From a virus (Duplodnaviria; Caudoviricetes): a stretch of DNA of 59,702 bases. This document shows positions 1-59,702 of the stretch, piece after piece. A model generated the notes under the pieces. It was not told the origin of the DNA, searched no databases, and saw only the letters and a list, made by a program, of their open reading frames with translations. Numbering within the stretch: the stretch's first letter is position 1; each line of letters opens with the position of its first letter. The translations under genes were made by a program, and so were the position numbers. Location: positions 1-59,702 of IMG/VR virus record IMGVR_UViG_3300020398_000001; one strand, written 5' to 3'.

Positions 1-77
1 CCAGCAGCAGCGAACGATAGATTGCCGCTTGCATCTGTGACAAGCGCTTGACCTACAGTGCCGTCGACATCTGGAAA
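1..77. repeat. 77-bp direct repeat identical to 59626-59702 (circular-assembly overlap)
   Basis: Exact match of both ends; an ORF reads in frame through the junction; 77 is a common assembler k-mer. Confidence 0.95.
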
Positions 78-188
78 AGATATTTCGGCGTCACCTATTT
101 TAACCTTTTGGTTTCCCTTGCCTTTTAACTTCAGTGCGGTGTCAGTGCCGGTCGAAGCCTGAACCAAATCTGCTCGTAATGTTGACAT
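1..188 (-). CDS. 5' part of a 167-aa tail-fibre linker/adaptor protein spanning the circular junction (188->1, then 59625->59310)
   Basis: ATG at 188 with SD GGAG; MSTLRADLVQASTGTDTALKLKGKGNQKVKIG...FPDVDGTVGQALVTDASGNLSF; in frame with ORF 59310..59555. Confidence 0.85.
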   Translation of the reverse strand, partial: MSTLRADLVQASTGTDTALKLKGKGNQKVKIGDAEISFPDVDGTVGQALVTDASGNLSFAAA

Positions 189-200
189 CTTGCTCTCCGA

Positions 201-1877
201 TTAGATAATCACACAGGTTCCTTGACAGTCCAGAACCACACCAGAATCCACGTCTAACGGGCCTGCTACACTTGCATTCGTGGAAGTTTCAATTGTAGTG
301 CTGACGTCCATGTTAGTGTTGTTGACTCTGAATAGATCTTTTTTCCCGTTTTGAAGATCGCCGTGAGTAGTGCCAGAGCCAATAAAATATCCGGCGCCGC
401 CTATGGACCCCCAAGACGAAGCGCCATAACCTTCGAATTGCCCCAGACTTGCATTGAATCTTAGGTATCCGCTGACACCTGTCGGGCGCTGGGCCGTGGT
501 CCCGGCAGGCATATACGCCGCGCCAGTGCCGGTATTCTTCTCGACAACGGTGGCCGAAGATAGAGCGGCGACTTGCCAAGCTGAGCCGTTGTACACCTTG
601 AGGTTATTGACGGTTGTATTGAAGTACATGTCTCCGGCGGTGAGGGCATCTCCATCGTTGTCTAATGTTGGGTCAGAGCTTTTCGCACCCAAGAAAGTGT
701 CATCGAAATTATCAAGCGCTGCTTCAGCCGCAGTCTTCGCAGTCTCCGCTGCTGTCTGCGCTGTTTCAGCTGCGGCCTTGGCTGTCTCGGATGCGGTTTT
801 TGCTGTGTCTGATGCAGTTGCCGATGTCGCGCTTGCGGTTGCGCTGGCAGCCGATGCTGTAGCTGAAGTAGAAGAATTTGTGGCTTGAGTAGCAGCGGTG
901 CCGGAACTTGATGCGGCAGCAGTAGCACTAGCGGCACTTTTTGCAGAATGATGGAGTGATGAATAACCTGATCCATCTACGGCTGAATCTTCAGCCTGTG
1001 TCGCCCAATCCTTTGCAGACCCATCGCCAACCGTTGTACCTAACGCCCATTCCTTCGCAGCGTAATTTGTGCCGTCTACAGTAGCGCCAGTTGTCTGCGC
1101 CCAATCTTTAGCAGACCCACCAAGTGTCGCTCCTGTCATCGACGAGCCTTGCGCCCAATTTTTAGCAGAGCGGTCGTTAGTTCCTGCGCCGTTTACTTGG
1201 TTAGTATCCTGCGACCAAGATTTAGCACTGCCACCAGTGGTGGCCGCAGTGCCAATAGCGTATTCTTTCGCGCTGTATTCTGAGGTATCAACTGCTGCAC
1301 CAGTTGTTGTAGCCCATTCCTTTGCGGCTCCCTTGCCAGATGTTGTTGTGACACCTGTGCCGCCGATTGCGTATGCTTTGGCTGAGTAATCTGTGGAGGA
1401 TATTTGGCCGTCCGTCTTGCTCGCCCAGTCCTTGGCCTCGGATACGTCTACAATTCTTGTCGTGTTGGAACTGGCAATAAAGGCTGCTTCATTTGCGTAG
1501 GTTGCACCGGCAGAAAGGCCGGTGACAATGTAGACGTCTTTGGCAGCTACAGTGACTATATCGAAATTCTGGTATGTGTTGCTACTGTTGAAGACACCAC
1601 GCTGACCGAATAGATAGGTGACGTCTGTCCAGCCGGTAGATGGCCCAGCAAACTGGCCGACACGAACTTGGAATTTATCAGTGGCGGGGTCGAGCCTGAA
1701 TTCAAAGTTGTCTGAGCGGAAAGCCCCGGAAGCAGCCGGGTCGAACAAGTCCCCCAGAAGATCGTAGACTGTGCGGTCCCCAATCTCCATTGCCTCCATA
1801 TATGTGTCTAAGATCCACTCCCCTGTCTTGGAGGAAACAAATCTTAGTTGTTCGCCTGTTGGTCTGGTTTCAGCCAT
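201..1877 (-). CDS. Tail fibre protein (558 aa)
   Basis: About nine (S/A/E)AKx(W/Y)(A/S) repeats; Ala/Ser/Thr-rich shaft; FDDTFLGAKSSDPTLDNDGDAL...YFNT and PAGTTAQRP...LRFN...FEGY motifs typical of marine phage fibres. Confidence 0.8.
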   Translation of the reverse strand: MAETRPTGEQLRFVSSKTGEWILDTYMEAMEIGDRTVYDLLGDLFDPAASGAFRSDNFEFRLDPATDKFQVRVGQFAGPSTGWTDVTYLFGQRGVFNSSNTYQNFDIVTVAAKDVYIVTGLSAGATYANEAAFIASSNTTRIVDVSEAKDWASKTDGQISSTDYSAKAYAIGGTGVTTTSGKGAAKEWATTTGAAVDTSEYSAKEYAIGTAATTGGSAKSWSQDTNQVNGAGTNDRSAKNWAQGSSMTGATLGGSAKDWAQTTGATVDGTNYAAKEWALGTTVGDGSAKDWATQAEDSAVDGSGYSSLHHSAKSAASATAAASSSGTAATQATNSSTSATASAASATASATSATASDTAKTASETAKAAAETAQTAAETAKTAAEAALDNFDDTFLGAKSSDPTLDNDGDALTAGDMYFNTTVNNLKVYNGSAWQVAALSSATVVEKNTGTGAAYMPAGTTAQRPTGVSGYLRFNASLGQFEGYGASSWGSIGGAGYFIGSGTTHGDLQNGKKDLFRVNNTNMDVSTTIETSTNASVAGPLDVDSGVVLDCQGTCVII

Positions 1878-2148
1878 CGTCGTAGTAACCCATTTCTTTC
1901 ATCATTCTAATGAGTTTTACTTTAGTTAAAGCATATCTGTCGTCCGGTTTATCGGCAGCAATTGCTTTTGCTTCTGCTACTGACAGCTTTAATTTGGCTA
2001 TCTCCTGCTCCAGTAAATTTATACGCGAGCAGCAGTTGTCTGTTCGGACAACACACTCTGTATCTACCACCGCGCAAGCAGCGTCGACGTAATCTGCTGT
2101 GCGCTGATCAATCTCCGGGCGAAGTGCCGCCTTTACAGTTGCACTCAT
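1870..2148 (-). CDS. Hypothetical protein (92 aa)
   Basis: Overlap-coupled between portal and fibre genes. Confidence 0.7.
   Translation of the reverse strand: MSATVKAALRPEIDQRTADYVDAACAVVDTECVVRTDNCCSRINLLEQEIAKLKLSVAEAKAIAADKPDDRYALTKVKLIRMMKEMGYYDDG
1914..1945 (-). promoter_or_regulatory. Putative late promoter GGACGAC-N19-TAAAAC
   Basis: Motif copy just upstream of the fibre start at 1877. Confidence 0.5.
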
Positions 2149-4067
2149 GCCGCTTCTCCCATTGGTATCAGGTTGCCCTTTTGAACTTCATTGTCTACTT
2201 CTCCAGCTGGGCGTACCGACGCACCACGCATTTTCTCCATCATGGCTACTTTCTGACTTGGGGACTCTCCCATTTGTCGCTCTTCGTCTGAGATTCGGAA
2301 GCGGTCCAAGTCTGTAATACCCATAGCACGTATTGCTTCCTCTGCTATCAGGCCAGCTTTGTATTCCATGTTAAGCCCGGTCTGGTTCATAATCTGAAGC
2401 ATATTCATCCATGTCTCTGCATTACGGGTCGGTTCAATCGGGAGAGTGCCATCAATTACTAGGTAGTCTATTTCTCCTTGCAGATCCTTAGACACATCAT
2501 AATCCAGATAGCCTTCTTTTGATTTTGGCATCAATTGCGTAGGTGTGGTATATTGATCCAGTTTTATAGATCCTTTCATTGTCAATGCATCCTGAATGTT
2601 ACCAACCATCATTCGCACGAGCGGCCTTACTGTGGTCGCTGACATAATTCGGGCAAGCACTCCAAGACGCTGTGAACCCAGCTGAGTAAGTCTTGCTATT
2701 TCTGTTGCTGTTCTTACATCTGGAGTAGGAATGCCCTGCTGAGCGTCTGAAGCTGCTGATACTCGCTGTTTCAGTTCAGACATTGCAGCAATATCATTGA
2801 AGTGACCTCTGGTTACATCTGGGATTTCGGCAATGAAAACACCGTCACCCGGCTTAACTCCGGGGAGCGTTCGTACAACACCCCACGGATTCCTGTCGAT
2901 AAGATCAGGAATGGAAACCTGAGTCGGATCAACAAAAATCAGGTTGTTTAATGCCGCTGAAATATTGTCGATACGCGAGCGCATAAGGTACGTCGCAATA
3001 TCGTGCATCGGCATCATTATGTCATAAAGAGATTGGCCGTACGTCTTGTGGGAGTCTTGGTACAGGCCGCCGATAACAATCGGGAATTGCTGGCCGTACG
3101 GATTCAACTGGAATCTGATTACAACATCTTCGTCTAAGATGGATACGATTAACCAGATTTGGTCAATCGTTGGGATATTAATTTCATGGCCAGACAGGCG
3201 GACCCAAGCCTCGTCGACAATACGGGCATCGCCAAGAGTGAAGTAGGCGTGGGCACCTTGGCCTCGCTGGTGGGGCTGTGCTGGGTCGATGGACAGTCCC
3301 TTTCCTTCTTCTGCATGAAATCTATGTCCCTCCCACGCAGCTTTTGGCGGCGATGTTCTATGTTGAAGTTCAGGTCGTTCCTTTAGTTTCGGATATAAAT
3401 TACTGAAAGTAAGAGCGTTGTAGGACATGAAGTCTGAGAAGACGATGTACTGCATGTCCTCCCAGTCGCCCCAGTTAACTCGTGGGTCGGGGAAACAGCG
3501 GCGTGGATCAAAATTTATAATTTTGTTTTGGTTAGTAGCGCTGTCCCAAATCATCTTGGTTGGAGCAAAGCCGTATCTGACACTGTCCAATAGCATTTGC
3601 GCTAGGCGGGCTTCGCCCGCCGAGCGTCTCATTTGTTGATGAAGAACCCTCTCAAGGATGAGAGCCGCGTCTCTGCTTTCCCTATTAAGACCCTCAAGCT
3701 GGAACATAGGATTACGGCCACCCAAAGCAGCCATGAGATAGGTAAGCACAGTATCCGCAATAGCCCTCGTATCAGCAATAACAGCCTTTTCGCGGAACTC
3801 TGTAGTATCAGGGGGAACATAGACATCATGCGCTCTATCCGCCTCTTTCCAATGGGAATAACGCCCTTTGATTTTAAAGTAAGACATATCTACCATTGAC
3901 TTCACATAGTCAACGATCCGCCTTTCTTGCTCTTCTGATAGAAGATCAGCTATGTCTTCATAGCCTACGATTTTCTCTGCAAACTCAGACAAATCAGCAA
4001 TAACGCCATCCGTTGGCGGGCTTTGATATCCGCTTCCGGTGTACGTTGTTTTCTTTTTGTTGGCCAT
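2145..4067 (-). CDS. Portal protein (640 aa)
   Basis: Follows TerL; size; portal-like segments (YGQSLYDIMMPMHD...RSRIDN, DAQQG...RTATEI). Confidence 0.9.
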   Translation of the reverse strand: MANKKKTTYTGSGYQSPPTDGVIADLSEFAEKIVGYEDIADLLSEEQERRIVDYVKSMVDMSYFKIKGRYSHWKEADRAHDVYVPPDTTEFREKAVIADTRAIADTVLTYLMAALGGRNPMFQLEGLNRESRDAALILERVLHQQMRRSAGEARLAQMLLDSVRYGFAPTKMIWDSATNQNKIINFDPRRCFPDPRVNWGDWEDMQYIVFSDFMSYNALTFSNLYPKLKERPELQHRTSPPKAAWEGHRFHAEEGKGLSIDPAQPHQRGQGAHAYFTLGDARIVDEAWVRLSGHEINIPTIDQIWLIVSILDEDVVIRFQLNPYGQQFPIVIGGLYQDSHKTYGQSLYDIMMPMHDIATYLMRSRIDNISAALNNLIFVDPTQVSIPDLIDRNPWGVVRTLPGVKPGDGVFIAEIPDVTRGHFNDIAAMSELKQRVSAASDAQQGIPTPDVRTATEIARLTQLGSQRLGVLARIMSATTVRPLVRMMVGNIQDALTMKGSIKLDQYTTPTQLMPKSKEGYLDYDVSKDLQGEIDYLVIDGTLPIEPTRNAETWMNMLQIMNQTGLNMEYKAGLIAEEAIRAMGITDLDRFRISDEERQMGESPSQKVAMMEKMRGASVRPAGEVDNEVQKGNLIPMGEAA

Positions 4068-4073
4068 GCGTTA

Positions 4074-4104
4074 TTTCTACCCTTTACGATTTAGGAGGTC
4101 GTCC
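4074..4104 (-). promoter_or_regulatory. Putative late promoter GGACGAC-N18-TAGAAA, leaderless
   Basis: -10 hexamer lies exactly 6 nt before the portal ATG; no SD. Confidence 0.7.
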
Positions 4105-4106
4105 CG

Positions 4107-5738
4107 CTAGATTCCCCAGCCACTAAATTTGGGGATATCTTTGTTCACCCTCTCCCGTAGAGAACTTCCAAGAGAGTCATGTAGGGAATTAAGAGACTGT
4201 GATGTGTCTGTCATCATCTCAAACATCTCAGGACTCATGGATGTTCGGGAGAGAACATCTATGGTTATTGTCATTGCGTCTACTTGGTCGTCGTACATGC
4301 CGTTCGGGAATGTCACAGTCTCGTCCATGAAGTCGTCTATCCACTTGGCATTCTCTGGGAGAAAAACTCTGCCCCCTTGTATGAGAGGAAGGATAGCACT
4401 TACACGACTGACTTTATCGTGGACGACCTTGTAGGGGATTATAGACATGCCGCTCTGACGCTTTAGTTCTTGGACAACAGACTGCCCACTTGCCTTGTCT
4501 TCAACGTAGATTGCGCGCAGGGCCTTGCCCCTCCACCTGTTGTTTAATTGGATAAGACGCTGCTTCAGTTCTGGGAAATCCCATTTGCCACGCATGACAT
4601 CAATAATGTAGATGTCGCCATTTCTGTCCAGACCGCCTATTACAAAAGCGGAGTAGTCTGATGTCTCTGTTTTCTTGAAGGCTGTATCAACTCCGATGAC
4701 TACAGACATAAAATTTTCCGGCTTCAAATCTTCCGGGTAGAATCTCCACCATTCTGACTTGATTAAATTTCCGCCCTCTATATATGGGCGCTGTTGATAC
4801 AGGCTTGCGAATTCCCTTTTGTTAAGTCGCTCTCTTCTTTTCAAATCTTCAAGGGGGAATCTCTCAGGCCATAAAGCGTGTTCCTCCTCCTCATATATAT
4901 GTCTCTTGCTGGCAGTTACTTTATGGAGAGAACCGGGTTCCATCTTCTGAGGATGGCCCTCTGGCAAATCTACCTTGGAAATCTTCTTCCCCTTTGATAC
5001 ACCCACAGCCGGGAAATTAATATGCTTCCATCTCCCTTCTCCCCAATCTGCTGTTTGCATCAAACGACCAGCAAGATCATCAGGATGCCATCTGGTCAGG
5101 ATTATAATTTGTTTCGGTGGGGTGCCATCCGGCAGAGGCTGTAGACGAGTTGCTAGTGCAGACGTGTAGTAGTTCCACGTCTTGTTTCGCTGAGTCATAG
5201 ACTCAGCGTCTTCCCTAGACTTGATTGGATCATCAACAATCAGAAGATTGGCAGGACGACCTGACGTGGTGCCACCAACACCGACACCATAGTATGTCCC
5301 ACCTACATCTGTACGCCATACGTCTGCTGCCCTACTGTCTTGGGATAGGACGAAAGACGGGAAAACTTGACTGATCTTTTTGTCTTCAACAATTGACCTG
5401 ATTTGTCTGCCAAAATCCATTGCAAGCTGACTATTGTAGCTTGAAGACATAACCTGTCGCTTTGGATCTCTCCCCATAAACCAGCTTGGGAATAATATTG
5501 TCCCGAAAGTAGACTTTGCATGACGAGGGGGCATTGTTATTAGAACATTCTCACAGCCGAGAGAGTTCTTTTCCAGTTTGTCGAGGACGTCTACAAGTTC
5601 TAACTGAAAATCAGGCAGGCTCCACTCCGGGTACATCATTTTTACGAAGCCAAGGAACCCTGCCTGTGCATCCTTCAACCCAATGACGTACTTTGCCACC
5701 TCTGCGCGGCTCATCATGTTTGTAGTGTTATTATCCAT
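4107..5738 (-). CDS. terL: Terminase large subunit
   Basis: Walker A MPPRHAKS, Walker B LLIVDDP, TRWH coupling motif, RNase H-like VDTA...DYS...VEDKASG...DDQVDA. Confidence 0.97.
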   Translation of the reverse strand: MDNNTTNMMSRAEVAKYVIGLKDAQAGFLGFVKMMYPEWSLPDFQLELVDVLDKLEKNSLGCENVLITMPPRHAKSTFGTILFPSWFMGRDPKRQVMSSSYNSQLAMDFGRQIRSIVEDKKISQVFPSFVLSQDSRAADVWRTDVGGTYYGVGVGGTTSGRPANLLIVDDPIKSREDAESMTQRNKTWNYYTSALATRLQPLPDGTPPKQIIILTRWHPDDLAGRLMQTADWGEGRWKHINFPAVGVSKGKKISKVDLPEGHPQKMEPGSLHKVTASKRHIYEEEEHALWPERFPLEDLKRRERLNKREFASLYQQRPYIEGGNLIKSEWWRFYPEDLKPENFMSVVIGVDTAFKKTETSDYSAFVIGGLDRNGDIYIIDVMRGKWDFPELKQRLIQLNNRWRGKALRAIYVEDKASGQSVVQELKRQSGMSIIPYKVVHDKVSRVSAILPLIQGGRVFLPENAKWIDDFMDETVTFPNGMYDDQVDAMTITIDVLSRTSMSPEMFEMMTDTSQSLNSLHDSLGSSLRERVNKDIPKFSGWGI

Positions 5739-5955
5739 TGCGTTTTTGCCTTAATAGACGAGCAGCTGTTAGATCTATTGCCACTGCCCTGTCGTGAATG
5801 GTGCCAGCCATGACTTTTGCGACCTGATCCATCACTGCTTCTTGGCGCCTATGCTTTGGAACGCCCTTTAGGTCCAGTTCAGCCATAGCTTTGCCGAATT
5901 GGTCTGGAGTAATGGACGATTTTAGCCCGTCAGGCTGCCTGTTCTTTGCTTGCAT
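5731..5955 (-). CDS. Hypothetical protein (~74 aa)
   Basis: ATG at 5955 after GGAG SD; coupled to terL. Confidence 0.65.
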   Translation of the reverse strand: MQAKNRQPDGLKSSITPDQFGKAMAELDLKGVPKHRRQEAVMDQVAKVMAGTIHDRAVAIDLTAARLLRQKRNG

Positions 5956-6403
5956 TGCTATTCTCCACGTAAGAAACCTCAATCCCGGCAGCGATACGCT
6001 CTAATTCGTCCCTAGACAGGTCAATTACGTCCTTATGGTTGATTTCATGCTGGTGATATGAGGCTGAAAGGTCTGGGACCACCTTATTTAGTAGGGTTGC
6101 GAACACTCTAGCCTGTGTTGGGGACCATTCTATGTTCCCAAGTATCACTTCATTGGCCAAATCAAGCTGATTTCGTACAAAATTAGCTATTTGCCCCCGT
6201 ATTTTAGATGATTGAGCGGGAGATAACCTATTTACTGCTGCTTTTTCAACCACTTTAGCCACTTTTTGAGCCTCTTTTTCGTTCTTACGGCGCTCCCAGT
6301 ACCGCTTTCTGCACAATACAGAGCAATTTTGCATCCTGTCTACATGACTAGGCTTACATTCGAACTCTCTTCCACATGTTATGCAACGCTTTCTTACCGG
6401 CAT
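5930..6403 (-). CDS. Probable terminase small subunit with N-terminal Zn finger
   Basis: CxxC...CxxxC N-terminus; WSPTQARVFATLLNKVVPDL and LSRDELERI motifs; upstream of terL. Confidence 0.65.
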   Translation of the reverse strand: MPVRKRCITCGREFECKPSHVDRMQNCSVLCRKRYWERRKNEKEAQKVAKVVEKAAVNRLSPAQSSKIRGQIANFVRNQLDLANEVILGNIEWSPTQARVFATLLNKVVPDLSASYHQHEINHKDVIDLSRDELERIAAGIEVSYVENSNASKEQAA

Positions 6404-6592
6404 TTGGCCTGAAATTTCATTTTATGCTGCGATTGGTAGTGAAGTAGGGGAGTAGATCATCGACGCGCGGGCATCGGCGGGGGTGAACCCTCCCCCCCTA
6501 CACGTCGCGCACCCGCAGTTCCGAAGGAACTTCCAAGGGTAGAAATCCACGGCGATTTGCCGAGGATCGTGTAAACGCGAGGAGAAAATCGC

Positions 6593-6997
6593 ATGCCTAC
6601 ACGTACACCGAAACCAACGCTTGAGAGCGCGTCGACGCTCGTCGAGATCAACGCCGCCATCGCGGCCGACCCGAAACTCGTGCCCGAGGCCATCGCAATC
6701 CTCGACGCCCGCGCAGCCCGCAAGCTCGCGAAGGGCGCGCAGGGAAACGCTGCGAAGGCCACTCACGCGGCCGACCAATTGCGCGAGGGCGCAAAGCAGA
6801 TCGACACGAAAGCGGCCAACAAGACGCAGGCGCCGTTCAGCGCGCCTCGCGAGAAACGCGGCAGCACACGCAAGGTCCTCGTCACGCCTGCGATCAACCC
6901 GGAAATCCTCCTAGCGCTCGGGCGTGACCCGCTCGCGGGAGAATCGCCCGCGATGACGATGTACCTCGCGCTTTGCACGCCCGAGACGAAGGAGTAA
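6593..6997 (+). CDS. First early gene, hypothetical Ala/Lys-rich protein (very GC-rich)
   Basis: SD GAGGAG, ATG, followed by a terminator. Confidence 0.75.
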   Translation: MPTRTPKPTLESASTLVEINAAIAADPKLVPEAIAILDARAARKLAKGAQGNAAKATHAADQLREGAKQIDTKAANKTQAPFSAPREKRGSTRKVLVTPAINPEILLALGRDPLAGESPAMTMYLALCTPETKE

Positions 6998-7002
6998 CGC
7001 AT

Positions 7003-7036
7003 GAGGGGGCGCGTTCGCGCGCGCTCCCTTTTTTTT
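7003..7036 (+). terminator. Rho-independent terminator
   Basis: GAGGGGGCGCGT-TCGC-GCGCGCTCCCTT followed by a T-run, just after stop 6997. Confidence 0.85.
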
Positions 7037-7170
7037 GCGTGTGTTTTTTTAGCGTATGAGGAGGATTTGCGCGATGACAACATCACATCGACGACATCAC
7101 AGACGTTTTGAGATCCGCCTCGTGCGCCTCTGGACACTACCTCACATATGCTGTTTGACGTCATGTCAAC

Positions 7171-7202
7171 AACTTACACAACCTCACGGGACAATGTCGT
7201 CC
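7171..7202 (-). promoter_or_regulatory. Putative late promoter GGACGAC-N19-TAAGTT pointing toward terS
   Basis: Intergenic motif copy with correct spacing. Confidence 0.55.
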
Positions 7203-7234
7203 CGCGACAACACCACAACACACAGGAGGAAGGC

Positions 7235-7501
7235 ATGACCATGTACTGGGTCAACGTCTACGAGATCATTGCGGATGAGGCTGACTACTGCGCTGTCGCC
7301 GAGTTCCAAGGATCACAAGGGTTATTCGACAACGCGTTCGACGCCGCGAGGTTCGTTAACACGATTCCCGGCGGCTCGGCGCAAGGACTTCCGACACGTC
7401 TGGGTGACCAGTGCGTATTCGTGAAAGTGGAGCATAAGCGTGGTTCAACCCACATGATTGCTCTTCCATACCAACCACATGCACAGGAGAAAGCTGCATG
7501 A
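7235..7501 (+). CDS. Hypothetical early protein (88 aa)
   Basis: SD AGGAGG before ATG 7235. Confidence 0.75.
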   Translation: MTMYWVNVYEIIADEADYCAVAEFQGSQGLFDNAFDAARFVNTIPGGSAQGLPTRLGDQCVFVKVEHKRGSTHMIALPYQPHAQEKAA

Positions 7502-7677
7502 CGCAAGAACAGATAGAAGCAGTCGTAACTCACTGGCTCGACTTTGCGGGCAAAGCTGAACTGGAGGGCAAGCCGGGACGTGCCCGCTTAGCCTTCAGGA
7601 AGGCGTTGACCAATGACGCCTTGATCGCTGATGACAAGATAGACGACCTCTACGATCATTACACGATGCCAACTTGA
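7498..7677 (+). CDS. Hypothetical early protein (59 aa, MTQEQIEAVV...)
   Basis: ATGA overlap coupling; SD AGGAG; not in the ORF track. Confidence 0.65.
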   Translation: MTQEQIEAVVTHWLDFAGKAELEGKPGRARLAFRKALTNDALIADDKIDDLYDHYTMPT

Positions 7678-7892
7678 TGAGAGACTTCAGGCCCGTCAGC
7701 AAATGGCGGAAGATGACATCAACGATCACGATGGTGGCGCTCTGCGCCATCATCGGCCTCGCAATGATGGTCATTATTGTCGAGTGGCTCGTCGGTTGCG
7801 GCGAGAAGGAATACTCAAGCGACGGCACTTACGACGTCATCGACTGCGTGTTCTTCGACAACAACCCAACACCTGAAGGGACATGGCGATGA
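7677..7892 (+). CDS. Small membrane protein
   Basis: Hydrophobic helix followed by GCGE; TGATG coupling. Confidence 0.65.
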   Translation: MRDFRPVSKWRKMTSTITMVALCAIIGLAMMVIIVEWLVGCGEKEYSSDGTYDVIDCVFFDNNPTPEGTWR

Positions 7893-8062
7893 CAAAAGCC
7901 AAGGAGAAACCACGCATTCACGGCTCGACTCCAAACCACACGTACATTGGGGAGCCGTGGGCATGGAAGCGGATATTCGACGCCGCTGCGGAGAAGAACG
8001 AGACAAAAGCGTTAGACAACATCAAGAAATTGGTGATGACACGCTTGGGAGCGCCGAGATGA
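7889..8062 (+). CDS. Hypothetical protein (57 aa, MTKAKEKPRI...)
   Basis: ATGA overlap; fills the gap before the 8066 promoter. Confidence 0.55.
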   Translation: MTKAKEKPRIHGSTPNHTYIGEPWAWKRIFDAAAEKNETKALDNIKKLVMTRLGAPR

Positions 8063-8065
8063 CGC

Positions 8066-8094
8066 TTGCAACACAGTCTCGTATATTATACAAC
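8066..8094 (+). promoter_or_regulatory. Putative sigma70-type early promoter
   Basis: TTGCAA-N17-TACAAC within AT-rich TATATTATACA, upstream of the AAA gene. Confidence 0.5.
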
Positions 8095-8120
8095 CTGTTG
8101 TCTTACAAGGGAGACACAAC

Positions 8121-10130
8121 ATGAAGACAGACAACATCGAAAGGCCAGACGAAGGACGAGTGCCGCCCGAAGCCTGCGTAGAATACGCACAGGAACTTGA
8201 CGGCATCCTGTCAATACCCTCCTTCACAACAAGACGTACTCTGTTGCGAAAGTGGGTCAGCCGTGATTGGCTAATAGTCTACGAAAGCCACTCAGATGGT
8301 GAGATAACCGTGAATGGCTTCAATTGCACACATCAGACGTTATCACACATAAACGATCCTTTACACAGGATCGCTGACGCCTTTAAGAACTCACCGATGG
8401 TCGGTGTGAACCCGGACCAGATCTCACCGAAGCCAACAAGTCACGGGTTGAGGGACAGCCTAGACGTGGATACTCTCAAGGGCCTTGCTCTCGGTGTGAT
8501 AACCGTCGACCATATCATCGAGGCAATCATAAACCCCGCCGCATACGGCATCGAAGTCGAACCGGACAGCAGGGCTAAGACGCGTTGGGTCTTTGGGCGT
8601 CCATCGGGGTGTACCGAGGAACGATTGCGAGTAGTAAGCGACGAACTCTTCGGGCAAGTTGGGTACAAGCCTAAAGATGCCAAACTCAAGCGAGCAGATT
8701 ACACGCTTTCAACCATCATCAGCACCATAGACGCATTGGTCGACGATGAGTACGGAAACCATCAAGAAATCGGCGAGACGTTAAAACCGCTATTCGATGA
8801 TCCGGGGATGATTGACAATGTGATCGAAGCAATGGACACACGCGAAGGTGGCCCGGAAAAAGGCTTTCGCGAAAATGCAGACGCAACCTTACGCAAGGCT
8901 GTGGCAGATATTTTCGAAGTCGACGGCGACGATATTGTTAGCGCCCAACAAGCCACAACCAATCACGACTTCAAGAAGATAGCCGCGCCGCAGGTGCATG
9001 AGCAGGCCGCAGTTGACGCAGTCACTAATGCCCTGTCATTGCAATCAATGGGGTCCATCGTTGAGGCACACAACAAACTCATCGACGAACTCACCACCGC
9101 AAAAGCCGCACAAGCTACGGTTCTTGCAATGCCAGCTGTGATCCCAGACATGACGGGAGAGGACGGCGAGCCATCTGGCACTCACAAGATGGTGAAGGCA
9201 AGGTCTGTGTTCAAAATCAGGGCTAAGGGCTTTGACATCGAAGTCCCGAAATTCACTTGGGACTCCACTCACAAGAATGTCCCTATCATCGACCCTGATT
9301 ATGTCTTCGAGCCATCGTCTCTGCGCCGCATACTAAGGGCACTGTTGATGAACAAGACGTTCTACCTCCACGGTCACACAGGAACAGGCAAGACAACACT
9401 GGTCGAGCAGGTGGCTGCTCGTTTGCAGTGGCCACTTGTGCGTCTAAACCTCCACGGCGAGATCAGCCAGATGGATTTGCTTGGACGTGAAGTGTTGCGT
9501 AACGACAACGGTGTGACAATAAGCCAATACCTTGAGGGACCAGTGCCACAAGCAATGGCCGGTCCTAACATCCTGTTGTTGGATGAGATTGACTACATCA
9601 GGGCGAACGTCAGCTACGCACTACAACGTGGCCTTGAGGGCCACGGGCTAATGCTCACAGAGGACGCAGGGCGCATCATAAAGCCTCACCCGCTATTCAG
9701 GTGGGCAGCGACAGGAAACACGCAGATGAAGGGCGATGAATACGGAATGTACCGAGAGGCACGAATACAATCATCTGCGTTCATCAATCGCTGGGCCAAC
9801 TGGGTCCACGTCGATTACATGAGCAAGCCACAACGCAGGAGGTTGTTGAAAGCCAAGGTGCCATCAATCTCAGACGATTTTCTGGAGAAACTGGTGCAGT
9901 ACACCGCAGAACATCTGCGAGCCTTCACGAACGCTGAAATCATACAGCCTCTAAGCCCGAGAGATTACATCGAAGCCGCTGACGCACAGGTCGCGTTCTT
10001 GGCAATGGGATTGGATGAGACAGAGGCCACGAAGGAGGCTTTGATCACATCCATCATAGACGCAGCAGTACCACAAGACGCTCAAGTGTTGCGTGGTCTG
10101 GTGCAAAATGTATTCAACGTGCAAGTCTAG
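8121..10130 (+). CDS. cobS: CobS/CbbQ-like MoxR AAA+ ATPase with long N-terminal extension
   Basis: IDPDYVF, Walker A GHTGTGKT, RLNL...DLLG, Walker B LLLDEID, PHPLFR...TGNT, SPR; homology only, cobalt chelatase activity not implied. Confidence 0.85.
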   Translation: MKTDNIERPDEGRVPPEACVEYAQELDGILSIPSFTTRRTLLRKWVSRDWLIVYESHSDGEITVNGFNCTHQTLSHINDPLHRIADAFKNSPMVGVNPDQISPKPTSHGLRDSLDVDTLKGLALGVITVDHIIEAIINPAAYGIEVEPDSRAKTRWVFGRPSGCTEERLRVVSDELFGQVGYKPKDAKLKRADYTLSTIISTIDALVDDEYGNHQEIGETLKPLFDDPGMIDNVIEAMDTREGGPEKGFRENADATLRKAVADIFEVDGDDIVSAQQATTNHDFKKIAAPQVHEQAAVDAVTNALSLQSMGSIVEAHNKLIDELTTAKAAQATVLAMPAVIPDMTGEDGEPSGTHKMVKARSVFKIRAKGFDIEVPKFTWDSTHKNVPIIDPDYVFEPSSLRRILRALLMNKTFYLHGHTGTGKTTLVEQVAARLQWPLVRLNLHGEISQMDLLGREVLRNDNGVTISQYLEGPVPQAMAGPNILLLDEIDYIRANVSYALQRGLEGHGLMLTEDAGRIIKPHPLFRWAATGNTQMKGDEYGMYREARIQSSAFINRWANWVHVDYMSKPQRRRLLKAKVPSISDDFLEKLVQYTAEHLRAFTNAEIIQPLSPRDYIEAADAQVAFLAMGLDETEATKEALITSIIDAAVPQDAQVLRGLVQNVFNVQV

Positions 10131-10140
10131 GGAGACACAC

Positions 10141-12033
10141 ATGAAGAAAGTCAGATCAGAACACCTACAGGGCGAATTGAGCGTCACTGCGGGTGTGTTC
10201 AGTAAGAACGACGACCTTGAGGTCGTCTTTCAAGGAGACACAGCGCAAACAAACGGCAGCACGGTAATCCTGCCATCATTACCACACCACACATATGTCT
10301 CACGAAAAACTGTGGACATAGCACGGGGATACGTGAAGCACGAAGCCGGACACGTACAACATTCCGACATGCCAGCAATCAGTCGAATGATTCGTGAAAG
10401 CGAGGCTATAGGCAACAAGATGTTGCCTAACATTGCGAACGCACTGGAAGATGTATGGTTGGAACGACGTGTCAAAGCCGAGTACGCCGGGGCAAACTCA
10501 AGTCTTATGGCTACGACTACAGCCGTAAATGAGGAATTCCTCAAGCAATACGAAAGTTGGACACCAGAAGAACGTACAGAAAAAATGGCCGACGAAAGTT
10601 TCGTTGGCGCAGTCGCTCTCACATGGGAAGGACGCAAGGGCTACGGCGAAGAAACGAACACCAAGTGTCTTGATCTATTGCCTGATAGCGTCAGGAACAA
10701 GTTAGCCCCTCGTATCAAAGCACTGAACGACTGCCGAAACTCTGAAGACGTGATTGCTTTGGCGCGCATGATAGACAAGGACATCCGAGAGGATGTCGGG
10801 AAGAAAAAGCCCAGTGACAAGCCCGGATTAGGCAAGCCCTGCGAAGAAGGCGAGGAAGGCGAAGGCAAAGGTAAGGGTAAGGGCGAAGCCAAAGACGACA
10901 GCGAAACCAAAGGCGAAGGTAAGGGCGACGAGCGTACTAAGGAGGAGGGAGAGAAAGAGGCAGAAGAAGAGGGAGGCGGTGACCAAGGGTATGTGCCTTT
11001 GGATACAAAGGACATGTACGACGGATCACTGGCGAAAATGGTAGCCGACGTGCTTAGACACGACAGTAAACCACAACCCGGCGAAGAATACTGGCGCCCG
11101 TTCTCAACTGAAGACGACAGGATTATCACTAGGCACAATGACCGCACCAAACGCAATGGCCAGAAGAGTGTCTACAAGGCAATCGTCAAGGGAATGGGAT
11201 CTAAACTCAACGCCATGCAACGCAAGTTGGAAGCATCACTTGCTGCTCAACTGGATCGTGATTGGGAAACAGAACAGCTGTCGGGACGACTGGATAACAG
11301 ACGTCTTGTCCCTGCGTACAACTGTACACCCACCGTCTACAAGACACGACTCCCAACGCCTGAGATTGACACGGCAGTAACACTACTTGTCGACCTGTCA
11401 GGGTCTATGTGTGGCAACAAATTAAATCTAGCGCGCGAAGTCTGCGTGTCATTGTTGGAATGCCTTGACCGTCTTGGGACATCAACCGAGGTGATAGGCT
11501 TCAGAACAGGACGTGGGATGGTTCGTGGCGCTACTTACGATGACCGCTATGACAAGAAGTGGTCAAGAACAGGCGCACTGGATCACCACATTTACAAGTC
11601 ATTCAACGAACGCCTATCTGATGCCAAATGCACGTTCAGTGCGATGCTAAATGACGGCGGAGGCGCAAACTCCGATGGCGAGAGCCTTGATTTAGCCAGA
11701 GAGAGGCTAGTAACACAGGTAGAAGAACGGAAAATTATGATTGTCCTGTCTGACGGGTGGCCAACAGGTTGCGGTGGAACTTGTGATCCAAACCAACATC
11801 TTCGAAATGCTGTGGAGCGTTGCCGCAAAGACAAGATTGACTGCGTCGGCATAGGCATCATGTCAGAAGCCGTAAAGGAATTCTATCCCGCGTTCACAGT
11901 GTGCGAGTCACTGGAAGATTTACCCAAGTCAGTCATACAGGAAGTTGGGCAGCTGCTTGTCAGCGACAGATATGTAGCAAGCAATGCCGATCTTAGGAAG
12001 CCATCGGGTTATGCCCGTATGGCGGCCTCCTAA
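10141..12033 (+). CDS. cobT: CobT-like vWA protein, partner of the MoxR ATPase
   Basis: RGYVKHEAGH and ALEDVWLE N-domain; acidic Gly-rich linker; GRLD; MIDAS LLVDLSGSM...NSDGE...IVLSDGWP; SD GGGAG before ATG 10141. Confidence 0.85.
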   Translation: MKKVRSEHLQGELSVTAGVFSKNDDLEVVFQGDTAQTNGSTVILPSLPHHTYVSRKTVDIARGYVKHEAGHVQHSDMPAISRMIRESEAIGNKMLPNIANALEDVWLERRVKAEYAGANSSLMATTTAVNEEFLKQYESWTPEERTEKMADESFVGAVALTWEGRKGYGEETNTKCLDLLPDSVRNKLAPRIKALNDCRNSEDVIALARMIDKDIREDVGKKKPSDKPGLGKPCEEGEEGEGKGKGKGEAKDDSETKGEGKGDERTKEEGEKEAEEEGGGDQGYVPLDTKDMYDGSLAKMVADVLRHDSKPQPGEEYWRPFSTEDDRIITRHNDRTKRNGQKSVYKAIVKGMGSKLNAMQRKLEASLAAQLDRDWETEQLSGRLDNRRLVPAYNCTPTVYKTRLPTPEIDTAVTLLVDLSGSMCGNKLNLAREVCVSLLECLDRLGTSTEVIGFRTGRGMVRGATYDDRYDKKWSRTGALDHHIYKSFNERLSDAKCTFSAMLNDGGGANSDGESLDLARERLVTQVEERKIMIVLSDGWPTGCGGTCDPNQHLRNAVERCRKDKIDCVGIGIMSEAVKEFYPAFTVCESLEDLPKSVIQEVGQLLVSDRYVASNADLRKPSGYARMAAS

Positions 12034-12217
12034 ACGTGACCTCGTTGTTCACACATTTTGGCTACGCTGGTTCCCCGGTAAACCTCTGGGATTCTGGGCA
12101 AGTGTGGCCAAAGAAATTAAGCGACGAGGCATACGTAAAGGTGACAAGCGTAAGATCACGCAAGTTTGTCACGAAGTTTGGAAAGCGTGGTGCAACATAT
12201 ATGGGAAGGGAGAATGA
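12011..12217 (+). CDS. Hypothetical basic protein
   Basis: Overlaps cobT stop and next start (ATGA). Confidence 0.5.
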   Translation: MPVWRPPKRDLVVHTFWLRWFPGKPLGFWASVAKEIKRRGIRKGDKRKITQVCHEVWKAWCNIYGKGE

Positions 12218-12996
12218 AACAGGAGAAACGGGCATTACATTTCTGGGACGAGGCCCCCAAAATTGGGACTGGTTTCCGAATTGTCACGGCCTCGATAGGC
12301 AGAAAGTACGTCTATCTCAAGACAAACTATCGAAATCAGCGCATCACAAGGAAGGTGTGGGATCAGATGCTTAGACGTAAACGTAACCAACAGTCGGGAG
12401 TATTGTACGACATGAAGAAAACGACACGTAAGACAGCCGTCAAGCCACGAGAACTTGACCTTGGCGATAAGATAGCCAAGAGCAAGTTGGCCGGATACGG
12501 CATTGAGAGTGAGGAAGAGGCTGATGTGCAGCCTGATGCTTTTGAAAGAGCCACTGGCGTCGAACGGCGCCCACTGTGGGAATTACCTGACGATGACAGG
12601 CCCATCACAAGACATCTGGTAGCAACAGATAAAAAGAATGCCACTCACGCGAAGGAACTTCGGGAACAAAGCCAAGACCCTCTTACGATCCCAAATTTCC
12701 TACGTCGTCAGCGTCAGCTTGAGCATCCGGCTTATAGTGGTCGGTTGGTTGAGATGGCCTCTAAATTCCATCGTGCCAATGGTAGTGTGGAGATACCAAG
12801 TGAGCAATTAGACGAAATTGTGAACCTGCTGCACCGCACACTCGGAGACACGATGGAAAAGGCAGGGCTGCTATGGAAAACAGCCGCTGCCAAGAAGACC
12901 AAGAAGATGCTCACCGCTCTGATCAAGCAGGCAGTTTGGACACCAGACGGAGACCATCATTACACGATCAACATAACCGATAGTGAAAAGGAGTAA
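12214..12996 (+). CDS. Hypothetical protein (~260 aa)
   Basis: SD GGGAG, long ORF. Confidence 0.7.
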   Translation: MKQEKRALHFWDEAPKIGTGFRIVTASIGRKYVYLKTNYRNQRITRKVWDQMLRRKRNQQSGVLYDMKKTTRKTAVKPRELDLGDKIAKSKLAGYGIESEEEADVQPDAFERATGVERRPLWELPDDDRPITRHLVATDKKNATHAKELREQSQDPLTIPNFLRRQRQLEHPAYSGRLVEMASKFHRANGSVEIPSEQLDEIVNLLHRTLGDTMEKAGLLWKTAAAKKTKKMLTALIKQAVWTPDGDHHYTINITDSEKE

Positions 12997-13001
12997 CGCA
13001 G

Positions 13002-13556
13002 ATGGAAAGATTGTCCATCAAAGTCCGTAATTGCACGGCAATCAAAGTTACTTCCGCGCTTAGAGCGCGGAAGGGTGACTACATCTTGGTCGCAGAAGAT
13101 GGGACCACGTCTTCAGTAACGGGACGCGTCTACCATGCACTCAAAGCGCAGTTTGGAGAGACGAAGAAGTTGTCTGCTGGTGGCGAAGAGAAGACACCTT
13201 ATGGCCAAGGGCCGATTGGCAAGGCCAGTCAGAAGTACCCACGGAATCTTATGCGTGGAAGAATTGTCACGGCGTTGAAAATTCCGATGCTAACTGGGGT
13301 GCTGTGCGAAACCGTCTTGGAAGCCAAGGACACGTTTGACGGGAACATGTGCGGTTATATCGCAAAGATATGCAATAAGCTGGAGCGTGACGGCGAGATT
13401 GAGTTTGTACACATAACTGCACCTGATCGTAACGGTAACATGAGAAGGCAGAAATTGTGGGCGGAGACTAGGGCTTATAACAAGGAGAGTCTTAGCGCTC
13501 ACGCTCAGACTACATACACCACCTATGACCGTTCAACAAATCGGGCAACAAAATGA
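13002..13556 (+). CDS. Hypothetical protein, possible C-terminal winged helix
   Basis: SD AAGGAG; ICNKLERDGEIEF segment. Confidence 0.7.
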   Translation: MERLSIKVRNCTAIKVTSALRARKGDYILVAEDGTTSSVTGRVYHALKAQFGETKKLSAGGEEKTPYGQGPIGKASQKYPRNLMRGRIVTALKIPMLTGVLCETVLEAKDTFDGNMCGYIAKICNKLERDGEIEFVHITAPDRNGNMRRQKLWAETRAYNKESLSAHAQTTYTTYDRSTNRATK

Positions 13557-13777
13557 TAGCGCTAGCAGAAATTGCTAAGGAGTCCACCCATATCCCGTGT
13601 TCTATATGCGGGTTGGATGTCCCGCATCATGTACGCAATGGAGAAGTTGTCTGGGCAACCGGACACAATGCCGAGCCAGTGAATGATGGAAGGTGCTGCG
13701 ATTGGTGCAACGAGAATGTTGTTATCAGACGACGTATGAATGACCGTATGCGAGCGCAAAAAGAAGAGCGGTCATAA
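13553..13777 (+). CDS. Small Zn-binding phage protein
   Basis: CSIC...GHNAEPVNDGRCCDWCN motif. Confidence 0.75.
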   Translation: MIALAEIAKESTHIPCSICGLDVPHHVRNGEVVWATGHNAEPVNDGRCCDWCNENVVIRRRMNDRMRAQKEERS

Positions 13778-13929
13778 TGGTTAGGCTCGCCAGAGGATTA
13801 GACGGTGAGTGCCTCGGCGTAGTCTTTGGATCATGCAAAACCCCGTCAGGCCGTGGGCTTGCCTACTCCTCCGTGACACTTTCTGGGAGCCGCGACGGCC
13901 ACCTTACAATTGACCAAGGGAGGTGAGAG

Positions 13930-14088
13930 ATGACTGATAACAGCAAGAAATTTTCTGATGATTTCGATTTCCCCTGCATACTGAGTTGTGACGACCCAGA
14001 TTGTAAGTGCAGGCAATCAATTGAGTGGCCAGACAACATCACGTCTGGTTGCCCCCACAAGACACAACACATAAGGGAGACTGACTGA
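13930..14088 (+). CDS. Small Cys-containing protein (52 aa, MTDNSKKF...)
   Basis: Strong SD GGAGGT; TGATG coupling to the next gene. Confidence 0.55.
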   Translation: MTDNSKKFSDDFDFPCILSCDDPDCKCRQSIEWPDNITSGCPHKTQHIRETD

Positions 14089-14759
14089 TGAACGAAGAGG
14101 TATTGGCGAACAATCTGAAGAAGATGTTGGACACGACTACACCACCGGAACCGCCCAAGCTGGTGACAAACTTGGTTGACTGCATGACTGCCGTAGAGGT
14201 CACGGGGTTGATGCTGTATTGCTCTGCGTTAATAGGGCAAAGGGCAACTGCGGAACTTGTCTGCCATATGGCCAAGAGGAAGCAGATAGACCTCAGTGTT
14301 ATCCGTGCTTTTGAGGACGCAGGAGTCAGGGTCAAGATGAGGGTGAGGCCCGAATCTGCACCGGCTGCCCCCGTACCAACTCCACCCAAGACGAAGACGG
14401 AAGCGAAGGTAATCAAAGGCAAGCCATCACGTCGTGGCAATGGGTGGGGTGGTAAGAAGGGTCCTGTGTGGCTGAAGCAAGTAGACAGCATCGACAAGAC
14501 GCAGAACGGGATGGACGCCATTGACGGTTCGTGGCTATCGGACCCAACGTCTATGGATGACATGACGGACATCAACAAGCCCGTACTAATGGGAGTCAGG
14601 TATCCTGATAAGCATTACGCAGTGCTGATTTATAAGAAGGGCGCAACGGCAAAACTGAAGTGCCAGACTGCCATACATGAGGTGAAGGATGCCAAGTTGT
14701 TAGACGATTCGTCTCTCTTCAAGAGCATGCTGCCGGTTCTTGACAAAAACTTAAGCTAA
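14088..14759 (+). CDS. Hypothetical protein (223 aa)
   Basis: SD GGGAG; long ORF. Confidence 0.75.
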   Translation: MNEEVLANNLKKMLDTTTPPEPPKLVTNLVDCMTAVEVTGLMLYCSALIGQRATAELVCHMAKRKQIDLSVIRAFEDAGVRVKMRVRPESAPAAPVPTPPKTKTEAKVIKGKPSRRGNGWGGKKGPVWLKQVDSIDKTQNGMDAIDGSWLSDPTSMDDMTDINKPVLMGVRYPDKHYAVLIYKKGATAKLKCQTAIHEVKDAKLLDDSSLFKSMLPVLDKNLS

Positions 14760-14794
14760 CCTGTATAACTGGTTGAACAAAGCGAGTAAATGCC

Positions 14795-15067
14795 ATGAGC
14801 AAACGGGAGATTGGCACAACAGAGGTAAAGATTGCGTGTGTAATGCACCGCCTTACCTTTGTGCGTGACTGCATTAACCACAACCACCCCGTTTCCGTGA
14901 AAGAATTACAAAGGGCAATCGACGACATGTCTGAGATAAAGACTTCCCTTCGCCTTGAGGATACGCCAAACCAAGAGCCAGATGACGATGGATGGGTGAC
15001 TATTTTCCCCACCCAAGATACGTTAGAGGTGCCAAGTGAAAACCCTGATCGATTCGACGTCGTCTAG
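14795..15067 (+). CDS. Hypothetical protein (90 aa)
   Basis: In-operon ORF. Confidence 0.6.
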   Translation: MSKREIGTTEVKIACVMHRLTFVRDCINHNHPVSVKELQRAIDDMSEIKTSLRLEDTPNQEPDDDGWVTIFPTQDTLEVPSENPDRFDVV

Positions 15068-15068
15068 T

Positions 15069-15287
15069 GTGATATGCCCAAGCTGTTCGGGCTTAACCAG
15101 AATTATGTACACACATGGGCATGTGACTTGCGAATTCTGTAGGTGGCCTATAGAAACATGTTGTGACGGTGAGTGTGCCCAACCAACTGAAGGAGAGGGA
15201 TATGGCCGACGAGAAGCGGGAACTTATCAAAGTTGGAGAAGTCGACTTGATCTTAGACGCGGCCAAGGAGCAAGTCATTGGAGTTAA
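15069..15287 (+). CDS. Small Zn-ribbon protein
   Basis: CPSC...HGHVTCEFC...CCDGE; GTG start inferred; overlaps the next gene. Confidence 0.45.
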   Translation: MICPSCSGLTRIMYTHGHVTCEFCRWPIETCCDGECAQPTEGEGYGRREAGTYQSWRSRLDLRRGQGASHWS

Positions 15288-15516
15288 CTGGCGTTGGACA
15301 GAGAACGTCACCTCCGCTATAGGCGCAGTAACTACAATCAATTCATTGAAGGCGTCTCTCAGAGACGTAGGCTGGACAACGTCAGTTGTTATGGCGGCAA
15401 CGCCGCGAACTGAAGAAGACCCAACTGATACACAATCACCAACGCCTGTCGATCAGGCCACGGTAACCGAAGTGAGCGACAATCAAGAGCCGCCTGCTGT
15501 TGACCTCGGCAGTTAA
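15202..15516 (+). CDS. Hypothetical protein (104 aa)
   Basis: SD AAGGAG; last gene before the terminator. Confidence 0.7.
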   Translation: MADEKRELIKVGEVDLILDAAKEQVIGVNWRWTENVTSAIGAVTTINSLKASLRDVGWTTSVVMAATPRTEEDPTDTQSPTPVDQATVTEVSDNQEPPAVDLGS

Positions 15517-15561
15517 GGCGCACGACTTTTTCCTCCCTTAGTCGGAATGGTTGTCGCTTCT

Positions 15562-15599
15562 GCCCTCGACCCACGCCAACGGGTCGGGGGCTTTTTTTT
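15562..15599 (+). terminator. Rho-independent terminator of the early operon
   Basis: GCCCTCGACCC-loop-GGGTCGGGGGC followed by T8, at the convergence point. Confidence 0.9.
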
Positions 15600-16338
15600 A
15601 TCTACGCGCAAGACATGTGTATAGATCACCGCAGTCAGCCGGTTGCTTCGTATTATCCTGAGTGCAAACCGTACTCCAATCCGCCAATGCACACGCATTA
15701 AAGCGTGTTTCATCCAACCCGATCTTCGCGCGCTTCAATCCTTCAATCCATTTACGACTGGACGGGTATGAAAATTGTCGCCATTGATAGATGCTCACGG
15801 GGCGAAACCCTGACGACAACATTGCGTCTACGTAAAATTGCCATGTGTGTAGATAGCATGTGTCATTGAAGTATAGCCCCGGCATGTCGTCACTGACATT
15901 TACGGTAAACGCTACAGTATCCGTTACTTTTGACAGCCGCCTGAACATCCCCGGTATATCATTGGAATGATCGAACGACTCCACTGAAATCGCTACATCA
16001 AATCTACCTGATGGAAATTCCTTATCGAAATTCCCTATCTCAACGTCGAAGTTACAGACTTCTTTTTGTTTGGGTGAAGACGTAATACCAACAATGCTCG
16101 CGCCGAGTTCCCTAGCTATCTGGTGACCGGGGCCACCCCATCCACTACCAATGTCCAGAACACGAGAGCCGCGCCGGATAACCGGATACAATAATCTTGT
16201 AGACGTCTGACAGGCAGCCTCTAAGGTCTCGTCTCCAAAAAAAAATCCGTGATGATAGTGACGCTCCGGGCCAAGGATTGTAGCCCAGACGTCCGGGTCG
16301 TCGTTGTAGAACTTGGTAATAAAATCGAAGTCTATCAC
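15598..16338 (-). CDS. Class I SAM-dependent methyltransferase (sterol/tocopherol/CFA-synthase-like)
   Basis: FY...HYHHGFF, motif I VLDIGSGWGG, GITSSPKQ, FDVAISVESFDH. Confidence 0.85.
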   Translation of the reverse strand: MIDFDFITKFYNDDPDVWATILGPERHYHHGFFFGDETLEAACQTSTRLLYPVIRRGSRVLDIGSGWGGPGHQIARELGASIVGITSSPKQKEVCNFDVEIGNFDKEFPSGRFDVAISVESFDHSNDIPGMFRRLSKVTDTVAFTVNVSDDMPGLYFNDTCYLHTWQFYVDAMLSSGFRPVSIYQWRQFSYPSSRKWIEGLKRAKIGLDETRFNACALADWSTVCTQDNTKQPADCGDLYTCLARR

Positions 16339-16574
16339 TTATTGCCGTTGAATTTGTCTCGCATTTTATTTACGAATTCCCACAAGCTGGATATCTGTTT
16401 GTTCAGAATGTCTATCTCTGCGCGAGCCTGCACAAACTTTGCATACAATTCACGTCTTTGTATCTCGTTTACATCTTTACGCAAGTCTGATGTTTGCTCT
16501 CGCAGCTTGGTGAACATCACTATTGCAAGGCCAATGAAGATAATCTGATGCCAGTATTCTTTGATGACGTCCAC
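16335..16574 (-). CDS. Small membrane/coiled-coil protein
   Basis: N-terminal TM helix then coiled coil. Confidence 0.7.
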   Translation of the reverse strand: MDVIKEYWHQIIFIGLAIVMFTKLREQTSDLRKDVNEIQRRELYAKFVQARAEIDILNKQISSLWEFVNKMRDKFNGNK

Positions 16575-16828
16575 TAATGCACCGTCCCTATCTCAAAGTA
16601 GTGGTCGATAACATGAGCCTCGGTGGGGAAATCGCTGACAAAAGTCTGACACTCGACCATTGCCCCTTCGATATGCTCATCCCAGTAATCTATAAAACGC
16701 GTGACCTTTGGGAGTTCAGGTAACGTGTCCTCAGTCTGCCAGACAAATTGTTGAATCAGATGGCTGAAGTCTGGCAACCTATACAGGATGTTGACTGTCA
16801 CAATACGAGGGAGATTAATAAATATCAC
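16574..16828 (-). CDS. usg: Usg-family protein
   Basis: ILYRLPDFSHLIQQFVWQTEDTLPELPKVTRFIDYWDEHIEG matches the Usg family pattern. Confidence 0.8.
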   Translation of the reverse strand: MIFINLPRIVTVNILYRLPDFSHLIQQFVWQTEDTLPELPKVTRFIDYWDEHIEGAMVECQTFVSDFPTEAHVIDHYFEIGTVH

Positions 16829-16831
16829 TGT

Positions 16832-18571
16832 TCACTGCCATATATCTCTTGCCACACCGCCCAAGTTCTTCTCTGACATTCTTTGATTGTCGGGGTGGAC
16901 GGGAACGCCTACGTGGATACGAAATCTGTCCAGTTCCTCTGTAAACGGATCTCCATACGGTTCCCCTCCAGTCCACCCGTGCATCTTCAGGCTGGGCATA
17001 TCTGGGTCACCAGTACCAAGAAAGCCCCCGATAATTTGATCGAAGCGGGAAACATCATGCCACTCGTCCATGCCTCTCTTCTCTACATCACGGAAAGCGC
17101 CGGGGAACATAGAGTTTGCATCTGTGACGTGGTCATATGATCGCTCCTTCCACCCACCCTTGCCACCGTACTCAGGGCTTAGCGCTGCGGCCGTCTTTAG
17201 ACGATTGTACCAGCCGGGGTCTACATTCTTTAGGTTATGCAGGCTCTCCCCAAACGTGTACTTTTCTATCTGTTTGTCTGTTAGCTCGTCTTGGCCAAGT
17301 GCTTGCTCATACTTTGCGTAGTTTAGATAGACGATAGGCTTGGTATTAGGTCCGGCTCCCGGTGAACTTGGCACGAATTCTCCCCAGCGAAAGTCATCTG
17401 CACCGTCCTTGAAATACTCCCTAGACTGCGCCTCCGAGGCCCGGTGGACACTATCCACCAGCTTTCGTCTTAGAGGGGGGTTAAATTTTTCTTGCTGTGC
17501 ATCGTAAGCAGAAAGTTCGGGTGTCAATTGGGGAGCGTTGGTGTACAACACAGCGTCTAAGCGTTCGTTGATCCAATCACCAAGGTCTTTCTTTACCTCG
17601 GGTCGTCCTCGTTGGGCCAAGTATTTATTAGATTCATCCCACATAACTTGCATTGACCTTCTGAGTGGACTCTTTGCATCTCTTAGGGACTCAACAAAGG
17701 ACTTGTCATAATAATCCGGGTCCGGGTGGATCTTTTTCAAGCCGCCCCATTGCGAAAGATAAGAGGAGGGCATAACAGCGTGTGGGTCTCCGTGCCCACC
17801 GCGGTAGGGCTTCATTGGGTGGGCAAGATAGTCGAAGGCATAAATAGCTCTATGTGCTGCTGTTCGATCTGGCATCCCACCCCATCTAGCTTCTAGCATC
17901 CCCACCCCATCATTCAGCCCCGTCTCTTCGAAAACTTCTCTGAAACCAACATGCTCTCTTTCATGGCGTAGCCATCTAGCTTCGGTAGCCTTCCGCACTT
18001 GGTGCATCCGCGGGGTGTTCCATACATCAACATCCCAGTCGCCCCCATATAAGACAGGCTGGTAAACATAAGTTGCTCCCTCAGGGTGCCTTTCAATTTT
18101 CATTATGTCCAAGAGATCTGAAAACTTATGTGATGGCGCTTCAATTACGTTTCTGTAATCTTCCGGGTAATCTACGTAATCTTCCGGTAAGGAGGACATC
18201 TCTACGTAGCCCTTGTTATCCCTCGGGTCTCCCATAAACGTCGTTCCGCCTGCCGTGTATTTCTCCCATCCTTTGTCTTTTGACGATTCCTTCTTGGCTA
18301 AAGGCATCCTCAACATCTTCGCGAACTTGCGCTCGTAGCCCTCCCTTTTGTCTGCCTCCATTAAAGCCGCTCTCAAATCAAGGGTATGATGTGGGATAGC
18401 ATCCTGACCATAATCCCTGACACCCTGAAAGGCGGCCCCGACACCAACGCGGAGCATCGGGTTGTCTACAGCGGGGTGTAGAAACTGACTGAATAATTCG
18501 TTAGTAGCCAGACTTTCAGCCGAGCGTCGCTTTGGGTCTATCCATTTTTCGTGGGCGAATAACTCTGTCAT
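16832..18571 (-). CDS. Hypothetical protein (579 aa) with HEXXH motif
   Basis: LRHEREHVGF and a degenerate FGESLH. Confidence 0.7.
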   Translation of the reverse strand: MTELFAHEKWIDPKRRSAESLATNELFSQFLHPAVDNPMLRVGVGAAFQGVRDYGQDAIPHHTLDLRAALMEADKREGYERKFAKMLRMPLAKKESSKDKGWEKYTAGGTTFMGDPRDNKGYVEMSSLPEDYVDYPEDYRNVIEAPSHKFSDLLDIMKIERHPEGATYVYQPVLYGGDWDVDVWNTPRMHQVRKATEARWLRHEREHVGFREVFEETGLNDGVGMLEARWGGMPDRTAAHRAIYAFDYLAHPMKPYRGGHGDPHAVMPSSYLSQWGGLKKIHPDPDYYDKSFVESLRDAKSPLRRSMQVMWDESNKYLAQRGRPEVKKDLGDWINERLDAVLYTNAPQLTPELSAYDAQQEKFNPPLRRKLVDSVHRASEAQSREYFKDGADDFRWGEFVPSSPGAGPNTKPIVYLNYAKYEQALGQDELTDKQIEKYTFGESLHNLKNVDPGWYNRLKTAAALSPEYGGKGGWKERSYDHVTDANSMFPGAFRDVEKRGMDEWHDVSRFDQIIGGFLGTGDPDMPSLKMHGWTGGEPYGDPFTEELDRFRIHVGVPVHPDNQRMSEKNLGGVARDIWQ

Positions 18572-18578
18572 TTGGGCG

Positions 18579-18776
18579 CTATCTTTTTCCCCGCAGCGGG
18601 CGGAATCTCTGGCCTAGACGAAACCGTGTCATTTGTGCGCCGAATGATGGAGGCGGAGACAGATGCTCTGCCATGCGGTAGGGATTAGGTGACTCCTGCT
18701 GTCGGCGAGGCTCTCTGCCGGTGGAGCCAGCGCCGAAAAGTACGCCACGGGTTCCTTGGATTTTTCTGATTGCCAT
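18579..18776 (-). CDS. Small basic protein
   Basis: SD AAGGA; 65 aa, Arg-rich. Confidence 0.6.
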   Translation of the reverse strand: MAIRKIQGTRGVLFGAGSTGREPRRQQESPNPYRMAEHLSPPPSFGAQMTRFRLGQRFRPLRGKR

Positions 18777-18797
18777 TGTTAATTCCTTTTTTTGATG

Positions 18798-18843
18798 GGA
18801 CTAGATGTAGTATTTGAGAGACTCAAACCACAACATATGGATA
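18798..18843. promoter_or_regulatory. Tandem NrdR-box-like sites
   Basis: ggaCTAGATGTAGtat and ccaCAACATATGGata, 30 bp apart, intergenic. Confidence 0.45.
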
Positions 18844-18848
18844 CCAAT

Positions 18849-19277
18849 TTAGTCTGGTTTTAGTCTACCTATCTCCTCGTACGTCTTGCCGAATAATTCC
18901 TCAAGGTCTTCAGGGTCCATGATAAAAGCAACGAACCCGTTGAGCTTAACAACACAGCGCAATTTGACCAGAGGTTTGCCATTCAGGTGATTTTGAAACA
19001 GCCGGGTTGCTGTCAAAGCGTAGTCTTCATGGGCGTCTGCACTAAAGATTCTGATCCCGGTGATTTCCGATTCTTCCAGTCCCTTTGCTTTTAAGAACGT
19101 GCGTACTTCGTCTTCAGTGAAATCTTTATAGTCGCTGCCCCATCTATAACTCCAATAGCCAGTGAGATTTTCCAGTTCTAGGTACGGTGATCCGCAAGGA
19201 CCGGGAGGACCGTTGGCGGCAGAGCCAATAAAAAGTAATCCAGAGACAAGTGCGGCCGGTAGGAACGTAGTCATCAT
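18849..19277 (-). CDS. Hypothetical exported protein
   Basis: Signal-peptide-like N-terminus ending in AANG. Confidence 0.7.
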   Translation of the reverse strand: MMTTFLPAALVSGLLFIGSAANGPPGPCGSPYLELENLTGYWSYRWGSDYKDFTEDEVRTFLKAKGLEESEITGIRIFSADAHEDYALTATRLFQNHLNGKPLVKLRCVVKLNGFVAFIMDPEDLEELFGKTYEEIGRLKPD

Positions 19278-19603
19278 CTGGTTATCCTATCTATTCTAGC
19301 GGAGCTTAGTATTCTCCTTTTTGGAACTGGTGTAGACGTCTTGGTTGCAACGTAATTCCAAACAGATCCCCAGATTCCCCTGACATCACTATTTCTTTGA
19401 GTCAGTGTAACGAAGCCGCTGTCGCTTGCGTTTAGAGCAATGTTCCCGATTTCATTGATAACTTTAGACTTGGTTGATTTCCCTGCTCTGTCGGCGCCCA
19501 GATTACCAACATGGTAGACGCATGGCGACGTGGCCCTTGGGTCACGGAGCCATGTAGAGAATTCAGCGTGGGTTGTGACGCGGATATTGTCCTCAATGGA
19601 CAT
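19274..19603 (-). CDS. Hypothetical phage protein
   Basis: YHVGNLGADR...GFVTLTQR...NYVA; overlap-coupled. Confidence 0.7.
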   Translation of the reverse strand: MSIEDNIRVTTHAEFSTWLRDPRATSPCVYHVGNLGADRAGKSTKSKVINEIGNIALNASDSGFVTLTQRNSDVRGIWGSVWNYVATKTSTPVPKRRILSSARIDRITR

Positions 19604-19904
19604 AGGATGACTCCTTGCCGTAGCTTTTGTCTTCTATGTAGTCTTGGCCGTTAGCCATAATACATACCAACCCGTCTGCATTTGATCTAAGGATAGTCCA
19701 GCTGCCGCTTACCTTATTTAAATAGACTTCGAAAATCTGTGTCGTATTTCTCACTAATACTAGGTATCTAACCTCTTGCTGCTGCTTGGTAATTTGATTA
19801 ACAAAGCTATCTCTGTCTCTAGTACACGGGTTTTGCTGAGCTAATGCCCAGTCCGCAGCAAAAAATGCCATCAAAAACAGCGTTATTAATAAGAACAGTT
19901 TCAT
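19593..19904 (-). CDS. Hypothetical exported protein
   Basis: Signal peptide ...ALA/QQ; C...GSWTIL...CIMANG. Confidence 0.75.
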   Translation of the reverse strand: MKLFLLITLFLMAFFAADWALAQQNPCTRDRDSFVNQITKQQQEVRYLVLVRNTTQIFEVYLNKVSGSWTILRSNADGLVCIMANGQDYIEDKSYGKESSYVH

Positions 19905-19910
19905 TCTTAT

Positions 19911-19941
19911 ATTCTGCTTCAGGATCTAGGCTTCGTCGTCC
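19911..19941 (-). promoter_or_regulatory. Putative late promoter GGACGAC-N18-CAGAAT, leaderless
   Basis: -10 exactly 6 nt before ATG 19904. Confidence 0.65.
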
Positions 19942-20389
19942 TCGTAATCCTTCGGCACCATTCAATTAATTCCTCGTCTTTCATCTTCCCCTTCATCGCA
20001 TTTGCTATCAGGCAGACTAGACGTATGTTGTCTTTAGTGTACGGACGGTCGTTGCTTATGCGGTCAATAGAGATATTGGTCCCGACACGTCCCTCTCCCC
20101 AGACCGCAGTCATCTTTATGCCGGAGAGGGCGCAAGTCCAATCTTGGTCGTCTAGTAATTTGAGGAGGAATTCAACGTCTATGTCCGGGGCAATCGCCGC
20201 TCTTTCTTTTATTAGGCTTAGATTTTTGCTGAGCTTGGTTCTGATCCCAGAGTATTTTATGCGCCGACATTTAATACATGTATGACTAGATGATATTTTC
20301 CCTTTTCCTTGCCATACTTTAAATTTGCTGAGTGGCTTCCACTTGTTACAGTGATTGCATAACCGGGGCAGGCCCTCATTCTTCGTCAA
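19919..20389 (-). CDS. HNH-like (His-Me finger) endonuclease
   Basis: N-terminal Zn finger; CALSG...SIDRISNDRPYTKDNIRLVC...NAMK. Confidence 0.75.
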   Translation of the reverse strand: MTKNEGLPRLCNHCNKWKPLSKFKVWQGKGKISSSHTCIKCRRIKYSGIRTKLSKNLSLIKERAAIAPDIDVEFLLKLLDDQDWTCALSGIKMTAVWGEGRVGTNISIDRISNDRPYTKDNIRLVCLIANAMKGKMKDEELIEWCRRITRTTKPRS

Positions 20390-20687
20390 AACCTATACAC
20401 TCATCTTTAAATCTGTCTTTGAGTATCTCAAGTCCAGCTAGAGTAAGGTGTACATCATCAAGACAGGTTCCCGTATAGATGGAACTGGTTGATTGTCCGT
20501 CATCATTTATTGTCATTGCCGCGAATCCAACTATTCTTCCAGAAAGAATCTCCGCTGCTAGAAAGGCGACTGATTTCAGCATCGAATCTTTTGCAAACTG
20601 GCTCTCGTCTTGACCTTTGATCTCGACGATTTCAGACGGGAATCTTTTCTCTGCGTTATCAACAATGACGCTAACTGTCTTCGTCAT
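20376..20687 (-). CDS. Hypothetical protein
   Basis: SD GGAG; coupled. Confidence 0.7.
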   Translation of the reverse strand: MTKTVSVIVDNAEKRFPSEIVEIKGQDESQFAKDSMLKSVAFLAAEILSGRIVGFAAMTINDDGQSTSSIYTGTCLDDVHLTLAGLEILKDRFKDECIGFDEE

Positions 20688-21063
20688 CTGCCTCTCCTTT
20701 TATTCCTATTGAACGTAAATAGACCACATATAGACGTATTAGGTCGTCCAGTCTGAGCAAACACAGCGAGTCCCCCGTAGTCTGTCGGTTTTTACGGTTG
20801 ATTACTACAGTGATATCCTCATCTGCCCCACTTCTATGATGGTTGCGCTCAGCTTGGGCTAGAGCATCATGGAAATTTAGACGTTCCACTCTCTTTGCTT
20901 CTACGAATAGTTCAGGCAGCCCGGTTATGTCTGCTGTAGGAGCCAAGTCTCGTCTACCACCCCCCGAAAGGGGGGTGCGATAACAGTTGGTTCCGCACTG
21001 CTGGTTGAAGTAGTAAGCAAGCTCACGTTCGAAGCTGTCACCCTTTCTTTTAGGGCTATTCAT
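20671..21063 (-). CDS. Holliday junction resolvase-like PD-(D/E)XK nuclease
   Basis: KRKGDSFERE...RTPLSGG...ADI...VEAKRVE...AQA. Confidence 0.8.
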   Translation of the reverse strand: MNSPKRKGDSFERELAYYFNQQCGTNCYRTPLSGGGRRDLAPTADITGLPELFVEAKRVERLNFHDALAQAERNHHRSGADEDITVVINRKNRQTTGDSLCLLRLDDLIRLYVVYLRSIGIKGEADDEDS

Positions 21064-21355
21064 CCTCTTCGTACCCGAGAGTCTTGCGACACTGGACGCA
21101 ATGAAAGCGCCACTTTGGTCTGGGCGTCTTGTCGCCGCAGATAAGGCAAGGGCGTTCCCATGTTTTTATATCATGGCCCCTTGGTAGCTGGTATTTAGCC
21201 CCTTCAAATTCCTGAAGTCCTTCCCTCACAAGAATTCTCTTTAGAGTATCAACATTAATTTTTAAATACCGGGCCTGCTCAGCATAAGATTTACGCTTAT
21301 GATTTTTATAAAGCCAAGCCATTTTCCCAGCCGAAATCACAACTGGTCTAGGCAT
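21056..21355 (-). CDS. HTH + Zn-ribbon protein (GcrA-like architecture), candidate transcription activator
   Basis: SYAEQARYLKINVDTLKRILVREGL HTH; C-terminal RPCLICG...HCVQCR. Confidence 0.65.
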   Translation of the reverse strand: MPRPVVISAGKMAWLYKNHKRKSYAEQARYLKINVDTLKRILVREGLQEFEGAKYQLPRGHDIKTWERPCLICGDKTPRPKWRFHCVQCRKTLGYEEDE

Positions 21356-21451
21356 GTACGATCCGCGCGTTAAAGGTTAAGTAAAATTAGACAAAAGAAT
21401 GAATAGACGCAATGACTTAGTAGACAGGAAGTTGACTTTTTGCTGAAAATA

Positions 21452-21537
21452 TGGCAAAACGCTTGCGTTTGAGCGATTGCGTAAGCACGCTCACCAGCGC
21501 CCGCGGGAGCGGCGCTGGCGCTATTAGCGTTTTGCCA
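21452..21537 (+). ncRNA. Putative structured element (three-way junction)
   Basis: Perfect 12-bp closing stem plus two hairpins capped by GTAA and GGGA (GNRA) loops. Confidence 0.45.
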
Positions 21538-21552
21538 CACAATATATCGACT
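21537..21552. promoter_or_regulatory. NrdR-box-like site acaCAATATATCGact
   Basis: Close to consensus acaCwAtATaTwGtgt; 5 nt before ATG 21558. Confidence 0.4.
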
Positions 21553-21557
21553 AGATC

Positions 21558-21692
21558 ATGTCAAAACGAAAGTACCTAGCAGCGCTGAATCGTTCCAGAT
21601 TTCCAGAAGTAGCTAAGTTTGTAGACGAGATTAGAAAGATTTGGCCCGGAGCTAAAATAAAATATATAGGGCCAAGACGCCGTAAAAACTGA
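21558..21692 (+). CDS. Small protein (44 aa, MSKRKYLAALNRSRFPEVAKFVDEIRKIWPGAKIKY...)
   Basis: Open frame not in the ORF track; protein-like composition. Confidence 0.55.
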   Translation: MSKRKYLAALNRSRFPEVAKFVDEIRKIWPGAKIKYIGPRRRKN

Positions 21693-21796
21693 TACAGTCA
21701 CGACAGGAACGATAGATACAAAGGACACATTTCATGGAAAGAGAGACTGGTTCTGGGATAATAAGAGATACTGGCGCTGGATTAGGTGGCAACGAA

Positions 21797-22087
21797 ATGC
21801 CACTAAAGCCCATTAAAATAAAGGTTAAATCAGGTGATACCCTTACTGGGATTGCCAAGACACACGGGATCTCCCTAGACGCCCTCTTGCGAACCAATCC
21901 CGACATAGTAAATCCAAACGAAATTTGGGTGGGCCAGAAGGTTACCATCCCAATTGATAGACAGGCTCAAGGTGGAGTCTATGATGGATGGGATCTACCT
22001 AATCAAATAACAGGTATGTCATTAGCGGATCATATCCTCGGGGGTGGCCCGAATAAAACTGGATCAAACCCTTATTCGAGAGAGTAA
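21797..22087 (+). CDS. LysM-domain protein
   Basis: VKSGDTLTGIAKTHGISLDALLRTNPDIVNPNEIWVGQKVTIP; start 21797 or 21734. Confidence 0.85.
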   Translation: MPLKPIKIKVKSGDTLTGIAKTHGISLDALLRTNPDIVNPNEIWVGQKVTIPIDRQAQGGVYDGWDLPNQITGMSLADHILGGGPNKTGSNPYSRE

Positions 22088-22363
22088 ATGCTAACTTTTA
22101 TCGGCGATGTACAGGTTATGTTTCTAATGGTTTTTTCTATTTGCCAAGACCCCGCTGGATGTAACGGTGATCAATACATCCGCATTATATCAGAGCCATT
22201 TCCTGTAAATTTGACACTCAACGCAAACAAAAGGTGGGAACTGGATTATTCGTGTGATGAGGCGAGAGAGCGAACAAGGATGACACTGCCCTCAGAACTC
22301 AGTGAGTTGCCATTCTCAACGCTGTGTGTTCGCCAAGATATCTGGAACGCCAACAAGGACTAG
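22088..22363 (+). CDS. Hypothetical exported/membrane protein
   Basis: Hydrophobic N-terminus, four Cys. Confidence 0.55.
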   Translation: MLTFIGDVQVMFLMVFSICQDPAGCNGDQYIRIISEPFPVNLTLNANKRWELDYSCDEARERTRMTLPSELSELPFSTLCVRQDIWNANKD

Positions 22364-24243
22364 GATAGCCAATCCTTTATTACCCGTATCGGCCGACCTA
22401 ATGCCTTCGCTATATCTTCCTCGCCCGTAGATTCAAGTGCCATGTCTTTAGCTTTTTGCTTGGTGCTGCGAGAGGCGACGATTATTCTTTCATCTTCGAT
22501 ATTATTTTCTGCGAAACCTATCCATTGGATACGATCATGTAGGTCAGTCCACTCACGCACTTTTCCATAGCGAACTTCAAGGACCATATACAAACGCCAA
22601 TCAGGTGGTACTCTTGAACTTAGTTTTGGCCATACGGGAGATGGGTAATCCCCATCCCACAAGGCGGCATTACTTTTTGCTGTATCCTTATCCTCATACA
22701 CCTGTGTAATTCTGATCTGAGTTTCCACAACTGTAAGTTGGTTGGTGCTGCCAGCTTCACGCCCAAGCCCATTTTCTCCTGACGGCTTGTTGCTGTGGTG
22801 AATTAAGATGACTGCTATCCCGGCATTTCGTAGACGCACAGCAAGACTGTTCACTAGACTCCATTGCTCTGCTGAATTTTCTTGAAGTCCCGGCCATGCT
22901 GTCCTGATGGTATCAATGACCACTACATCTGGGCTAGAAAATTCTATCCACAGTTGTAACTCAGCTACACCTTCCTTCGTGTGAAAGTTCATTTCCACTT
23001 CATCAATGAAAGGTGTCCATACCATAAGCCTGTCCATAGTATCGCCATGAACTTGCCTCATTTCCGCCAATCTTCTGGCGATTGTGCTGCGCCCCATTTC
23101 AAAATCTAAGTAGAGTATTTTAGCTGGCCCATTACATTCAAACGGCCCCATATATCTGCGACCAGAAGCAAGCGCAGCCATGCTGTGTTGGACAAACATG
23201 GTTTTCCCGTGGCCAGAGTAGCCATGTATCTGCGTGATGCTTCCTGTCTGGAGCCAAGGCTCTATCAGATAGTGCGTAGACGAGGCTGCTGCCTCTAACT
23301 CCTTGATATCATTCATGGTTATAAGGCGTCTAGTCCGTGCGCTAGATTTGATATCTGTTCTATCCGGGTGCCGGAAAATATATTCGCCTCTTTCATCAAA
23401 CCTTTCAGGATGGTTACGCCTCTCTGACTGCTCCATACTAGCTACAGTGGAGGTGAATTCTGATTCTTGGAGTGGGTCTACGAAAAATTCGTCCATGAAG
23501 GCGTTGCACTTAACCCTTAGTTCTGCGCCAAAATAGCCGTCTAACAGGCACTCAGATGCGTACTTCATAACCCGTTCATTGCGACCATTGCCCTCGCCAG
23601 TGGGGATTTTCCCGTCTTTGAAATGCTCAGATGCAAATTTAGACGTACGGTCCCACTCACTAATAAACTCACTAAGAGGGCGGACATCACTCAAATCAAG
23701 GTCGCCGAACTCAAATTCTCCAGAAGAAACTGGTTGCAGTTCTGGCGTCCAATCTTTCCACAGCGGCGCGTCTTCTAAGTAATGCGCTGGGACTATCTCC
23801 CATGTGTAATTTGTAGATGGTGGCACCAGCGCATAAGACCCATCGCCACGAAAATCTAGTCCATTGATGCGCGGCCAATTGTCTCCGCGCGAATTAATGC
23901 CAGCCTTGGGGCCACGACGTATGCCGTCACGGGGATGTTTGAAGTAAAGGTGCCACCCCCTGCGGGTCTTAACCCGCACGGGACTTCTCATGTTGGCGTC
24001 GAAAGCGGCGTGAAGTGCCTCTTCATTATCACAATCGACTACAACAAGACCTGATAAATGCCCAGTAAGTAGGGCTATCTCATCATCTGGGAACGTATCC
24101 CACCAAGAACTAACTTCTTCCTCAGTAGGTAAGCGGTCTTGAAATTCTCGCCATCGTATTCTGGGCCGCTTTGTATCAGGTCTTATTGGTATGATTGACC
24201 AGCCACGGTCAAGAAGTTCCAGCGCCTCGTCTGTTTTTTTCAT
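22360..24243 (-). CDS. Bifunctional primase-polymerase (Prim-Pol) fused to RecA-like/AAA_25 helicase
   Basis: GWSIIP...VVVDCD...GWHLYF...DFRGDGSY; GRN (PriCT); Walker A GYSGHGKT; YLDFEM; VVVIDT; IHHSNK. Confidence 0.9.
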   Translation of the reverse strand: MKKTDEALELLDRGWSIIPIRPDTKRPRIRWREFQDRLPTEEEVSSWWDTFPDDEIALLTGHLSGLVVVDCDNEEALHAAFDANMRSPVRVKTRRGWHLYFKHPRDGIRRGPKAGINSRGDNWPRINGLDFRGDGSYALVPPSTNYTWEIVPAHYLEDAPLWKDWTPELQPVSSGEFEFGDLDLSDVRPLSEFISEWDRTSKFASEHFKDGKIPTGEGNGRNERVMKYASECLLDGYFGAELRVKCNAFMDEFFVDPLQESEFTSTVASMEQSERRNHPERFDERGEYIFRHPDRTDIKSSARTRRLITMNDIKELEAAASSTHYLIEPWLQTGSITQIHGYSGHGKTMFVQHSMAALASGRRYMGPFECNGPAKILYLDFEMGRSTIARRLAEMRQVHGDTMDRLMVWTPFIDEVEMNFHTKEGVAELQLWIEFSSPDVVVIDTIRTAWPGLQENSAEQWSLVNSLAVRLRNAGIAVILIHHSNKPSGENGLGREAGSTNQLTVVETQIRITQVYEDKDTAKSNAALWDGDYPSPVWPKLSSRVPPDWRLYMVLEVRYGKVREWTDLHDRIQWIGFAENNIEDERIIVASRSTKQKAKDMALESTGEEDIAKALGRPIRVIKDWLS

Positions 24244-24424
24244 TTTCAAAATATGAATCAAGTTTCATTTGTGGGTTGTGGTTTTTGAGGGCCTCAAAGA
24301 CCCTAGAGCTAATATAGTGCCGCCTAATCCAGCCATAAGGTGCTGTTCTGGGGGTGCCGACTATGTCGGCCACGGCACTCGCGCCACCAAAGTCATCGAC
24401 AATTTTTTGTATGTTTAATTTCAC
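24209..24424 (-). CDS. Cro-like HTH regulator
   Basis: GTG start at 24424; IVDDFGGASAVADIVGTPRTAPYGW; first gene of a divergent operon. Confidence 0.7.
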   Translation of the reverse strand: MKLNIQKIVDDFGGASAVADIVGTPRTAPYGWIRRHYISSRVFEALKNHNPQMKLDSYFENEKNRRGAGTS

Positions 24425-24445
24425 TGAACCCCCCTGAGATAAGGC

Positions 24446-24490
24446 TTGAAAGCACTGGGGGTGTATAGTAGAAATAACACATTCTTGCAA
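24446..24490. promoter_or_regulatory. Overlapping oppositely directed sigma70-like promoters
   Basis: + strand TTGAAA-N17-TAGAAA; - strand TTGCAA-N17-TATACA. Confidence 0.55.
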
Positions 24491-24526
24491 GACCCATTCA
24501 TTGGCTGGGTGCAAATAGGAGAAGTA

Positions 24527-24901
24527 ATGACGCTACTTAGCATTGCTAAGACTGCCGAAGAATTTATTGCAGTCGAATCACAAATCGAAGAACTCCAAAC
24601 AAAACGCGCCACGTTAGTAGATGAACTAAGCAGAATGGCGCCAGAAATTGAAGGTGAACATACCTTTGACGCTGGCGATTACACTATCATTGTGCGACGA
24701 AGTGAACGGTGGAACTGGAGCCAAGAAACCCTGCGAGATATTTTTTCACAGGGAACCGGGATGCCAGTTTTCGCGAAGGAATCAATCAGCATTGATAAAC
24801 GCGCGTTCAAGAAATTATCTGATAAAGAAAAGAGAGTGTTTCACGATGCCCTCACTCGCACTCTGATGACGCCTACAGTCAAAGTGGAGAAGGTTGAATG
24901 A
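24527..24901 (+). CDS. Hypothetical protein of the recombination module
   Basis: SD AGGAG; coiled-coil N-terminus; precedes the Sak4-like gene. Confidence 0.75.
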   Translation: MTLLSIAKTAEEFIAVESQIEELQTKRATLVDELSRMAPEIEGEHTFDAGDYTIIVRRSERWNWSQETLRDIFSQGTGMPVFAKESISIDKRAFKKLSDKEKRVFHDALTRTLMTPTVKVEKVE

Positions 24902-25689
24902 AGAAATTAAAGATGATGTCTACAGCTAACTTAAAAAAATCACCTGTAAAAACATTACTCTACGCCCACCACGGGTTTGGAAAGACATGGCAGTGCCGTA
25001 ATTTTCAAGAAAGGTATGGCAAAGGGTTTGTGATATCAGGCGAAGCTGGTTTGAAGTCTATAGGAGATATTGATATAGACTATCTTCCGTTTATTTCATG
25101 GAACGGGCCTGTTGATGAAGACAACAATGTGTATTCATTTCGGTCTATTGTTAAATTGATGCAGACTGCTGAGTTTAAAGCAATGGGGTACAAGTGGATA
25201 TGTATCGACAGCTTAACCGAACTTGGCGAAAGACTTATGGAATTTTTGGAAAAAGAGCATGAAGGAAACAAGAATACGTTTGCTTTGTGGGCTGATTATG
25301 GACGATTGATGACCGGATCTCTTAAGTGGGTTCGGGATCTTCCGTACCACGTCTACATTACCTGTCTGGCCAAGGAAGAAAAAGACGCCAACGACGTCAC
25401 TCAGTATTGGCCAATGGTAGCAGGGCAGGCTGTAGGCAAGAAGATACCGGCTCTCTTTGACCATGTATTATGCGGGGTCAGGTCAACTGATGTCGATGAT
25501 ACTGGCAAGCCGAAAGTTAAAAGGTATATTGTTACTGATGAAGTACATGGATGGCACGGTAAAACACGCGATCCTAGACACCGTCTCGATCCATTCGAAG
25601 AGTGTTACGACATAACAGAACTTTTCGTACGCATGGAAATGGACGACGATGAATATTCCGCTATGACCAAAACGAAAAAGGAAAATTAA
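24898..25689 (+). CDS. AAA_24/Sak4-like ATPase (recombinase)
   Basis: LLYAHHGFGKT, EAGL, ICIDSLTE, GKTRD. Confidence 0.85.
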   Translation: MKKLKMMSTANLKKSPVKTLLYAHHGFGKTWQCRNFQERYGKGFVISGEAGLKSIGDIDIDYLPFISWNGPVDEDNNVYSFRSIVKLMQTAEFKAMGYKWICIDSLTELGERLMEFLEKEHEGNKNTFALWADYGRLMTGSLKWVRDLPYHVYITCLAKEEKDANDVTQYWPMVAGQAVGKKIPALFDHVLCGVRSTDVDDTGKPKVKRYIVTDEVHGWHGKTRDPRHRLDPFEECYDITELFVRMEMDDDEYSAMTKTKKEN

Positions 25690-25690
25690 A

Positions 25691-26155
25691 ATGAAGTGGG
25701 AAGGTTTTCAATCTCTCGATTTAAGCAATGTCGAGCAAGCTGGGTCATTAAGACTGGCCCCCGGTGAATATGTAGCTGTCGCAGAAAACGCTAGAGTTGA
25801 GTCGATAGGCGAAACCAACAACAAAAGATTGGTAGTAGAGTTCGTGGATAGTGATGGAGCAGGGGATATAAGAACCTTTTTCAACCTTGTCCACACATCC
25901 GAACAGGCACAAACTATTGGGCATCGCCAACTCAAGACGTTCCTTGCCGCCGCAGCGCACCCTAATCCAGATAGGCCGGGGGATGTTGAAACTATTAATG
26001 GTTTAACATGCCGCATCACAGTTGGCATGGGCAAAGAATGGAAAGACCGTGATGGCAATGCTCGCAAGAATACGGAAGTTAAGCGTTGGTTGCCTGTGGG
26101 TGAAGTTGCCCCCCAGAAAAAGGCGGAGAAACTAGATGACGAAATCCCATTCTGA
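25691..26155 (+). CDS. ssDNA-binding protein (DUF669-like)
   Basis: LAPGEY N-terminus, acidic DDEIPF tail, follows Sak4. Confidence 0.75.
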   Translation: MKWEGFQSLDLSNVEQAGSLRLAPGEYVAVAENARVESIGETNNKRLVVEFVDSDGAGDIRTFFNLVHTSEQAQTIGHRQLKTFLAAAAHPNPDRPGDVETINGLTCRITVGMGKEWKDRDGNARKNTEVKRWLPVGEVAPQKKAEKLDDEIPF

Positions 26156-27017
26156 GGAATTTTCATTTAAGGACCTTAATCAACTCCTAGACCCAAACAA
26201 CTGCCTTGAAATTACACAGGCTATAGACGACGGCTACGACTCTGAGCCGCCTCAAAAGGCCCGGAACTATATAGGTGCTAGTAATATAGGGCATCCATGC
26301 GATGCCCTTCTTTCTTTCTCTCTTAGGGGGTTCCCAGAGACTTCCCCTGACGCCCGACTTAAAAGGATTTTTAAGCTAGGTCATATCTTAGAAGACGTAG
26401 TTATAAAAGATATGAAGGAAAAGGGTGACATCAGGGTATGGGAAAAGGATGGCCTAACTGGCAGACAACACGCTTATAACTTATTTGGTGGGCATGTTAA
26501 TGCCCACCTAGATGGGCACGTCGAGATACAGAATACAAAGACTCAATACTCAGAGATATCTGTCTTAGAAGTTAAGTCTATGAACGACGCGTCTTGGAAA
26601 AAGTATAAGAAATATGGCGTACGGAAATCTCACCCAAGGTATTTTGCCCAGTGTCAAATGATGATGGGGATGTCTGGGCTTGGGAAAACTTTATTCATTG
26701 CCTACAACAAGAATGACTCTTCATACTGGATTGAAGTGCTTACCTTTGATGAACTTGAGTATGCCAATTTGATGGCACGGATTGAGGTAATCTTTGCTAA
26801 CGAAGCGACAAAAATATCACACGACAAAACAGACTGGAGATGTAAGGGCTGTTTTAAGAGGGGAGTTTGTTGGGATGATGACCCCGTACCAGTAAGTTGT
26901 GAGACATGCCAACACGCACAGCCAAAAGAAAATGGAATTTGGTTTTGCAATGAGCATCAAAAAGAGGCTACAAAGGCTTGTAAAGACTATGATTTATATA
27001 GGCCGTTGCCACTATGA
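26136..27017 (+). CDS. Cas4-like PD-(D/E)XK exonuclease
   Basis: IGASNIGHPC...GH...HLDG...LEVKS...QCQ...CKGCFKRGVC (Fe-S Cys pattern). Confidence 0.85.
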   Translation: MTKSHSEEFSFKDLNQLLDPNNCLEITQAIDDGYDSEPPQKARNYIGASNIGHPCDALLSFSLRGFPETSPDARLKRIFKLGHILEDVVIKDMKEKGDIRVWEKDGLTGRQHAYNLFGGHVNAHLDGHVEIQNTKTQYSEISVLEVKSMNDASWKKYKKYGVRKSHPRYFAQCQMMMGMSGLGKTLFIAYNKNDSSYWIEVLTFDELEYANLMARIEVIFANEATKISHDKTDWRCKGCFKRGVCWDDDPVPVSCETCQHAQPKENGIWFCNEHQKEATKACKDYDLYRPLPL

Positions 27018-27268
27018 ACAGCCATTTAGAGGATCTCAAGTCTGAGATTACAAGACTATTTGTAGCCAAGTCTAAGGTCATCAAGATCGAAAACGAGATG
27101 GCAAGTATCAATGAGCATATGGAAGAGATACACGGCGACAATGGTGAGTTGGTTAGGGCGATAGACAAACGTAGACATTTACGTGAGAAACTTAGTGTCG
27201 CTCGCACTGATGTAGTAACCCATGAATATGAGATTAATACTATTAGAGCGGAATTAGATTATGCATAG
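27014..27268 (+). CDS. Coiled-coil hypothetical protein
   Basis: Overlap-coupled. Confidence 0.65.
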   Translation: MNSHLEDLKSEITRLFVAKSKVIKIENEMASINEHMEEIHGDNGELVRAIDKRRHLREKLSVARTDVVTHEYEINTIRAELDYA

Positions 27269-27599
27269 AAATGATTTCCTAGACAAAGCCTCCAAACTAA
27301 TCAATGGCCCACGGGCAGAAGATTATGGCGACGTCTTGGAAAATCACGAGCGTATAGCCAAAATATGGTCGGTAATTTTAGGCTGCAAAGTTAGTCCAGC
27401 ACAAGTTATCCTCTGTATGACAGGAGTGAAGATAGCAAGGCTAGTAGAGAAAAACGACAGTCAGGATGGGTGGACTGATATCATTGGGTATGGCGCCCTC
27501 GGCGGAGAAATCACTTCTTCTCCTGAGGCGCCCGATCCCCAAACCACCAAGCTATCGACATACCAGTCAAGTAAACACACTGATTTGCGATCTCAATAA
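27261..27599 (+). CDS. DUF6378-like protein
   Basis: INGPRAEDYGD...RIAKIWS...VKIARL...DGWTDIIGYGALGGE. Confidence 0.8.
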   Translation: MHRNDFLDKASKLINGPRAEDYGDVLENHERIAKIWSVILGCKVSPAQVILCMTGVKIARLVEKNDSQDGWTDIIGYGALGGEITSSPEAPDPQTTKLSTYQSSKHTDLRSQ

Positions 27600-27969
27600 C
27601 CATTGTACTTTCCCATGTCCAGACGATTGAGGCCGTAAGCCCAATCAACATGACGGTCAGGGTTGGGCGCACGAGACGAAGCACCGAAGACACCCACATA
27701 TAGGTAGTCCCAGACGATATGTCGTGTCTATAGGACTCTTTACGAACAGCCCCAGCCACTTTGTTCTGGACTATCACGCTCTCTGCCTCAAGTTCGTCTG
27801 CGTGTATGCGACCTTGGGCCTCAAGTATGGCCAATTCATGCGTGAATTCCAGAGCCATATTCTTTCGTTTTTCTCTGGTTTCCAGCCACCCGAATACCTT
27901 ACCTACGATAGACCCGAACAGCCCAGTTGCGCCCCCGAAGAACGCGGAGAGTAGAAACTCCATCACCAC
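27511..27969 (-). CDS. Holin-like membrane protein
   Basis: VRPTLT...WWFGDR with TM helices; directly after the endolysin. Confidence 0.7.
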   Translation of the reverse strand: MVMEFLLSAFFGGATGLFGSIVGKVFGWLETREKRKNMALEFTHELAILEAQGRIHADELEAESVIVQNKVAGAVRKESYRHDISSGTTYMWVSSVLRLVRPTLTVMLIGLTASIVWTWESTMVIEIANQCVYLTGMSIAWWFGDRAPQEKK

Positions 27970-28376
27970 CTCGCTATTGTGCCTCTGTCATCTATATGGA
28001 TAAACGTACTGTACGTGCCTATCCCACCGAATCCCACGTCTTCAGCTGCCTCTACAATAGCCTTTAGGGGCGTGTCCGCAATCACATCGAAGGCTGTCGA
28101 CGCCCGGACGTCTGTTGAGCGATGCTGACTGAAGGGCGCGCCCCCGACACGAGCATTGTGCAGCGGACACCGCGCTGCCGACAACACCGTCACCGGCTTT
28201 CTTATTCTTAGACGCAGATCTTGCAGCTTGTCTAGCGCGGCATTCGCAATGTGGGCTATTGGTTGTCCCTTGGCTGAGAACGAGCATGTTCCATCACATC
28301 CTTTGCATCTTAATTCGGACCATCTGAAATTTGGTCTTGCCCAGATTATCGAAGAGTACCTCTGTTTAATTTCCAT
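27963..28376 (-). CDS. Peptidase M15 endolysin
   Basis: NFRWSELRC...SAARCPLHNARVGGAPFSQH...AFD...FIHIDDR. Confidence 0.9.
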   Translation of the reverse strand: MEIKQRYSSIIWARPNFRWSELRCKGCDGTCSFSAKGQPIAHIANAALDKLQDLRLRIRKPVTVLSAARCPLHNARVGGAPFSQHRSTDVRASTAFDVIADTPLKAIVEAAEDVGFGGIGTYSTFIHIDDRGTIARW

Positions 28377-31300
28377 TTGCCACTGCTACTAGATTTTTCC
28401 TTTGCTGGAGGAAGCACTGCGTCTACCATATTCTCACGCGTAAATCTATTTTGGCCAACAAATGGGACACGGCTTGCTACCTCTCTTAGCGCCTGTCGTC
28501 GTTTGCCGGGTGGCCCTTCTGTTCCTTCTATACCTAAGTCCAGCAAGCCAGCGCCTGTGTTCCACGCTGATCCTAGCAAACCAACGGAAGGCCCACCTAA
28601 TGCTCCCAACATTCTTAATGTGCCATAAGCGCCGTCGTCTGCACTTTCAACACTTGAATGTATCATGTCTCCGAACAACCCAAATCCACCCAGTAACGCG
28701 AATCCCATTAGATAATGACCAATATACTTGTCTACATCCGTACCGTGGTATTTAGGATTATAACCAAAAGCCGACATGAAAGCCTCGGCACCTCGCCCAG
28801 CCATAGTCTCGCTAATCCTGTGCGCTCTGGTTTCGGCGCTTCTGTTGTCTTCGCCTCCCCGGAATTGGATAAAATCTTTAGCGGTGTTTGCCGCTAGGCC
28901 ACCGGCTGGGCCTAATGTAAACAGAAGTCCTACTCTGGCAGGGTTGCCTACCCCTCGCACACGATCAGGGTCCTTCAATTTCCACCAACCCATGTCATGC
29001 CCAAAAAGTTTTGTGTCGTTTACCAGAACTTCATTGACTAATCTTCCCATCATCAACGGGAATGTTTTTAACTGGGCTACCAGTGCCATAGTAGGAGTCT
29101 GTGCCCAATGAGGAACATCATTTGCGTTCGGCACAAATGTCGCCTCCTTGGAAAACTTTATCATGGCCTCGGCAAACAATTTATGGTGGGCGCCACCATC
29201 AGGCAAACTAGCATCTGTCGTCGCCGCTATTAAGCCTGACTCTAGGCCATCAAGTGAAATGTGCGCCTTAGGGCCAGAGGGTAAGTATTCCTCCAACCCA
29301 TAGACCCGTAGAAATCTCCTTGCTACTTTATATTTTCTTGATTGCTTTGAGTCTGGAAGACCCGGCCTGTACTGCGCGTTGGCTATTCTTTGCTGTGCTT
29401 TAAATGATTCGTAACCAATAGCGGCGGATACCTTCGACATAAAATCTGTCCAAGGTGTAAGCAGGGTGGCGTTGTGAAAGGCGGTGCTTAATTTACCGTC
29501 TGTTGCCCCATATCCGTAGACCATTCGTTCATGGACTATATTCTCAATGGCTGTGCCAGTATTTCGGAACATGGTTCTGTAGTCTGAATCAGTGGCGTAT
29601 CTTCTCCATGCTTTTAAGGCAGACCCCATGCTTCCAGATCTAATAACAGGAAGAATAACATCCCCCATAGACGTAAACATCGTGTATGACAGCAATGTAA
29701 TATTATTAAATTGTCTAATGGCTCTCGAAGCCTGCAATCCGGGCTTGCCTAGCGCCCCAAGCACTGGTTTTTTGTTGTAAACCGACATCATATTATCAAG
29801 GTGATCATAATGAGTGCTGTTGATTCTTTTGAAGAGATGTCCCTCAGGAGTCTTGGAATCGTCCAAGGCGCCTAAGATTGCTTCCATCCGAACTTCATAT
29901 GGCTTGGGTAGTTTGCCACCACTAGATGGGATCAGAGTTTTTTCACCAAGTTCTCTTAATAAGAATTCTGCACCCGGTCGGCCCTCTCTTAAATGAGTAT
30001 CAATGATATCATCGACCCATGCCTTTTGTTGATCCGGGGAAAGACGTCCATCGGAGAATGGCATCTGAGTAGTAAGTGTCATCATTACTGGAGAATGACC
30101 GCTCTCTCCAATGTAGTCACCAGTGTCTTGGTCAAAAGTTATTCGTTCCCCTGTCGATGCTGTTTTCCTGAATACTTTATTAGCAGTTAGTAGCCTGTGT
30201 ATTGCCTCTTTCCCGCCTGACATAACTGATTGGTAATCATTTAGGCCATGAGTATTCATTCCGAATTTGTCTACCATTAAATATCTACGCGTAGACGCTT
30301 CAAAATATTTGGTAAGGATAAAATCTATGTCACCCTCAAGGAATGGCTCCAAGTCTTTGAGAGCCGAAGGGTGTTTGTCTAAGTGTATAATTCTACTGAA
30401 ATCTATGTTCTCAGCGGCAGATGACGTCTTGGCATGCTCTGGGAATATGATGCCGTCACTGGTGTCTTCCTGAAGTCTGTTTGCCACCGCACGGGCGCTG
30501 GCTTCAAGCCCCTCTCGACTGGACTCATCTACTTCAATCCCCTTGGCCAGCCTCTCTATTGTGAAATAGCGGACTAATGCGTCTATAAATTCAGGGGTGT
30601 TTGCCTTGATAGCCTCTCCTCTCCAAATTTGTGGGAAATACTTATCTCCTCTGTCGCCCATCCATTGCCCAGCGGCAACAAGAGCCTTGCGTTCGTTAAT
30701 AAACGCAGCCTGAATAGATTCTGCGACATCTCTTTCCTTTGTTGTGAGAGACTTGAATTGCCTGCTATCGTTTCCACGTCTAAGCGCCCTTACAATTCTT
30801 CCCCAGCTTTCGGGTTGACCCACAATCTTACCAACAGCCCGGCCCGCGGCAGATCTACCAAAGCGGCCTAATGTCCCAATCTCCCCTACCTTAGACCCCC
30901 ATCTTTGGGCAGCATTTTTGGCGTCAGGCAATTCCTGCAATTGATCCTTTAGCTTGAAATATATACTGGCGAAACGTCTATGGTGCTGCGGGAAAAATCC
31001 ACCAAACCAATCAGCTGCCCAATGGAATCCGTCCCGATCCATGCGCTCTGAATTATTACGCAAGTGTATGTTGCTCAGAAGACGCACTTGTTCGACATTA
31101 CCTTCTGTGAAGGGACCGCGCTTGCGCTTCCATCTATCAAGCATCTCTGCCTCTGCCGGAGGCATCCCCTCTGCCTCCAGATCGTCCGGCAAACTACCGG
31201 CGTTTCTTCCATCATTAACAATCGTGTTGTTCATATCACGACGTAAGACATCGTTCGCAGCACCTTCAAAGTCGCTGTAATAAATTCTCGCGTCACGATC

Positions 31301-34300
31301 TGAGAATGTAGCTGCCTCTATATGCCTTACTTGGTCGGTGTCGAATGCCACCAAGCCATGAGAACCGGCGTCTACCATACGACCATCCGAAGCACGGTAC
31401 GTGCGAGAATGGAAAATAGACATGCTGTCATATCCAAATTCTTGCAGCATGCCACGAATAACCTCTGGTGGATTTGTCTTGTTATAGCGGCTTGTACTTA
31501 CGCCGCCTGCAATCAATTCTTCTAATACTTCAAGTAAGTCTGCTCCCGTTATTTCCGTGTCTTGTGTGTAATCAGCGTCCTGTTCCCCACGTCGGGCCGC
31601 CGCTGACATCCCGAATAACTCACCATGAAAGTCCCTTACGTCTTCATCATCTATTATGCGGTTCTGATGTAACCAAGCCAGAGATCTCTGGATTAATGGC
31701 GCGTCACTGGCATACAGTGTATTGGCGTCAAAAGCTGCGGTGTTTACTGCCCTAACATAAGTTGGAGTTACTCTAGGCGTTATGTCTACACCCAATTCAC
31801 CCATTCTTTCTTCAATGGAAGCGTCCAAATCTAGGAGTTCAGTTAATCTCGATCTTGTGTCAGAGGCATCTTCGAAAAAATTCGTAGTCGGGAAGCCTCT
31901 TCGCACATTATCTTGGAAAGCAAGTCTTGCTTGAATTTCAGAAATTTCTTGTTTGGTTTCAAAGGAGTCTTGTGCAAGTGCCAGTAACTCCTCTCTGTCT
32001 CCCTTAGTCCATCCCTTTCCGGGCTTGGACTCGGCGTTTATGGAATCAAGCAATTTGGTAGATTGAACTGGCGTTGATCCTTCTGGGCTATCTTGATCCC
32101 ATATATTATCCCTAAGTCTCCCCGCCCTTTTCGGTTCCAAGTAAAGACTAATTCCATAGCCTCCTGATCTGTCGGGGCGACCGGCGGTGTTTGAAGAAGA
32201 CATTTCTAATTCATCTACGTTGGAGAGCCTTTGGCTTCCCCAAGTATTCGCGTGGTAATAGACAACCGGCTCTCCGTTGACAGACGTAAATCTGTTGCCG
32301 GTACGTACAAAGTCTGAAATAAGTTCTCTTCGGCCATCGGACGATTCCAACAGCGAGCGTCTTGCTACCCTAGCCGCGTGTTGGTACGGAACAGTAAGTT
32401 GCCCCTTGAACGCCGTATAGACTGGATCGCCTGCCGGTTTCTCAAACATATCCCCATAGAACATCATGCGGCGATACGTCTGTTTTATATCATCACGACC
32501 AATTAACCCATTAACAACGTAAGATACATATTCTACTAGACGATCAACTGCTTTATTAAGATCGCCTCTTAACTGTACATTCTCTAATGTGGTGTCAGAC
32601 GAAAGTTTAAACGCATCATTTTTTGTTACGCGCTCAGAAAGATATTGCGCCCACCCCTCTACAAACCACTCTTCTGCCGCCACGTCTTCAATGGCATCGT
32701 TGGTTAACTTGGGATAATTTTTTGAAGCGCGGGTGCCAAATAACTTTCTTGAGTCTGGGCCAGAAAGTTTGAAGGCTGCCCTGATGGCAGTCATCTCGTC
32801 GTCTGGGAATTGTGCAGCCCTTAAAGTAGCATGGCCAATTTCATGCATAATCTGGATAGGCGTCACTTCACCTTTATTTAAACCAATAGATAACTTCCGT
32901 AAGTCCTTTCGTAACTTGGAAAATTCAGGCCCGGTGAAGTCACTGAACACGGCAGACGGATTGCCCACTGGCTCTACCCCTGCGAGCGCAGCGACATCAG
33001 CAACGGTCATAACATTTACCTCGCCTATGCGAGACGTCGACTTACCGGCTAAATTTAACATCCTGTACAACATGGTTCTGGCGACATGCTGTATCTCTGG
33101 GTCACGGTGAGTGAGGTAGCTAAGCATAACTCTAGCACCACCAGACGCCCACTGCGGTATCCCGTCGTCTGAAGATAGACCTCTGTTGGCGTCAATTTCA
33201 TTATCCACAAACGCACGCATCTCAGATATCAACGGTTGAATTTTAATTGAGTCCTTGCGTTGATGGATACGTCTGGACATTTCATAAGATAGTTGGTTAA
33301 CTTTATCCCAATCCCCTTGTCTAAACGCCTCTAAGTATGACGCTTCCAATTCATGCTTCTTAGCCTGTCTTATTTCCTTGGTAATTGGAATTTGTTGTTC
33401 CTGCACCGGCCATGTTTTTGATTTCTCAAGTAGGAACAATTCAATTTGCCTGCCTTTTGGAGTGCCAACATGGTCGCCGTACTCAACAAGAAGCTCTGTC
33501 CTAGTAAGGGATTTCAATGACTGAGATGTAGCGGCGTCTACCTCTTTAGACGCAGCTGCTGGTTTTACTTTAAGCCCTTTCCTTATCTTTTCTGAAGCTG
33601 CTTGCACAGACTTATGGCTCTTTTTGTTTGCCTTACTGCGTTGCTTCCTACGAACAATCTGGTTCACAGCGCGACGACCTCTTTTGATTCCCCTACCGCG
33701 CGCGCTAGGCGGTATATCCTGCATACTCAAGCCTTCAGCTTTTGCATATGCGTCTTCAAGACTTTCCTTTACCAGTAATATGGCATGTTGCAGAGAGGTA
33801 TGCCCCATAACAACTGATTGGCTGTCAGAAGTATATTCACCAAATTTCCCTTTAGCCGGGAATGTGCCCGCCATACTTGTCGGGACCCACGGACCCTCAT
33901 ATAGCTGCCTAATTTCTTCTGCTTGTTCAGCGACGAGTTTTGATTCTGCAAACGCAGGGTCATACCCGCTGTCTATTATTTGAAAGCCAGCTGAATCGAG
34001 TTCATATTCAGCCTCAGTATATTGATGAGTGCCTCCTAAGAATTCACCGAGGGTTTCGACGTCTATAATCCCTTCGTTTATCCAATCCTGCGTTGCAGGA
34101 TCTCCTATAGCCCGGAATCCCTTAAAGATATGGCTTAAATCCAACAGGCGGTGACGTAATATTTTTGCTGTTTTAGCCAGAGTATCGTAATGATGATACT
34201 TACGTTTTACAGTATCGTATGACATCTGTCTGGCGATCCAATCTCGTATTTCCCCCGCCGCATAAACTATATTTTGAGGATCGTTTTTCAGATTGCCGTC

Positions 34301-37300
34301 AGCATCCTTGTTTTTAAGAGCAATCTCTAGTTTTAGCTGTAAGTCCTTTAGTTGTGTGAATTTAAATAGATGATGTCTCCCGGCTTTTGTTTCCGGTTCG
34401 CCAGCACTTTTCCACATCCACTTGAGTCTTTCCGGCTCTGGTAGAATCTTAGAAAACAGAGGCTCTAAGTCCGGGTCAATTAAGTCCTTATTAAAGTAAC
34501 GGCTAAATACATCTTTGACGTAAGCTGCTATCCGACGCCAATAATTTTCATCATTCCAAACTCCCTCAGACGCCCCTTGCGTGGCCCACTGGGAAAATTG
34601 TTGGGCAAAAAATTCCTGCGGACTATCCGTACTGTTGGAGTGGAAGGAAAGCGGTTTGCCGTCTGCGGAAGTAAATGGCGCTACTTCCTTTACGGCAAGT
34701 TTATGTCTAACGTGATCCGCTCTGAGGCCACCTTCTGGAGAGTAATATTTTCTCATCGCATCCCAGAATTCCGCCCTGTCTTCCGGGGTAAGGATATGTT
34801 GGTATGCCCAATGAGCTACCTCATGGTATAGACGAGGAAGAGCAGGCATCAATTCATCGTTGGGATTAATAACAACATGACTAGCAACAGGCCCGCCGCG
34901 AACTAACTTCGGCGTTTGACCGAAAAAATTAGATATAAGTCTTTGCTCTTTCCCCCCTGCGAATACATAGGCATTCTCTAAAGGAGAAGTGTCTTTGGAT
35001 GCCGGTATTATTATTGGGGCATGATGGGGGCTACCGCCTAACGACTCAATAAATGATTTCGCTTCAGCAATTACGTCTGGGTCAAATCTACTGAATATTT
35101 TCCCTATATTATTAACCGCAGCTGCCCTGTCTGCCTCAGGCAAAACAAATCCCTCAGGCACAGATTCTCTTATCCTACTATGGAGCATATAGATTGCGTC
35201 TATATGCTCTTCCAGATCTTGCGCCCTCGCTGGCCAGTTTGATTGTGTGTCAAGAAAATTTACTACCGTATTCGCGACTTTAACCGGGATATTAATTACT
35301 GGCTCATCCTCCAGCGAGAATTCCCCAATAGTCCTATTGCGGACCGTATCGGCCTCCATTGACCAGACTCGTTCAATGCTGTTTCCCAGTTCAGGTCTGG
35401 CTCTTGCTAATTTAATTCTCTCGGCAATTTTTTCAATTTCCCACTTAGCAAATCTTACTGTTACGCCATCAGCCTCGGTGCTATTTAATATTAGTGGCCG
35501 CCCACGGCCCGTGGCATCGCCACGGAACCGGGTGTTCATTGAGTCTCTTACACGACCTTCGGTTTCATTAACTTCCATTTTCGCAAGGCCAGATTGTTCC
35601 CAAGCCTCTAGCCTGCTGTTTATCATGTGGTAATCTGCTTCAGCAGGGACCCATCGTTTTTCCCACATATTAGGATCAGATTTCGGGCCAGCCTTCTGCC
35701 CTATAATGTCCTTGATCGTAGCGCCTTCTTTAATTTGGCGGGGGCTTGGGACCCTGAGATCAACTTCTTCGTCAATATTTTGTTTGCCCTTATACCGAAG
35801 CATTATCACCATATCGCCCTTCGGACTATTAAGTGACATACCAGCTTTTGGGTATTCGACTGGAGTAGGCTGCGTTGCAAGTGCCTTTAATTCTGGCGCT
35901 ATATTCTCCGGCGTGTCTGCATTTCTTGCTATTACTTCTGCTACTTGCTCGGGTGTGATCCGTGGTTGTGTTGCTCTGGTAGGCTCTGTACTTGCGTCTA
36001 CGCCCCTGTGTCTAAGAGCATATTCTTCGCTATCGAATACTTGTTTTTGCTTTATGTCTGCGAAAACAATCTGTCCGGGTCTAGCCAATACAGACCCATG
36101 CGGTGAATGTATCCTTTCGCCATCGGCCGCTTCGTAGGGGACAATCCCCAAAGTCTTAGACTTGTCGACTAAGTTAACTCCACTGCGGGTTACGCGACTC
36201 CCGTTAAAAGCAATTTTTAATTCCTCTGGGGTGGGCTTTCTAAGCAACCTACTTAAAGTCCTCACCCCCGCCTCGTCGCCTGCTGCTTCAGCTTTATCAA
36301 GTCTTTTTTTCAGTGACCTTATTTCTTTTTGAGTTAACTCTCGGTATGGCTCCACCTCTTTTTCGGCAATCTGCCATGCTTCTGTCCTTGAGAGATTCTG
36401 TGGGTTAAGATTGATGTCTTCGCGCGCTCCTATACCAGCGCCGATTATGCTTCTGTCTGGGATCATTTTCCCAGTGCCGTCATCTCTCCATTCTGTACCT
36501 CGCCCGCTTCTTAATATGTTTTGAATTCTGCCGGTTGCTGGGTCTTTGCCAGCAGTTGTTAAGAGTGCTGCCCTCTCTATTTTTGCTTGCGCTGAACGAG
36601 GCTGCTCTTTTTTAGACGTTGTTTGCACCTTTCGCGCCGCAGTCATACGCTTGGTATCTTGGAACGCTAATGCCCTTGCGCTTTCTACGTCTTCGGGTTT
36701 TAAGCTCCCTCCGAATGTTTGTGTTATGTGATGGGTTAAGCGTTCGTTGTATATGTCCATCTCTTGTGGCGTCAGGAGCTTTTCGAAAATTTCGCTCGGC
36801 GGCTCACCACCACTTGCTACCATTTGAGACGAATCGGCGTCGTCTATGAGCGCCTCAAAACGCTGTATATTAGCTTGGTCTAAAGCCCACGCCTCTTCCC
36901 ACACCTTCATTACTGAATCAACAGCGTGTTCAAGCTCAGTTCCTTGTAGACCACGTTGGGCCTGTAAACTATTTGCAAGAGTTTTTGCGGTGTTGCGTAA
37001 ATCGTCTGCGGTCATGCCACCTGCTCCGGCGGCCAGTTTCTCAAGCACCCCGCGAATTTCTATTACATCCCCATCGACCTCTTCAGCACTTAGTAAGCGA
37101 ACTTCAGGCTGTCCCTCAGGGGTTGATGGACGTTCCCTTTTCCATTTTGCAATTTTCTTTAATTGGGCCGAGCCTATTTTCTTAGTCTTGCTTAGAGCAT
37201 CCTCTTCGCCCACTGCGTCTATATAGGCCCGGATATCTTCGTCGCTTAATTTTAATTGTTCGGCCCAAGCTCTTGGGTTGGCTGGTTTCCCCTCCTTATC

Positions 37301-39304
37301 AAGCCTAGCAGGGCCTCCCCCAAATGGGATAGCCCTTACGGGGGCAGGAGGGACGGCGACTTCTGGTGCAACAGTAGTGTCAGGCTCTACAGTTGTATCT
37401 ACCGGCTTTGGTGTGGCCTCCTTGGCTGTTTTACCCGTGCCTTTAGCGGCTTCTCTGCCGAGTCTTTCTAAATACTTTTCTTTCCAACCGGGAATTTTTT
37501 CAATATTCCCTGCACCTATTTCCTTGTGCCTATTTAGCCCTTTGAGTGCCGTATTCTTGTGTTGCTCCAGCCATAGACGTATGTCGTCTTCACTTACCCT
37601 TTTATCAATAGCTTCGCTTACTGCCTTCGCTCTGGATTTTGCATTTTTTGGCCACGGGATATCAGAAGCTAGGTTATCAGGATCAACTGGCGTGTAGGCT
37701 TGAGCAGTGGCGAGAGTTTCTACTGGAACCTCTCCTACCACTGGGGCCTCTCCCTCTGCCGTTGTTACGTCAGGGGCCGTTGCTGTCTCTGTTGACGGTC
37801 GTGACGCAAGTTCGGCGCGCTTAATCTGATCGTCTTGGGTTTCAGGATCTCCGTTTTTTGTTCTTTGTAGGGCTGCTCTAAAATCTTCTACTTCTGCCCT
37901 CAGTGCGATCCCTTCCTTCGACGCTTTCTTACGGGTCGCGCCGACTGACGATCCTCTTGGCTCATCTATATCTTTCGCTTGATTTATGAGCCTATGAGCG
38001 TTTTGCTGGTGGCTCTTTAACCTATCATGTAAGTTTAGTAGACCCCGATAATCCGTGTCCTTTGCTACTTCTGCGTCAGTAAGCACATCCCGCTTTTGAC
38101 GTATTCTTTCGTTCACAGCCCTAATGCGTTCGGTAAGATCGTCACGCCAAGACGCGTCTATCCCATATTCCTCTAGTGCCCTGTCTTCGGCTAATTTTAA
38201 TTCTTCTTCGTCGCTTAATTTCGGTTCAGTTGTTTTTGCAGCATCAGCAGCATCAGCCTCTTGCTGTGCCACCTCTGCGGCTCTGTCTGCGCGCAAAGTA
38301 GCTCTGAATTCTGGTGTATCACCAATCTTCTCACGCGCACGTTCTTTGCCTATTACCGCGGCGCCTTCACCGCTGTATTTTGCTGTGATATCTGGATAGT
38401 CTTCGTCTGGTATTGCTTGAGGTGATCTTGTCCCGCCGAAGAACTCCCTCGCCCCGGATGGTCCCATAGCCGTGATATCTTGCTCGGTGTAGCCACGAGC
38501 CTGCAATTCATCTAGCTGTTTTTCTGCGCTTAGATGCTTAAACGGTTGGAAATCAGCGCTGTATCTGGCGCCCAAAGCGCCAGTAGTACCACCTATGGCA
38601 GCGCCTATACCGGCTCCGGCCGCGGCGCCAACCCCAACAGCCAATGCACCTCTCCCAAGAGAATACTCATCCTGAAGGCCAAGATGTATATCCCGTATCT
38701 GACGTGAAGTGTCTATTGCCCCCTCTTGGACGCCACTGATAATGCCCTCAGACGCAGCGCCACGCTTGGCGCCAGCCCATGCTGCCTTCGCCATATACTT
38801 ATTGGCTCTGTTTTGTAGGAGTAATACCCTAGCGGCATGACCGCCAGCCTTCAGGCCACTAAGTCCGGGGACAAGATTTAATGGGTCCGTGATAGCTGCA
38901 TAAGCTACGCCGGGAATCGCTTCCCATCCCCTGCCACCTTCTTGCCAGAAATGAGGCATCTGTCTCCAGACGTTCTCAATCCGACGCATACGTAGTCGTT
39001 GATTGGGATCAGTGTTAGCGGCGTAGACCGCCTCTCCGACTGCGGAAAAGGAGTTTAAATCAGCAAAGTTTCGATCCTGATAGAACCTATCTCTTAGGTC
39101 CTCATCGGTGTCGAAAAATTCATTTCTTTGTTGGTAATATACCCTGAGATCACTAAGGAATCTCGGATCGTAGAGAACCCTCTTTGGATCTATATTTAAT
39201 GAATAGTCATCTGGGTGGAAGTCTTGGGATGGAGCAGATTGTTGTCTAACAAGTTCCCGGCTTTGGGCAAGACGTTCTGCTGAGTTTGATGTCTTGGGTG
39301 GCAT
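28346..39304 (-). CDS. Giant internal virion/ejection 'polyvalent' protein (3652 aa)
   Basis: Last of the ejection genes; two zincin HEXXH motifs with downstream E; ART-PolyVal-like segment. Confidence 0.85.
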   Translation of the reverse strand: MPPKTSNSAERLAQSRELVRQQSAPSQDFHPDDYSLNIDPKRVLYDPRFLSDLRVYYQQRNEFFDTDEDLRDRFYQDRNFADLNSFSAVGEAVYAANTDPNQRLRMRRIENVWRQMPHFWQEGGRGWEAIPGVAYAAITDPLNLVPGLSGLKAGGHAARVLLLQNRANKYMAKAAWAGAKRGAASEGIISGVQEGAIDTSRQIRDIHLGLQDEYSLGRGALAVGVGAAAGAGIGAAIGGTTGALGARYSADFQPFKHLSAEKQLDELQARGYTEQDITAMGPSGAREFFGGTRSPQAIPDEDYPDITAKYSGEGAAVIGKERAREKIGDTPEFRATLRADRAAEVAQQEADAADAAKTTEPKLSDEEELKLAEDRALEEYGIDASWRDDLTERIRAVNERIRQKRDVLTDAEVAKDTDYRGLLNLHDRLKSHQQNAHRLINQAKDIDEPRGSSVGATRKKASKEGIALRAEVEDFRAALQRTKNGDPETQDDQIKRAELASRPSTETATAPDVTTAEGEAPVVGEVPVETLATAQAYTPVDPDNLASDIPWPKNAKSRAKAVSEAIDKRVSEDDIRLWLEQHKNTALKGLNRHKEIGAGNIEKIPGWKEKYLERLGREAAKGTGKTAKEATPKPVDTTVEPDTTVAPEVAVPPAPVRAIPFGGGPARLDKEGKPANPRAWAEQLKLSDEDIRAYIDAVGEEDALSKTKKIGSAQLKKIAKWKRERPSTPEGQPEVRLLSAEEVDGDVIEIRGVLEKLAAGAGGMTADDLRNTAKTLANSLQAQRGLQGTELEHAVDSVMKVWEEAWALDQANIQRFEALIDDADSSQMVASGGEPPSEIFEKLLTPQEMDIYNERLTHHITQTFGGSLKPEDVESARALAFQDTKRMTAARKVQTTSKKEQPRSAQAKIERAALLTTAGKDPATGRIQNILRSGRGTEWRDDGTGKMIPDRSIIGAGIGAREDINLNPQNLSRTEAWQIAEKEVEPYRELTQKEIRSLKKRLDKAEAAGDEAGVRTLSRLLRKPTPEELKIAFNGSRVTRSGVNLVDKSKTLGIVPYEAADGERIHSPHGSVLARPGQIVFADIKQKQVFDSEEYALRHRGVDASTEPTRATQPRITPEQVAEVIARNADTPENIAPELKALATQPTPVEYPKAGMSLNSPKGDMVIMLRYKGKQNIDEEVDLRVPSPRQIKEGATIKDIIGQKAGPKSDPNMWEKRWVPAEADYHMINSRLEAWEQSGLAKMEVNETEGRVRDSMNTRFRGDATGRGRPLILNSTEADGVTVRFAKWEIEKIAERIKLARARPELGNSIERVWSMEADTVRNRTIGEFSLEDEPVINIPVKVANTVVNFLDTQSNWPARAQDLEEHIDAIYMLHSRIRESVPEGFVLPEADRAAAVNNIGKIFSRFDPDVIAEAKSFIESLGGSPHHAPIIIPASKDTSPLENAYVFAGGKEQRLISNFFGQTPKLVRGGPVASHVVINPNDELMPALPRLYHEVAHWAYQHILTPEDRAEFWDAMRKYYSPEGGLRADHVRHKLAVKEVAPFTSADGKPLSFHSNSTDSPQEFFAQQFSQWATQGASEGVWNDENYWRRIAAYVKDVFSRYFNKDLIDPDLEPLFSKILPEPERLKWMWKSAGEPETKAGRHHLFKFTQLKDLQLKLEIALKNKDADGNLKNDPQNIVYAAGEIRDWIARQMSYDTVKRKYHHYDTLAKTAKILRHRLLDLSHIFKGFRAIGDPATQDWINEGIIDVETLGEFLGGTHQYTEAEYELDSAGFQIIDSGYDPAFAESKLVAEQAEEIRQLYEGPWVPTSMAGTFPAKGKFGEYTSDSQSVVMGHTSLQHAILLVKESLEDAYAKAEGLSMQDIPPSARGRGIKRGRRAVNQIVRRKQRSKANKKSHKSVQAASEKIRKGLKVKPAAASKEVDAATSQSLKSLTRTELLVEYGDHVGTPKGRQIELFLLEKSKTWPVQEQQIPITKEIRQAKKHELEASYLEAFRQGDWDKVNQLSYEMSRRIHQRKDSIKIQPLISEMRAFVDNEIDANRGLSSDDGIPQWASGGARVMLSYLTHRDPEIQHVARTMLYRMLNLAGKSTSRIGEVNVMTVADVAALAGVEPVGNPSAVFSDFTGPEFSKLRKDLRKLSIGLNKGEVTPIQIMHEIGHATLRAAQFPDDEMTAIRAAFKLSGPDSRKLFGTRASKNYPKLTNDAIEDVAAEEWFVEGWAQYLSERVTKNDAFKLSSDTTLENVQLRGDLNKAVDRLVEYVSYVVNGLIGRDDIKQTYRRMMFYGDMFEKPAGDPVYTAFKGQLTVPYQHAARVARRSLLESSDGRRELISDFVRTGNRFTSVNGEPVVYYHANTWGSQRLSNVDELEMSSSNTAGRPDRSGGYGISLYLEPKRAGRLRDNIWDQDSPEGSTPVQSTKLLDSINAESKPGKGWTKGDREELLALAQDSFETKQEISEIQARLAFQDNVRRGFPTTNFFEDASDTRSRLTELLDLDASIEERMGELGVDITPRVTPTYVRAVNTAAFDANTLYASDAPLIQRSLAWLHQNRIIDDEDVRDFHGELFGMSAAARRGEQDADYTQDTEITGADLLEVLEELIAGGVSTSRYNKTNPPEVIRGMLQEFGYDSMSIFHSRTYRASDGRMVDAGSHGLVAFDTDQVRHIEAATFSDRDARIYYSDFEGAANDVLRRDMNNTIVNDGRNAGSLPDDLEAEGMPPAEAEMLDRWKRKRGPFTEGNVEQVRLLSNIHLRNNSERMDRDGFHWAADWFGGFFPQHHRRFASIYFKLKDQLQELPDAKNAAQRWGSKVGEIGTLGRFGRSAAGRAVGKIVGQPESWGRIVRALRRGNDSRQFKSLTTKERDVAESIQAAFINERKALVAAGQWMGDRGDKYFPQIWRGEAIKANTPEFIDALVRYFTIERLAKGIEVDESSREGLEASARAVANRLQEDTSDGIIFPEHAKTSSAAENIDFSRIIHLDKHPSALKDLEPFLEGDIDFILTKYFEASTRRYLMVDKFGMNTHGLNDYQSVMSGGKEAIHRLLTANKVFRKTASTGERITFDQDTGDYIGESGHSPVMMTLTTQMPFSDGRLSPDQQKAWVDDIIDTHLREGRPGAEFLLRELGEKTLIPSSGGKLPKPYEVRMEAILGALDDSKTPEGHLFKRINSTHYDHLDNMMSVYNKKPVLGALGKPGLQASRAIRQFNNITLLSYTMFTSMGDVILPVIRSGSMGSALKAWRRYATDSDYRTMFRNTGTAIENIVHERMVYGYGATDGKLSTAFHNATLLTPWTDFMSKVSAAIGYESFKAQQRIANAQYRPGLPDSKQSRKYKVARRFLRVYGLEEYLPSGPKAHISLDGLESGLIAATTDASLPDGGAHHKLFAEAMIKFSKEATFVPNANDVPHWAQTPTMALVAQLKTFPLMMGRLVNEVLVNDTKLFGHDMGWWKLKDPDRVRGVGNPARVGLLFTLGPAGGLAANTAKDFIQFRGGEDNRSAETRAHRISETMAGRGAEAFMSAFGYNPKYHGTDVDKYIGHYLMGFALLGGFGLFGDMIHSSVESADDGAYGTLRMLGALGGPSVGLLGSAWNTGAGLLDLGIEGTEGPPGKRRQALREVASRVPFVGQNRFTRENMVDAVLPPAKEKSSSSGKWKLNRGTLR

Positions 39305-39341
39305 TTCGGTACTCCAGTTTCCGAAAACGGTACTAGAGCGT

Positions 39342-39372
39342 AAATTACCTAATCAGAAAGAGGGCGTCGTCC
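39342..39372 (-). promoter_or_regulatory. Putative late promoter GGACGAC-N18-TAATTT
   Basis: Intergenic, upstream of the giant gene. Confidence 0.7.
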
Positions 39373-41715
39373 TCATGGCTTATTTAGCAAGTCGGCTAGC
39401 AACAAATTCCCACCGCTTGTAGTGTTTAAATATTTTATGAAGCCTTCAATGCCTTGGTTAAATTTAAATCTACTCGCTAGGAAATCATCAGCCGCCTGCC
39501 TGACATCACTCTTATTCGAAGGCGTATTTACCCCCGGAGCATTATATTGAATGTTATTGTAATCCCAAGCCTGTACTAAATTGCGTCTTCTCCTGCCTAC
39601 CCCCCTAGTATGCTCATCCCATAGTTGCATAAGAGCAGAAAGACCTCCTCTGTCTCTTAGGAGGGCAGCATTCTTTTGCGGGTCTGCATACTGCACCCAA
39701 TCAATTGAAGGCGGCACGCCAGTGTTGGGGGCGTTTATGAGATTAACTGTTCCATTTAATAATTGCATCGATGGATTCGCGGTTGCATTTGCCGTGGCCT
39801 GTTGCTGGTCTATGGCTAATTCTGCATTTATTTCCTCATTTAGCGCGTTAACACCAGTCGCGCTTTGGCTTAATACTGACATTGTTGCATTGTCATCCCA
39901 TTGACTATCTATTCCAGAGCCTACCGTTATAAAGTCAATTTGATTTGTCTTTTCCCATTTCATTGTTTGTTCGCTGTCTGTAAGAAATCTAGCTAATTGG
40001 ACTTGCAGATCTTCGTATCTAATAATTCTTTCTTCAGGAGTGCTGGGTTGCTGCTGACTTTTAATATCAGCAAAAATTTCTCTATTGGTTGCTAGCTCTT
40101 CTTGTAGGTGATCACCCCAATTTTGCATATATACCGAGAATGAAGTAAGTGGCTGGACTTGGAATCTGTCTCCGTATTCTTTCGCGACCGCAGCCTTGGT
40201 TCTACCGGCAACCATACTTTGGTATTGCGAATCGTTTTGTAATACCGCTAAGAGTGACCCGGAATCAGCTATCGGTGTAAGGTGTTGCCTCATGTCCTTG
40301 CGCTCCCAGATTCTTGCAATCTGGTGTAGTTCTTGTGAATTTAAAACCAAGCCACTATTTGCTATCTGGTTAAGGGCGATTTCCATTTCCATCCCTAGCT
40401 TCGCAACTTTTGCATCGTCCCAGCCTTTTACATATTTGATCCCATCTTGGTCAAAATCTCTATATACGCTATCCAGTATAGACGTAATGATTGGCGGAAT
40501 ATTCTTGTCTCCAAGATTGCCACCCAATTGCTCAAACGCAGCCGTTGTGCCTCTCTCACTCTCTGTTGCAAAATTAATGCCAGCTTTTGCAGCGTCGGCA
40601 AGACGGTTTCGTTGTCTATCACTCTGCAAGTTCTGCGCTGCCATATCCAGCGTTGACATAATTCCCTTCACAAGAGGGCCACCCGGTGTCGCCATTAACT
40701 CTTTAACTATTTTCACCACATTAGGGGGGTACTGGTCAGACAGTTGGTCTACAATTGGTGATATCTCACCGATTACATTGGCATTCCCGTGCAAGATCTG
40801 CCCTGCATAGATCGGTGCGCGTGCGGAAACAGTGTCTGCAATTCGTTCTGTTAACTCTCTCACCTGAGCTTTTTCAATTTTGCTAATTTCCTGCGTGGCA
40901 ATGTTTGATATCTGGGTTTTTAATTGATCGGTCCATTGAAGGTCAGGGAATTGGTCTTCAACATTTGTAAATAATTCTTTGATATTACTATCATCATAGT
41001 GACCACTTTTCGACTTTTGTTCCACCCAGTCCGTTACTTTTATAAACAGTTGCTGCTCTAACGCCTTTTGCTTATCTGAGACTGCATCTTGCGCGTGGTC
41101 TACCATTCTCATAGCACGCTCAAGAGATATGCCAAATTTCTCAGAAATTATTTTTGGTGTAATCTGGTAATAAGGATTGTTAACCAGTTCTAAAACTTGC
41201 TTCTGCAATTGAACCCAATCTTGGGTATCAGTGTCTCGCAGCATCTGATCCGTGATACTAAAGTCCAGATCACCAAATTTATCTCGACCACCAAGCATTT
41301 GGTAAAATTGACCCTTAACATCTTCCGCACTACTACCTTTTCCTTGAGATGGGCGGTTAAGAATAAGCTGCTTAATCAATTTTTGGGCGTTGTCTCGAAG
41401 AGCTATCTGTGAATTTGCCTCCGACATCCTTAGGGCAGCATCTTCTAAAACAGCCTTCCGCTTATTCTCCCCTGCGATCATAGATAGAAAATCGTCGCCT
41501 CTTAAATGAGATGTCTGCCACGACTCCCCATGCGGAGTTAATCTATCTAGCATACCCTCAAGATCTTCTTGCGTTGCTCTTGGGAATTGCTTTCTCATTT
41601 CACCGAATAGACGTGCTTTTTCGGCTCTAGTATCGCTTTCAAAGCCCTTACGCTTCTGCATTCCTGAGTAGAAGCCACCGGCGAATCTTCCTAATGGGTT
41701 TAATATACTAGGCAT
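39373..41715 (-). CDS. Putative internal virion (ejection) protein, 780 aa
   Basis: Position; helical Q-rich composition; LGRFAGGFYSG N-terminus. Confidence 0.65.
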   Translation of the reverse strand: MPSILNPLGRFAGGFYSGMQKRKGFESDTRAEKARLFGEMRKQFPRATQEDLEGMLDRLTPHGESWQTSHLRGDDFLSMIAGENKRKAVLEDAALRMSEANSQIALRDNAQKLIKQLILNRPSQGKGSSAEDVKGQFYQMLGGRDKFGDLDFSITDQMLRDTDTQDWVQLQKQVLELVNNPYYQITPKIISEKFGISLERAMRMVDHAQDAVSDKQKALEQQLFIKVTDWVEQKSKSGHYDDSNIKELFTNVEDQFPDLQWTDQLKTQISNIATQEISKIEKAQVRELTERIADTVSARAPIYAGQILHGNANVIGEISPIVDQLSDQYPPNVVKIVKELMATPGGPLVKGIMSTLDMAAQNLQSDRQRNRLADAAKAGINFATESERGTTAAFEQLGGNLGDKNIPPIITSILDSVYRDFDQDGIKYVKGWDDAKVAKLGMEMEIALNQIANSGLVLNSQELHQIARIWERKDMRQHLTPIADSGSLLAVLQNDSQYQSMVAGRTKAAVAKEYGDRFQVQPLTSFSVYMQNWGDHLQEELATNREIFADIKSQQQPSTPEERIIRYEDLQVQLARFLTDSEQTMKWEKTNQIDFITVGSGIDSQWDDNATMSVLSQSATGVNALNEEINAELAIDQQQATANATANPSMQLLNGTVNLINAPNTGVPPSIDWVQYADPQKNAALLRDRGGLSALMQLWDEHTRGVGRRRRNLVQAWDYNNIQYNAPGVNTPSNKSDVRQAADDFLASRFKFNQGIEGFIKYLNTTSGGNLLLADLLNKP

Positions 41716-41717
41716 AA

Positions 41718-43277
41718 TTAACCACCATAGGGGGTTATGGGGCCGGTGGTTGGTGGGGTGACGGTAGTATTATTGTTGGGCCACCATTCCGCTGGGTTCC
41801 AAGGAATCTGGAAGTCGTTTATCTTGGGCACTACCGCTCCAGCCTGAGTAAATAATCCTTGTACTGCCTCGCCTGCCGTTGCTGCTGATTGCCCTGCTCT
41901 TAAAGCCTCAGCCGTCTCTAATGCCTGAGCATTACTAAGCATGTTGTTTCCTATGCTCGCAGCATTAGCGCCAGCCTGCTGACCACTTGGTAGATTCTGC
42001 GGGGTAAATTGATTAATGCCAGAGCGGATACTACCAAAAGTCTGCGGGAATGGTGGTAAATTCATAGTTTCCCCTACGCCAGTAGACACGTTTTGAAATC
42101 CTGTTGACGCAGCAGACTGTGGCTGTATTGGTGCGCCCCATCTAGTCCCGGTACTCGACACAGGACGATGGTAAGCAGAATCAACTCCACCTATTTCTGA
42201 TGGTAATACTGCGCTGCTTGGCGGCGCTAAAGTTCTTAGGCTCTCTAAGCCTGCCAAAGCAGTCGCCCCCGGCAATCCTGCCTGCGCGGTACGGAAATTC
42301 TGTAATTCCTGTTGAGTCGTCACATCGCCCTGCCTGATGCCTTGCCTGCCTGTCATATACGCAAGAGCCTCATCTCGCGCGCGCTCACGCGCGGCTGCAT
42401 ATTCTGGGATAAATCTTTCTGCAAGATCGCCCCTTGCTACAAGCCCAGCGGTACTTTCGTCCATGCCTCTTCGGATAAGATTTGCCTCTGTTTTTGAGCC
42501 AGCAAGTTTTAAAGCTCGGTCAACATCGCCTATTTGAATATCAGCCCTACGAGCCTCCTCCGTCGCTATATCTTGGTCAGTGGTAGCCCTGAATGTGGGT
42601 CTGTCAAATTCGCCTATTACGCCCTCTAATGTCGCGGTTAATGATTCTATTTGACTCAGAGTTCTGCCTCTTAGCTGTTCTTCTTGTTGACGTTCTTGTA
42701 CACGCTGATCTCCCAACAACCGGAAATTAGTTTCTGCAAATTCTCTATCTAATTCCTGTTTTTCTCTTTCATAATAATAATTAGTCAGATCTTCTGTGTA
42801 CTCCTTGCTTGCGGTTCGTCTGGCAAGTTCCAGCTGAGATCGCGCGAAACCTCTTTCTTCTTCAGTTATGTCTTGGTTGTTTGCTACCTGTTCAAGTTGA
42901 TATGCCCGTTGTGCCGCGGCCTTTTGGTCGTTAAAAACTTGCCTGTCAATGGCATATCGTCTGTCTTCCAGCGCTTGCGCTTTTAGCTGTTCGTACTCGT
43001 CTATATCTCGACGTCTCTCAGACGCCGAGATGCGGCTGTTAAGGAGGTCCTGTTGTTTTATATATTCTGTGTATTCTTGGTTGCGACGTCTATCGTCTTG
43101 TTGCAGCATTAAATTGTATCGCTGCAAATCCATCTGCTCTCGTTCCAGAGCCTGCCTTGCTTGCGCTGCTTGCGCGGCATATGCGGCATTTGTTTTGGCC
43201 GCGCCCATGCTTTGCATGGCGCTGACGCCGCCCATCGCAAGCTGGCCGATACCTAAGACTGCTGAGAAAGCGACCAC
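41718..43277 (-). CDS. Putative internal virion (ejection) protein, 519 aa
   Basis: Gly/Ala hydrophobic N-terminus then coiled coil; position. Confidence 0.65.
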   Translation of the reverse strand: MVAFSAVLGIGQLAMGGVSAMQSMGAAKTNAAYAAQAAQARQALEREQMDLQRYNLMLQQDDRRRNQEYTEYIKQQDLLNSRISASERRRDIDEYEQLKAQALEDRRYAIDRQVFNDQKAAAQRAYQLEQVANNQDITEEERGFARSQLELARRTASKEYTEDLTNYYYEREKQELDREFAETNFRLLGDQRVQERQQEEQLRGRTLSQIESLTATLEGVIGEFDRPTFRATTDQDIATEEARRADIQIGDVDRALKLAGSKTEANLIRRGMDESTAGLVARGDLAERFIPEYAAARERARDEALAYMTGRQGIRQGDVTTQQELQNFRTAQAGLPGATALAGLESLRTLAPPSSAVLPSEIGGVDSAYHRPVSSTGTRWGAPIQPQSAASTGFQNVSTGVGETMNLPPFPQTFGSIRSGINQFTPQNLPSGQQAGANAASIGNNMLSNAQALETAEALRAGQSAATAGEAVQGLFTQAGAVVPKINDFQIPWNPAEWWPNNNTTVTPPTTGPITPYGG

Positions 43278-43286
43278 TGTTACACC

Positions 43287-45152
43287 CTATGCTTGTATTA
43301 CACCAAGATTCGACGAGAACCCGGTGTTGTATCCACCACCCGCTCCTCCATACTCATCCTCTTCTTGTCTACGGGCCAGCAATGCTAAATATTCGGCCGC
43401 TGTTAAAGGCTGGGTACTCTGAAAATCTTGGAATTGTGGAACTCCGCCCGGACCTAAGGCAGCTAGAATTGACTGTCTTTCCCGACCCGACGCGCCGGTA
43501 GACGCTTCAAGGTCATTCTCAAGACGTTGCTTCTCTGAATTCAAACGGTCTTGGATTGATCCAATTTCGTCTAAGGCTTGAGTCGCATTAAAGAGTTGTT
43601 GCTTTTCTTCTACAAGACCAAGCTCATCAAGCTGGGCCTGTACCGCGGCAAGATCAGTGAAGGTGGTTATGCCGACATTTTCAAGCAACTCTCTGGCCCC
43701 TGTTTCTATTTCTGTACGTTTGGTCGATAGTTCTTGAAGACGTGTGTCTATTCCTGCTTGAGACTGGGCAATTGCTGCATTGACGTCTCCGACTCTACCG
43801 CCACTGAATGGAGCAAGATCACCTCCAACGCCAATTAAGCTAGACAAGCGTTCGCGAATTGCACCTTCGTCTTGAAGAGGAATTTCTCCGAGGCCGGAAC
43901 CAGCTACATTTGCTCTGGAAATCAGGTCATCCAGCGCACTGGAGCGTTGCCCCCTCAAGTCCGAAAGAGTCGTTCCAGCCCCAGTCAGCCTTGACTGAGC
44001 CGTCCCAAAATCAAACGGCAGAACTGAACTAAAGTTACCGAAATCCTCCTGAGACTCCGCTATCCTGTCTTCCAGAGATTGCAGGCCAGAGGAGGAATAG
44101 ATGCCTGTATCGGCAGCTTGGGATGCCACATCTCTACCTATACCACGAGCGCGGCTTTCTGCTCCCTGTATCCTAGATAGTTCAGACTCACGCTCGGCAA
44201 GACGTCCCTTTACATCACCTGATAAGGACTGCAAATTTTGCAGCGTCGGGCTGAAGTTAGTAGGAATGTCAGACCTGAAACGCTGTATCCCCAATTGTTG
44301 GGTCCCTATGTCGGTTCCCAATTGTCTCAAAGCGCCCTCATTGGCAATTGTTAGGGGTGCAAATGCGCCTCTGAGTGCGTCATACCCACCCTCTTGTGTA
44401 GTACGGAAATCTTCTATCCGCCCTAGTTCATCTGTTCGCCTTGTGCCGAGGTCAGTGAGTTCTGATTGTGCGGACCCAAGACGAGATTGGAGTGTTGGGA
44501 ATACGCCTTCCCCACTTGGATCACCGTATAATTGACTGGCAATAGGAGAAGTAAATCCTGAGATATTTCCTCTTAACTGGTCGAGGCTTGATCCTAATTG
44601 GTTAATCCCGAATTCATTGCCGATGCCCGTACGCCCAATGCCACCGCGTAAGGCAGCTATATTCCCAAGGGCACCACTTCTGAATTGGTTGACCCTACCT
44701 TCTTCTGCCCCTCTTTCGCGTCTTAGGCCCTCCAATGTGGAACTTAAGCCCCCTACTTGGCTTAGAAGAGAGGACCGTAAACCCTCATTTGGGTCTTGGA
44801 GAGCAGGGACATTAACGCTGACAGATCCCCAAGGGGACATGCCAGCGCTGGAGAAACTAGGTCTAGCCGTATTTACGTTGGCGGCGCTGATGCCAGCGCG
44901 CGCTTCGCCTAGTTGACTTCTGTAATCAGGCGCCCCTTCTCCTAAGTCTGCGATACTAAGACCTCCTATCTGGGAAGATAGGTCGGAAATACCTGCTTGC
45001 TGACCTCCTAATTGCTGGTTAAAGGCAGCGACTGACTGATTATAGGCATCAGCTTCAGTCTGGTATTCAGCAGACTGTTCCGTCGCCCAACCAGCTTTCT
45101 CCTTCGTATAATCGGGGGGAGGCGGAGGCGGTTTGCTCCCATACATACCCAT
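43287..45152 (-). CDS. Putative internal virion protein, 621 aa, with helical repeats
   Basis: MG...KPPPPPPDY N-terminus typical of podovirus ejection proteins; ~60-aa repeats. Confidence 0.65.
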   Translation of the reverse strand: MGMYGSKPPPPPPDYTKEKAGWATEQSAEYQTEADAYNQSVAAFNQQLGGQQAGISDLSSQIGGLSIADLGEGAPDYRSQLGEARAGISAANVNTARPSFSSAGMSPWGSVSVNVPALQDPNEGLRSSLLSQVGGLSSTLEGLRRERGAEEGRVNQFRSGALGNIAALRGGIGRTGIGNEFGINQLGSSLDQLRGNISGFTSPIASQLYGDPSGEGVFPTLQSRLGSAQSELTDLGTRRTDELGRIEDFRTTQEGGYDALRGAFAPLTIANEGALRQLGTDIGTQQLGIQRFRSDIPTNFSPTLQNLQSLSGDVKGRLAERESELSRIQGAESRARGIGRDVASQAADTGIYSSSGLQSLEDRIAESQEDFGNFSSVLPFDFGTAQSRLTGAGTTLSDLRGQRSSALDDLISRANVAGSGLGEIPLQDEGAIRERLSSLIGVGGDLAPFSGGRVGDVNAAIAQSQAGIDTRLQELSTKRTEIETGARELLENVGITTFTDLAAVQAQLDELGLVEEKQQLFNATQALDEIGSIQDRLNSEKQRLENDLEASTGASGRERQSILAALGPGGVPQFQDFQSTQPLTAAEYLALLARRQEEDEYGGAGGGYNTGFSSNLGVIQA

Positions 45153-45154
45153 CT

Positions 45155-45619
45155 TTAGTCTCCTTTAAGCCAGTCTTCGAATGTTTCTCCGCTATTCGAA
45201 TGAGACTCTTTAAATAAATCTTCGACAACGCTCATTGCGTGATCCATGCCACCAGTCAGAACTGCTGTAGTCCACATAACCTGTTCAACTAACTCACGGT
45301 AAATATAGGCAAACATCCTAGCTTTCCCGTCCTCTGACTTCCGCCATTTCTCACTTACCTTCCACGCCAGTATGGCGTTTGCCATAACCGGAAACAGGGC
45401 TATTTTGTTTTCCATGTAAAATGGGTCTAATTGTAAAGTTATCGTAGTTCTGTAAAGTAGGTCTGCCATATCTGAAACAATATTTTCCGAATCCCCGTCC
45501 GCTATATTGTCCGCCAATCGGGTGATGGCAGCTAAGTTCATCATAAATTCTGCCGCTTGTTTGTTTCCGTTTGACCAACGGGTTAATAATTCCCGCATTT
45601 TTTCGTCTGGGAGTGCCAT
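45155..45619 (-). CDS. Hypothetical all-alpha protein with a DDxxD-like motif
   Basis: LADNIADGD; DPFY. Confidence 0.65.
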   Translation of the reverse strand: MALPDEKMRELLTRWSNGNKQAAEFMMNLAAITRLADNIADGDSENIVSDMADLLYRTTITLQLDPFYMENKIALFPVMANAILAWKVSEKWRKSEDGKARMFAYIYRELVEQVMWTTAVLTGGMDHAMSVVEDLFKESHSNSGETFEDWLKGD

Positions 45620-45621
45620 TT

Positions 45622-46035
45622 TTATTTCTCCAAAAAATTACATTCATCTTTCAACATTCCCCAGACTAAAGCATTTTCGTTATCGGCGAAATACTGTCTT
45701 AAACACCCTTCCCGTTTGAATCCCCATTGCCCTGCGAGCTTGACTGCTTTTTCATTTCCTTCTCTACAAATTGCTGAGACACGGATAACATTCTTACGCT
45801 TGAACGGATATTCGGAAATAAATCGCAAATATTGGCGCTGACACCAACTTGAGTCCCTGATGGCAATGTGAGCTTGGATGTCCCGTCCAGTGTATCCTGT
45901 GAAGATAACCCCACCGGCCATTCTCCCGTCGACAAGAAATCCATATCCTTCTGCGTCATCCCAAATTTTAGAGAGTTGATTTTGATGGGCGACCCAGTGT
46001 GCAATTTGTTTTTCATTACTTATTACTTCAATCAC
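45622..46035 (-). CDS. GNAT-family acetyltransferase
   Basis: RVSAICREGNEKAVKLAGQWGFKREGCLRQY. Confidence 0.8.
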   Translation of the reverse strand: MIEVISNEKQIAHWVAHQNQLSKIWDDAEGYGFLVDGRMAGGVIFTGYTGRDIQAHIAIRDSSWCQRQYLRFISEYPFKRKNVIRVSAICREGNEKAVKLAGQWGFKREGCLRQYFADNENALVWGMLKDECNFLEK

Positions 46036-47597
46036 GAACTAATTACCGAAATTGCCAGAGAGACTTCTAGGGTGTTACCTGAAGCATTGTTGGTCACCGT
46101 GTATCCCACAGACTTTGAGGCCGTAGTCCCGTCGATTTCAATCGGTGTCCCAAGTGTAATTTCATTTGGTGTACTGGATACAGAATGTATTGTGCCTACG
46201 TCTACGCCACCTACCCTTACTGTGACAGAACATGTCCCAGACGTCAGACGGAGCGCTACTCCGTCTATGCGTATTTTCTGCTTCCAGATACGGGTGATGT
46301 CTGTTGATGCATTAGCCACTGTAACAATTGTGCTGTACAGGGTATCGGTTGATAAGACAGTCGGAAGCTGTGTGAATGGCAGTCGTCCTGTACTATCTAA
46401 TTGGGCAACTCCATTCGCCGCTCCCTTTTGGGTAACCGGGATGACAGAAGATAAATCTACACTTGAGTATTCAAGTGCTGTTCCTGTTGCGTTTACCCGA
46501 ACGAATTGAGACGCGTCTGAGGATGAGAAAGTAGGCAAACTACTTTCTGGCGACGTCCGTAGAAACTGAGTGCCGTCGTAGAATTTTAATTGATTTGGTG
46601 ACTGACTTGTATCTAACCACAGGTCGCCACTGGCGGGCGCAGAGGGGGTGGTGCCAGACACAGTAATTTTTGTGGCGGTGGACAGGATTGTAACCAAGCC
46701 ATCTATTTTTGCTTGGGCAATGTCTGCATCAGCAATTTGTAATTTACTAAAGGGGATTTTCCCAGTTGCAGTATCGGTAAATCCGCTTTCCAGCATCAGC
46801 CCTGTAACTGCCTGACTGCTAATATTCTCTACGGTAATGATGGATACAAGGTTCCCGGCTGCGACATTGGTATTAAACTGTACCGTATTTGACGCCGGGA
46901 TCAGAGTGTAGTCATTGGTGCCGCCCTCTCTTTGAAGGAGGCCGTTCTTGTAAACCAGAAGTTTCGTATCTTCGTCAAAAGTAAACGGGAAATTCAGCTG
47001 GCCTGCGCCAGTAGTAAGAGTGTCAGTTCGTGTGAATCCTGTGATTGATGTAGTTCTGACTTTGACAATGGTAACAACTTGGCCTGTGGTCAGACCTGAG
47101 TTGAAAGTAACTGCGCCTGTACTTGTCGAGCCAGCGGTGGGACTTGATGTGTAGTCGTTAGACCCACCTTCTTGTTTTAAAACTCCATCTACCCATACGA
47201 GCAAGCTATCGGTAGAGACGTGAGCGTAATCGAAAACTGTTTGGGCAGAGGTTGCTGCAACATCTTGGCGTGTATGGAAAATAGGTGCCCCTATTTCACC
47301 CACTACAGTACCATCTGCACCCTTTAATGATGCAAGCGAAGCAAGGGTAATCCATCCAGTATCATCATCGGCATATGTCCCGACTCTGTACTGTAGGCCC
47401 TCTGAGCTATCGTTTCTTATTTCTATCGGCCCTACGAAGGTGCCTGTAGAATCAAATAAGATAGACAGCAATTCACCAACCGTCTTATCGCCCAGTTCGC
47501 TGGCATTAAGATAGCGGACGACATTTTCAAATTCGGCGTTAATGTTGCCGGAACTGCCGTAGTTCTGTGGATTCTGTTGTCGTAATCTTGCCATCAC
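46032..47597 (-). CDS. Tail protein/fibre
   Basis: NINAEFENVV anchor; two V(W/Y)xxGxLxxEGGxNDYT repeats; SGDLWLDT; KGAANGVAQLD. Confidence 0.75.
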   Translation of the reverse strand: MMARLRQQNPQNYGSSGNINAEFENVVRYLNASELGDKTVGELLSILFDSTGTFVGPIEIRNDSSEGLQYRVGTYADDDTGWITLASLASLKGADGTVVGEIGAPIFHTRQDVAATSAQTVFDYAHVSTDSLLVWVDGVLKQEGGSNDYTSSPTAGSTSTGAVTFNSGLTTGQVVTIVKVRTTSITGFTRTDTLTTGAGQLNFPFTFDEDTKLLVYKNGLLQREGGTNDYTLIPASNTVQFNTNVAAGNLVSIITVENISSQAVTGLMLESGFTDTATGKIPFSKLQIADADIAQAKIDGLVTILSTATKITVSGTTPSAPASGDLWLDTSQSPNQLKFYDGTQFLRTSPESSLPTFSSSDASQFVRVNATGTALEYSSVDLSSVIPVTQKGAANGVAQLDSTGRLPFTQLPTVLSTDTLYSTIVTVANASTDITRIWKQKIRIDGVALRLTSGTCSVTVRVGGVDVGTIHSVSSTPNEITLGTPIEIDGTTASKSVGYTVTNNASGNTLEVSLAISVISS

Positions 47598-49100
47598 CTA
47601 TTCCTTCAAAACAACAGCGAAGCCCATGATTCTAAACACTCCTGAACCACCTGAAATTTTCAGGCGATACTGAGCGCCCCTGTACCTAGTTTCCCACTTC
47701 CGTTCATACTGGTGTGAAAGTGGCACATCAATGAAACGGTTGTCGTCCGTGTCATCAACCTCAAAATTCAAAGCACCAAGTTCTCTGCCGGTCTCGTCTA
47801 CGGCAGTCAGATCAATGATGCCAGTTCCAGACACCTGCAAAACAACCGAATGAGTCTGCTTGATATGGTTGAAGTCCCCATGCCACAGCATGGGGGTGAC
47901 TATGTCTACATCAGGTGTGTATCCTAGAACAGACTCAACTCTATGGACCGTGTAATTGCCACCCGGAGTTCCGACAACAAGCTCTCCGCCCAGAAACGAC
48001 CCGCAACGAGCATTCAGAAAATCTCCTGATGACCATTTTGGTTGAGGGTCAGCGCCTTCGGGGTTGGTACTTAATGTAAGTCTCTTGGCTATTTCGTCTC
48101 CCGGTTGGGGGAAGAAAATATGGTATTGGGCAGTATCCTGATCCCACACGGCTGTAATTGTCTCTGGGTCTATGACGGAATTGAAATACTCACGGTAGAG
48201 AAGATCTACCTTGTCTGACATAGAGACACTGAACACCAGAATTCCGTTGTCTTGGCTCCTGCGAATTGAATGTACGCCTGACCTTGAGCAGAAAATCACA
48301 TCGGTCCCGGCCTGAACTATCGTGTTGTGACTGCTACAGCCGATGTTGATTGTTGTGCGTTCGTCAATTGTCCAGAGGGTGATATCAGGGTCTATCTGGT
48401 ACATTAGCGCCCTGTCAGACGTGAAGATTATGACTCTGTTTTGCTCAAACGGTGAAATGCCGGTAATTTGGTCAGCTGTTCCTAGCTGATTTGCTATGTC
48501 TATATAACCCGCCCTCAAGACGTCGGTGCTGGTATTGTCTTCGTCGTCTGGGAAAATCTCTGATTGGTCTACCCTGCTAAAGTGAACCTGAGTCTCCCTG
48601 CCGGGGATACCAGCTACAGCCAGCCTCCTTTGAACAGGAACACCCAATGCCGGGTTGAGTTTGTTTAAGGCTGGAGATTCATTTGCCTGCCATGAAATGC
48701 CATCATATCTGTAAGACGTGAGGGCGCGGGCAAAGAAGTGGACATTCTGATTGAAAACTGTGCTGCTTACACAGGCATTTGTTGGATAGGCGTCGACCAA
48801 AGAATGATCTCTGTCTGAATTAAAGGTAATGCCTGACCCGGTTCTTTCAGCCCAAGACACCTCCCCCATTCCGAAATGCCTGACGTGGATTACTTTGTAG
48901 TCACCACTTCTATACGATGCGCTTGGATCTCTGACAATCTGGCCTCGCCAATCACAAAAAGCGTTCTCTAGGGTACTTAGAGGTTGCTCTGCTTTTATGT
49001 CTTGGCTTGTTAAATCCCTAGACGAATCAAGCCCTTGAAAATTTTCATAGGCGACAATCGTGGTTTTAACACCATGTGGAGATTTAGGCGTACTTGCCAT
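47598..49100 (-). CDS. Tail nozzle/tubular protein B-like (beta-propeller)
   Basis: FQGLD N-terminus; IGCSSHNTI; VIFCSRSGV; position. Confidence 0.75.
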   Translation of the reverse strand: MASTPKSPHGVKTTIVAYENFQGLDSSRDLTSQDIKAEQPLSTLENAFCDWRGQIVRDPSASYRSGDYKVIHVRHFGMGEVSWAERTGSGITFNSDRDHSLVDAYPTNACVSSTVFNQNVHFFARALTSYRYDGISWQANESPALNKLNPALGVPVQRRLAVAGIPGRETQVHFSRVDQSEIFPDDEDNTSTDVLRAGYIDIANQLGTADQITGISPFEQNRVIIFTSDRALMYQIDPDITLWTIDERTTINIGCSSHNTIVQAGTDVIFCSRSGVHSIRRSQDNGILVFSVSMSDKVDLLYREYFNSVIDPETITAVWDQDTAQYHIFFPQPGDEIAKRLTLSTNPEGADPQPKWSSGDFLNARCGSFLGGELVVGTPGGNYTVHRVESVLGYTPDVDIVTPMLWHGDFNHIKQTHSVVLQVSGTGIIDLTAVDETGRELGALNFEVDDTDDNRFIDVPLSHQYERKWETRYRGAQYRLKISGGSGVFRIMGFAVVLKE

Positions 49101-49699
49101 TAGCTACTCGCAGATTTTTCGTATGCCAGTCCGTTGTATGTACTTGTCTTGTCGCTGAAGTTCCTTTTGTTTGTGCCGTCGTCCACGATCCTAAGACGAA
49201 TTTTTGTATTACCATTTAATTCATTCCAGAGATGTCGATTTAGTTGCTGGTGGTACATCGGAGCATAGATCTGCATCTTGTCAGACCCCTGTTGAATTGC
49301 GTAATGATACAAAAGTCCACACCTGATAATGCTGTCATTGATTGGGCGCGCGTCATGGACTGACTCGTAGTAATCCAAAACCGGGTATCCGGTGTAATAT
49401 GTGTGCTGACGTATGTCGTCTACAATATAGTTAGCGAATTCAATGAACATGCTGAGAACGGCACCATCTGTGGTGCCGGGACTAAAGTCCCCAAACTGGC
49501 GTAAAGCCTGCAAGGCCAGAGTCTCAAGGGGCGAATGGCCCTGCCTTATGTGGGGATTCTGCGTTGATTCTCCGGGGTCCGTCTTAGAAAGAACACGGCT
49601 GTCGGATGTGTGTGTGGCGCCAGTCTGTGTGTGGCCATCATATGTGTGGTAAGGGCCAGCCCAGACTTCGCCTGTGGAGAGATAGTATGTTGTAGCCAT
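49100..49699 (-). CDS. Head-tail adaptor/tubular protein A-like
   Basis: Position and size; ALRQFG...GLLYHY. Confidence 0.6.
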   Translation of the reverse strand: MATTYYLSTGEVWAGPYHTYDGHTQTGATHTSDSRVLSKTDPGESTQNPHIRQGHSPLETLALQALRQFGDFSPGTTDGAVLSMFIEFANYIVDDIRQHTYYTGYPVLDYYESVHDARPINDSIIRCGLLYHYAIQQGSDKMQIYAPMYHQQLNRHLWNELNGNTKIRLRIVDDGTNKRNFSDKTSTYNGLAYEKSASS

Positions 49700-49944
49700 T
49701 AGTATTTCCTAACAATACGTCCAATGGTGAGGAAATGATGACGCTCAAATCTTGCTGCATCCTCATCTTCTACTTCCCATTCAAGCCTGCCGCTAGCGAA
49801 ATTCCGAGTCGGACGAATCCCCGCGCAATCAAACATCGCCGGTTCTTTTTCCCTGCTTTCGTAATGACGATAAGTAACTTCTGCTGGAGCAGGGAGTTCT
49901 GTTATTTCGATTACGTCTTCCTCAATTTTCATATCCGTCTCCAT
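49699..49944 (-). CDS. Hypothetical virion-associated protein
   Basis: Directly after the capsid gene. Confidence 0.7.
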   Translation of the reverse strand: METDMKIEEDVIEITELPAPAEVTYRHYESREKEPAMFDCAGIRPTRNFASGRLEWEVEDEDAARFERHHFLTIGRIVRKY

Positions 49945-49971
49945 GTCAATTGGGGGGCATGTAAGCCCCCC

Positions 49972-50003
49972 AATCTAAATAGGAATAACCAAGTTGGTCG
50001 TCC
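49972..50003 (-). promoter_or_regulatory. Putative late promoter GGACGAC-N19-TAGATT, followed by hairpin 49950-49973
   Basis: Intergenic motif copy. Confidence 0.6.
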
Positions 50004-50006
50004 CTG

Positions 50007-51185
50007 TTAGGTGTTGGTCGCCCAATTCTTAATATAGCTGTGAACCTTGTCTTGGATAAGCTCCAAACCGCATTCGGTAAGGTACTCATGGGTCACACTA
50101 TCTGCACCGGGTGACTGACGATTTTCCAGAAGTGTCGTATCACGACCTTGGAGGTAGCGATAGGAAATATATGGAAAATCTATAATTACCACAGACTGCT
50201 TCATATTCGGAATCTGACGGAATTGCGGGTGCAAATGCACTAGCAAGTCGCCAGCAAACGTCTGATACCGAGTGAAGTTGACTCCATAAGAGCCTTCTAC
50301 CGACGTCGGTGACCATCGGTTCTTACCGAATTCCTGAAGATGATGGGCTATAGTCTCGCCGACAAACGCAATCTTCTGGGTGCTACCAAATTTAAAGACT
50401 GTGCTTATCAACTGCTCATCAAATTGCGTCTCAGACATTGAACCATCGCCATCAATATCGCTATCGCAATCAATGACATTGCTCAATTGAGTAGTAAGAC
50501 CACCTGTATAACGAGTCGGCTGGGCAGTCGAACCTGAAGCCTCATGTTTCTTGCCAAAGAACATGGCCCTTTCGATGTCGCTCATGTGGAGCTTCAACGC
50601 TTTGGTCATGGCCTCGTCTTCTTTATCTCCAGTGCGGAGGTAAGTCGAGCGCAAGGTGTTTGAGACACTGAACGCAGTACGGAAAATCTGCGTGTAATTC
50701 GATGCCACTGTGGCGTCGAATGTAATCGCAGTCGGCGTAGATGCCCCTTCAGCTGCCGCGAAGCCTGCTACAAACAGATCATCGTTATCGGTAATAGTGA
50801 AGGTAGTACCGCCGATATTCCGGGTTACTACAAGGTTAGTGCTAGTAGTATCGGCGGTAACATGCATTACCTCTCCGGTATTACTATTAACTACAATCGC
50901 CCCTGTGATGGCATACTTATTGTCATCAGCAGCGTCGATTACAACCGTTGTGGCACTGGCATTGTAGCCACCGCCGTTGTTAATTTTCATCTTCCGATCA
51001 GGTAGTTCGTCCCTGAAGTTCTTGTACTCTGGATCGTCTGTGCTTTCAGACGAACCCATAGCCAAGAGCGCGTTCAGAGGCGCATTGCCATTCGGCTCTA
51101 AGAGAGTGAATAACTCTCTGTAATTCTTCGGGCGAAAATCTACCGAAAACTCGCCAGTTCCCCGAAGTCCTTGGACAGCAGCCAT
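50007..51185 (-). CDS. Major capsid protein (HK97 fold, DUF5309/SU10-like), 392 aa
   Basis: NYTQIFRTAFSVSNT, DIERAMFFG, RYTGGL, YLTECGLE; SD AAGGAG before ATG 51185. Confidence 0.9.
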   Translation of the reverse strand: MAAVQGLRGTGEFSVDFRPKNYRELFTLLEPNGNAPLNALLAMGSSESTDDPEYKNFRDELPDRKMKINNGGGYNASATTVVIDAADDNKYAITGAIVVNSNTGEVMHVTADTTSTNLVVTRNIGGTTFTITDNDDLFVAGFAAAEGASTPTAITFDATVASNYTQIFRTAFSVSNTLRSTYLRTGDKEDEAMTKALKLHMSDIERAMFFGKKHEASGSTAQPTRYTGGLTTQLSNVIDCDSDIDGDGSMSETQFDEQLISTVFKFGSTQKIAFVGETIAHHLQEFGKNRWSPTSVEGSYGVNFTRYQTFAGDLLVHLHPQFRQIPNMKQSVVIIDFPYISYRYLQGRDTTLLENRQSPGADSVTHEYLTECGLELIQDKVHSYIKNWATNT

Positions 51186-51221
51186 GAGATGTACTCCTTT
51201 TCTGGCTGAAATGGACAATAG

Positions 51222-51325
51222 GGTCGCTTGAGCATTAGCGGAATGACCATCGCTATAGCATCGTAGCGGCTATAAATTCTGGCCGTAGCGAGAATTCAAA
51301 TCTGACCGAGCCTTGGCGCGGACAG
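51222..51325 (-). promoter_or_regulatory. Capsid leader with 3-4 hairpins sharing a CGCYA... loop
   Basis: Loops CGCCAAGGCT, CGCTACGGCC, CGCTACGAT, CGCTAATGCT. Confidence 0.6.
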
Positions 51326-51329
51326 TCAC

Positions 51330-51360
51330 ATACTAGGGAAAACTAATTTTCCCGTCGTCC
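51330..51360 (-). promoter_or_regulatory. Putative late promoter GGACGAC-N18-TAGTAT for the capsid gene
   Basis: Intergenic; near-consensus -10. Confidence 0.75.
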
Positions 51361-51363
51361 TTA

Positions 51364-52449
51364 TTAAGAGATGCCTTTAGACTGCATAATCTTAGAGGAT
51401 ATATCTGCAAATCTTGTATCTGCCGGTGACTCTGCTGCACCCTGTTGTGCTGTCGGGGTGCTACCAAGGCCACCAGTGTATGCAAGACGTTTTTCAGTCA
51501 TTGCCCTGAGGCTATCGTAATTCTGTCCTTTGATATCCCGGTCAAACGACTGCATGAATTGCAGCGCTTGATCTGCGTCTACAAAATCATCCAGTGTTAG
51601 TCCCATCTGTCCCATCCAAGTTTCAAACTGGGGAGCAGCTTCACCGGGGATATTGAGCGCCTGTTGTGCGCGGTCAATATTATTGGCGATTGATTGGCGT
51701 CTATTTGCATCAGCGGTGCCAGCCACATTTGCGCCCTGCGCCTTCATGGCATCAGCTGCACCTGCGACCTGAGGCATAATTTGCTGTAAGGCTCCCTCAA
51801 TACGATCCATTCTTGAATTAACGCTATTCATATTGCCATTGACACTAAGAAGCTCTTCGACCCCAGATGGCAATTCGTCTAACGCATTTCTCTCAGCCCA
51901 ATCCTTTAATGCAGAACCAACATCCTGATTTGATTTTTGTGGGGTTTCGTCTCTTGACGGGTCCTGAGGCGCCTTTTGTTCAGTATTGCCAAAGGTGGGG
52001 TTAGATTGAAAAGCCTTGGAAATAGCTTCTGCTGTTTGGTCGATAGTCATCTCAGGGTTCTGTCTCATGTACCCTTCAAGCACTTTAGCAATCGGCTTCA
52101 TTACGGCGTTCTGATGATTTAAGGCACCATAACGATCCAATGTCCCTTTTAATTGCTGCTCCGTGTAATCACGCCCATCAACTTTGATAGCCTTATATTC
52201 AATTGCCTCTTTCTGCGCGTTGTCAGCCTCAGTCTCAGGTGACCCCTGCTTGGCTGCGGTGTCTTGGGCAGTTTCCATCGCCGGGGCTGTTTCCTGTGGA
52301 GCAGGCGGTGGCGGAGGCGGCATAGCGGCTGCTGGCGGCACCACGGGCGGGACTGCTCCCTGCGCTGGTGCGGCTGCTGGTGGTAATCCCAGCTGATTGC
52401 CGGAAATCCTGTCTACTGTTGATGACATATCTCTTGGGTCTAAAGCCAT
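51364..52449 (-). CDS. Scaffold protein
   Basis: Upstream of capsid; Pro/Ala-rich N-terminus; IKVDG motif; coiled coil. Confidence 0.8.
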   Translation of the reverse strand: MALDPRDMSSTVDRISGNQLGLPPAAAPAQGAVPPVVPPAAAMPPPPPPAPQETAPAMETAQDTAAKQGSPETEADNAQKEAIEYKAIKVDGRDYTEQQLKGTLDRYGALNHQNAVMKPIAKVLEGYMRQNPEMTIDQTAEAISKAFQSNPTFGNTEQKAPQDPSRDETPQKSNQDVGSALKDWAERNALDELPSGVEELLSVNGNMNSVNSRMDRIEGALQQIMPQVAGAADAMKAQGANVAGTADANRRQSIANNIDRAQQALNIPGEAAPQFETWMGQMGLTLDDFVDADQALQFMQSFDRDIKGQNYDSLRAMTEKRLAYTGGLGSTPTAQQGAAESPADTRFADISSKIMQSKGIS

Positions 52450-52460
52450 TTTTATCTCCT

Positions 52461-52478
52461 TCCCGGCCGTAGCGGGGA
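52461..52478 (-). promoter_or_regulatory. Hairpin TCCC-CGCTACGGCC-GGGA abutting the scaffold SD
   Basis: Same loop as in the capsid leader; overlaps AAGGAG. Confidence 0.55.
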
Positions 52479-52772
52479 TTAAGAATCAGTGTGAATTACA
52501 TCTTGAATATTTGATTTAATCTTGTCGTCCTCGCCGGACAAGGCAATTTCATTCTCTAGCTTTACCCTAAGACGAGAAGGTAAATCCAGTAATTGCTTCG
52601 CGGCGAAGATAGCTCCCCGCCGAAAGTTAATCTGATCTAACGTCATATCGGAAGTTTCAGCAATGGACATTGCCAGCTTAACGACTTCTTCGTCCATAAC
52701 GACTTTGATATAGTGCCAGCCGCGGTTCTTCTCAAGCTGGTCTAGCGCCCCAAGCGCAGCCTTTGGAGTCAA
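52479..52772 (-). CDS. Small head-module protein (Bbp19-like position)
   Basis: GW...INFRRGAIFA...LP pattern; precedes scaffold. Confidence 0.7.
   Translation of the reverse strand: MTPKAALGALDQLEKNRGWHYIKVVMDEEVVKLAMSIAETSDMTLDQINFRRGAIFAAKQLLDLPSRLRVKLENEIALSGEDDKIKSNIQDVIHTDS
52500..52530 (-). promoter_or_regulatory. Putative late promoter GGACGAC-N18-CAAGAT for the scaffold gene
   Basis: Motif copy at the end of the upstream gene. Confidence 0.5.
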
Positions 52773-52873
52773 CGTCTTGGTTGCTTTTTACCACGTCTTA
52801 CAATTGCTTTCCCAGCAATTACCGGCTTGAATGCGGGTTCTTTCCCCTTTTCCGTGGGAACGCGTACCGTCAT
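52769..52873 (-). CDS. Small basic peptide (34 aa, MTVRVPTEKG...)
   Basis: Fills the gap; TTGA overlap with the next start. Confidence 0.45.
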   Translation of the reverse strand: MTVRVPTEKGKEPAFKPVIAGKAIVRRGKKQPRR

Positions 52874-52893
52874 CTCCGTGAGATTAACCTTTT

Positions 52894-53160
52894 TCATTTA
52901 TCAACTCCAAGTTTTGCATAAACGCCTACTGCTAATATTACCAGTATTGCTGTTGTAATCATACGAACAACTGTCTGGCCCATCGTTTTTTTTGCCCCCC
53001 TCCATGCATCAAGCAAATTACGAAGCTCTCGCACGTCTTGACCGGCATTTTTATCTGACAATCCTATTTCCTTTAGTGCGGCTCTAGCACCTTTAGCGGT
53101 CGCCTCTTCGACTAATTTTCGAAGACCTTCGTCAGTTAGATGGATTACTTTATTGTCCAT
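52894..53160 (-). CDS. DUF6127-like membrane protein
   Basis: GARAALKEIGL...DVRELRNLLDAW...QTVVRMITT plus TM helix. Confidence 0.75.
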   Translation of the reverse strand: MDNKVIHLTDEGLRKLVEEATAKGARAALKEIGLSDKNAGQDVRELRNLLDAWRGAKKTMGQTVVRMITTAILVILAVGVYAKLGVDK

Positions 53161-53166
53161 GTGAGG

Positions 53167-53198
53167 ATTTTAGTTCAGGTTATTTATCCCTGTCGTCC
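53167..53198 (-). promoter_or_regulatory. Putative late promoter GGACGAC-N19-TAAAAT, leaderless
   Basis: -10 exactly 6 nt before ATG 53160; no SD. Confidence 0.7.
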
Positions 53199-53199
53199 A

Positions 53200-54396
53200 T
53201 CATAATTGCAGTACGGAATCAAAGGATTTGACTCCAAATACTTTCTCGCAGGCATGGCAATCCCAACATCTATTTTTACAGGTAGAGAGTATTTTACTTA
53301 AACTACGGCCCTTTTTTGTATGCCATATAGAGTTAAGTTCGTCTTCACTATGTTGCTGAGTATGGGATAAATTAGTCCACCCTTGAATCGCCCACCTATC
53401 CACTAAATATGGAGATAATTTTTTATTATATATTTCCTTAAAGGAATCTGCGTATTCAAGTGAGCGCGACAACAACCCGCTTTCTAAGTCTATCTTTTCT
53501 CCACCCTTCTCAAAACCTGACCAGCACATTCTGCCATTTGGATCGACACCTTGATTCTGCCCCAATCTACCGCTGAATTTAAAAACATCCACATTATCGA
53601 AGAAGTTATCCACAATTTCTCTGGTAGCCATTGATATATTAACACCCAGTCTAGGCAGCTGTTCCGAATGAGGCCATCTCCAGTGAGCGCAAGTCGTGGG
53701 GAAAGTTTGCCAGTAATTGGAATCTGTCTTGGAGAGGGGCGCCTGCCATATGTCATGCTCTTGTTTGAAGGGACAGCTTGGCATACATGACTCAGACGCA
53801 AGAAGCGATGTTTCTATATTTAGATTCTTAGTTGCCGTGCGAATTTCAGTCAGTAGATCAATATCTCTGTTAAGGGAGCGATCTAAAAGTATAGTTTTGT
53901 AGCCTAAGGCAGCGTAATCATATACTTCCTGCGTTGTTTTCACTAAATGGTTTACTGTATTCTTCCAATTCATTTCAGGGAATTCTGCCTGCAAAGCCCC
54001 CGTTCTCATTAGATGGGCCGAACTAATAGTGCAAATTCTTAAGCCTCTTTTATAATACTGTTTTATATAACTCAGCATTTGTTTTATGACATTAAGGTCA
54101 GAGGCTAGCTCCTTCCCCATATCCATAGAATTTAATGTCAGAGATATCTCTACACCAAATTCGTCTTGTATTTTAAAGAGATTGTCTACTTGCTTGGGAG
54201 ACGCAGTGACTCCCATAACTTCGCCGTATGTTTTTTGCTGGCCGTCGTGTTCGTAGACGAATTCTGCGCCGAAATATATATCGCGTACTTCGTCTTTGTA
54301 TTCCTGCTTTGAATTCTTAAATAAATTATAGAATAGGTCGTCTTCTGTATAACTATCCCAATGAGGGATAGAGAACTTTTTATTACAGTCTAACAC
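53200..54396 (-). CDS. Peptidase-U32-like (Fe-S TIM-barrel) protein
   Basis: LTLNS, ILLDRSLNRDIDLL, ESCMPSCP...H, FKFSGR, C-terminal CKNRCWDCHAC. Confidence 0.7.
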   Translation of the reverse strand: MLDCNKKFSIPHWDSYTEDDLFYNLFKNSKQEYKDEVRDIYFGAEFVYEHDGQQKTYGEVMGVTASPKQVDNLFKIQDEFGVEISLTLNSMDMGKELASDLNVIKQMLSYIKQYYKRGLRICTISSAHLMRTGALQAEFPEMNWKNTVNHLVKTTQEVYDYAALGYKTILLDRSLNRDIDLLTEIRTATKNLNIETSLLASESCMPSCPFKQEHDIWQAPLSKTDSNYWQTFPTTCAHWRWPHSEQLPRLGVNISMATREIVDNFFDNVDVFKFSGRLGQNQGVDPNGRMCWSGFEKGGEKIDLESGLLSRSLEYADSFKEIYNKKLSPYLVDRWAIQGWTNLSHTQQHSEDELNSIWHTKKGRSLSKILSTCKNRCWDCHACEKVFGVKSFDSVLQL

Positions 54397-54792
54397 TTAA
54401 TCAGGATCTAAAATTCTATCTTTATCTATTGGATCAACCGCAGCAACTTTAGGAATGTCTGATTTTACTTTATCAATGTGGTCGATGAATGTCGTAGTCC
54501 CATCACGCATGTCACGATAGATAGCGTCAAGCTGATCGCCAAAAGGACCGTAAGCAAGTTGGCGTTCAAATTTCATGGTCTCTCGTTGGCCTTCGGGTGT
54601 TGCCTCATGGGCAGCTCTCTGATTAGTAAAACTACCATCGTCAGGGTTACGATTCCAAGCACCGCGTTCTACAGTGTCATCACTGCACTCGTGCCATTCT
54701 AGGCTTGGATGAACCTCAAACCGCTCCTCGATGGTATCCACCACCTGTGCAACACGATGGTTTCGTAAAGTGTCTACAAGAACGTGCTTCAT
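54397..54792 (-). CDS. Tail-fibre assembly/chaperone-like protein
   Basis: FEVHPSLEWHEC; RQLAYGPFGDQLDAIY...VKSDIPK; follows a fibre gene. Confidence 0.65.
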   Translation of the reverse strand: MKHVLVDTLRNHRVAQVVDTIEERFEVHPSLEWHECSDDTVERGAWNRNPDDGSFTNQRAAHEATPEGQRETMKFERQLAYGPFGDQLDAIYRDMRDGTTTFIDHIDKVKSDIPKVAAVDPIDKDRILDPD

Positions 54793-54801
54793 GGCTATCT
54801 C

Positions 54802-55623
54802 CTACGCGTATTCCCAGATGATTACAAGACCGGGCTTCGTAGCTGAGCCTTGCGTATAGCCGTTGTACACACCCATGCCACCGGCCCCATAAGCGATATA
54901 AGTATGCAAGGTGGCGTCAGTGGTGTCGGGACTCCCCGGAGTACACCCACCAAAATAACTAGAACCGCCTGTCGCAGACATACTGTTGACGGCGGAACCC
55001 CCGCCGCCTCCTACGATATTAATATCGCCTCCAGTACCATCCCCTCCAAATCCACCACGACTGGCTTGGACACTACCAGCGGTGTATCCACCAGTTGCCG
55101 AGACGTAACTCCCGAAGGAGGATGTATTCCCGTTTGGTGTGCCAACAGTGACCGTAACTGTGGGAAGTGAGCTAACATCGCAAATCTTTTCTGCGTAACC
55201 TCCTGCCCCACCACCTCTTTGTCCATTTGATCCATGTGCGCCAGAACCCACTAATTGGACCCTGACTGTTGAAACACCAGCCGGTCTTGTCCAAGTTCCA
55301 CTTGCAGTAAATGCTTGAACAGATTTCAATCCTCCGCCTTCTGCTGCGTCTACCCATTCAAGAGTAGAGCCACCAGCAGCAGTTGCCAAAGTTTGCCCGG
55401 CTGTGCCTGTCCCGACATCTGTTCCATCTGTTCCATCTGTGCCTCCGGCTGACAACAATTCCCAATTTGATCCGGTGGCGAAGGCGCCACCAGATGTATG
55501 AGCGAGGATGCACATATATGCGCTGCCACTGCTCTGAACTATGTCGTCTACAACGTAAGCAGTAGTCGCGGCCCATGCCCCTTTCCAAACTGTTCTGACT
55601 CTGCCTAAATTGATAGTAGTCAT
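54802..55623 (-). CDS. Glycine-rich tail fibre/spike
   Basis: INLGRVRTVWKGAW...YVVDDIV; QAFTASGTWTRPAGV...VQLVG...GGAGG...GLVIIWEY. Confidence 0.8.
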   Translation of the reverse strand: MTTINLGRVRTVWKGAWAATTAYVVDDIVQSSGSAYMCILAHTSGGAFATGSNWELLSAGGTDGTDGTDVGTGTAGQTLATAAGGSTLEWVDAAEGGGLKSVQAFTASGTWTRPAGVSTVRVQLVGSGAHGSNGQRGGGAGGYAEKICDVSSLPTVTVTVGTPNGNTSSFGSYVSATGGYTAGSVQASRGGFGGDGTGGDINIVGGGGGSAVNSMSATGGSSYFGGCTPGSPDTTDATLHTYIAYGAGGMGVYNGYTQGSATKPGLVIIWEYA

Positions 55624-55638
55624 CTCTTGTTCCTTTCC

Positions 55639-55869
55639 TTAGTAAGTAACTACTAAGTCGCCGTTACCGTCTATTGAATACGTCTGATTGGGAGATCCAA
55701 CGATGACCATGTCATAAGGATCGAACCCAGAAGCAGCCGCGCCTGCGCGGAGGTCATCTGTAATATCGTATGCCAGATCGTTGCCCTTGTACCAAAGTAG
55801 GTTGCCGCTAACGACCCTGAAAGCATGGTGTATATTGTTAACGACCTTGGCATTGCCTATATACCCCAT
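55639..55869 (-). CDS. Small fibre adaptor (MGYIGN type)
   Basis: MGYIGN N-terminus; YSIDGNGDLVVTY C-terminus. Confidence 0.7.
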   Translation of the reverse strand: MGYIGNAKVVNNIHHAFRVVSGNLLWYKGNDLAYDITDDLRAGAAASGFDPYDMVIVGSPNQTYSIDGNGDLVVTY

Positions 55870-56207
55870 TAAGTAATCTCCATCACGCTCAAAGCTACAT
55901 CAAGCGCAGCGGTGACAGACGCAAGCGCTTTTACGATGTCTCCTGTCTCAAGCACTACTTTCCCCTCAATAGCTTCAAGCGTCCCGCCAGTAGGAATAGA
56001 TACACTTTTGATTAGGTAGACGTCGTCCGCGTTCTCGCCTGCGCTAGACGCGGTGACAATCTGTACGTCTACGGTAATTGCAGACGCAGATTTATTTGCC
56101 ATCATGGCGCCAATCATAACTGCGGTTGTCGCCGCTGGCACTGTGTAGACTGTCTCAAGGGAAGTTCCTACACTAGCCCCGGTTTTTAGTTTGAAAGTAT
56201 TCGCCAT
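55869..56207 (-). CDS. Fibre connector protein (MANTFK type)
   Basis: MANTFK...VYTVPAAT...KVVLETGD...SVMEIT. Confidence 0.8.
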   Translation of the reverse strand: MANTFKLKTGASVGTSLETVYTVPAATTAVMIGAMMANKSASAITVDVQIVTASSAGENADDVYLIKSVSIPTGGTLEAIEGKVVLETGDIVKALASVTAALDVALSVMEIT

Positions 56208-56210
56208 TGG

Positions 56211-56294
56211 CTAGGCCCCCTTCGGGAATCTCATTTTAATTTCAGCGGCCAGATTAGGGACTCCTGTCCCCGCGCCTTGAATTGTGCTTGTCAT
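56211..56294 (-). pseudogene. 27-codon relic of a deleted fibre + chaperone cassette
   Basis: MTSTIQGAGTGVPNLAA|EIKMRFPKGA: first half matches the start region of 56792..57568, second half the end of 56530..56784. Confidence 0.7.
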
Positions 56295-56298
56295 CCAA

Positions 56299-56526
56299 TT
56301 ATCCTAGCGCAATGGCCATTGCTGTGGCATCGTCTATGGTCGCAATATTTCTGAAGACGAGATTTGCCGACCCGTCTGTCACAAGTCCTTGTCCATCTGC
56401 CCCATCTCCATTAGGAAAGAGTAGGTTGCTTATCCCTATTTTCACTCTCCCCGTTCCACGTCCCTTGATTTCCAGATTGGTGTCATCTGTACTCGCTTCT
56501 ACGATATTTGCTCTCAGGGTCGACAT
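56299..56526 (-). CDS. Short fibre linker (MSTLRAN...AMAIALG)
   Basis: Paralogous to the junction-spanning protein over most of its length. Confidence 0.8.
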   Translation of the reverse strand: MSTLRANIVEASTDDTNLEIKGRGTGRVKIGISNLLFPNGDGADGQGLVTDGSANLVFRNIATIDDATAMAIALG

Positions 56527-56529
56527 GTC

Positions 56530-56784
56530 CTAATCCTTTGGAAATCTGGTTTTAATCTCTAACCTTTTCTCGGCATGTGTACCGGCAGGAATTTCACCAG
56601 CATTTTCCTGAAAAAATAAGGGATCTGACTCGTTTACGTATGCAACTTGCCTTTGCGCGATTGCTTCCGCTGCCCTAAGAGTAGGAGCCGCTGCCTTTGA
56701 TGCCTCTATATCAGCTTCGTAAGCCGCTTCCTCTGCCGGGGTGAAAGCTATCTGCACCCCATCAGTATTGTGATATCGTGTCAT
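56530..56784 (-). CDS. Tail-fibre assembly-like protein
   Basis: FTPAEEA...RQVAYVNESDPLFF...EIKTRFPK. Confidence 0.7.
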   Translation of the reverse strand: MTRYHNTDGVQIAFTPAEEAAYEADIEASKAAAPTLRAAEAIAQRQVAYVNESDPLFFQENAGEIPAGTHAEKRLEIKTRFPKD

Positions 56785-56791
56785 ACTTCAC

Positions 56792-57568
56792 CTATGCCTT
56801 TTTCCAGCCATACATTCTAATACTCCCGCCAGCAGCAAAATTCTGCCCGTTCCAGTAGAATCGAACAGCGTCTACTACATCCAAATCAAGCCTATGGTAC
56901 TCACCCCCTCCTACATAACGGGCGCCAGCACTGGTCTGAGCAGTCATTTGCCAATCAAACATAGTAAAGGTATTTGCATCACCCGCTCCCCAGACTTTAA
57001 CATAGCCACTAAACCCAGAGTTTGTGCCGGTATGTGTAGTTGAAAAGCCACCAAACCACTCTACATAACTTTCGTCGCTGTACCCCTGTTGAAATGCCCT
57101 GCCGCCCGTGTTGTGGTAAAATTTGAATTTCCCGTAGTTTGCGCCTCCTGTGTCGTAGGACGAGCCGCCATCGCTGCTGCTAAGAAATCTAAATCTTTGC
57201 TCACTACCTGTGCCTGTTCCGTTTGGCTGGACATTCGTCAGGGCAAATTCATAATGGTCATACAAGGATGAGTCGAAACCTGTGAAATTCATATTTGTAG
57301 TAGACGTGCCTGATGGCTCGATGGTTTGTATAAGAGTGGTTGCGCCACCCGCAGCTGCCTGAAATGTCGGGGGAGTTGATGCACCTGTAGACGTAATAAC
57401 TTGACCGGATGTTCCCCCTCCCCTAATAGACGTTAGAGGGACACCAGCTGTGCCACCAACTTTAAAATTAGCGCTTAAATTGGGAACGCCGGTGCCTTTC
57501 CCGCTGACAATCAGATCAGTATTTGTCCCAGATAATGGAGTTATTTCATCAACTTGAATTTTCGACAA
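56792..57568 (-). CDS. Tail fibre/receptor-binding protein (TTG start)
   Basis: MSKIQVD...SGKGTGVPNL; GTSGQVITS; TLIQTI...YDHY...GSIRMYG head domain. Confidence 0.75.
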   Translation of the reverse strand: MSKIQVDEITPLSGTNTDLIVSGKGTGVPNLSANFKVGGTAGVPLTSIRGGGTSGQVITSTGASTPPTFQAAAGGATTLIQTIEPSGTSTTNMNFTGFDSSLYDHYEFALTNVQPNGTGTGSEQRFRFLSSSDGGSSYDTGGANYGKFKFYHNTGGRAFQQGYSDESYVEWFGGFSTTHTGTNSGFSGYVKVWGAGDANTFTMFDWQMTAQTSAGARYVGGGEYHRLDLDVVDAVRFYWNGQNFAAGGSIRMYGWKKA

Positions 57569-57581
57569 TGGCTCTACTCCT

Positions 57582-58019
57582 TTATGACCCCGGCTTTTCG
57601 GGCCAAACCGGATTATCTGGTTGGGCCGTAGCTGAAGGTAGATCTCTTAAAGCTCTTCGCCAAGCCGCCCACTCTTCTTTTTCTACATTTGAGAGTGGAC
57701 TGTCATTAGCCTGTGTCCAGTCACTTTGATGTAATTCATGGTCCCTTGTCGTCCTTAAATCACGCCAATCAGTAGTAATTTCCTCAGGAGTTTTGGGACG
57801 AACACGATGCACAATGACTACACGGTCTTCTTCGATGTTAATTTGGTCCGTGTCTCTTGTTTGCCCCGGTGCAGAGACAGTCTCAGTTACAACAACAGGA
57901 AGCCATCCCCATCGCTTTAACTCTTCATCAGTGGCAAGGTGCAAGCCGCTGATGTTGCGCCATGATTTAGGCAGCGGGCCAATATTGCTTACTTGGCCGT
58001 TTTCGATCTGGGCATACAT
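57582..58019 (-). CDS. Tail-fibre assembly chaperone
   Basis: WRDLRTTRDHELHQSDWTQANDSPL...WAAWRRALRDLP...VWPEKP. Confidence 0.85.
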   Translation of the reverse strand: MYAQIENGQVSNIGPLPKSWRNISGLHLATDEELKRWGWLPVVVTETVSAPGQTRDTDQINIEEDRVVIVHRVRPKTPEEITTDWRDLRTTRDHELHQSDWTQANDSPLSNVEKEEWAAWRRALRDLPSATAQPDNPVWPEKPGS

Positions 58020-58030
58020 TTAATTTTCCC

Positions 58031-58801
58031 CTACCATGTTAAGCCATAAGAATTAGCAATGTAATTTTTCGTTTGGATTCGTACGCCTCCACTATTATGC
58101 CAATAGAGAAGAACCTCTGCTATTTCGCCCCTGAAATACTGACCGGGATACTGAGAGCCACCGATTAAAGGAGACTGATTCTGATCTCCAGTATTCCAAG
58201 AAAGACTCTGTGAAACTGTAGTCAGCCCCGTTGTTTCCATTGTCGTGATTCCTGTGGTATCATTTCGATACACAAGGGTAGAATATGTCGTGCCTACTAC
58301 ATGACCGGATTGCTGTAGTGTATTGTTACCAAAAGACATGTGCGTTGCGCTACCCGGACCAACCCAGTAATACCCCTGCTGACCTCCCCATATCTCTGCA
58401 TAAGAATAGCTATTACCTGTTGTGGCAGTCCTGAAAACCACGAATATCATTGCATTATCGTAATTTCCGTTAAAGAACTCCTTGCTCCACGGCGTTGAGG
58501 CAGGTAAAGGGCCTGAAGCGAATTTAAAATTAAAGCTGCCGGTATTCGGGAACGTAATACTGGGGTGGTCATTAAAATTAGAATCTGAGGCATTTAGTGT
58601 TGGCTTATAATTAGTATCTTGTGGAACACGGTGTCTCCCGTTTCCACTCTTATCAGTCCACTGCGAAATAGCGCCTCCCGATTCAACTACCTCATCTGCC
58701 CTAAACCACCCCTCCAGAAAACTGGAATTAGGTTCCCCTACATAATCTGGAGGACCAGAGTTACCAGCAGCAGCCATCATTCCCTTTTTATAGCTAGTCA
58801 A
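58031..58801 (-). CDS. ConA/LamG-like lectin receptor-binding protein
   Basis: GWFRAD...ISQWTDKSGNGRH...FRGEIAEVLLY...YIANSYGL. Confidence 0.75.
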   Translation of the reverse strand: MTSYKKGMMAAAGNSGPPDYVGEPNSSFLEGWFRADEVVESGGAISQWTDKSGNGRHRVPQDTNYKPTLNASDSNFNDHPSITFPNTGSFNFKFASGPLPASTPWSKEFFNGNYDNAMIFVVFRTATTGNSYSYAEIWGGQQGYYWVGPGSATHMSFGNNTLQQSGHVVGTTYSTLVYRNDTTGITTMETTGLTTVSQSLSWNTGDQNQSPLIGGSQYPGQYFRGEIAEVLLYWHNSGGVRIQTKNYIANSYGLTW

Positions 58802-58810
58802 TGATCGTTC

Positions 58811-59299
58811 CTAACTAGAATCAAGGCTGGAAGCCATGCCATGCCAGACAGTCCCGGCATCGTGGGTTACAAAAACCAGCAAGTCTATTCCCGCTGCTGT
58901 GAGTGTCGGCGCCGTTGCTCCCGGCCAACGTGTTCCTGCTGGCCAGTTTATTGTTTGTGATCCCGCGTTCGTCAGGATAAGAGAGAACCCACAAAGCTCA
59001 TCTGCCCCTGTGGGGTTCGAAAATGTAAAGGTGGTTGTGCTTGTGTCTATCGTCGCACTTACGCTGTTACCAAGTGTTAGATCTATGTCTTGAGTGCCGC
59101 CGCCTACCGAGCCGATTGCGTTGGTAACTTCACCGTAGTCCAGTAAATTTACTTGCTGAAAAGTATTGTCGCCCGCGTCCACAGCCCCAGCAAATGTTGT
59201 TGCGCTCGATACTGCGACACCGCCCGTCCCTGCTCCCGATAATGTAAGTGTGCTATCGGTAGTCCGGGCAGTGACATTATCAGCTTTTAAAGTAGACAA
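58811..59299 (-). CDS. Fibre linker/adaptor (TTG start, MSTLKAD...)
   Basis: IDLTLGN...TTFTFSNP...INWPAGTRWPGATAPTLT...DLLVFVT. Confidence 0.8.
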   Translation of the reverse strand: MSTLKADNVTARTTDSTLTLSGAGTGGVAVSSATTFAGAVDAGDNTFQQVNLLDYGEVTNAIGSVGGGTQDIDLTLGNSVSATIDTSTTTFTFSNPTGADELCGFSLILTNAGSQTINWPAGTRWPGATAPTLTAAGIDLLVFVTHDAGTVWHGMASSLDSS

Positions 59300-59309
59300 T
59301 TTACTTCTC

Positions 59310-59702
59310 CTATATTATTGCCAGCACACCTGCGACAGAAAGCGTCACTGAGGGGTCTACTCCAAAAGGCCCGGTACAGCTTGCATTTGTGCTTGCTGCG
59401 ATTGTAGTGCTAACTGTTAGTGTGCCTGAGTTCACGCGAAAAATATCCGCTAAGCCATTTGTGCTGTCCCCCGTTATGCCGTTGTTGCCTTGGAAATATC
59501 CCGCTCCCCCCGGTGCCGGGACGGCAGACGTCCAGATTGTTCCGTTAGACGTCAAAAGATTCCCGACCGCGCCCGCGGCCGTCAGCCCTGTCCCGCCATC
59601 TGGAGTGCTAACTGGAGAAGCTACGCCAGCAGCAGCGAACGATAGATTGCCGCTTGCATCTGTGACAAGCGCTTGACCTACAGTGCCGTCGACATCTGGA
59701 AA
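59310..59702 (-). CDS. 3' part of the junction-spanning fibre linker protein
   Basis: C-terminus GAGYFQG...DIFRVNS...STTIAASTNASCTGPFGVD...LAII is clearly paralogous to the C-terminus of 201..1877. Confidence 0.85.
   Translation of the reverse strand, partial: FPDVDGTVGQALVTDASGNLSFAAAGVASPVSTPDGGTGLTAAGAVGNLLTSNGTIWTSAVPAPGGAGYFQGNNGITGDSTNGLADIFRVNSGTLTVSTTIAASTNASCTGPFGVDPSVTLSVAGVLAII
59626..59702. repeat. Second copy of the 77-bp terminal overlap
   Basis: Identical to 1-77. Confidence 0.95.

Follow-up and report, generated by a model that had tools for sequence, protein, structure and literature searches.

The capsid and scaffold-like genes and their leaders

The DNA analyzed here, a stretch of 59,702 nucleotides that we call the window, is the complete genome of a CRP-810-type marine phage. 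The family, for which PMC11288001 has 251 genomes, is globally distributed and has a cultivated member, CRP-810, which grows on Roseobacter strain FZCC0198. The product of the capsid gene matched phrog_1328, major head protein, with an E value of 6.9e-31. Directly upstream of the capsid gene is a gene that we term scaffold-like, whose product had no match in Pfam or PHROG, scaffold families included. Its nearest named cluster in the protein atlas was PF09306, a scaffold family, at 0.87; this is below the 0.9 lead line, and the link is treated as a lead and no more. An ORF of 97 aa precedes the scaffold-like gene. The 97-aa protein gave a confident four-helix model and had few sequence relatives in a word search; no Pfam family matched it, and a fold search of the PDB yielded nothing at E <= 0.001. 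The translation starts of the two head genes and the promoter-like modules ahead of them are as follows.

51183 to 51199, minus strand: capsid ribosome-binding site, with AAGGAG at 51199-51194 and ATG at 51185-51183
51330 to 51361, minus strand: capsid promoter-like module, AGGACGA at 51361-51355, a 19-nt spacer and TAGTAT at 51335-51330
51353 to 51336, minus strand: hairpin GGGAAAA-TTAG-TTTTCCC, inside the spacer of the capsid module
52447 to 52460, minus strand: start of the scaffold-like gene, with the Shine-Dalgarno sequence AGGAG at 52460-52456, a spacer and ATG at 52449-52447
52500 to 52531, minus strand: scaffold promoter-like module, AGGACGA at 52531-52525, 19 nt and CAAGAT at 52505-52500

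In alignment A1 the AGGACGA box and a T-A-n-n-n-T hexamer are nearly invariant, and box and hexamer are separated by 19-20 nt in nearly all capsid leaders. The scaffold module sits in the 3' end of the 97-aa ORF and is weak in the window phage; its relatives have cATAAT or ATACT. A scan for canonical sigma-70 sequences found no promoter in either leader. Judged by its conservation in the family, the pattern RGGACGA-19-20 nt-TAnnnT appears to be a family-specific promoter, and we infer that both genes are transcribed from such modules. Terminator-like hairpins were found 3' of the capsid gene and, in relatives, 3' of the scaffold gene; in many relatives a promoter-like module and a T-run terminator hairpin bracket each gene. 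Four metatranscriptome runs matched small parts of the window; the contigs from them fall on two parts of the capsid ORF (50006-50435 and 50914-51191) and lie outside the leaders.

Hairpin 1 in the window

The sequence-only reading had described five hairpins, four in the capsid leader and one ahead of the scaffold-like gene, as copies of one motif with differing stems and a conserved loop. All five sequences are present on the minus strand, but they are not all of one kind. Three share a structure that we call hairpin 1, the one at 51254-51274 is degenerate, and the one at 51222-51248 belongs to another element, described below.

51302 to 51325, minus strand: hairpin 1 copy A, capsid leader, CTG-T-CCG / C-GC-CAAG-GC-T / CGG-T-CAG
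51274 to 51297, minus strand: hairpin 1 copy B, capsid leader, GAATTCT / C-GC-TACG-GC-C / AGAATTT
51254 to 51274, minus strand: degenerate third copy, capsid leader, TATAGC-CGCTACGAT-GCTATA
52461 to 52478, minus strand: hairpin 1 copy of the scaffold leader, TCCC / C-GC-TACG-GC-C / GGGA

Copies A and B are both present in the minimum-free-energy fold. Against the covariance model R1, copy A, which is in the training set, scored 22.4 bits, and copy B, with 8 flanking pairs, scored 26.5 bits. The scaffold copy scored 26.8 bits and has homologous copies in relatives; it begins immediately after the 97-aa ORF's stop codon and terminates at the Shine-Dalgarno sequence. The third copy (CGCTACGAT) lacks the pairs that clamp the loop in the others and is not among the R1 matches listed, which reach down to 8.4 bits. 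Part of its sequence is shared with the 5' strand of helix P2a and with the 5' arm of hairpin 2 (see below), and in the minimum-free-energy fold another helix takes its place. In the R1 scan of the window, only the three copies of hairpin 1 exceeded 13.2 bits.

The bare core is not rare. CGCTACG occurs 4 times in the window (4.44 expected), always on the minus strand and in three of the four cases within the two leaders, and for the looser core YGCYNNGGCY there are 15 sites where 14.9 are expected. When at least 3 flanking complementary pairs were demanded, 3 of the 15 sites were left, namely those at 51318, 51290 and 52474. In simulations under a first-order Markov model, such paired-core sites numbered 0.755 on average, and 6 of 200 simulations reached 3, so the significance within the window is modest. 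We take the relatives, rather than counts in the window, to hold the decisive evidence for hairpin 1. Nearest-neighbor folding produced the clamp and loop in the leaders, whose z-scores were unremarkable (-1.38 and -0.33). An extension of the scaffold hairpin over the Shine-Dalgarno sequence (UCUU/GAGA), seen in the window fold, was by eye not kept in relatives.

Structure and covariation of hairpin 1 in relatives

Capsid leaders were surveyed at 79 loci of relatives. Hairpin 1 was then aligned for capsid leaders (alignment A2, 41 sequences) and for scaffold leaders (alignment A5, 35 distinct sequences); the scaffold copies in A5 were absent from the training of R1, with the exception of the window's own copy. 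The pattern that had been noted in the window, with stems that differ below a conserved loop, holds throughout the family and is the signature of a functional RNA element. The apex is not the open loop of 10 nt that had been supposed, however; it consists of a C.Y mismatch, a G-C pair, a C-G pair and a tetraloop. The stem below is variable and has 4-8 bp.

Positions G10, C11, G15, G16 and C17 are invariant in A2 and A5, and the clamp pairs G10-C17 and C11-G16 are unchanged throughout both. At column 9, C stands in 39 of the 41 sequences of A2 and in 35 of 35 of A5. [quoted passage not shown] The tetraloop is of the UNCG/YNMG class and is closed by a C-G pair; its first position is always Y and its fourth always G in all 41 and 35 sequences. 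Most tetraloops are YNMG and a few are YNUG (TGTG, TATG and CATG). In the capsid leaders we found TACG, TTCG, CACG, CTCG, CAAG, TAAG, CGAG and TGTG, to which the scaffold leaders add TATG and CATG. This conservation of the apex appears to exceed what stability of the loop would need.

Covariation across relatives, one of the checks named in advance by the sequence-only reading, proved to be strong in each of the two separate alignments. In A2, 88.5% of the cells were paired, compared with 62.5% in shuffles, and the covariation score was 0.705 compared with 0.178; none of 500 shuffles reached the observed score, and slid controls stayed at or below 0.19. At pair 7-20, all 41 sequences of A2 were paired, with 5 pair types. 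The corresponding values for A5 were 85.7% and 66.2% for pairing and 0.475 and 0.135 for the covariation score, again with 0 of 500 shuffles reaching the observed value. G.U pairs are present on the sense strand, and the matches were in sense orientation in 142 of 142 cases, and in 38 of 38 in another set. Rfam, also named beforehand as a check, gave 0 matches over the whole window at the gathering score; at E <= 10 over 51100-52600 one snoRNA model, of no relevance here, was the sole match (16.7 bits). There is no mention of the hairpin in the CRP-810 paper.

Placement and distribution of hairpin 1

The core of hairpin 1 was found in the capsid leaders of 76 of the 79 loci (50 distinct sequences), the exceptions being L002, L004 and L048, and the covariance model located a second site ahead of the scaffold-like gene in relatives. 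In the cultivated phage CRP-810 (L081), the leaders of gp46 and gp45 contain these elements too. Strong matches to hairpin 1 are restricted to these two leaders: in 10 complete or near-complete genomes of relatives, 17 of the 20 matches at E <= 1 fell within them, and the other 3 had E values of 0.06-0.5. Other RGGACGA modules in the window (50004 and 39373) are not accompanied by hairpin 1. Tandem copies arose independently: the capsid leader of the window has three, and scaffold leaders with two are those of L007, L016, L031, L060 and L069. The scaffold copies of the L007 group are found within or just past the upstream ORF and have no promoter box.

The geometry of a translational operator, which had been suggested for both leaders, fits the scaffold-like gene and not the capsid gene. 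At the scaffold-like gene, every distinct core-matching copy with a stem of at least 3 pairs ends 10-16 nt upstream of the ATG. The hairpin at 52461-52478 does abut AGGAG (52460-52456) as had been claimed, and in relatives, too, the scaffold hairpin is flush with the ribosome-binding site. In the capsid leader the hairpin is 68-120 nt from the AUG, with the single exception of L040, where the next ATG preceded by a Shine-Dalgarno sequence is at 22 nt. Simple occlusion of the ribosome site cannot work at the capsid gene.

An extra outer helix of at least 4 pairs, P1a, was found in 32 of 55 distinct capsid leaders (58%) against 33% in the shuffle control, which is a moderate excess. It starts 0-8 nt past the -10-like hexamer (4-8 nt in 30 of the 32), approximately at the expected transcript start. 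In most copies of the scaffold leaders the hairpin starts 17-21 nt past the hexamer, and in both leaders hairpin 1 is about 10-35 nt from the inferred transcript start. A terminator scan of the window found none at the leaders, where the intrinsic terminator pattern of a G+C-rich hairpin followed by a U-run does not occur. No T-run follows any copy of hairpin 1 in the window, and among relatives a T-run after hairpin 1 was seen in one clade only (L007, L060, L069 and L044).

Domain 2 of the capsid leader

In the minimum-free-energy fold, the capsid leader has a further domain downstream of hairpin 1.

51230 to 51262, minus strand: domain 2, an outer helix (P2a) enclosing hairpin 2
51262 to 51258 with 51233 to 51230, minus strand: outer helix P2a, GA(U)GC/GCUC
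51255 to 51236, minus strand: hairpin 2, TAGCG-ATGGTCATTC-CGCTA

In hairpin 2, an A-N bulge separates the lower stem from two upper pairs, which carry a variable loop. RNAalifold, when run on the whole leader, recovered hairpin 1 alone; hairpin 2 was missed because MAFFT misaligned its 3' arm, and a script with a shuffle control was therefore used. With detection conditioned on pairing, the script found hairpin 2 in 58 of 59 distinct capsid leaders, with 8 stem types, against 15% in the shuffle control. P2a is 90% paired, and its pair 46-92 is CG in 17, UA in 11, UG in 3 and AU in 1. The weaker hairpin that had been drawn at 51222-51248 is not a copy of the motif, its CGCTA being the 3' arm of the conserved hairpin 2. 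Domain 2 is kept in several relatives in which hairpin 1 is missing before the capsid gene (L002, L004, the L048 group, L150 and L141). A pseudoknot between the loop of hairpin 2 (GGUC) and a downstream GACC is possible in the window and was by eye not kept in relatives. The sequence GCTCGCTGAAC looks like a boxA, but its GCTC pairs in helix P2a, and this reading was therefore rejected.

Possible roles of hairpin 1

The reading that we prefer, with a probability of roughly 0.45, is that hairpin 1 is a post-transcriptional recognition hairpin common to two head-gene messages and has a putative reader. It would be a cis-acting RNA element, transcribed in the gene sense downstream of the family-specific promoter-like modules, and would provide a shape- and sequence-specific recognition site in the 5' untranslated leaders of the scaffold-like and capsid genes. 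One putative factor, of phage or host, may act through it on both messages after transcription, and the two most abundant head proteins would thereby be handled together. What the alignments and scans show is the structure, its conservation and covariation, its placement and its confinement to the two leaders; both the reader and the direction of its effect are presumed. The scaffold hairpin is flush against the Shine-Dalgarno sequence, and its occupancy would therefore gate ribosome access. At the capsid gene, hairpin 1 would lie close to the transcript's 5' end and some 70-120 nt ahead of the AUG, and the bulged hairpin of domain 2, within its outer helix, would have to carry the capsid-specific control. 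Against this reading, the family and fold searches with the 97-aa protein and the family searches with the scaffold-like protein brought out no reader, a UNCG loop closed by C-G is the classic example of a hyperstable cap that needs none, the hairpin is not equally far from the AUG in the two leaders, as one simple mechanism would suggest, and some clades have no capsid hairpin 1 yet keep domain 2.

The control of scaffold and coat amounts in tailed phages is poorly understood beyond an old observation in P22. Hairpin 1 is a sharply defined target of about 20 nt on exactly the two messages, with clear mutational predictions, in a family with a cultivated member, and makes the question directly testable. 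The annotation of these phages gains a promoter-like signal specific to the family and two structured RNA motifs not yet catalogued, namely hairpin 1 and domain 2 with its bulged hairpin.

Known translational operators include the coat-protein/replicase hairpins of MS2, Q-beta and PP7, the thrS operator and the targets of T4 regA. The scaffold copy resembles these in being a small hairpin with a fixed apex that adjoins a ribosome-binding site, and the layout of the MS2 operator (lower stem, bulged A, two pairs and loop) resembles that of hairpin 2. The loop of hairpin 2 is not conserved, however, and in the capsid leader a long distance separates hairpin 1 from the start codon. In the enterovirus oriL, the stem of domain d likewise has pyrimidine mismatches. 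According to the accessible text of PMC5633025 and PMC2346598, the YNMG/YNUG tetraloops of domain d are read by protein 3C; a viral protein there reads the shape of an apical loop that is free within YNMG/YNUG, the same spectrum as in hairpin 1, although the virus is unrelated and the element is one of replication there and of an mRNA leader here. A more specific form of the recognition reading, which we find doubtful, is a CRP-810-type "head-gene regulon" in which a putative dedicated RNA-binding reader of the cap, clamp and mismatch would set the ratio of scaffold to capsid; the bulged hairpin of domain 2 would add a second input, specific to the capsid gene.

The main rival, which we consider possible, needs no reader. 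A hyperstable C(UNCG)G hairpin would shield the 5' part of the message from RNases and keep the Shine-Dalgarno sequence free of structure, giving long-lived and well-translated messages for the two genes in highest demand, in the manner of the T4 CUUCGG hairpins. The tetraloops stay in the UNCG-fold classes and the C-G closing pair is always kept. In the accessible text of PMC8948821, hairpins of the form (X)2-8CUUCGG(Y)2-8 are frequent in the intergenic regions of phages, and the T4 gene 32 mRNA is stabilized by a CUUCGG hairpin at its 5' end (Tuerk et al. 1988, Gorski et al. 1985, cited there); according to the essay PMC4371310, no protein binds CUUCGG. The T4 C(UUCG)G hairpins share with hairpin 1 a free short stem, a C-G-closed UNCG-type cap and an intergenic or 5' leader position, and both the outer helix near the expected transcript start (32 of 55 capsid leaders against 33% in the control) and the bracketing of each gene by a promoter-like module and a terminator hairpin in many relatives are consistent with stabilization. 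On the other hand, stability leaves the invariant second pair G10-C17 unexplained, and accounts still less for a destabilizing C.Y mismatch that stays unclosed in 76 distinct sequences, selected in part for Y at both columns, while the neighboring pairs vary freely. Hairpin 1 differs from the T4 hairpins in that its conservation extends to a second G-C pair and a pyrimidine-pyrimidine mismatch; moreover, its loop varies within YNMG/YNUG, it is found at two genes per genome only, it is accompanied at the capsid gene by a second conserved domain, and its stability is predicted from sequence. Repeated tandem duplication would give little extra protection of the 5' end, and most scaffold leaders would have an unpaired 5' end of about 10-14 nt, unlike the classical 5'-terminal stabilizers.

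An autogenous circuit of the P22 kind, as proposed in the sequence-only reading, seems unlikely. Here free scaffold protein or the 97-aa protein would bind the hairpins and repress translation of both scaffold and capsid. Published work of Casjens and Adams and of Wyckoff and Casjens, both from 1985, is said to describe autoregulation of the P22 scaffolding protein, and the likeness lies in post-transcriptional control, in P22, of a scaffold gene just upstream of the coat gene. The motif is common to both genes, and the hairpin abuts the Shine-Dalgarno sequence of the scaffold-like gene at a fixed distance. The capsid copies, however, are 68-120 nt from the AUG (L040 with 22 nt excepted), the scaffold-like protein is without a match in Pfam or PHROG and its atlas link is only 0.87, and the 97-aa protein showed no RNA-binding fold. 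To our knowledge no RNA operator has been defined in P22, so that no comparison is possible, and we know of no co-tagging of the coat gene there. Autoregulation specifically in the P22 manner has no support here. Family and fold searches with the candidate readers, the scaffold-like and 97-aa proteins, gave no RNA-binding signal. For the 97-aa protein as reader of the hairpin, these searches neither support nor exclude binding.

An element acting at the level of transcription is more improbable still. It could be a promoter-proximal attenuator, or a nut- or put-like antitermination RNA that modifies RNA polymerase, and might yield short leader RNAs. The nut sites of lambda and P22 comprise a boxA and a boxB hairpin with a GNRA-like pentaloop that is read by N. 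Like them, hairpin 1 is small and promoter-proximal (about 10-35 nt from the inferred transcript start), combines a fixed loop with a free stem and is present in more than one transcription unit; it differs in its YNMG tetraloop, in having no boxA, and in its association with late head genes. The lambda-type order of boxA and then a GNRA-like boxB is not found in the hairpin 1 leaders, and the GCTCGC block is explained by pairing in P2a. Attenuation would find some support in the clade with a T-run after hairpin 1, in the terminator-like hairpins after the capsid gene and, in relatives, the scaffold gene, and in a precedent: in the accessible text of PMC10914365, premature termination in Pseudomonas phages yields short RNAs derived from 5' UTRs, and a YuA candidate precedes the major head gene, where the window also has its leader element. 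Those RNAs were defined by premature termination in sequencing data, and that text describes no structure or motif for them. Against such a role, the window has neither a T-run after any copy nor a detected terminator at the leaders, and the scaffold copies of the L007 group, in or just after the upstream ORF, have no promoter box.

A protein-binding inverted repeat in the DNA, or chance resemblance, is already disfavored and very improbable: bare-core counts in the window are at chance level, but the stem sequence is free while pairing is kept, as would not be expected of a double-stranded DNA operator, G.U pairs occur only on the sense strand, and the element was independently detected in loci outside the training set.

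The two head genes and their leaders

The virus record that makes up the window is complete and has direct terminal repeats, and its capsid gene is 69% identical at the DNA level to gp45 of Roseobacter phage CRP-810, described in PMC11288001 as the type of a new temperate marine phage family. The 361-aa protein encoded upstream matched no family in Pfam or PHROG, and the closest named protein-atlas cluster, a scaffold family, scored only 0.87; the gene is therefore called scaffold-like because of its position. The 97-aa protein encoded before it has invariant W19, R51, R52, G53 and P65 and the motif EINFRRGSIWAAK (alignment A4) and a predicted four-helix fold (pLDDT 85).

Features of the head-gene region and RGGACGA boxes
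52525-52531, minus strand: RGGACGA box
52479-52772, minus strand: 97-aa ORF upstream of the scaffold-like gene, conserved family-wide
52461-52478, minus strand: scaffold-leader copy of hairpin 1
51364-52449, minus strand: scaffold-like gene (361 aa), directly upstream of the capsid gene
51355-51361, minus strand: RGGACGA box
51302-51325 and 51274-51297, minus strand: capsid-leader copies of hairpin 1
Capsid leader, minus strand: hairpin 2, TAGCG-ATGGTCATTC-CGCTA
50007-51185, minus strand: capsid gene, matching the PHROG major head protein family
49998-50004, 39367-39373 and 7197-7203, minus strand: further RGGACGA boxes

Conservation and structure of hairpin 1

From the window alone, the evidence for hairpin 1 is modest. 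The 7-mer CGCTACG is found 4 times in 59.7 kb against 4.44 expected, which is chance level, with three of the four in the two leaders, and the core YGCYNNGGCY has 15 matches against 14.9 expected. Only the three leader copies among these 15 are flanked by at least three pairs; Markov simulations gave a mean of 0.755 paired core sites and reached three in 6 of 200 runs.

A capsid-protein search of IMG/VR returned 166 relatives, and 80 loci were kept. Their capsid leaders have one common architecture of seven elements, 5' to 3': often a terminator hairpin with a T-run; the box RGGACGA; after 19-20 nt, a nearly invariant T-A-n-n-n-T; hairpin 1, with the apex (C/T)GC-NNNG-GC(C/T); a second conserved domain (domain 2); a short, conserved A/C-rich stretch; and a Shine-Dalgarno sequence (SD) followed by ATG. 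The apex pattern was present in 76 of the 79 capsid loci examined (50 distinct sequences) and absent from the capsid leaders of loci L002, L004 and L048. In A2, an ungapped 26-nt alignment of 37 loci, CRP-810 and the three window copies, the five stem pairs adjoining the apex are 88.5% paired (shuffles, 62.5%). Their covariation score, 0.705 versus 0.178 shuffled, was reached by none of 500 shuffles, and slid registers score at most 0.19. All 41 sequences form pair 7-20, which occurs as five pair types, and 40 of the 41 form pair 8-19.

A covariance model built from A2 (R1) gave 142 matches at E <= 1 over 81 loci, every one in the gene sense. R1 also found a second site, outside its training set, 1.1-2 kb further upstream, where it directly adjoins the scaffold-like gene's SD on the 5' side (between gp47 and gp46 in CRP-810). 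At this site the hairpin is a tandem pair in five distinct lineages (L007, L016, L031, L060 and L069). The scaffold-leader alignment A5 (38 copies, 35 distinct) is 85.7% paired versus 66.2%, with a covariation score of 0.475 versus 0.135 (0 of 500 shuffles). The sequence-only reading, that stems differ while loops are conserved, holds in both alignments. As an independent test, a second scan with a divergent capsid yielded 29 loci on contigs all previously unseen. R1 made 38 matches there, all sense; in 20 loci one lay some 100-125 nt before the capsid start (apex only in five of the 20), and nine had none, including clades that have another first hairpin yet keep domain 2.

With filters off, R1 scored the three window copies, members of its training set, at 26.8, 26.5 and 22.4 bits; the next match had 13.2 bits (E 0.35). 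Ten relatives with complete or near-complete genomes gave 20 matches at E <= 1, of which 17 are in capsid or scaffold leaders and three, with E values of 0.06-0.5, are elsewhere. Hairpin 1 is therefore confined to the capsid and scaffold-like genes.

Five alignment columns are unchanged in A2 and A5: G10, C11, G15, G16 and C17. The triplet between C11 and G15 varies (TAC, TTC, CAC, CTC, CAA, TAA, CGA, TGT; also TAT and CAT in scaffold copies). In the simplest fold, which is also what ViennaRNA predicts, C11-G16 and G10-C17 close a Y-N-N-G tetraloop; below this clamp C9 faces a pyrimidine at column 18, and the variable stem follows. Column 18 is never a purine, so that the C.Y mismatch is never closed, it being noted that the sequence-picking pattern, which 3 of 79 loci failed as a whole, itself demanded Y at 9 and 18. 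The conserved 10-nt loop first proposed thus keeps its invariant positions but is a tetraloop with a two-pair clamp and a C.Y mismatch, not an open loop. The loops are of the YNMG and YNUG classes, which take the UNCG fold as defined in PMC5633025.

Domain 2 and the other capsid-leader hairpins

All hairpins of the sequence-only reading lie on the minus strand at the coordinates it gave, but its shared motif is limited to the three copies of hairpin 1 in the two leaders. The hairpin at 51254-51274 carries CGCTACGAT without the clamp and is missing from the R1 matches, which reached down to 8.4 bits; in the minimum-free-energy fold a helix, P2a, GA(U)GC/GCUC, takes its place. We read it as a decayed duplicate. 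The hairpin at 51222-51248 was rejected as a copy, its CGCTA being the 3' arm of hairpin 2.

A G-C pair closes the lower stem of hairpin 2; the other parts are an A-N bulge on the 5' side, two upper pairs and a loop whose length varies. Of 59 distinct capsid leaders, a script detected hairpin 2 in 58, versus 15% in a 3'-tail shuffle control; because detection is conditioned on pairing, the evidence is the stem types and not the rate alone. There are eight: GCG/CGC (18), GAG/CTC (11), ACG/CGT (8), GCG/CGT (7) and the rarer GTG/CAC (4), GGG/CCC (4), GTG/CGC (3) and GGG/CTC (3). The surrounding outer helix GRGY/RCUC is 90% paired; its second pair is A-U (20) or G.U (14) and its fourth C-G (17), U-A (11), U.G (3) or A-U (1). 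The sense-strand G.U pairs argue for an RNA element. This bulged-hairpin domain is uncatalogued. Hairpin 2 is kept even in clades without hairpin 1: those of L085, L087, L048, L141, L150 and L101 have another first hairpin (e.g. GCCGC-TNNC-GCCGCC) and retain hairpin 2 and the RGGACGA box. The L002 and L004 capsid leaders, where hairpin 1 is absent, have domain 2 in two tandem copies (GAGCAAGACG-ATGG...-CGT...GCTC), which hints that the two modules may be interchangeable.

Placement and possible roles of hairpin 1

In scaffold leaders the hairpin ends 10-16 nt short of the ATG, and the SD either lies between the two or overlaps the 3' arm. In capsid leaders this distance is 68-120 nt, with the sole exception of L040, where the script placed the next SD-preceded ATG at 22 nt.

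Stems that vary yet covary exclude an operator in double-stranded DNA, and an RNA element is indicated by the sense orientation, the G.U pairs and the leader position. We favour, at a probability of about 0.45, a recognition site shared by the two leaders and bound by a putative reader, because the hairpin has features that stability would not call for: a fixed identity at the second pair, the kept destabilising C.Y mismatch, restriction to two genes and independent tandem duplications. A precedent is enterovirus 3C on oriL domain d, where, according to PMC5633025, a protein reads a UNCG-fold loop that varies within YNMG/YNUG. A purely intrinsic stabiliser or insulator, working free of any reader, is the main competing reading, held somewhat less likely: the cap is of a known hyperstable, reader-free type, and CUUCGG hairpins are reported in PMC8948821 and PMC4371310 to be frequent in phage intergenic regions, one of them stabilising T4 gene 32 mRNA, but the four features just listed go beyond stability needs. 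The circuit originally envisaged, with the scaffold or 97-aa protein repressing translation of both genes, appears improbable; the geometry permits it for the scaffold gene and it is otherwise without support, since capsid copies are too distant from the start codon for occlusion and the 97-aa protein has no Pfam match and no PDB fold match at E <= 0.001. A role at the level of transcription, by attenuation or antitermination, has a lower probability still, T-runs following the hairpin in one clade only and nowhere in the window.

The suggested Rfam search returned no family matching hairpin 1 or the leaders, and our searches of the open-access literature yielded no account of a leader hairpin common to scaffold and capsid genes. 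In a term search of the CRP-810 family paper (PMC11288001), promoter, terminator, scaffold, intergenic, hairpin and RNA polymerase were unmentioned; leaders are not discussed there either. The nearest report is a conserved short RNA in the major head gene leader of Pseudomonas phage YuA (PMC10914365), for which no structure is described. We rate hairpin 1 as a UNCG-capped phage leader hairpin with extra conserved recognition features and a dual-gene distribution.

Promoter-like modules and other leader elements

In most lineages the scaffold copies start 17-21 nt past a cATAAT- or ATACT-like hexamer, itself 19-20 nt past a GGACGAC box that the final codons (K-D-D) of the 97-aa ORF encode. Scaffold leaders of the L007 group are without this box, and there the upstream ORF's tail holds the first hairpin of the pair. 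Among 55 distinct capsid leaders, 32 have an extra outer helix of at least 4 pairs that begins 0-8 nt (4-8 nt in 30 of the 32) past the -10-like hexamer, against 33% in a flexible-search control; a location near the expected transcript start is suggestive only.

The RGGACGA box often lies directly 3' of the upstream gene's stop codon (window; loci L001-L160). Further RGGACGA-N19-20-TAnnnT modules on the same strand, one following the capsid gene (50004) and one preceding the 3652-aa gene (39373), are without hairpin 1. To serve as a -35 element the box would have to lie about 3 bp closer to the hexamer, and a canonical sigma-70 scan found no promoter in either leader. We infer that the module may be a family-specific promoter, its noncanonical form suggesting a phage-specific activator or sigma-like factor. 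In the RNA libraries, contigs were confined to parts of the capsid ORF.

The box-to-hexamer spacer is usually an inverted repeat (window 51336-51353, minus strand: GGGAAAA-TTAG-TTTTCCC). Many relatives form the hairpin between GGGAC of the box and GTCCC and have a T-run after it, a T-run that is absent there in the window; in those relatives the predicted scaffold-gene terminator and the capsid promoter-like module overlap. Past the capsid gene, a strong hairpin, GGGGGGC-TTACAT-GCCCCCC (49952-49971, minus strand), comes right after the module's -10-like TAGATT and could be the capsid terminator or the 5' hairpin of the next unit. No SD precedes the listed ATG (49944); the ATG at 49932 has GGAG upstream. 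The 3652-aa ORF (28346-39304, minus strand) is a single frame with no Pfam match at E <= 0.01 and probably the counterpart, in CRP-810-type phages, of the large internal virion protein region.

The capsid leaders of relatives (e.g. L012, L066, L027) have, some 18-25 nt before the ATG, a conserved (U)UAAC(C/U) that is absent from the window and reads UUAACCUUAA or AACUUUAA in some lineages; we see in it a resemblance to the 'epsilon' translational enhancer of T7 gene 10.

Follow-up and report, generated by a model that had tools for sequence, protein, structure and literature searches.

The tail-fibre locus

The window analysed here is the whole 59,702-nucleotide stretch of IMG/VR record IMGVR_UViG_3300020398_000001. 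An exact 77 bp terminal repeat closes it, and the assembly is therefore circular, with a length of 59,625 bp; it represents a marine CRP-810-type podophage. Phages of this type have been described as a proposed family (PMC11288001). The window shares with CRP-810 (OR671924) the major capsid protein (74% identity over 97% of the length), the gene order terminase, portal, small gene and tail fibre, and the N-terminus of the fibre. One tail-fibre module of 12 genes, labelled A to L and all on the minus strand, runs from 1877 down over the circular junction to 54397. The original prediction counted about 13 genes, a figure reached if the small conserved gene at 1870–2148 is included; otherwise the count is 12. 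That the module continues across the junction is borne out by the repeat and by ORF B (167 amino acids), which spans the junction here, is uninterrupted on L002 and L004 (both contiguous IMG/VR contigs) and is whole as a library protein (P0025). Spacers of 9–15 nt separate the fibre pieces, and the module points to one multi-part fibre kit of about a dozen separate parts with matching ends.

The primary fibre, A (201–1877; 558 amino acids), consists of a tail anchor, a repeat-rich shaft and a C-terminal socket domain and has PHROG tail-fibre matches. Its anchor (residues 1–214, nt 1236–1877) shares 58% identity with the N-terminal end of gp57, the CRP-810 fibre, and the socket occupies the last ∼66 residues (nt 204–401; socket profile E = 1e-34 at residues 460–558). 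Among the module members, A is the only one with this anchor; outside the module, a 521-residue protein at 46032–47597 shares a 69-residue piece of the A-type anchor. The N-terminal part of B (1–188, start codon at 188) carries an MSTLRAD leader and an FPDVDG..GQ.LVTD fibre motif; the ORF runs on over the junction into a C-terminal part (59310–59702, of which the last 77 nt repeat nt 1–77) with a second copy of the socket (nt 59313–59510). With a leader at one end and a socket at the other, B reads as an extender. C (58811–59299; 162 amino acids) joins an MSTLKAD leader to a predicted C-terminal docking domain of ∼125 residues (...WPGATAPTLT...) and matches PHROG tail-fibre families 7760 and 9017.

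D (58031–58801; 256 amino acids) has the leader MTSYKKGMMAAAG, which resembles the MPNxKRGMMGAAG leaders that 44 of 51 contigs have behind a C-type domain, followed by a tip. The tip is possibly a ConA/LamG-like lectin, which is only a lead: the Atlas links D (feature score 0.98) to a cluster with Laminin_G_3 (PF13385) in 36% of its members, and D has no Pfam match at E ≤ 0.1. F (56792–57568; 258 amino acids) combines a divergent leader, MSKIQVDEITPLSG, with a head domain that belongs to no known family; it has no Pfam or PHROG match and the Atlas places it in unnamed viral clusters. TTG starts had been noted for two plug genes; C (59299) and F (57568) do start in this way, as does D (58801).

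The remaining parts form a longer series. H (56299–56526; 75 amino acids) is an adaptor that begins with an MSTLRAN leader and closes with an ...ATAMAIALG tail. I (55869–56207; 112 amino acids; phrog_1276, function unknown) is modelled by AlphaFold2 as an all-β jelly-roll connector (pLDDT 94.7). At E ≤ 0.001 BFVD gave 86 matches to it; several of them are named virion structural protein, as are those in S-SCSM1, MaMV-DC and S-TIM5 in their source records. J (55639–55869; 76 amino acids) begins with an MGYIGN leader and ends in ...YSIDGNGDLVVTY. K (54802–55623; 273 amino acids; phrog_863) starts with MTTINLGRV and has a CBM5/12 module (CBM_5_12, 34.9 bits, above the cut-off of 26.2) and a glycine-rich, adhesin-like tip (Gly_rich_2, 18.8 bits, below the cut-off of 24.3).

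Each of the three tips was predicted to be followed by a chaperone-like gene. E (57582–58019; 145 amino acids), after D, is indeed a tail-fibre assembly chaperone (Pfam PF16778, Phage_tail_APC, 61.4 bits, above the curated cut-off of 26.6; PHROG tail-fibre assembly families). The genes after F and K are chaperone-like only by position and through weak PHROG links. G (56530–56784; 84 amino acids; ...EIKTRFPKD) has phrog_5714 in common with E and phrog_2687 in common with L, and G-like proteins stand before MSTL-leader genes in loci L144, L145, L157, L158 and L164. L (54397–54792; 131 amino acids; phrog_1787, function unknown) weakly matches CRP-810 gp56, the gene after the fibre of that phage, and is kept after K in the close relative L222. 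G and L are counted as helpers by position only.

The window as a whole contains two sockets (A and B) and no more, and a single copy each of the connector, the ...AMAIALG tail, the MGYIG leader and the MMAAAG leader. The MSTL-type leaders number four (B, C, F and H), against two sockets, and F and H are each preceded by a helper gene and not directly by a socket gene. Pfam and PHROG searches of the joint modules gave no Pfam family and no named PHROG family.

The socket and the MSTL leader

The N-terminal motif claimed for B, C, F and H is recovered by local BLASTP (12-protein database, composition statistics off), most clearly between B and H (47.5% identity over 80 columns, E = 2e-18) and between C and H (38.6% over 44, E = 6e-6), and more weakly for B and C (E = 8e-5), B and F (E = 1e-3) and C and F (E = 3e-3). 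A profile built from 32 leaders, all from outside the window, was run on the 418 ORFs of the window. C, B and F ranked as the top three (E = 3e-5, 1e-4 and 0.011), each aligned from residue 1, and H ranked eighth (E = 0.54). By this profile the putative leader of F is borderline and that of H weak; H is assigned to the group by its likeness to B.

The C-terminal domain common to A and B is recovered as well: residues 439–558 of A match residues 45–167 of B with 36% identity (BLASTP E = 2e-17), with 35 of the last 66 residues identical, and, as predicted, an MSTL gene follows each of them, 12 nt after A and 10 nt after B. A and B have no Pfam family at E ≤ 0.1 or E ≤ 1, and a model of the socket monomer (pLDDT 75) gave no structural match. 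The socket family comprises 825 cluster representatives at E ≤ 1e-3 (400 at E ≤ 1e-10). Among the best 150 the socket reaches the C-terminus in 147 (140 within two residues), behind N-terminal parts that are very diverse.

Outside the species of the window we found 50 socket genes, 48 of which have a downstream ORF. This ORF has the strict start M[SG][TE][LIV][KR][AV][DN] in 42 cases and a related leader (MASILNVD, MSSTIKVN, MTQLFVD, MASELYVE...) in the other six; the strict start occurs on only 48 of the 2,882 ORFs of those loci. Socket and leader genes overlap by 4 nt in most pairs. Removal of pairs at least 90% identical leaves a strict leader in 27 of 32, although the counts overstate independence even after this step because metagenome contigs are related to each other. 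The subtypes also correspond: all 24 F[FV]SL-type sockets are paired with M[SG][TS] leaders and all eight GPL-type sockets with MSE/MAS/MTQ leaders (Fisher p = 1e-7, uncorrected for relatedness), and the F[FV]SL type occurs on at least five different N-terminal architectures.

Each leader protein might instead bind the tail, or a common assembly factor, by itself; the leader would then be a tail-binding or chaperone-recognition signal and its place beside the socket a matter of operon order. The surplus of leaders, four to two in the window and at least four to two in phage HMO-2011, would suit such an arrangement, as would the helper genes ahead of F and H. The pair, however, is common to T7-like fibre contexts, the HMO-2011 type and myophages (Melnitz), the tails of which differ; the socket is the only constant neighbour of the leader, the subtypes of the two covary over different fibre backbones and the family tail anchor is confined to A. 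We therefore regard independent attachment as unlikely.

Other putative joints

The further end-to-start pairings that had been predicted (APTLT to MMAAAG, and AMAIALG to MANTFK to MGYIGN to INLGR) are present as written. All 80 relatives have the C-type domain at the C-terminus, and an MxxxKKGMMAAAG-type leader begins 44 of the 51 ORFs downstream of it compared with 45 of 1,092 ORFs overall; apart from the leader, these downstream proteins show no relation to D (0 phmmer matches). The connector has at least 472 relatives in IMG/VR. Upstream of it, 61 of 81 proteins end in A[ML][AS]IALG, and downstream 61 of 75 leaders fit, 46 starting with MxYxG, the class to which J belongs, and 15 being MALTK-like; overall, the tail and leader patterns occur on 63 and 66 of 1,159 ORFs, respectively. 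For the last joint, between the ...SIDGNGDLVVTY end of J and the MTTINLGRV start of K, 23 of 30 non-self loci were scored by eye: K-like genes follow a J-like end in seven of 12, and the end motif is common to proteins upstream of K-like genes. Relatives of J are confined to its own species, so for this joint it is the end motif that carries the argument.

Recurrence and exchange of cassettes

Random adjacency of the motifs had been named beforehand as the outcome that would speak against the prediction, and it clearly fails as a description: all four pairings recur side by side elsewhere among viral contigs, where the rest of the proteins is unrelated. Many of these contigs are from uncultured phages, and the pairings are present in cultured ones too, namely HMO-2011, Nsp-JY18 and Melnitz. 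Cassettes are also exchanged. In L222 the F–G cassette sits on the opposite side of H, and a chimera joins an F-type leader to a K-type glycine-rich domain. Members of the family carry one, two or many genes at the fibre locus; in L225 a 1,237-residue anchor fibre ends in a C-type domain and is followed by a MVNLKKMLMGAAG gene. The idea of interchangeable adaptors is thus partly supported, in that the adjacency of the joints recurs and cassettes have been exchanged.

Such exchange also suits a reading in which the conserved ends are recombination linkers for homologous exchange of fibre cassettes between proteins that need not touch. Cassettes move between close relatives, the break in the L222 chimera falls after the leader and stalk, and fibre genes are described as mosaic (PMC4819975). 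The leaders, however, are conserved at the protein and not the DNA level: the module holds no DNA repeat longer than 13 nt, and third codon positions of the leaders are 0.23–0.46 identical, which is near random, compared with amino-acid identities of 58–75% among B, C and H. Linkers would also leave unexplained why a folded 66-residue domain is kept at the extreme C-terminus. As a replacement for docking this reading is improbable, but the two roles could coexist. That the pieces are one stop-split fibre gene, rejoined as a single polypeptide by read-through or frameshifting, is very improbable: the ATGA overlap of most socket–leader pairs, the common frame of J and K (15 nt apart) and the single ∼1,240-residue fibres of relatives are in keeping with it, but a conserved Met-leader begins every piece, spacers separate the pieces in the window, with a purine-rich stretch before K, three diverged relatives retain the stops, and the best 150 socket representatives include no socket–leader fusion (the three extended ones are not leader-like where read).

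Proposed assembly

The module probably encodes one receptor-binding apparatus with three tips (D, F and K), the separately translated fibre segments of which would dock end to end by way of conserved joints of four kinds. The sequences show the modules themselves, their place at the very ends of the proteins, their occurrence side by side in many genomes and their conservation as protein; we infer that the parts dock physically, and likewise their order along the chain, their stoichiometry and a role, if any, in host range. Only A has the family tail anchor, and all other members would therefore hang on A, directly or via another. The ∼66-residue sockets that end A and B would accept the matching leaders of ∼24 residues that begin B, C, F and H. 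A first branch would run from A through B and C to D, the MMAAAG leader of D sitting on the C-terminal domain of C, with E as helper. F would dock on a socket to form the second branch, with helper G, and the third would lead from a socket through H, I and J to K, with helper L; here the jelly-roll connector I would hold both the ...AMAIALG tail of H and the MGYIGN leader of J. Because there are four leaders for two sockets, the partners given to F and H are guesses, and either the tips would compete, giving mixed fibres on one virion, or they would share one socket in a branched fibre.

More tentatively, aquatic phages with unrelated tails may have in common a few orthogonal, portable joints (socket and MSTL leader, C domain and MMGAAG leader, greasy tail, jelly roll and MxYxG leader, and others) that would amount to a readable assembly code, in which one socket takes several leader proteins; we hold this wider proposal to be somewhat more doubtful than not. 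If it were true, the ends of the genes would tell how a fibre is built, and a socket that takes several leaders would allow mosaic or hetero-oligomeric tips with several receptor specificities per virion. The general principle of docking peptides and multi-protein fibres is already known; the connectors are undescribed.

Comparison with known fibres

CRP-810 itself differs at this locus: the 214-residue anchor is shared, but there is one fibre of 1,252 residues (gp57) followed by one small gene, and its annotated fibre region has no socket, leader or connector genes. The closer parallel is the Puniceispirillum (SAR116) phage HMO-2011 (NC_021864), which is of a different tail and head lineage. 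Its tail-fibre array, gp28–gp43, has the same modules in the same order: gp43 ends in ...AVAMAIAL, gp42 is the connector (E = 2e-36), gp41 starts with MPYIGQ and bears a socket (E = 7e-13), and gp40 has a leader of the MSTLKAD type (E = 2e-14). A second set consists of the socket gene gp33 followed by the leader genes gp32, gp31 and gp29, so that leader genes are in excess, as in the window. HMO-2011 is without a leader-plus-socket extender like B and without a leader-plus-tail adaptor like H; its record names the genes 'tail fiber protein' or hypothetical and describes no joint.

The docking domain of Klebsiella podophage RBP1 is T4gp10-like. Pfam searches of A and B (E ≤ 0.1 and E ≤ 1) gave no internal branching domain of this type, and the putative docking domain lies at the extreme C-terminus. 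The branched receptor-binding proteins of KP32, K11 and KP34 are described as having an anchor, a branching domain and a conserved docking peptide on RBP2 (PMC13352976). In both systems one protein has the sole tail anchor (A within the module here), the anchorless secondary proteins have a short conserved peptide at the N-terminus (B, C, F and H, and likewise D and J with leaders other than MSTL) and parts are exchangeable. The Klebsiella domain is internal and gives a side branch, whereas a socket formed by the last ∼66 residues implies end-to-end joining; there is one type of joint in Klebsiella and four here, one of them through a separate connector protein; and binding is proven there and predicted here from sequence.

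The long tail fibre of T4 is built from gp34, gp35, gp36 and gp37, with helpers gp38 and gp57A. As in T4, several proteins would be joined end to end with small joint proteins between long segments, and the genes stand in the putative structural order, with a chaperone gene after the tip (A-B-C-D-E, F-G and H-I-J-K-L). The present phage is a podophage and its joints are short peptides and small domains that recur as portable modules; a Pfam search of A–D and F–L gave no match beyond the domains named above. The T4 analogy has been drawn for the podophages SIO1 and ICP2 (PMC4819975).

The model of I, a jelly roll of ∼110 residues, resembles Bacillus Ena fibres and ExsF with its F-Anchor N-terminal peptide, in which, as described for these entries, the subunits hold the terminal peptide of a partner (PDB entries 9i0y, 9h3d and 7a02). 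The predicted likeness is one of fold only and not of family or function. Its best solved matches also include the HFTV1 turret protein (8qpg_TD) and, from a phage 7-7-1 fibre, the jelly-roll end; the resemblance is weak throughout, with Foldseek E values of 3e-3 to 1e-2, TM 0.4–0.6 and 10–17% identity.

Fibre genes and their shared ends

The end-to-start pairings of the tail-fibre genes are real and exceed chance; the docking between successive proteins that they suggest is putative. The fibre genes, here named A to L, are all encoded on the minus strand; the series starts at 1877, crosses the junction and ends at 54397. The junction falls in gene B and, as window positions 1–77 are repeated exactly at 59626–59702, it is the assembly cut of a circular record of 59,625 bp. 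The junction ORF (B, 167 residues) is uninterrupted on two contiguous IMG/VR contigs and is also present as library protein P0025. The window has no tRNA genes. Its major capsid protein has 74% sequence identity to that of Roseobacter phage CRP-810, and the terminase, portal, a small gene and the tail fibre follow in identical order in both; CRP-810 represents a family, proposed in PMC11288001, that counts 251 uncultured relatives. A megablast search with 9.7 kb of the fibre module gave no match to cultured phages, and promoters or terminators were not in excess at the cassettes (10 observed against 11.0 ± 3.7 expected; 4 against 5.7 ± 1.9).

The original prediction had B, C, F and H sharing an N-terminal motif, here called the MSTL leader (about 24 residues), and this was borne out, with E values from a small local database of 2e-18 for B and H, 6e-6 for C and H, 8e-5 for B and C and 1e-3 for B and F. 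A profile made only from the leaders of other contigs placed C, B and F at the top of the 418 window ORFs and H eighth. A and B do end in a common domain of about 66 residues (the socket; E = 2e-17, with 35 identities in the last 66 residues), and each is directly followed, at a spacing of 10–12 nt, by an MSTL gene. TTG starts among the leader-bearing 'plug' genes are likewise present, in C and F and in D as well. The MSTL leader occurs four times in the whole window, the socket twice and each other module once; within the fibre module only A carries the family anchor, the N-terminal tail-anchor part. A chaperone-like gene had been proposed after each of the three tips (D, F and K): E matches the Pfam tail-fibre assembly chaperone, while for G and L the assignment as candidates comes only from their position and from weak PHROG links. 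K combines a CBM5/12 module with a glycine-rich part; the 'LamG-like' lectin assignment of D is a lead and not a result.

The socket and the MSTL leader

Scanning IMG/VR with the socket returned 54 loci, and the socket is the end of the protein in every case. Fifty socket genes lie outside the window's own species, 48 of them with a downstream ORF; the strict leader start M[SG][TE][LIV][KR][AV][DN] is found in 42 of these 48 ORFs, and the remaining six have related leaders. This start occurs in only 48 of the 2,882 ORFs of the socket loci, and 27 of 32 dereplicated pairs are strict, so that the recurrence of socket and leader side by side across genomes is non-random, as had been predicted. 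Most of the gene pairs overlap by 4 nt. Socket and leader subtypes co-occur (24/0 versus 0/8, as raw counts that ignore kinship), and one socket subtype is found on five or more fibre backbones. A search of 1.84 billion representatives with the socket profile gave 825 proteins at E ≤ 1e-3; in 147 of the best 150 the socket runs to the C-terminus, after widely differing N-terminal parts. The cultured carriers are Nostoc phage Nsp-JY18, Microcystis phage Mel-JY33, the Melnitz myophages and HMO-2011, where the genes are annotated throughout as hypothetical or plain 'tail fiber'.

The conserved ends might be pure recombination linkers, but the conservation sits in the peptides and not in the DNA, which argues against this. 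Joining of the pieces by read-through is disfavoured, since the 150 best socket representatives include no natural socket–leader fusion. Docking of separate proteins is the reading that we follow.

Most T7-like loci (L007–L052; for example L024, 8617–9012) have, after the first MSTLKAD head gene, another one that is related to it but has a longer leader of a different kind (MSEIITDKLTGKT...), so that each socket is accompanied by two or three head genes, three in Nsp-JY18. Nine loci (L017, L028, L035, L036, L045, L047, L053, L054 and L055) have proteins of ∼930–980 residues ending ...(D/T)RxFDYVA(T/K)G... upstream of the socket gene, and socket proteins of 145–151 residues starting MAQHDY(V/T)IxNQTFP come next; this end and start form a possible further joint. 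Synechococcus phage S-CREM1 gp64 (311 residues; L058, 3905–4840) has a weak socket-like stretch in mid-protein (residues 85–135, 14.8 bits), perhaps an internal version of the socket domain; the sequence after it is not leader-like.

The socket monomer was modelled with a mean pLDDT of 75 (80–94 over the last 60 residues). Foldseek gave no match in the PDB below E 5, and a wide VIA-align search gave one row, the β-helix rungs of an autotransporter passenger (Z 2.1); this lack of a fold match is no evidence for a new fold. Socket and connector profiles gave chance-level rows only (E 0.4–1) against solved-structure sequences. A predicted complex of three A sockets and three B leaders, made with separate alignments and no controls, scored 0.12 (mark 0.32) and weighs neither way.

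The C-type domain and the MMAAAG leader

The last ∼125 residues of C (the C-type domain) have 107 confirmed relatives, of which 80 were kept, and the domain is C-terminal in all 80. Downstream, the MPNIKRGMMGAAG-like start, which D shares (MTSYKKGMMAAAG), is found in 44 of 51 ORFs, against a background of 45 in 1,092 ORFs overall; the proteins are otherwise unrelated to D. The Atlas entry of D begins at residue 9, read as M (leader region 58778–58801, minus strand). The conserved MxxxKKGMMAAAG leader favours the upstream TTG start; gene callers seem to cut the leader of D off, and the loss of such leaders in gene prediction may be common.

The connector and the J–K joint

I is a 112-residue connector between H and J, with at least 472 relatives in IMG/VR. 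Its neighbours were counted at 80 loci with 81 connectors: 61 of 81 upstream proteins end A[ML][AS]IALG, many being adaptors of 68–89 residues that resemble H, and 46 of 75 downstream proteins start MxYxG, with another 15 MALTK-like. The AlphaFold2 model of I is all-β (pLDDT 94.7). Its matches to solved structures are weak jelly rolls (the HFTV1 turret, Ena, ExsF, TNF-like proteins and the fibre end of phage 7-7-1), and at E ≤ 0.001 there are also matches to 86 predicted viral structures, some of them named virion structural protein.

K-like proteins with an MTTINLGRV-type start have a J-like end (...F/Y-S/T-I-N/D-x-N-G-x-L-x-x-T-I/V) directly before them in seven of 12 loci, judged by eye with 23 of 30 non-self loci covered; three of these seven J-like-ended proteins are small and MAYIG-led. 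Relatives of J itself were found at three loci only, all of one species group. At the ten loci examined downstream of K-like genes no L-like helper was found; the ORFs there gave one weak G-like and one weak E-like match. J and K are in frame with each other, separated by TAA and 15 nt (55624–55641) that include a purine-rich stretch, GGAAAGGA; we read this as an ordinary intergenic spacer.

Relatives and putative branched or alternative fibres

The CRP-810 fibre is a single protein of 1,252 residues. In the relative L225 an anchor fibre ends in a C-type domain and is followed by a separate MMGAAG-led gene; the window would be the logic of L225 with two more cuts and two extra branches. The cassettes had been expected to be exchangeable, and L222, a close relative, shows that they move: H precedes the F–G cassette (gene order X-chaperone-H-F'-G'-I-J-K-L), and a 287-residue chimera (119–982) has 64% identity to the F leader and stalk over its first 90 residues and 39% to the glycine-rich domain of K over the rest. 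In CRP-810, an unannotated stretch between gp56 and gp55 (OR671924, 48426–48542) encodes a peptide 56% identical to PAGTTAQRP...RFN, the fibre repeat ahead of the socket of A.

End-to-end docking would give a putative chain A-B-C-D with two further branches or alternative fibres, one through F and one through H-I-J-K, and the modules and the distribution of the anchor fit this arrangement; the outcome would be three tips and three helper genes. The principle of an anchored protein plus docking peptides is already established: experiments on Klebsiella podophages showed one anchored protein onto which further receptor-binding proteins dock via a short conserved N-terminal peptide (PMC13352976, PMC6872550), and multi-protein podophage fibres were proposed by analogy to T4 (PMC4819975). 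The window differs in that the putative docking domain is terminal and without a family, one putative joint has a separate connector protein, and four putative joint types stand in series in one podophage. No paper naming the socket, leader or connector modules was found in the searchable paper library.

How marine phages recognize their hosts can mostly not be read from sequence; the fibre genes are mosaic and annotated as hypothetical. If the end modules are docking joints, the membership and order of the proteins in one fibre could be read, the many small 'tail fiber' genes that stand in arrays, as in HMO-2011, would be explained, and natural break points for tip exchange would be marked. 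With 825 socket clusters and, in IMG/VR, no fewer than 472 relatives of the connector, the modules are common. None of them has a Pfam family or a named PHROG, and giving them names would therefore benefit annotation widely; the idea is testable in the cultured carriers HMO-2011, Melnitz and Nsp-JY18.

Neighbouring proteins

A 398-residue protein (53200–54396, minus strand) adjoins the end of the fibre module; its C-terminal end is rich in cysteine (...CKNRCWDCHAC...). Pfam gave no family for it at E ≤ 1, and its only PHROG matches, 1458 and 36869, are of unknown function; the protein is kept at the equivalent position in L222. In the tail block, a 521-residue protein (46032–47597, minus strand) has in common with A an N-terminal stretch of 69 residues (39% identical, E = 1e-7). 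This protein is the counterpart of CRP-810 gp41, annotated 'tail fiber', has no socket and may be a second anchored fibre. From the ORF list, the virion block also contains a single ORF of 3,652 residues (28346–39304, minus strand).
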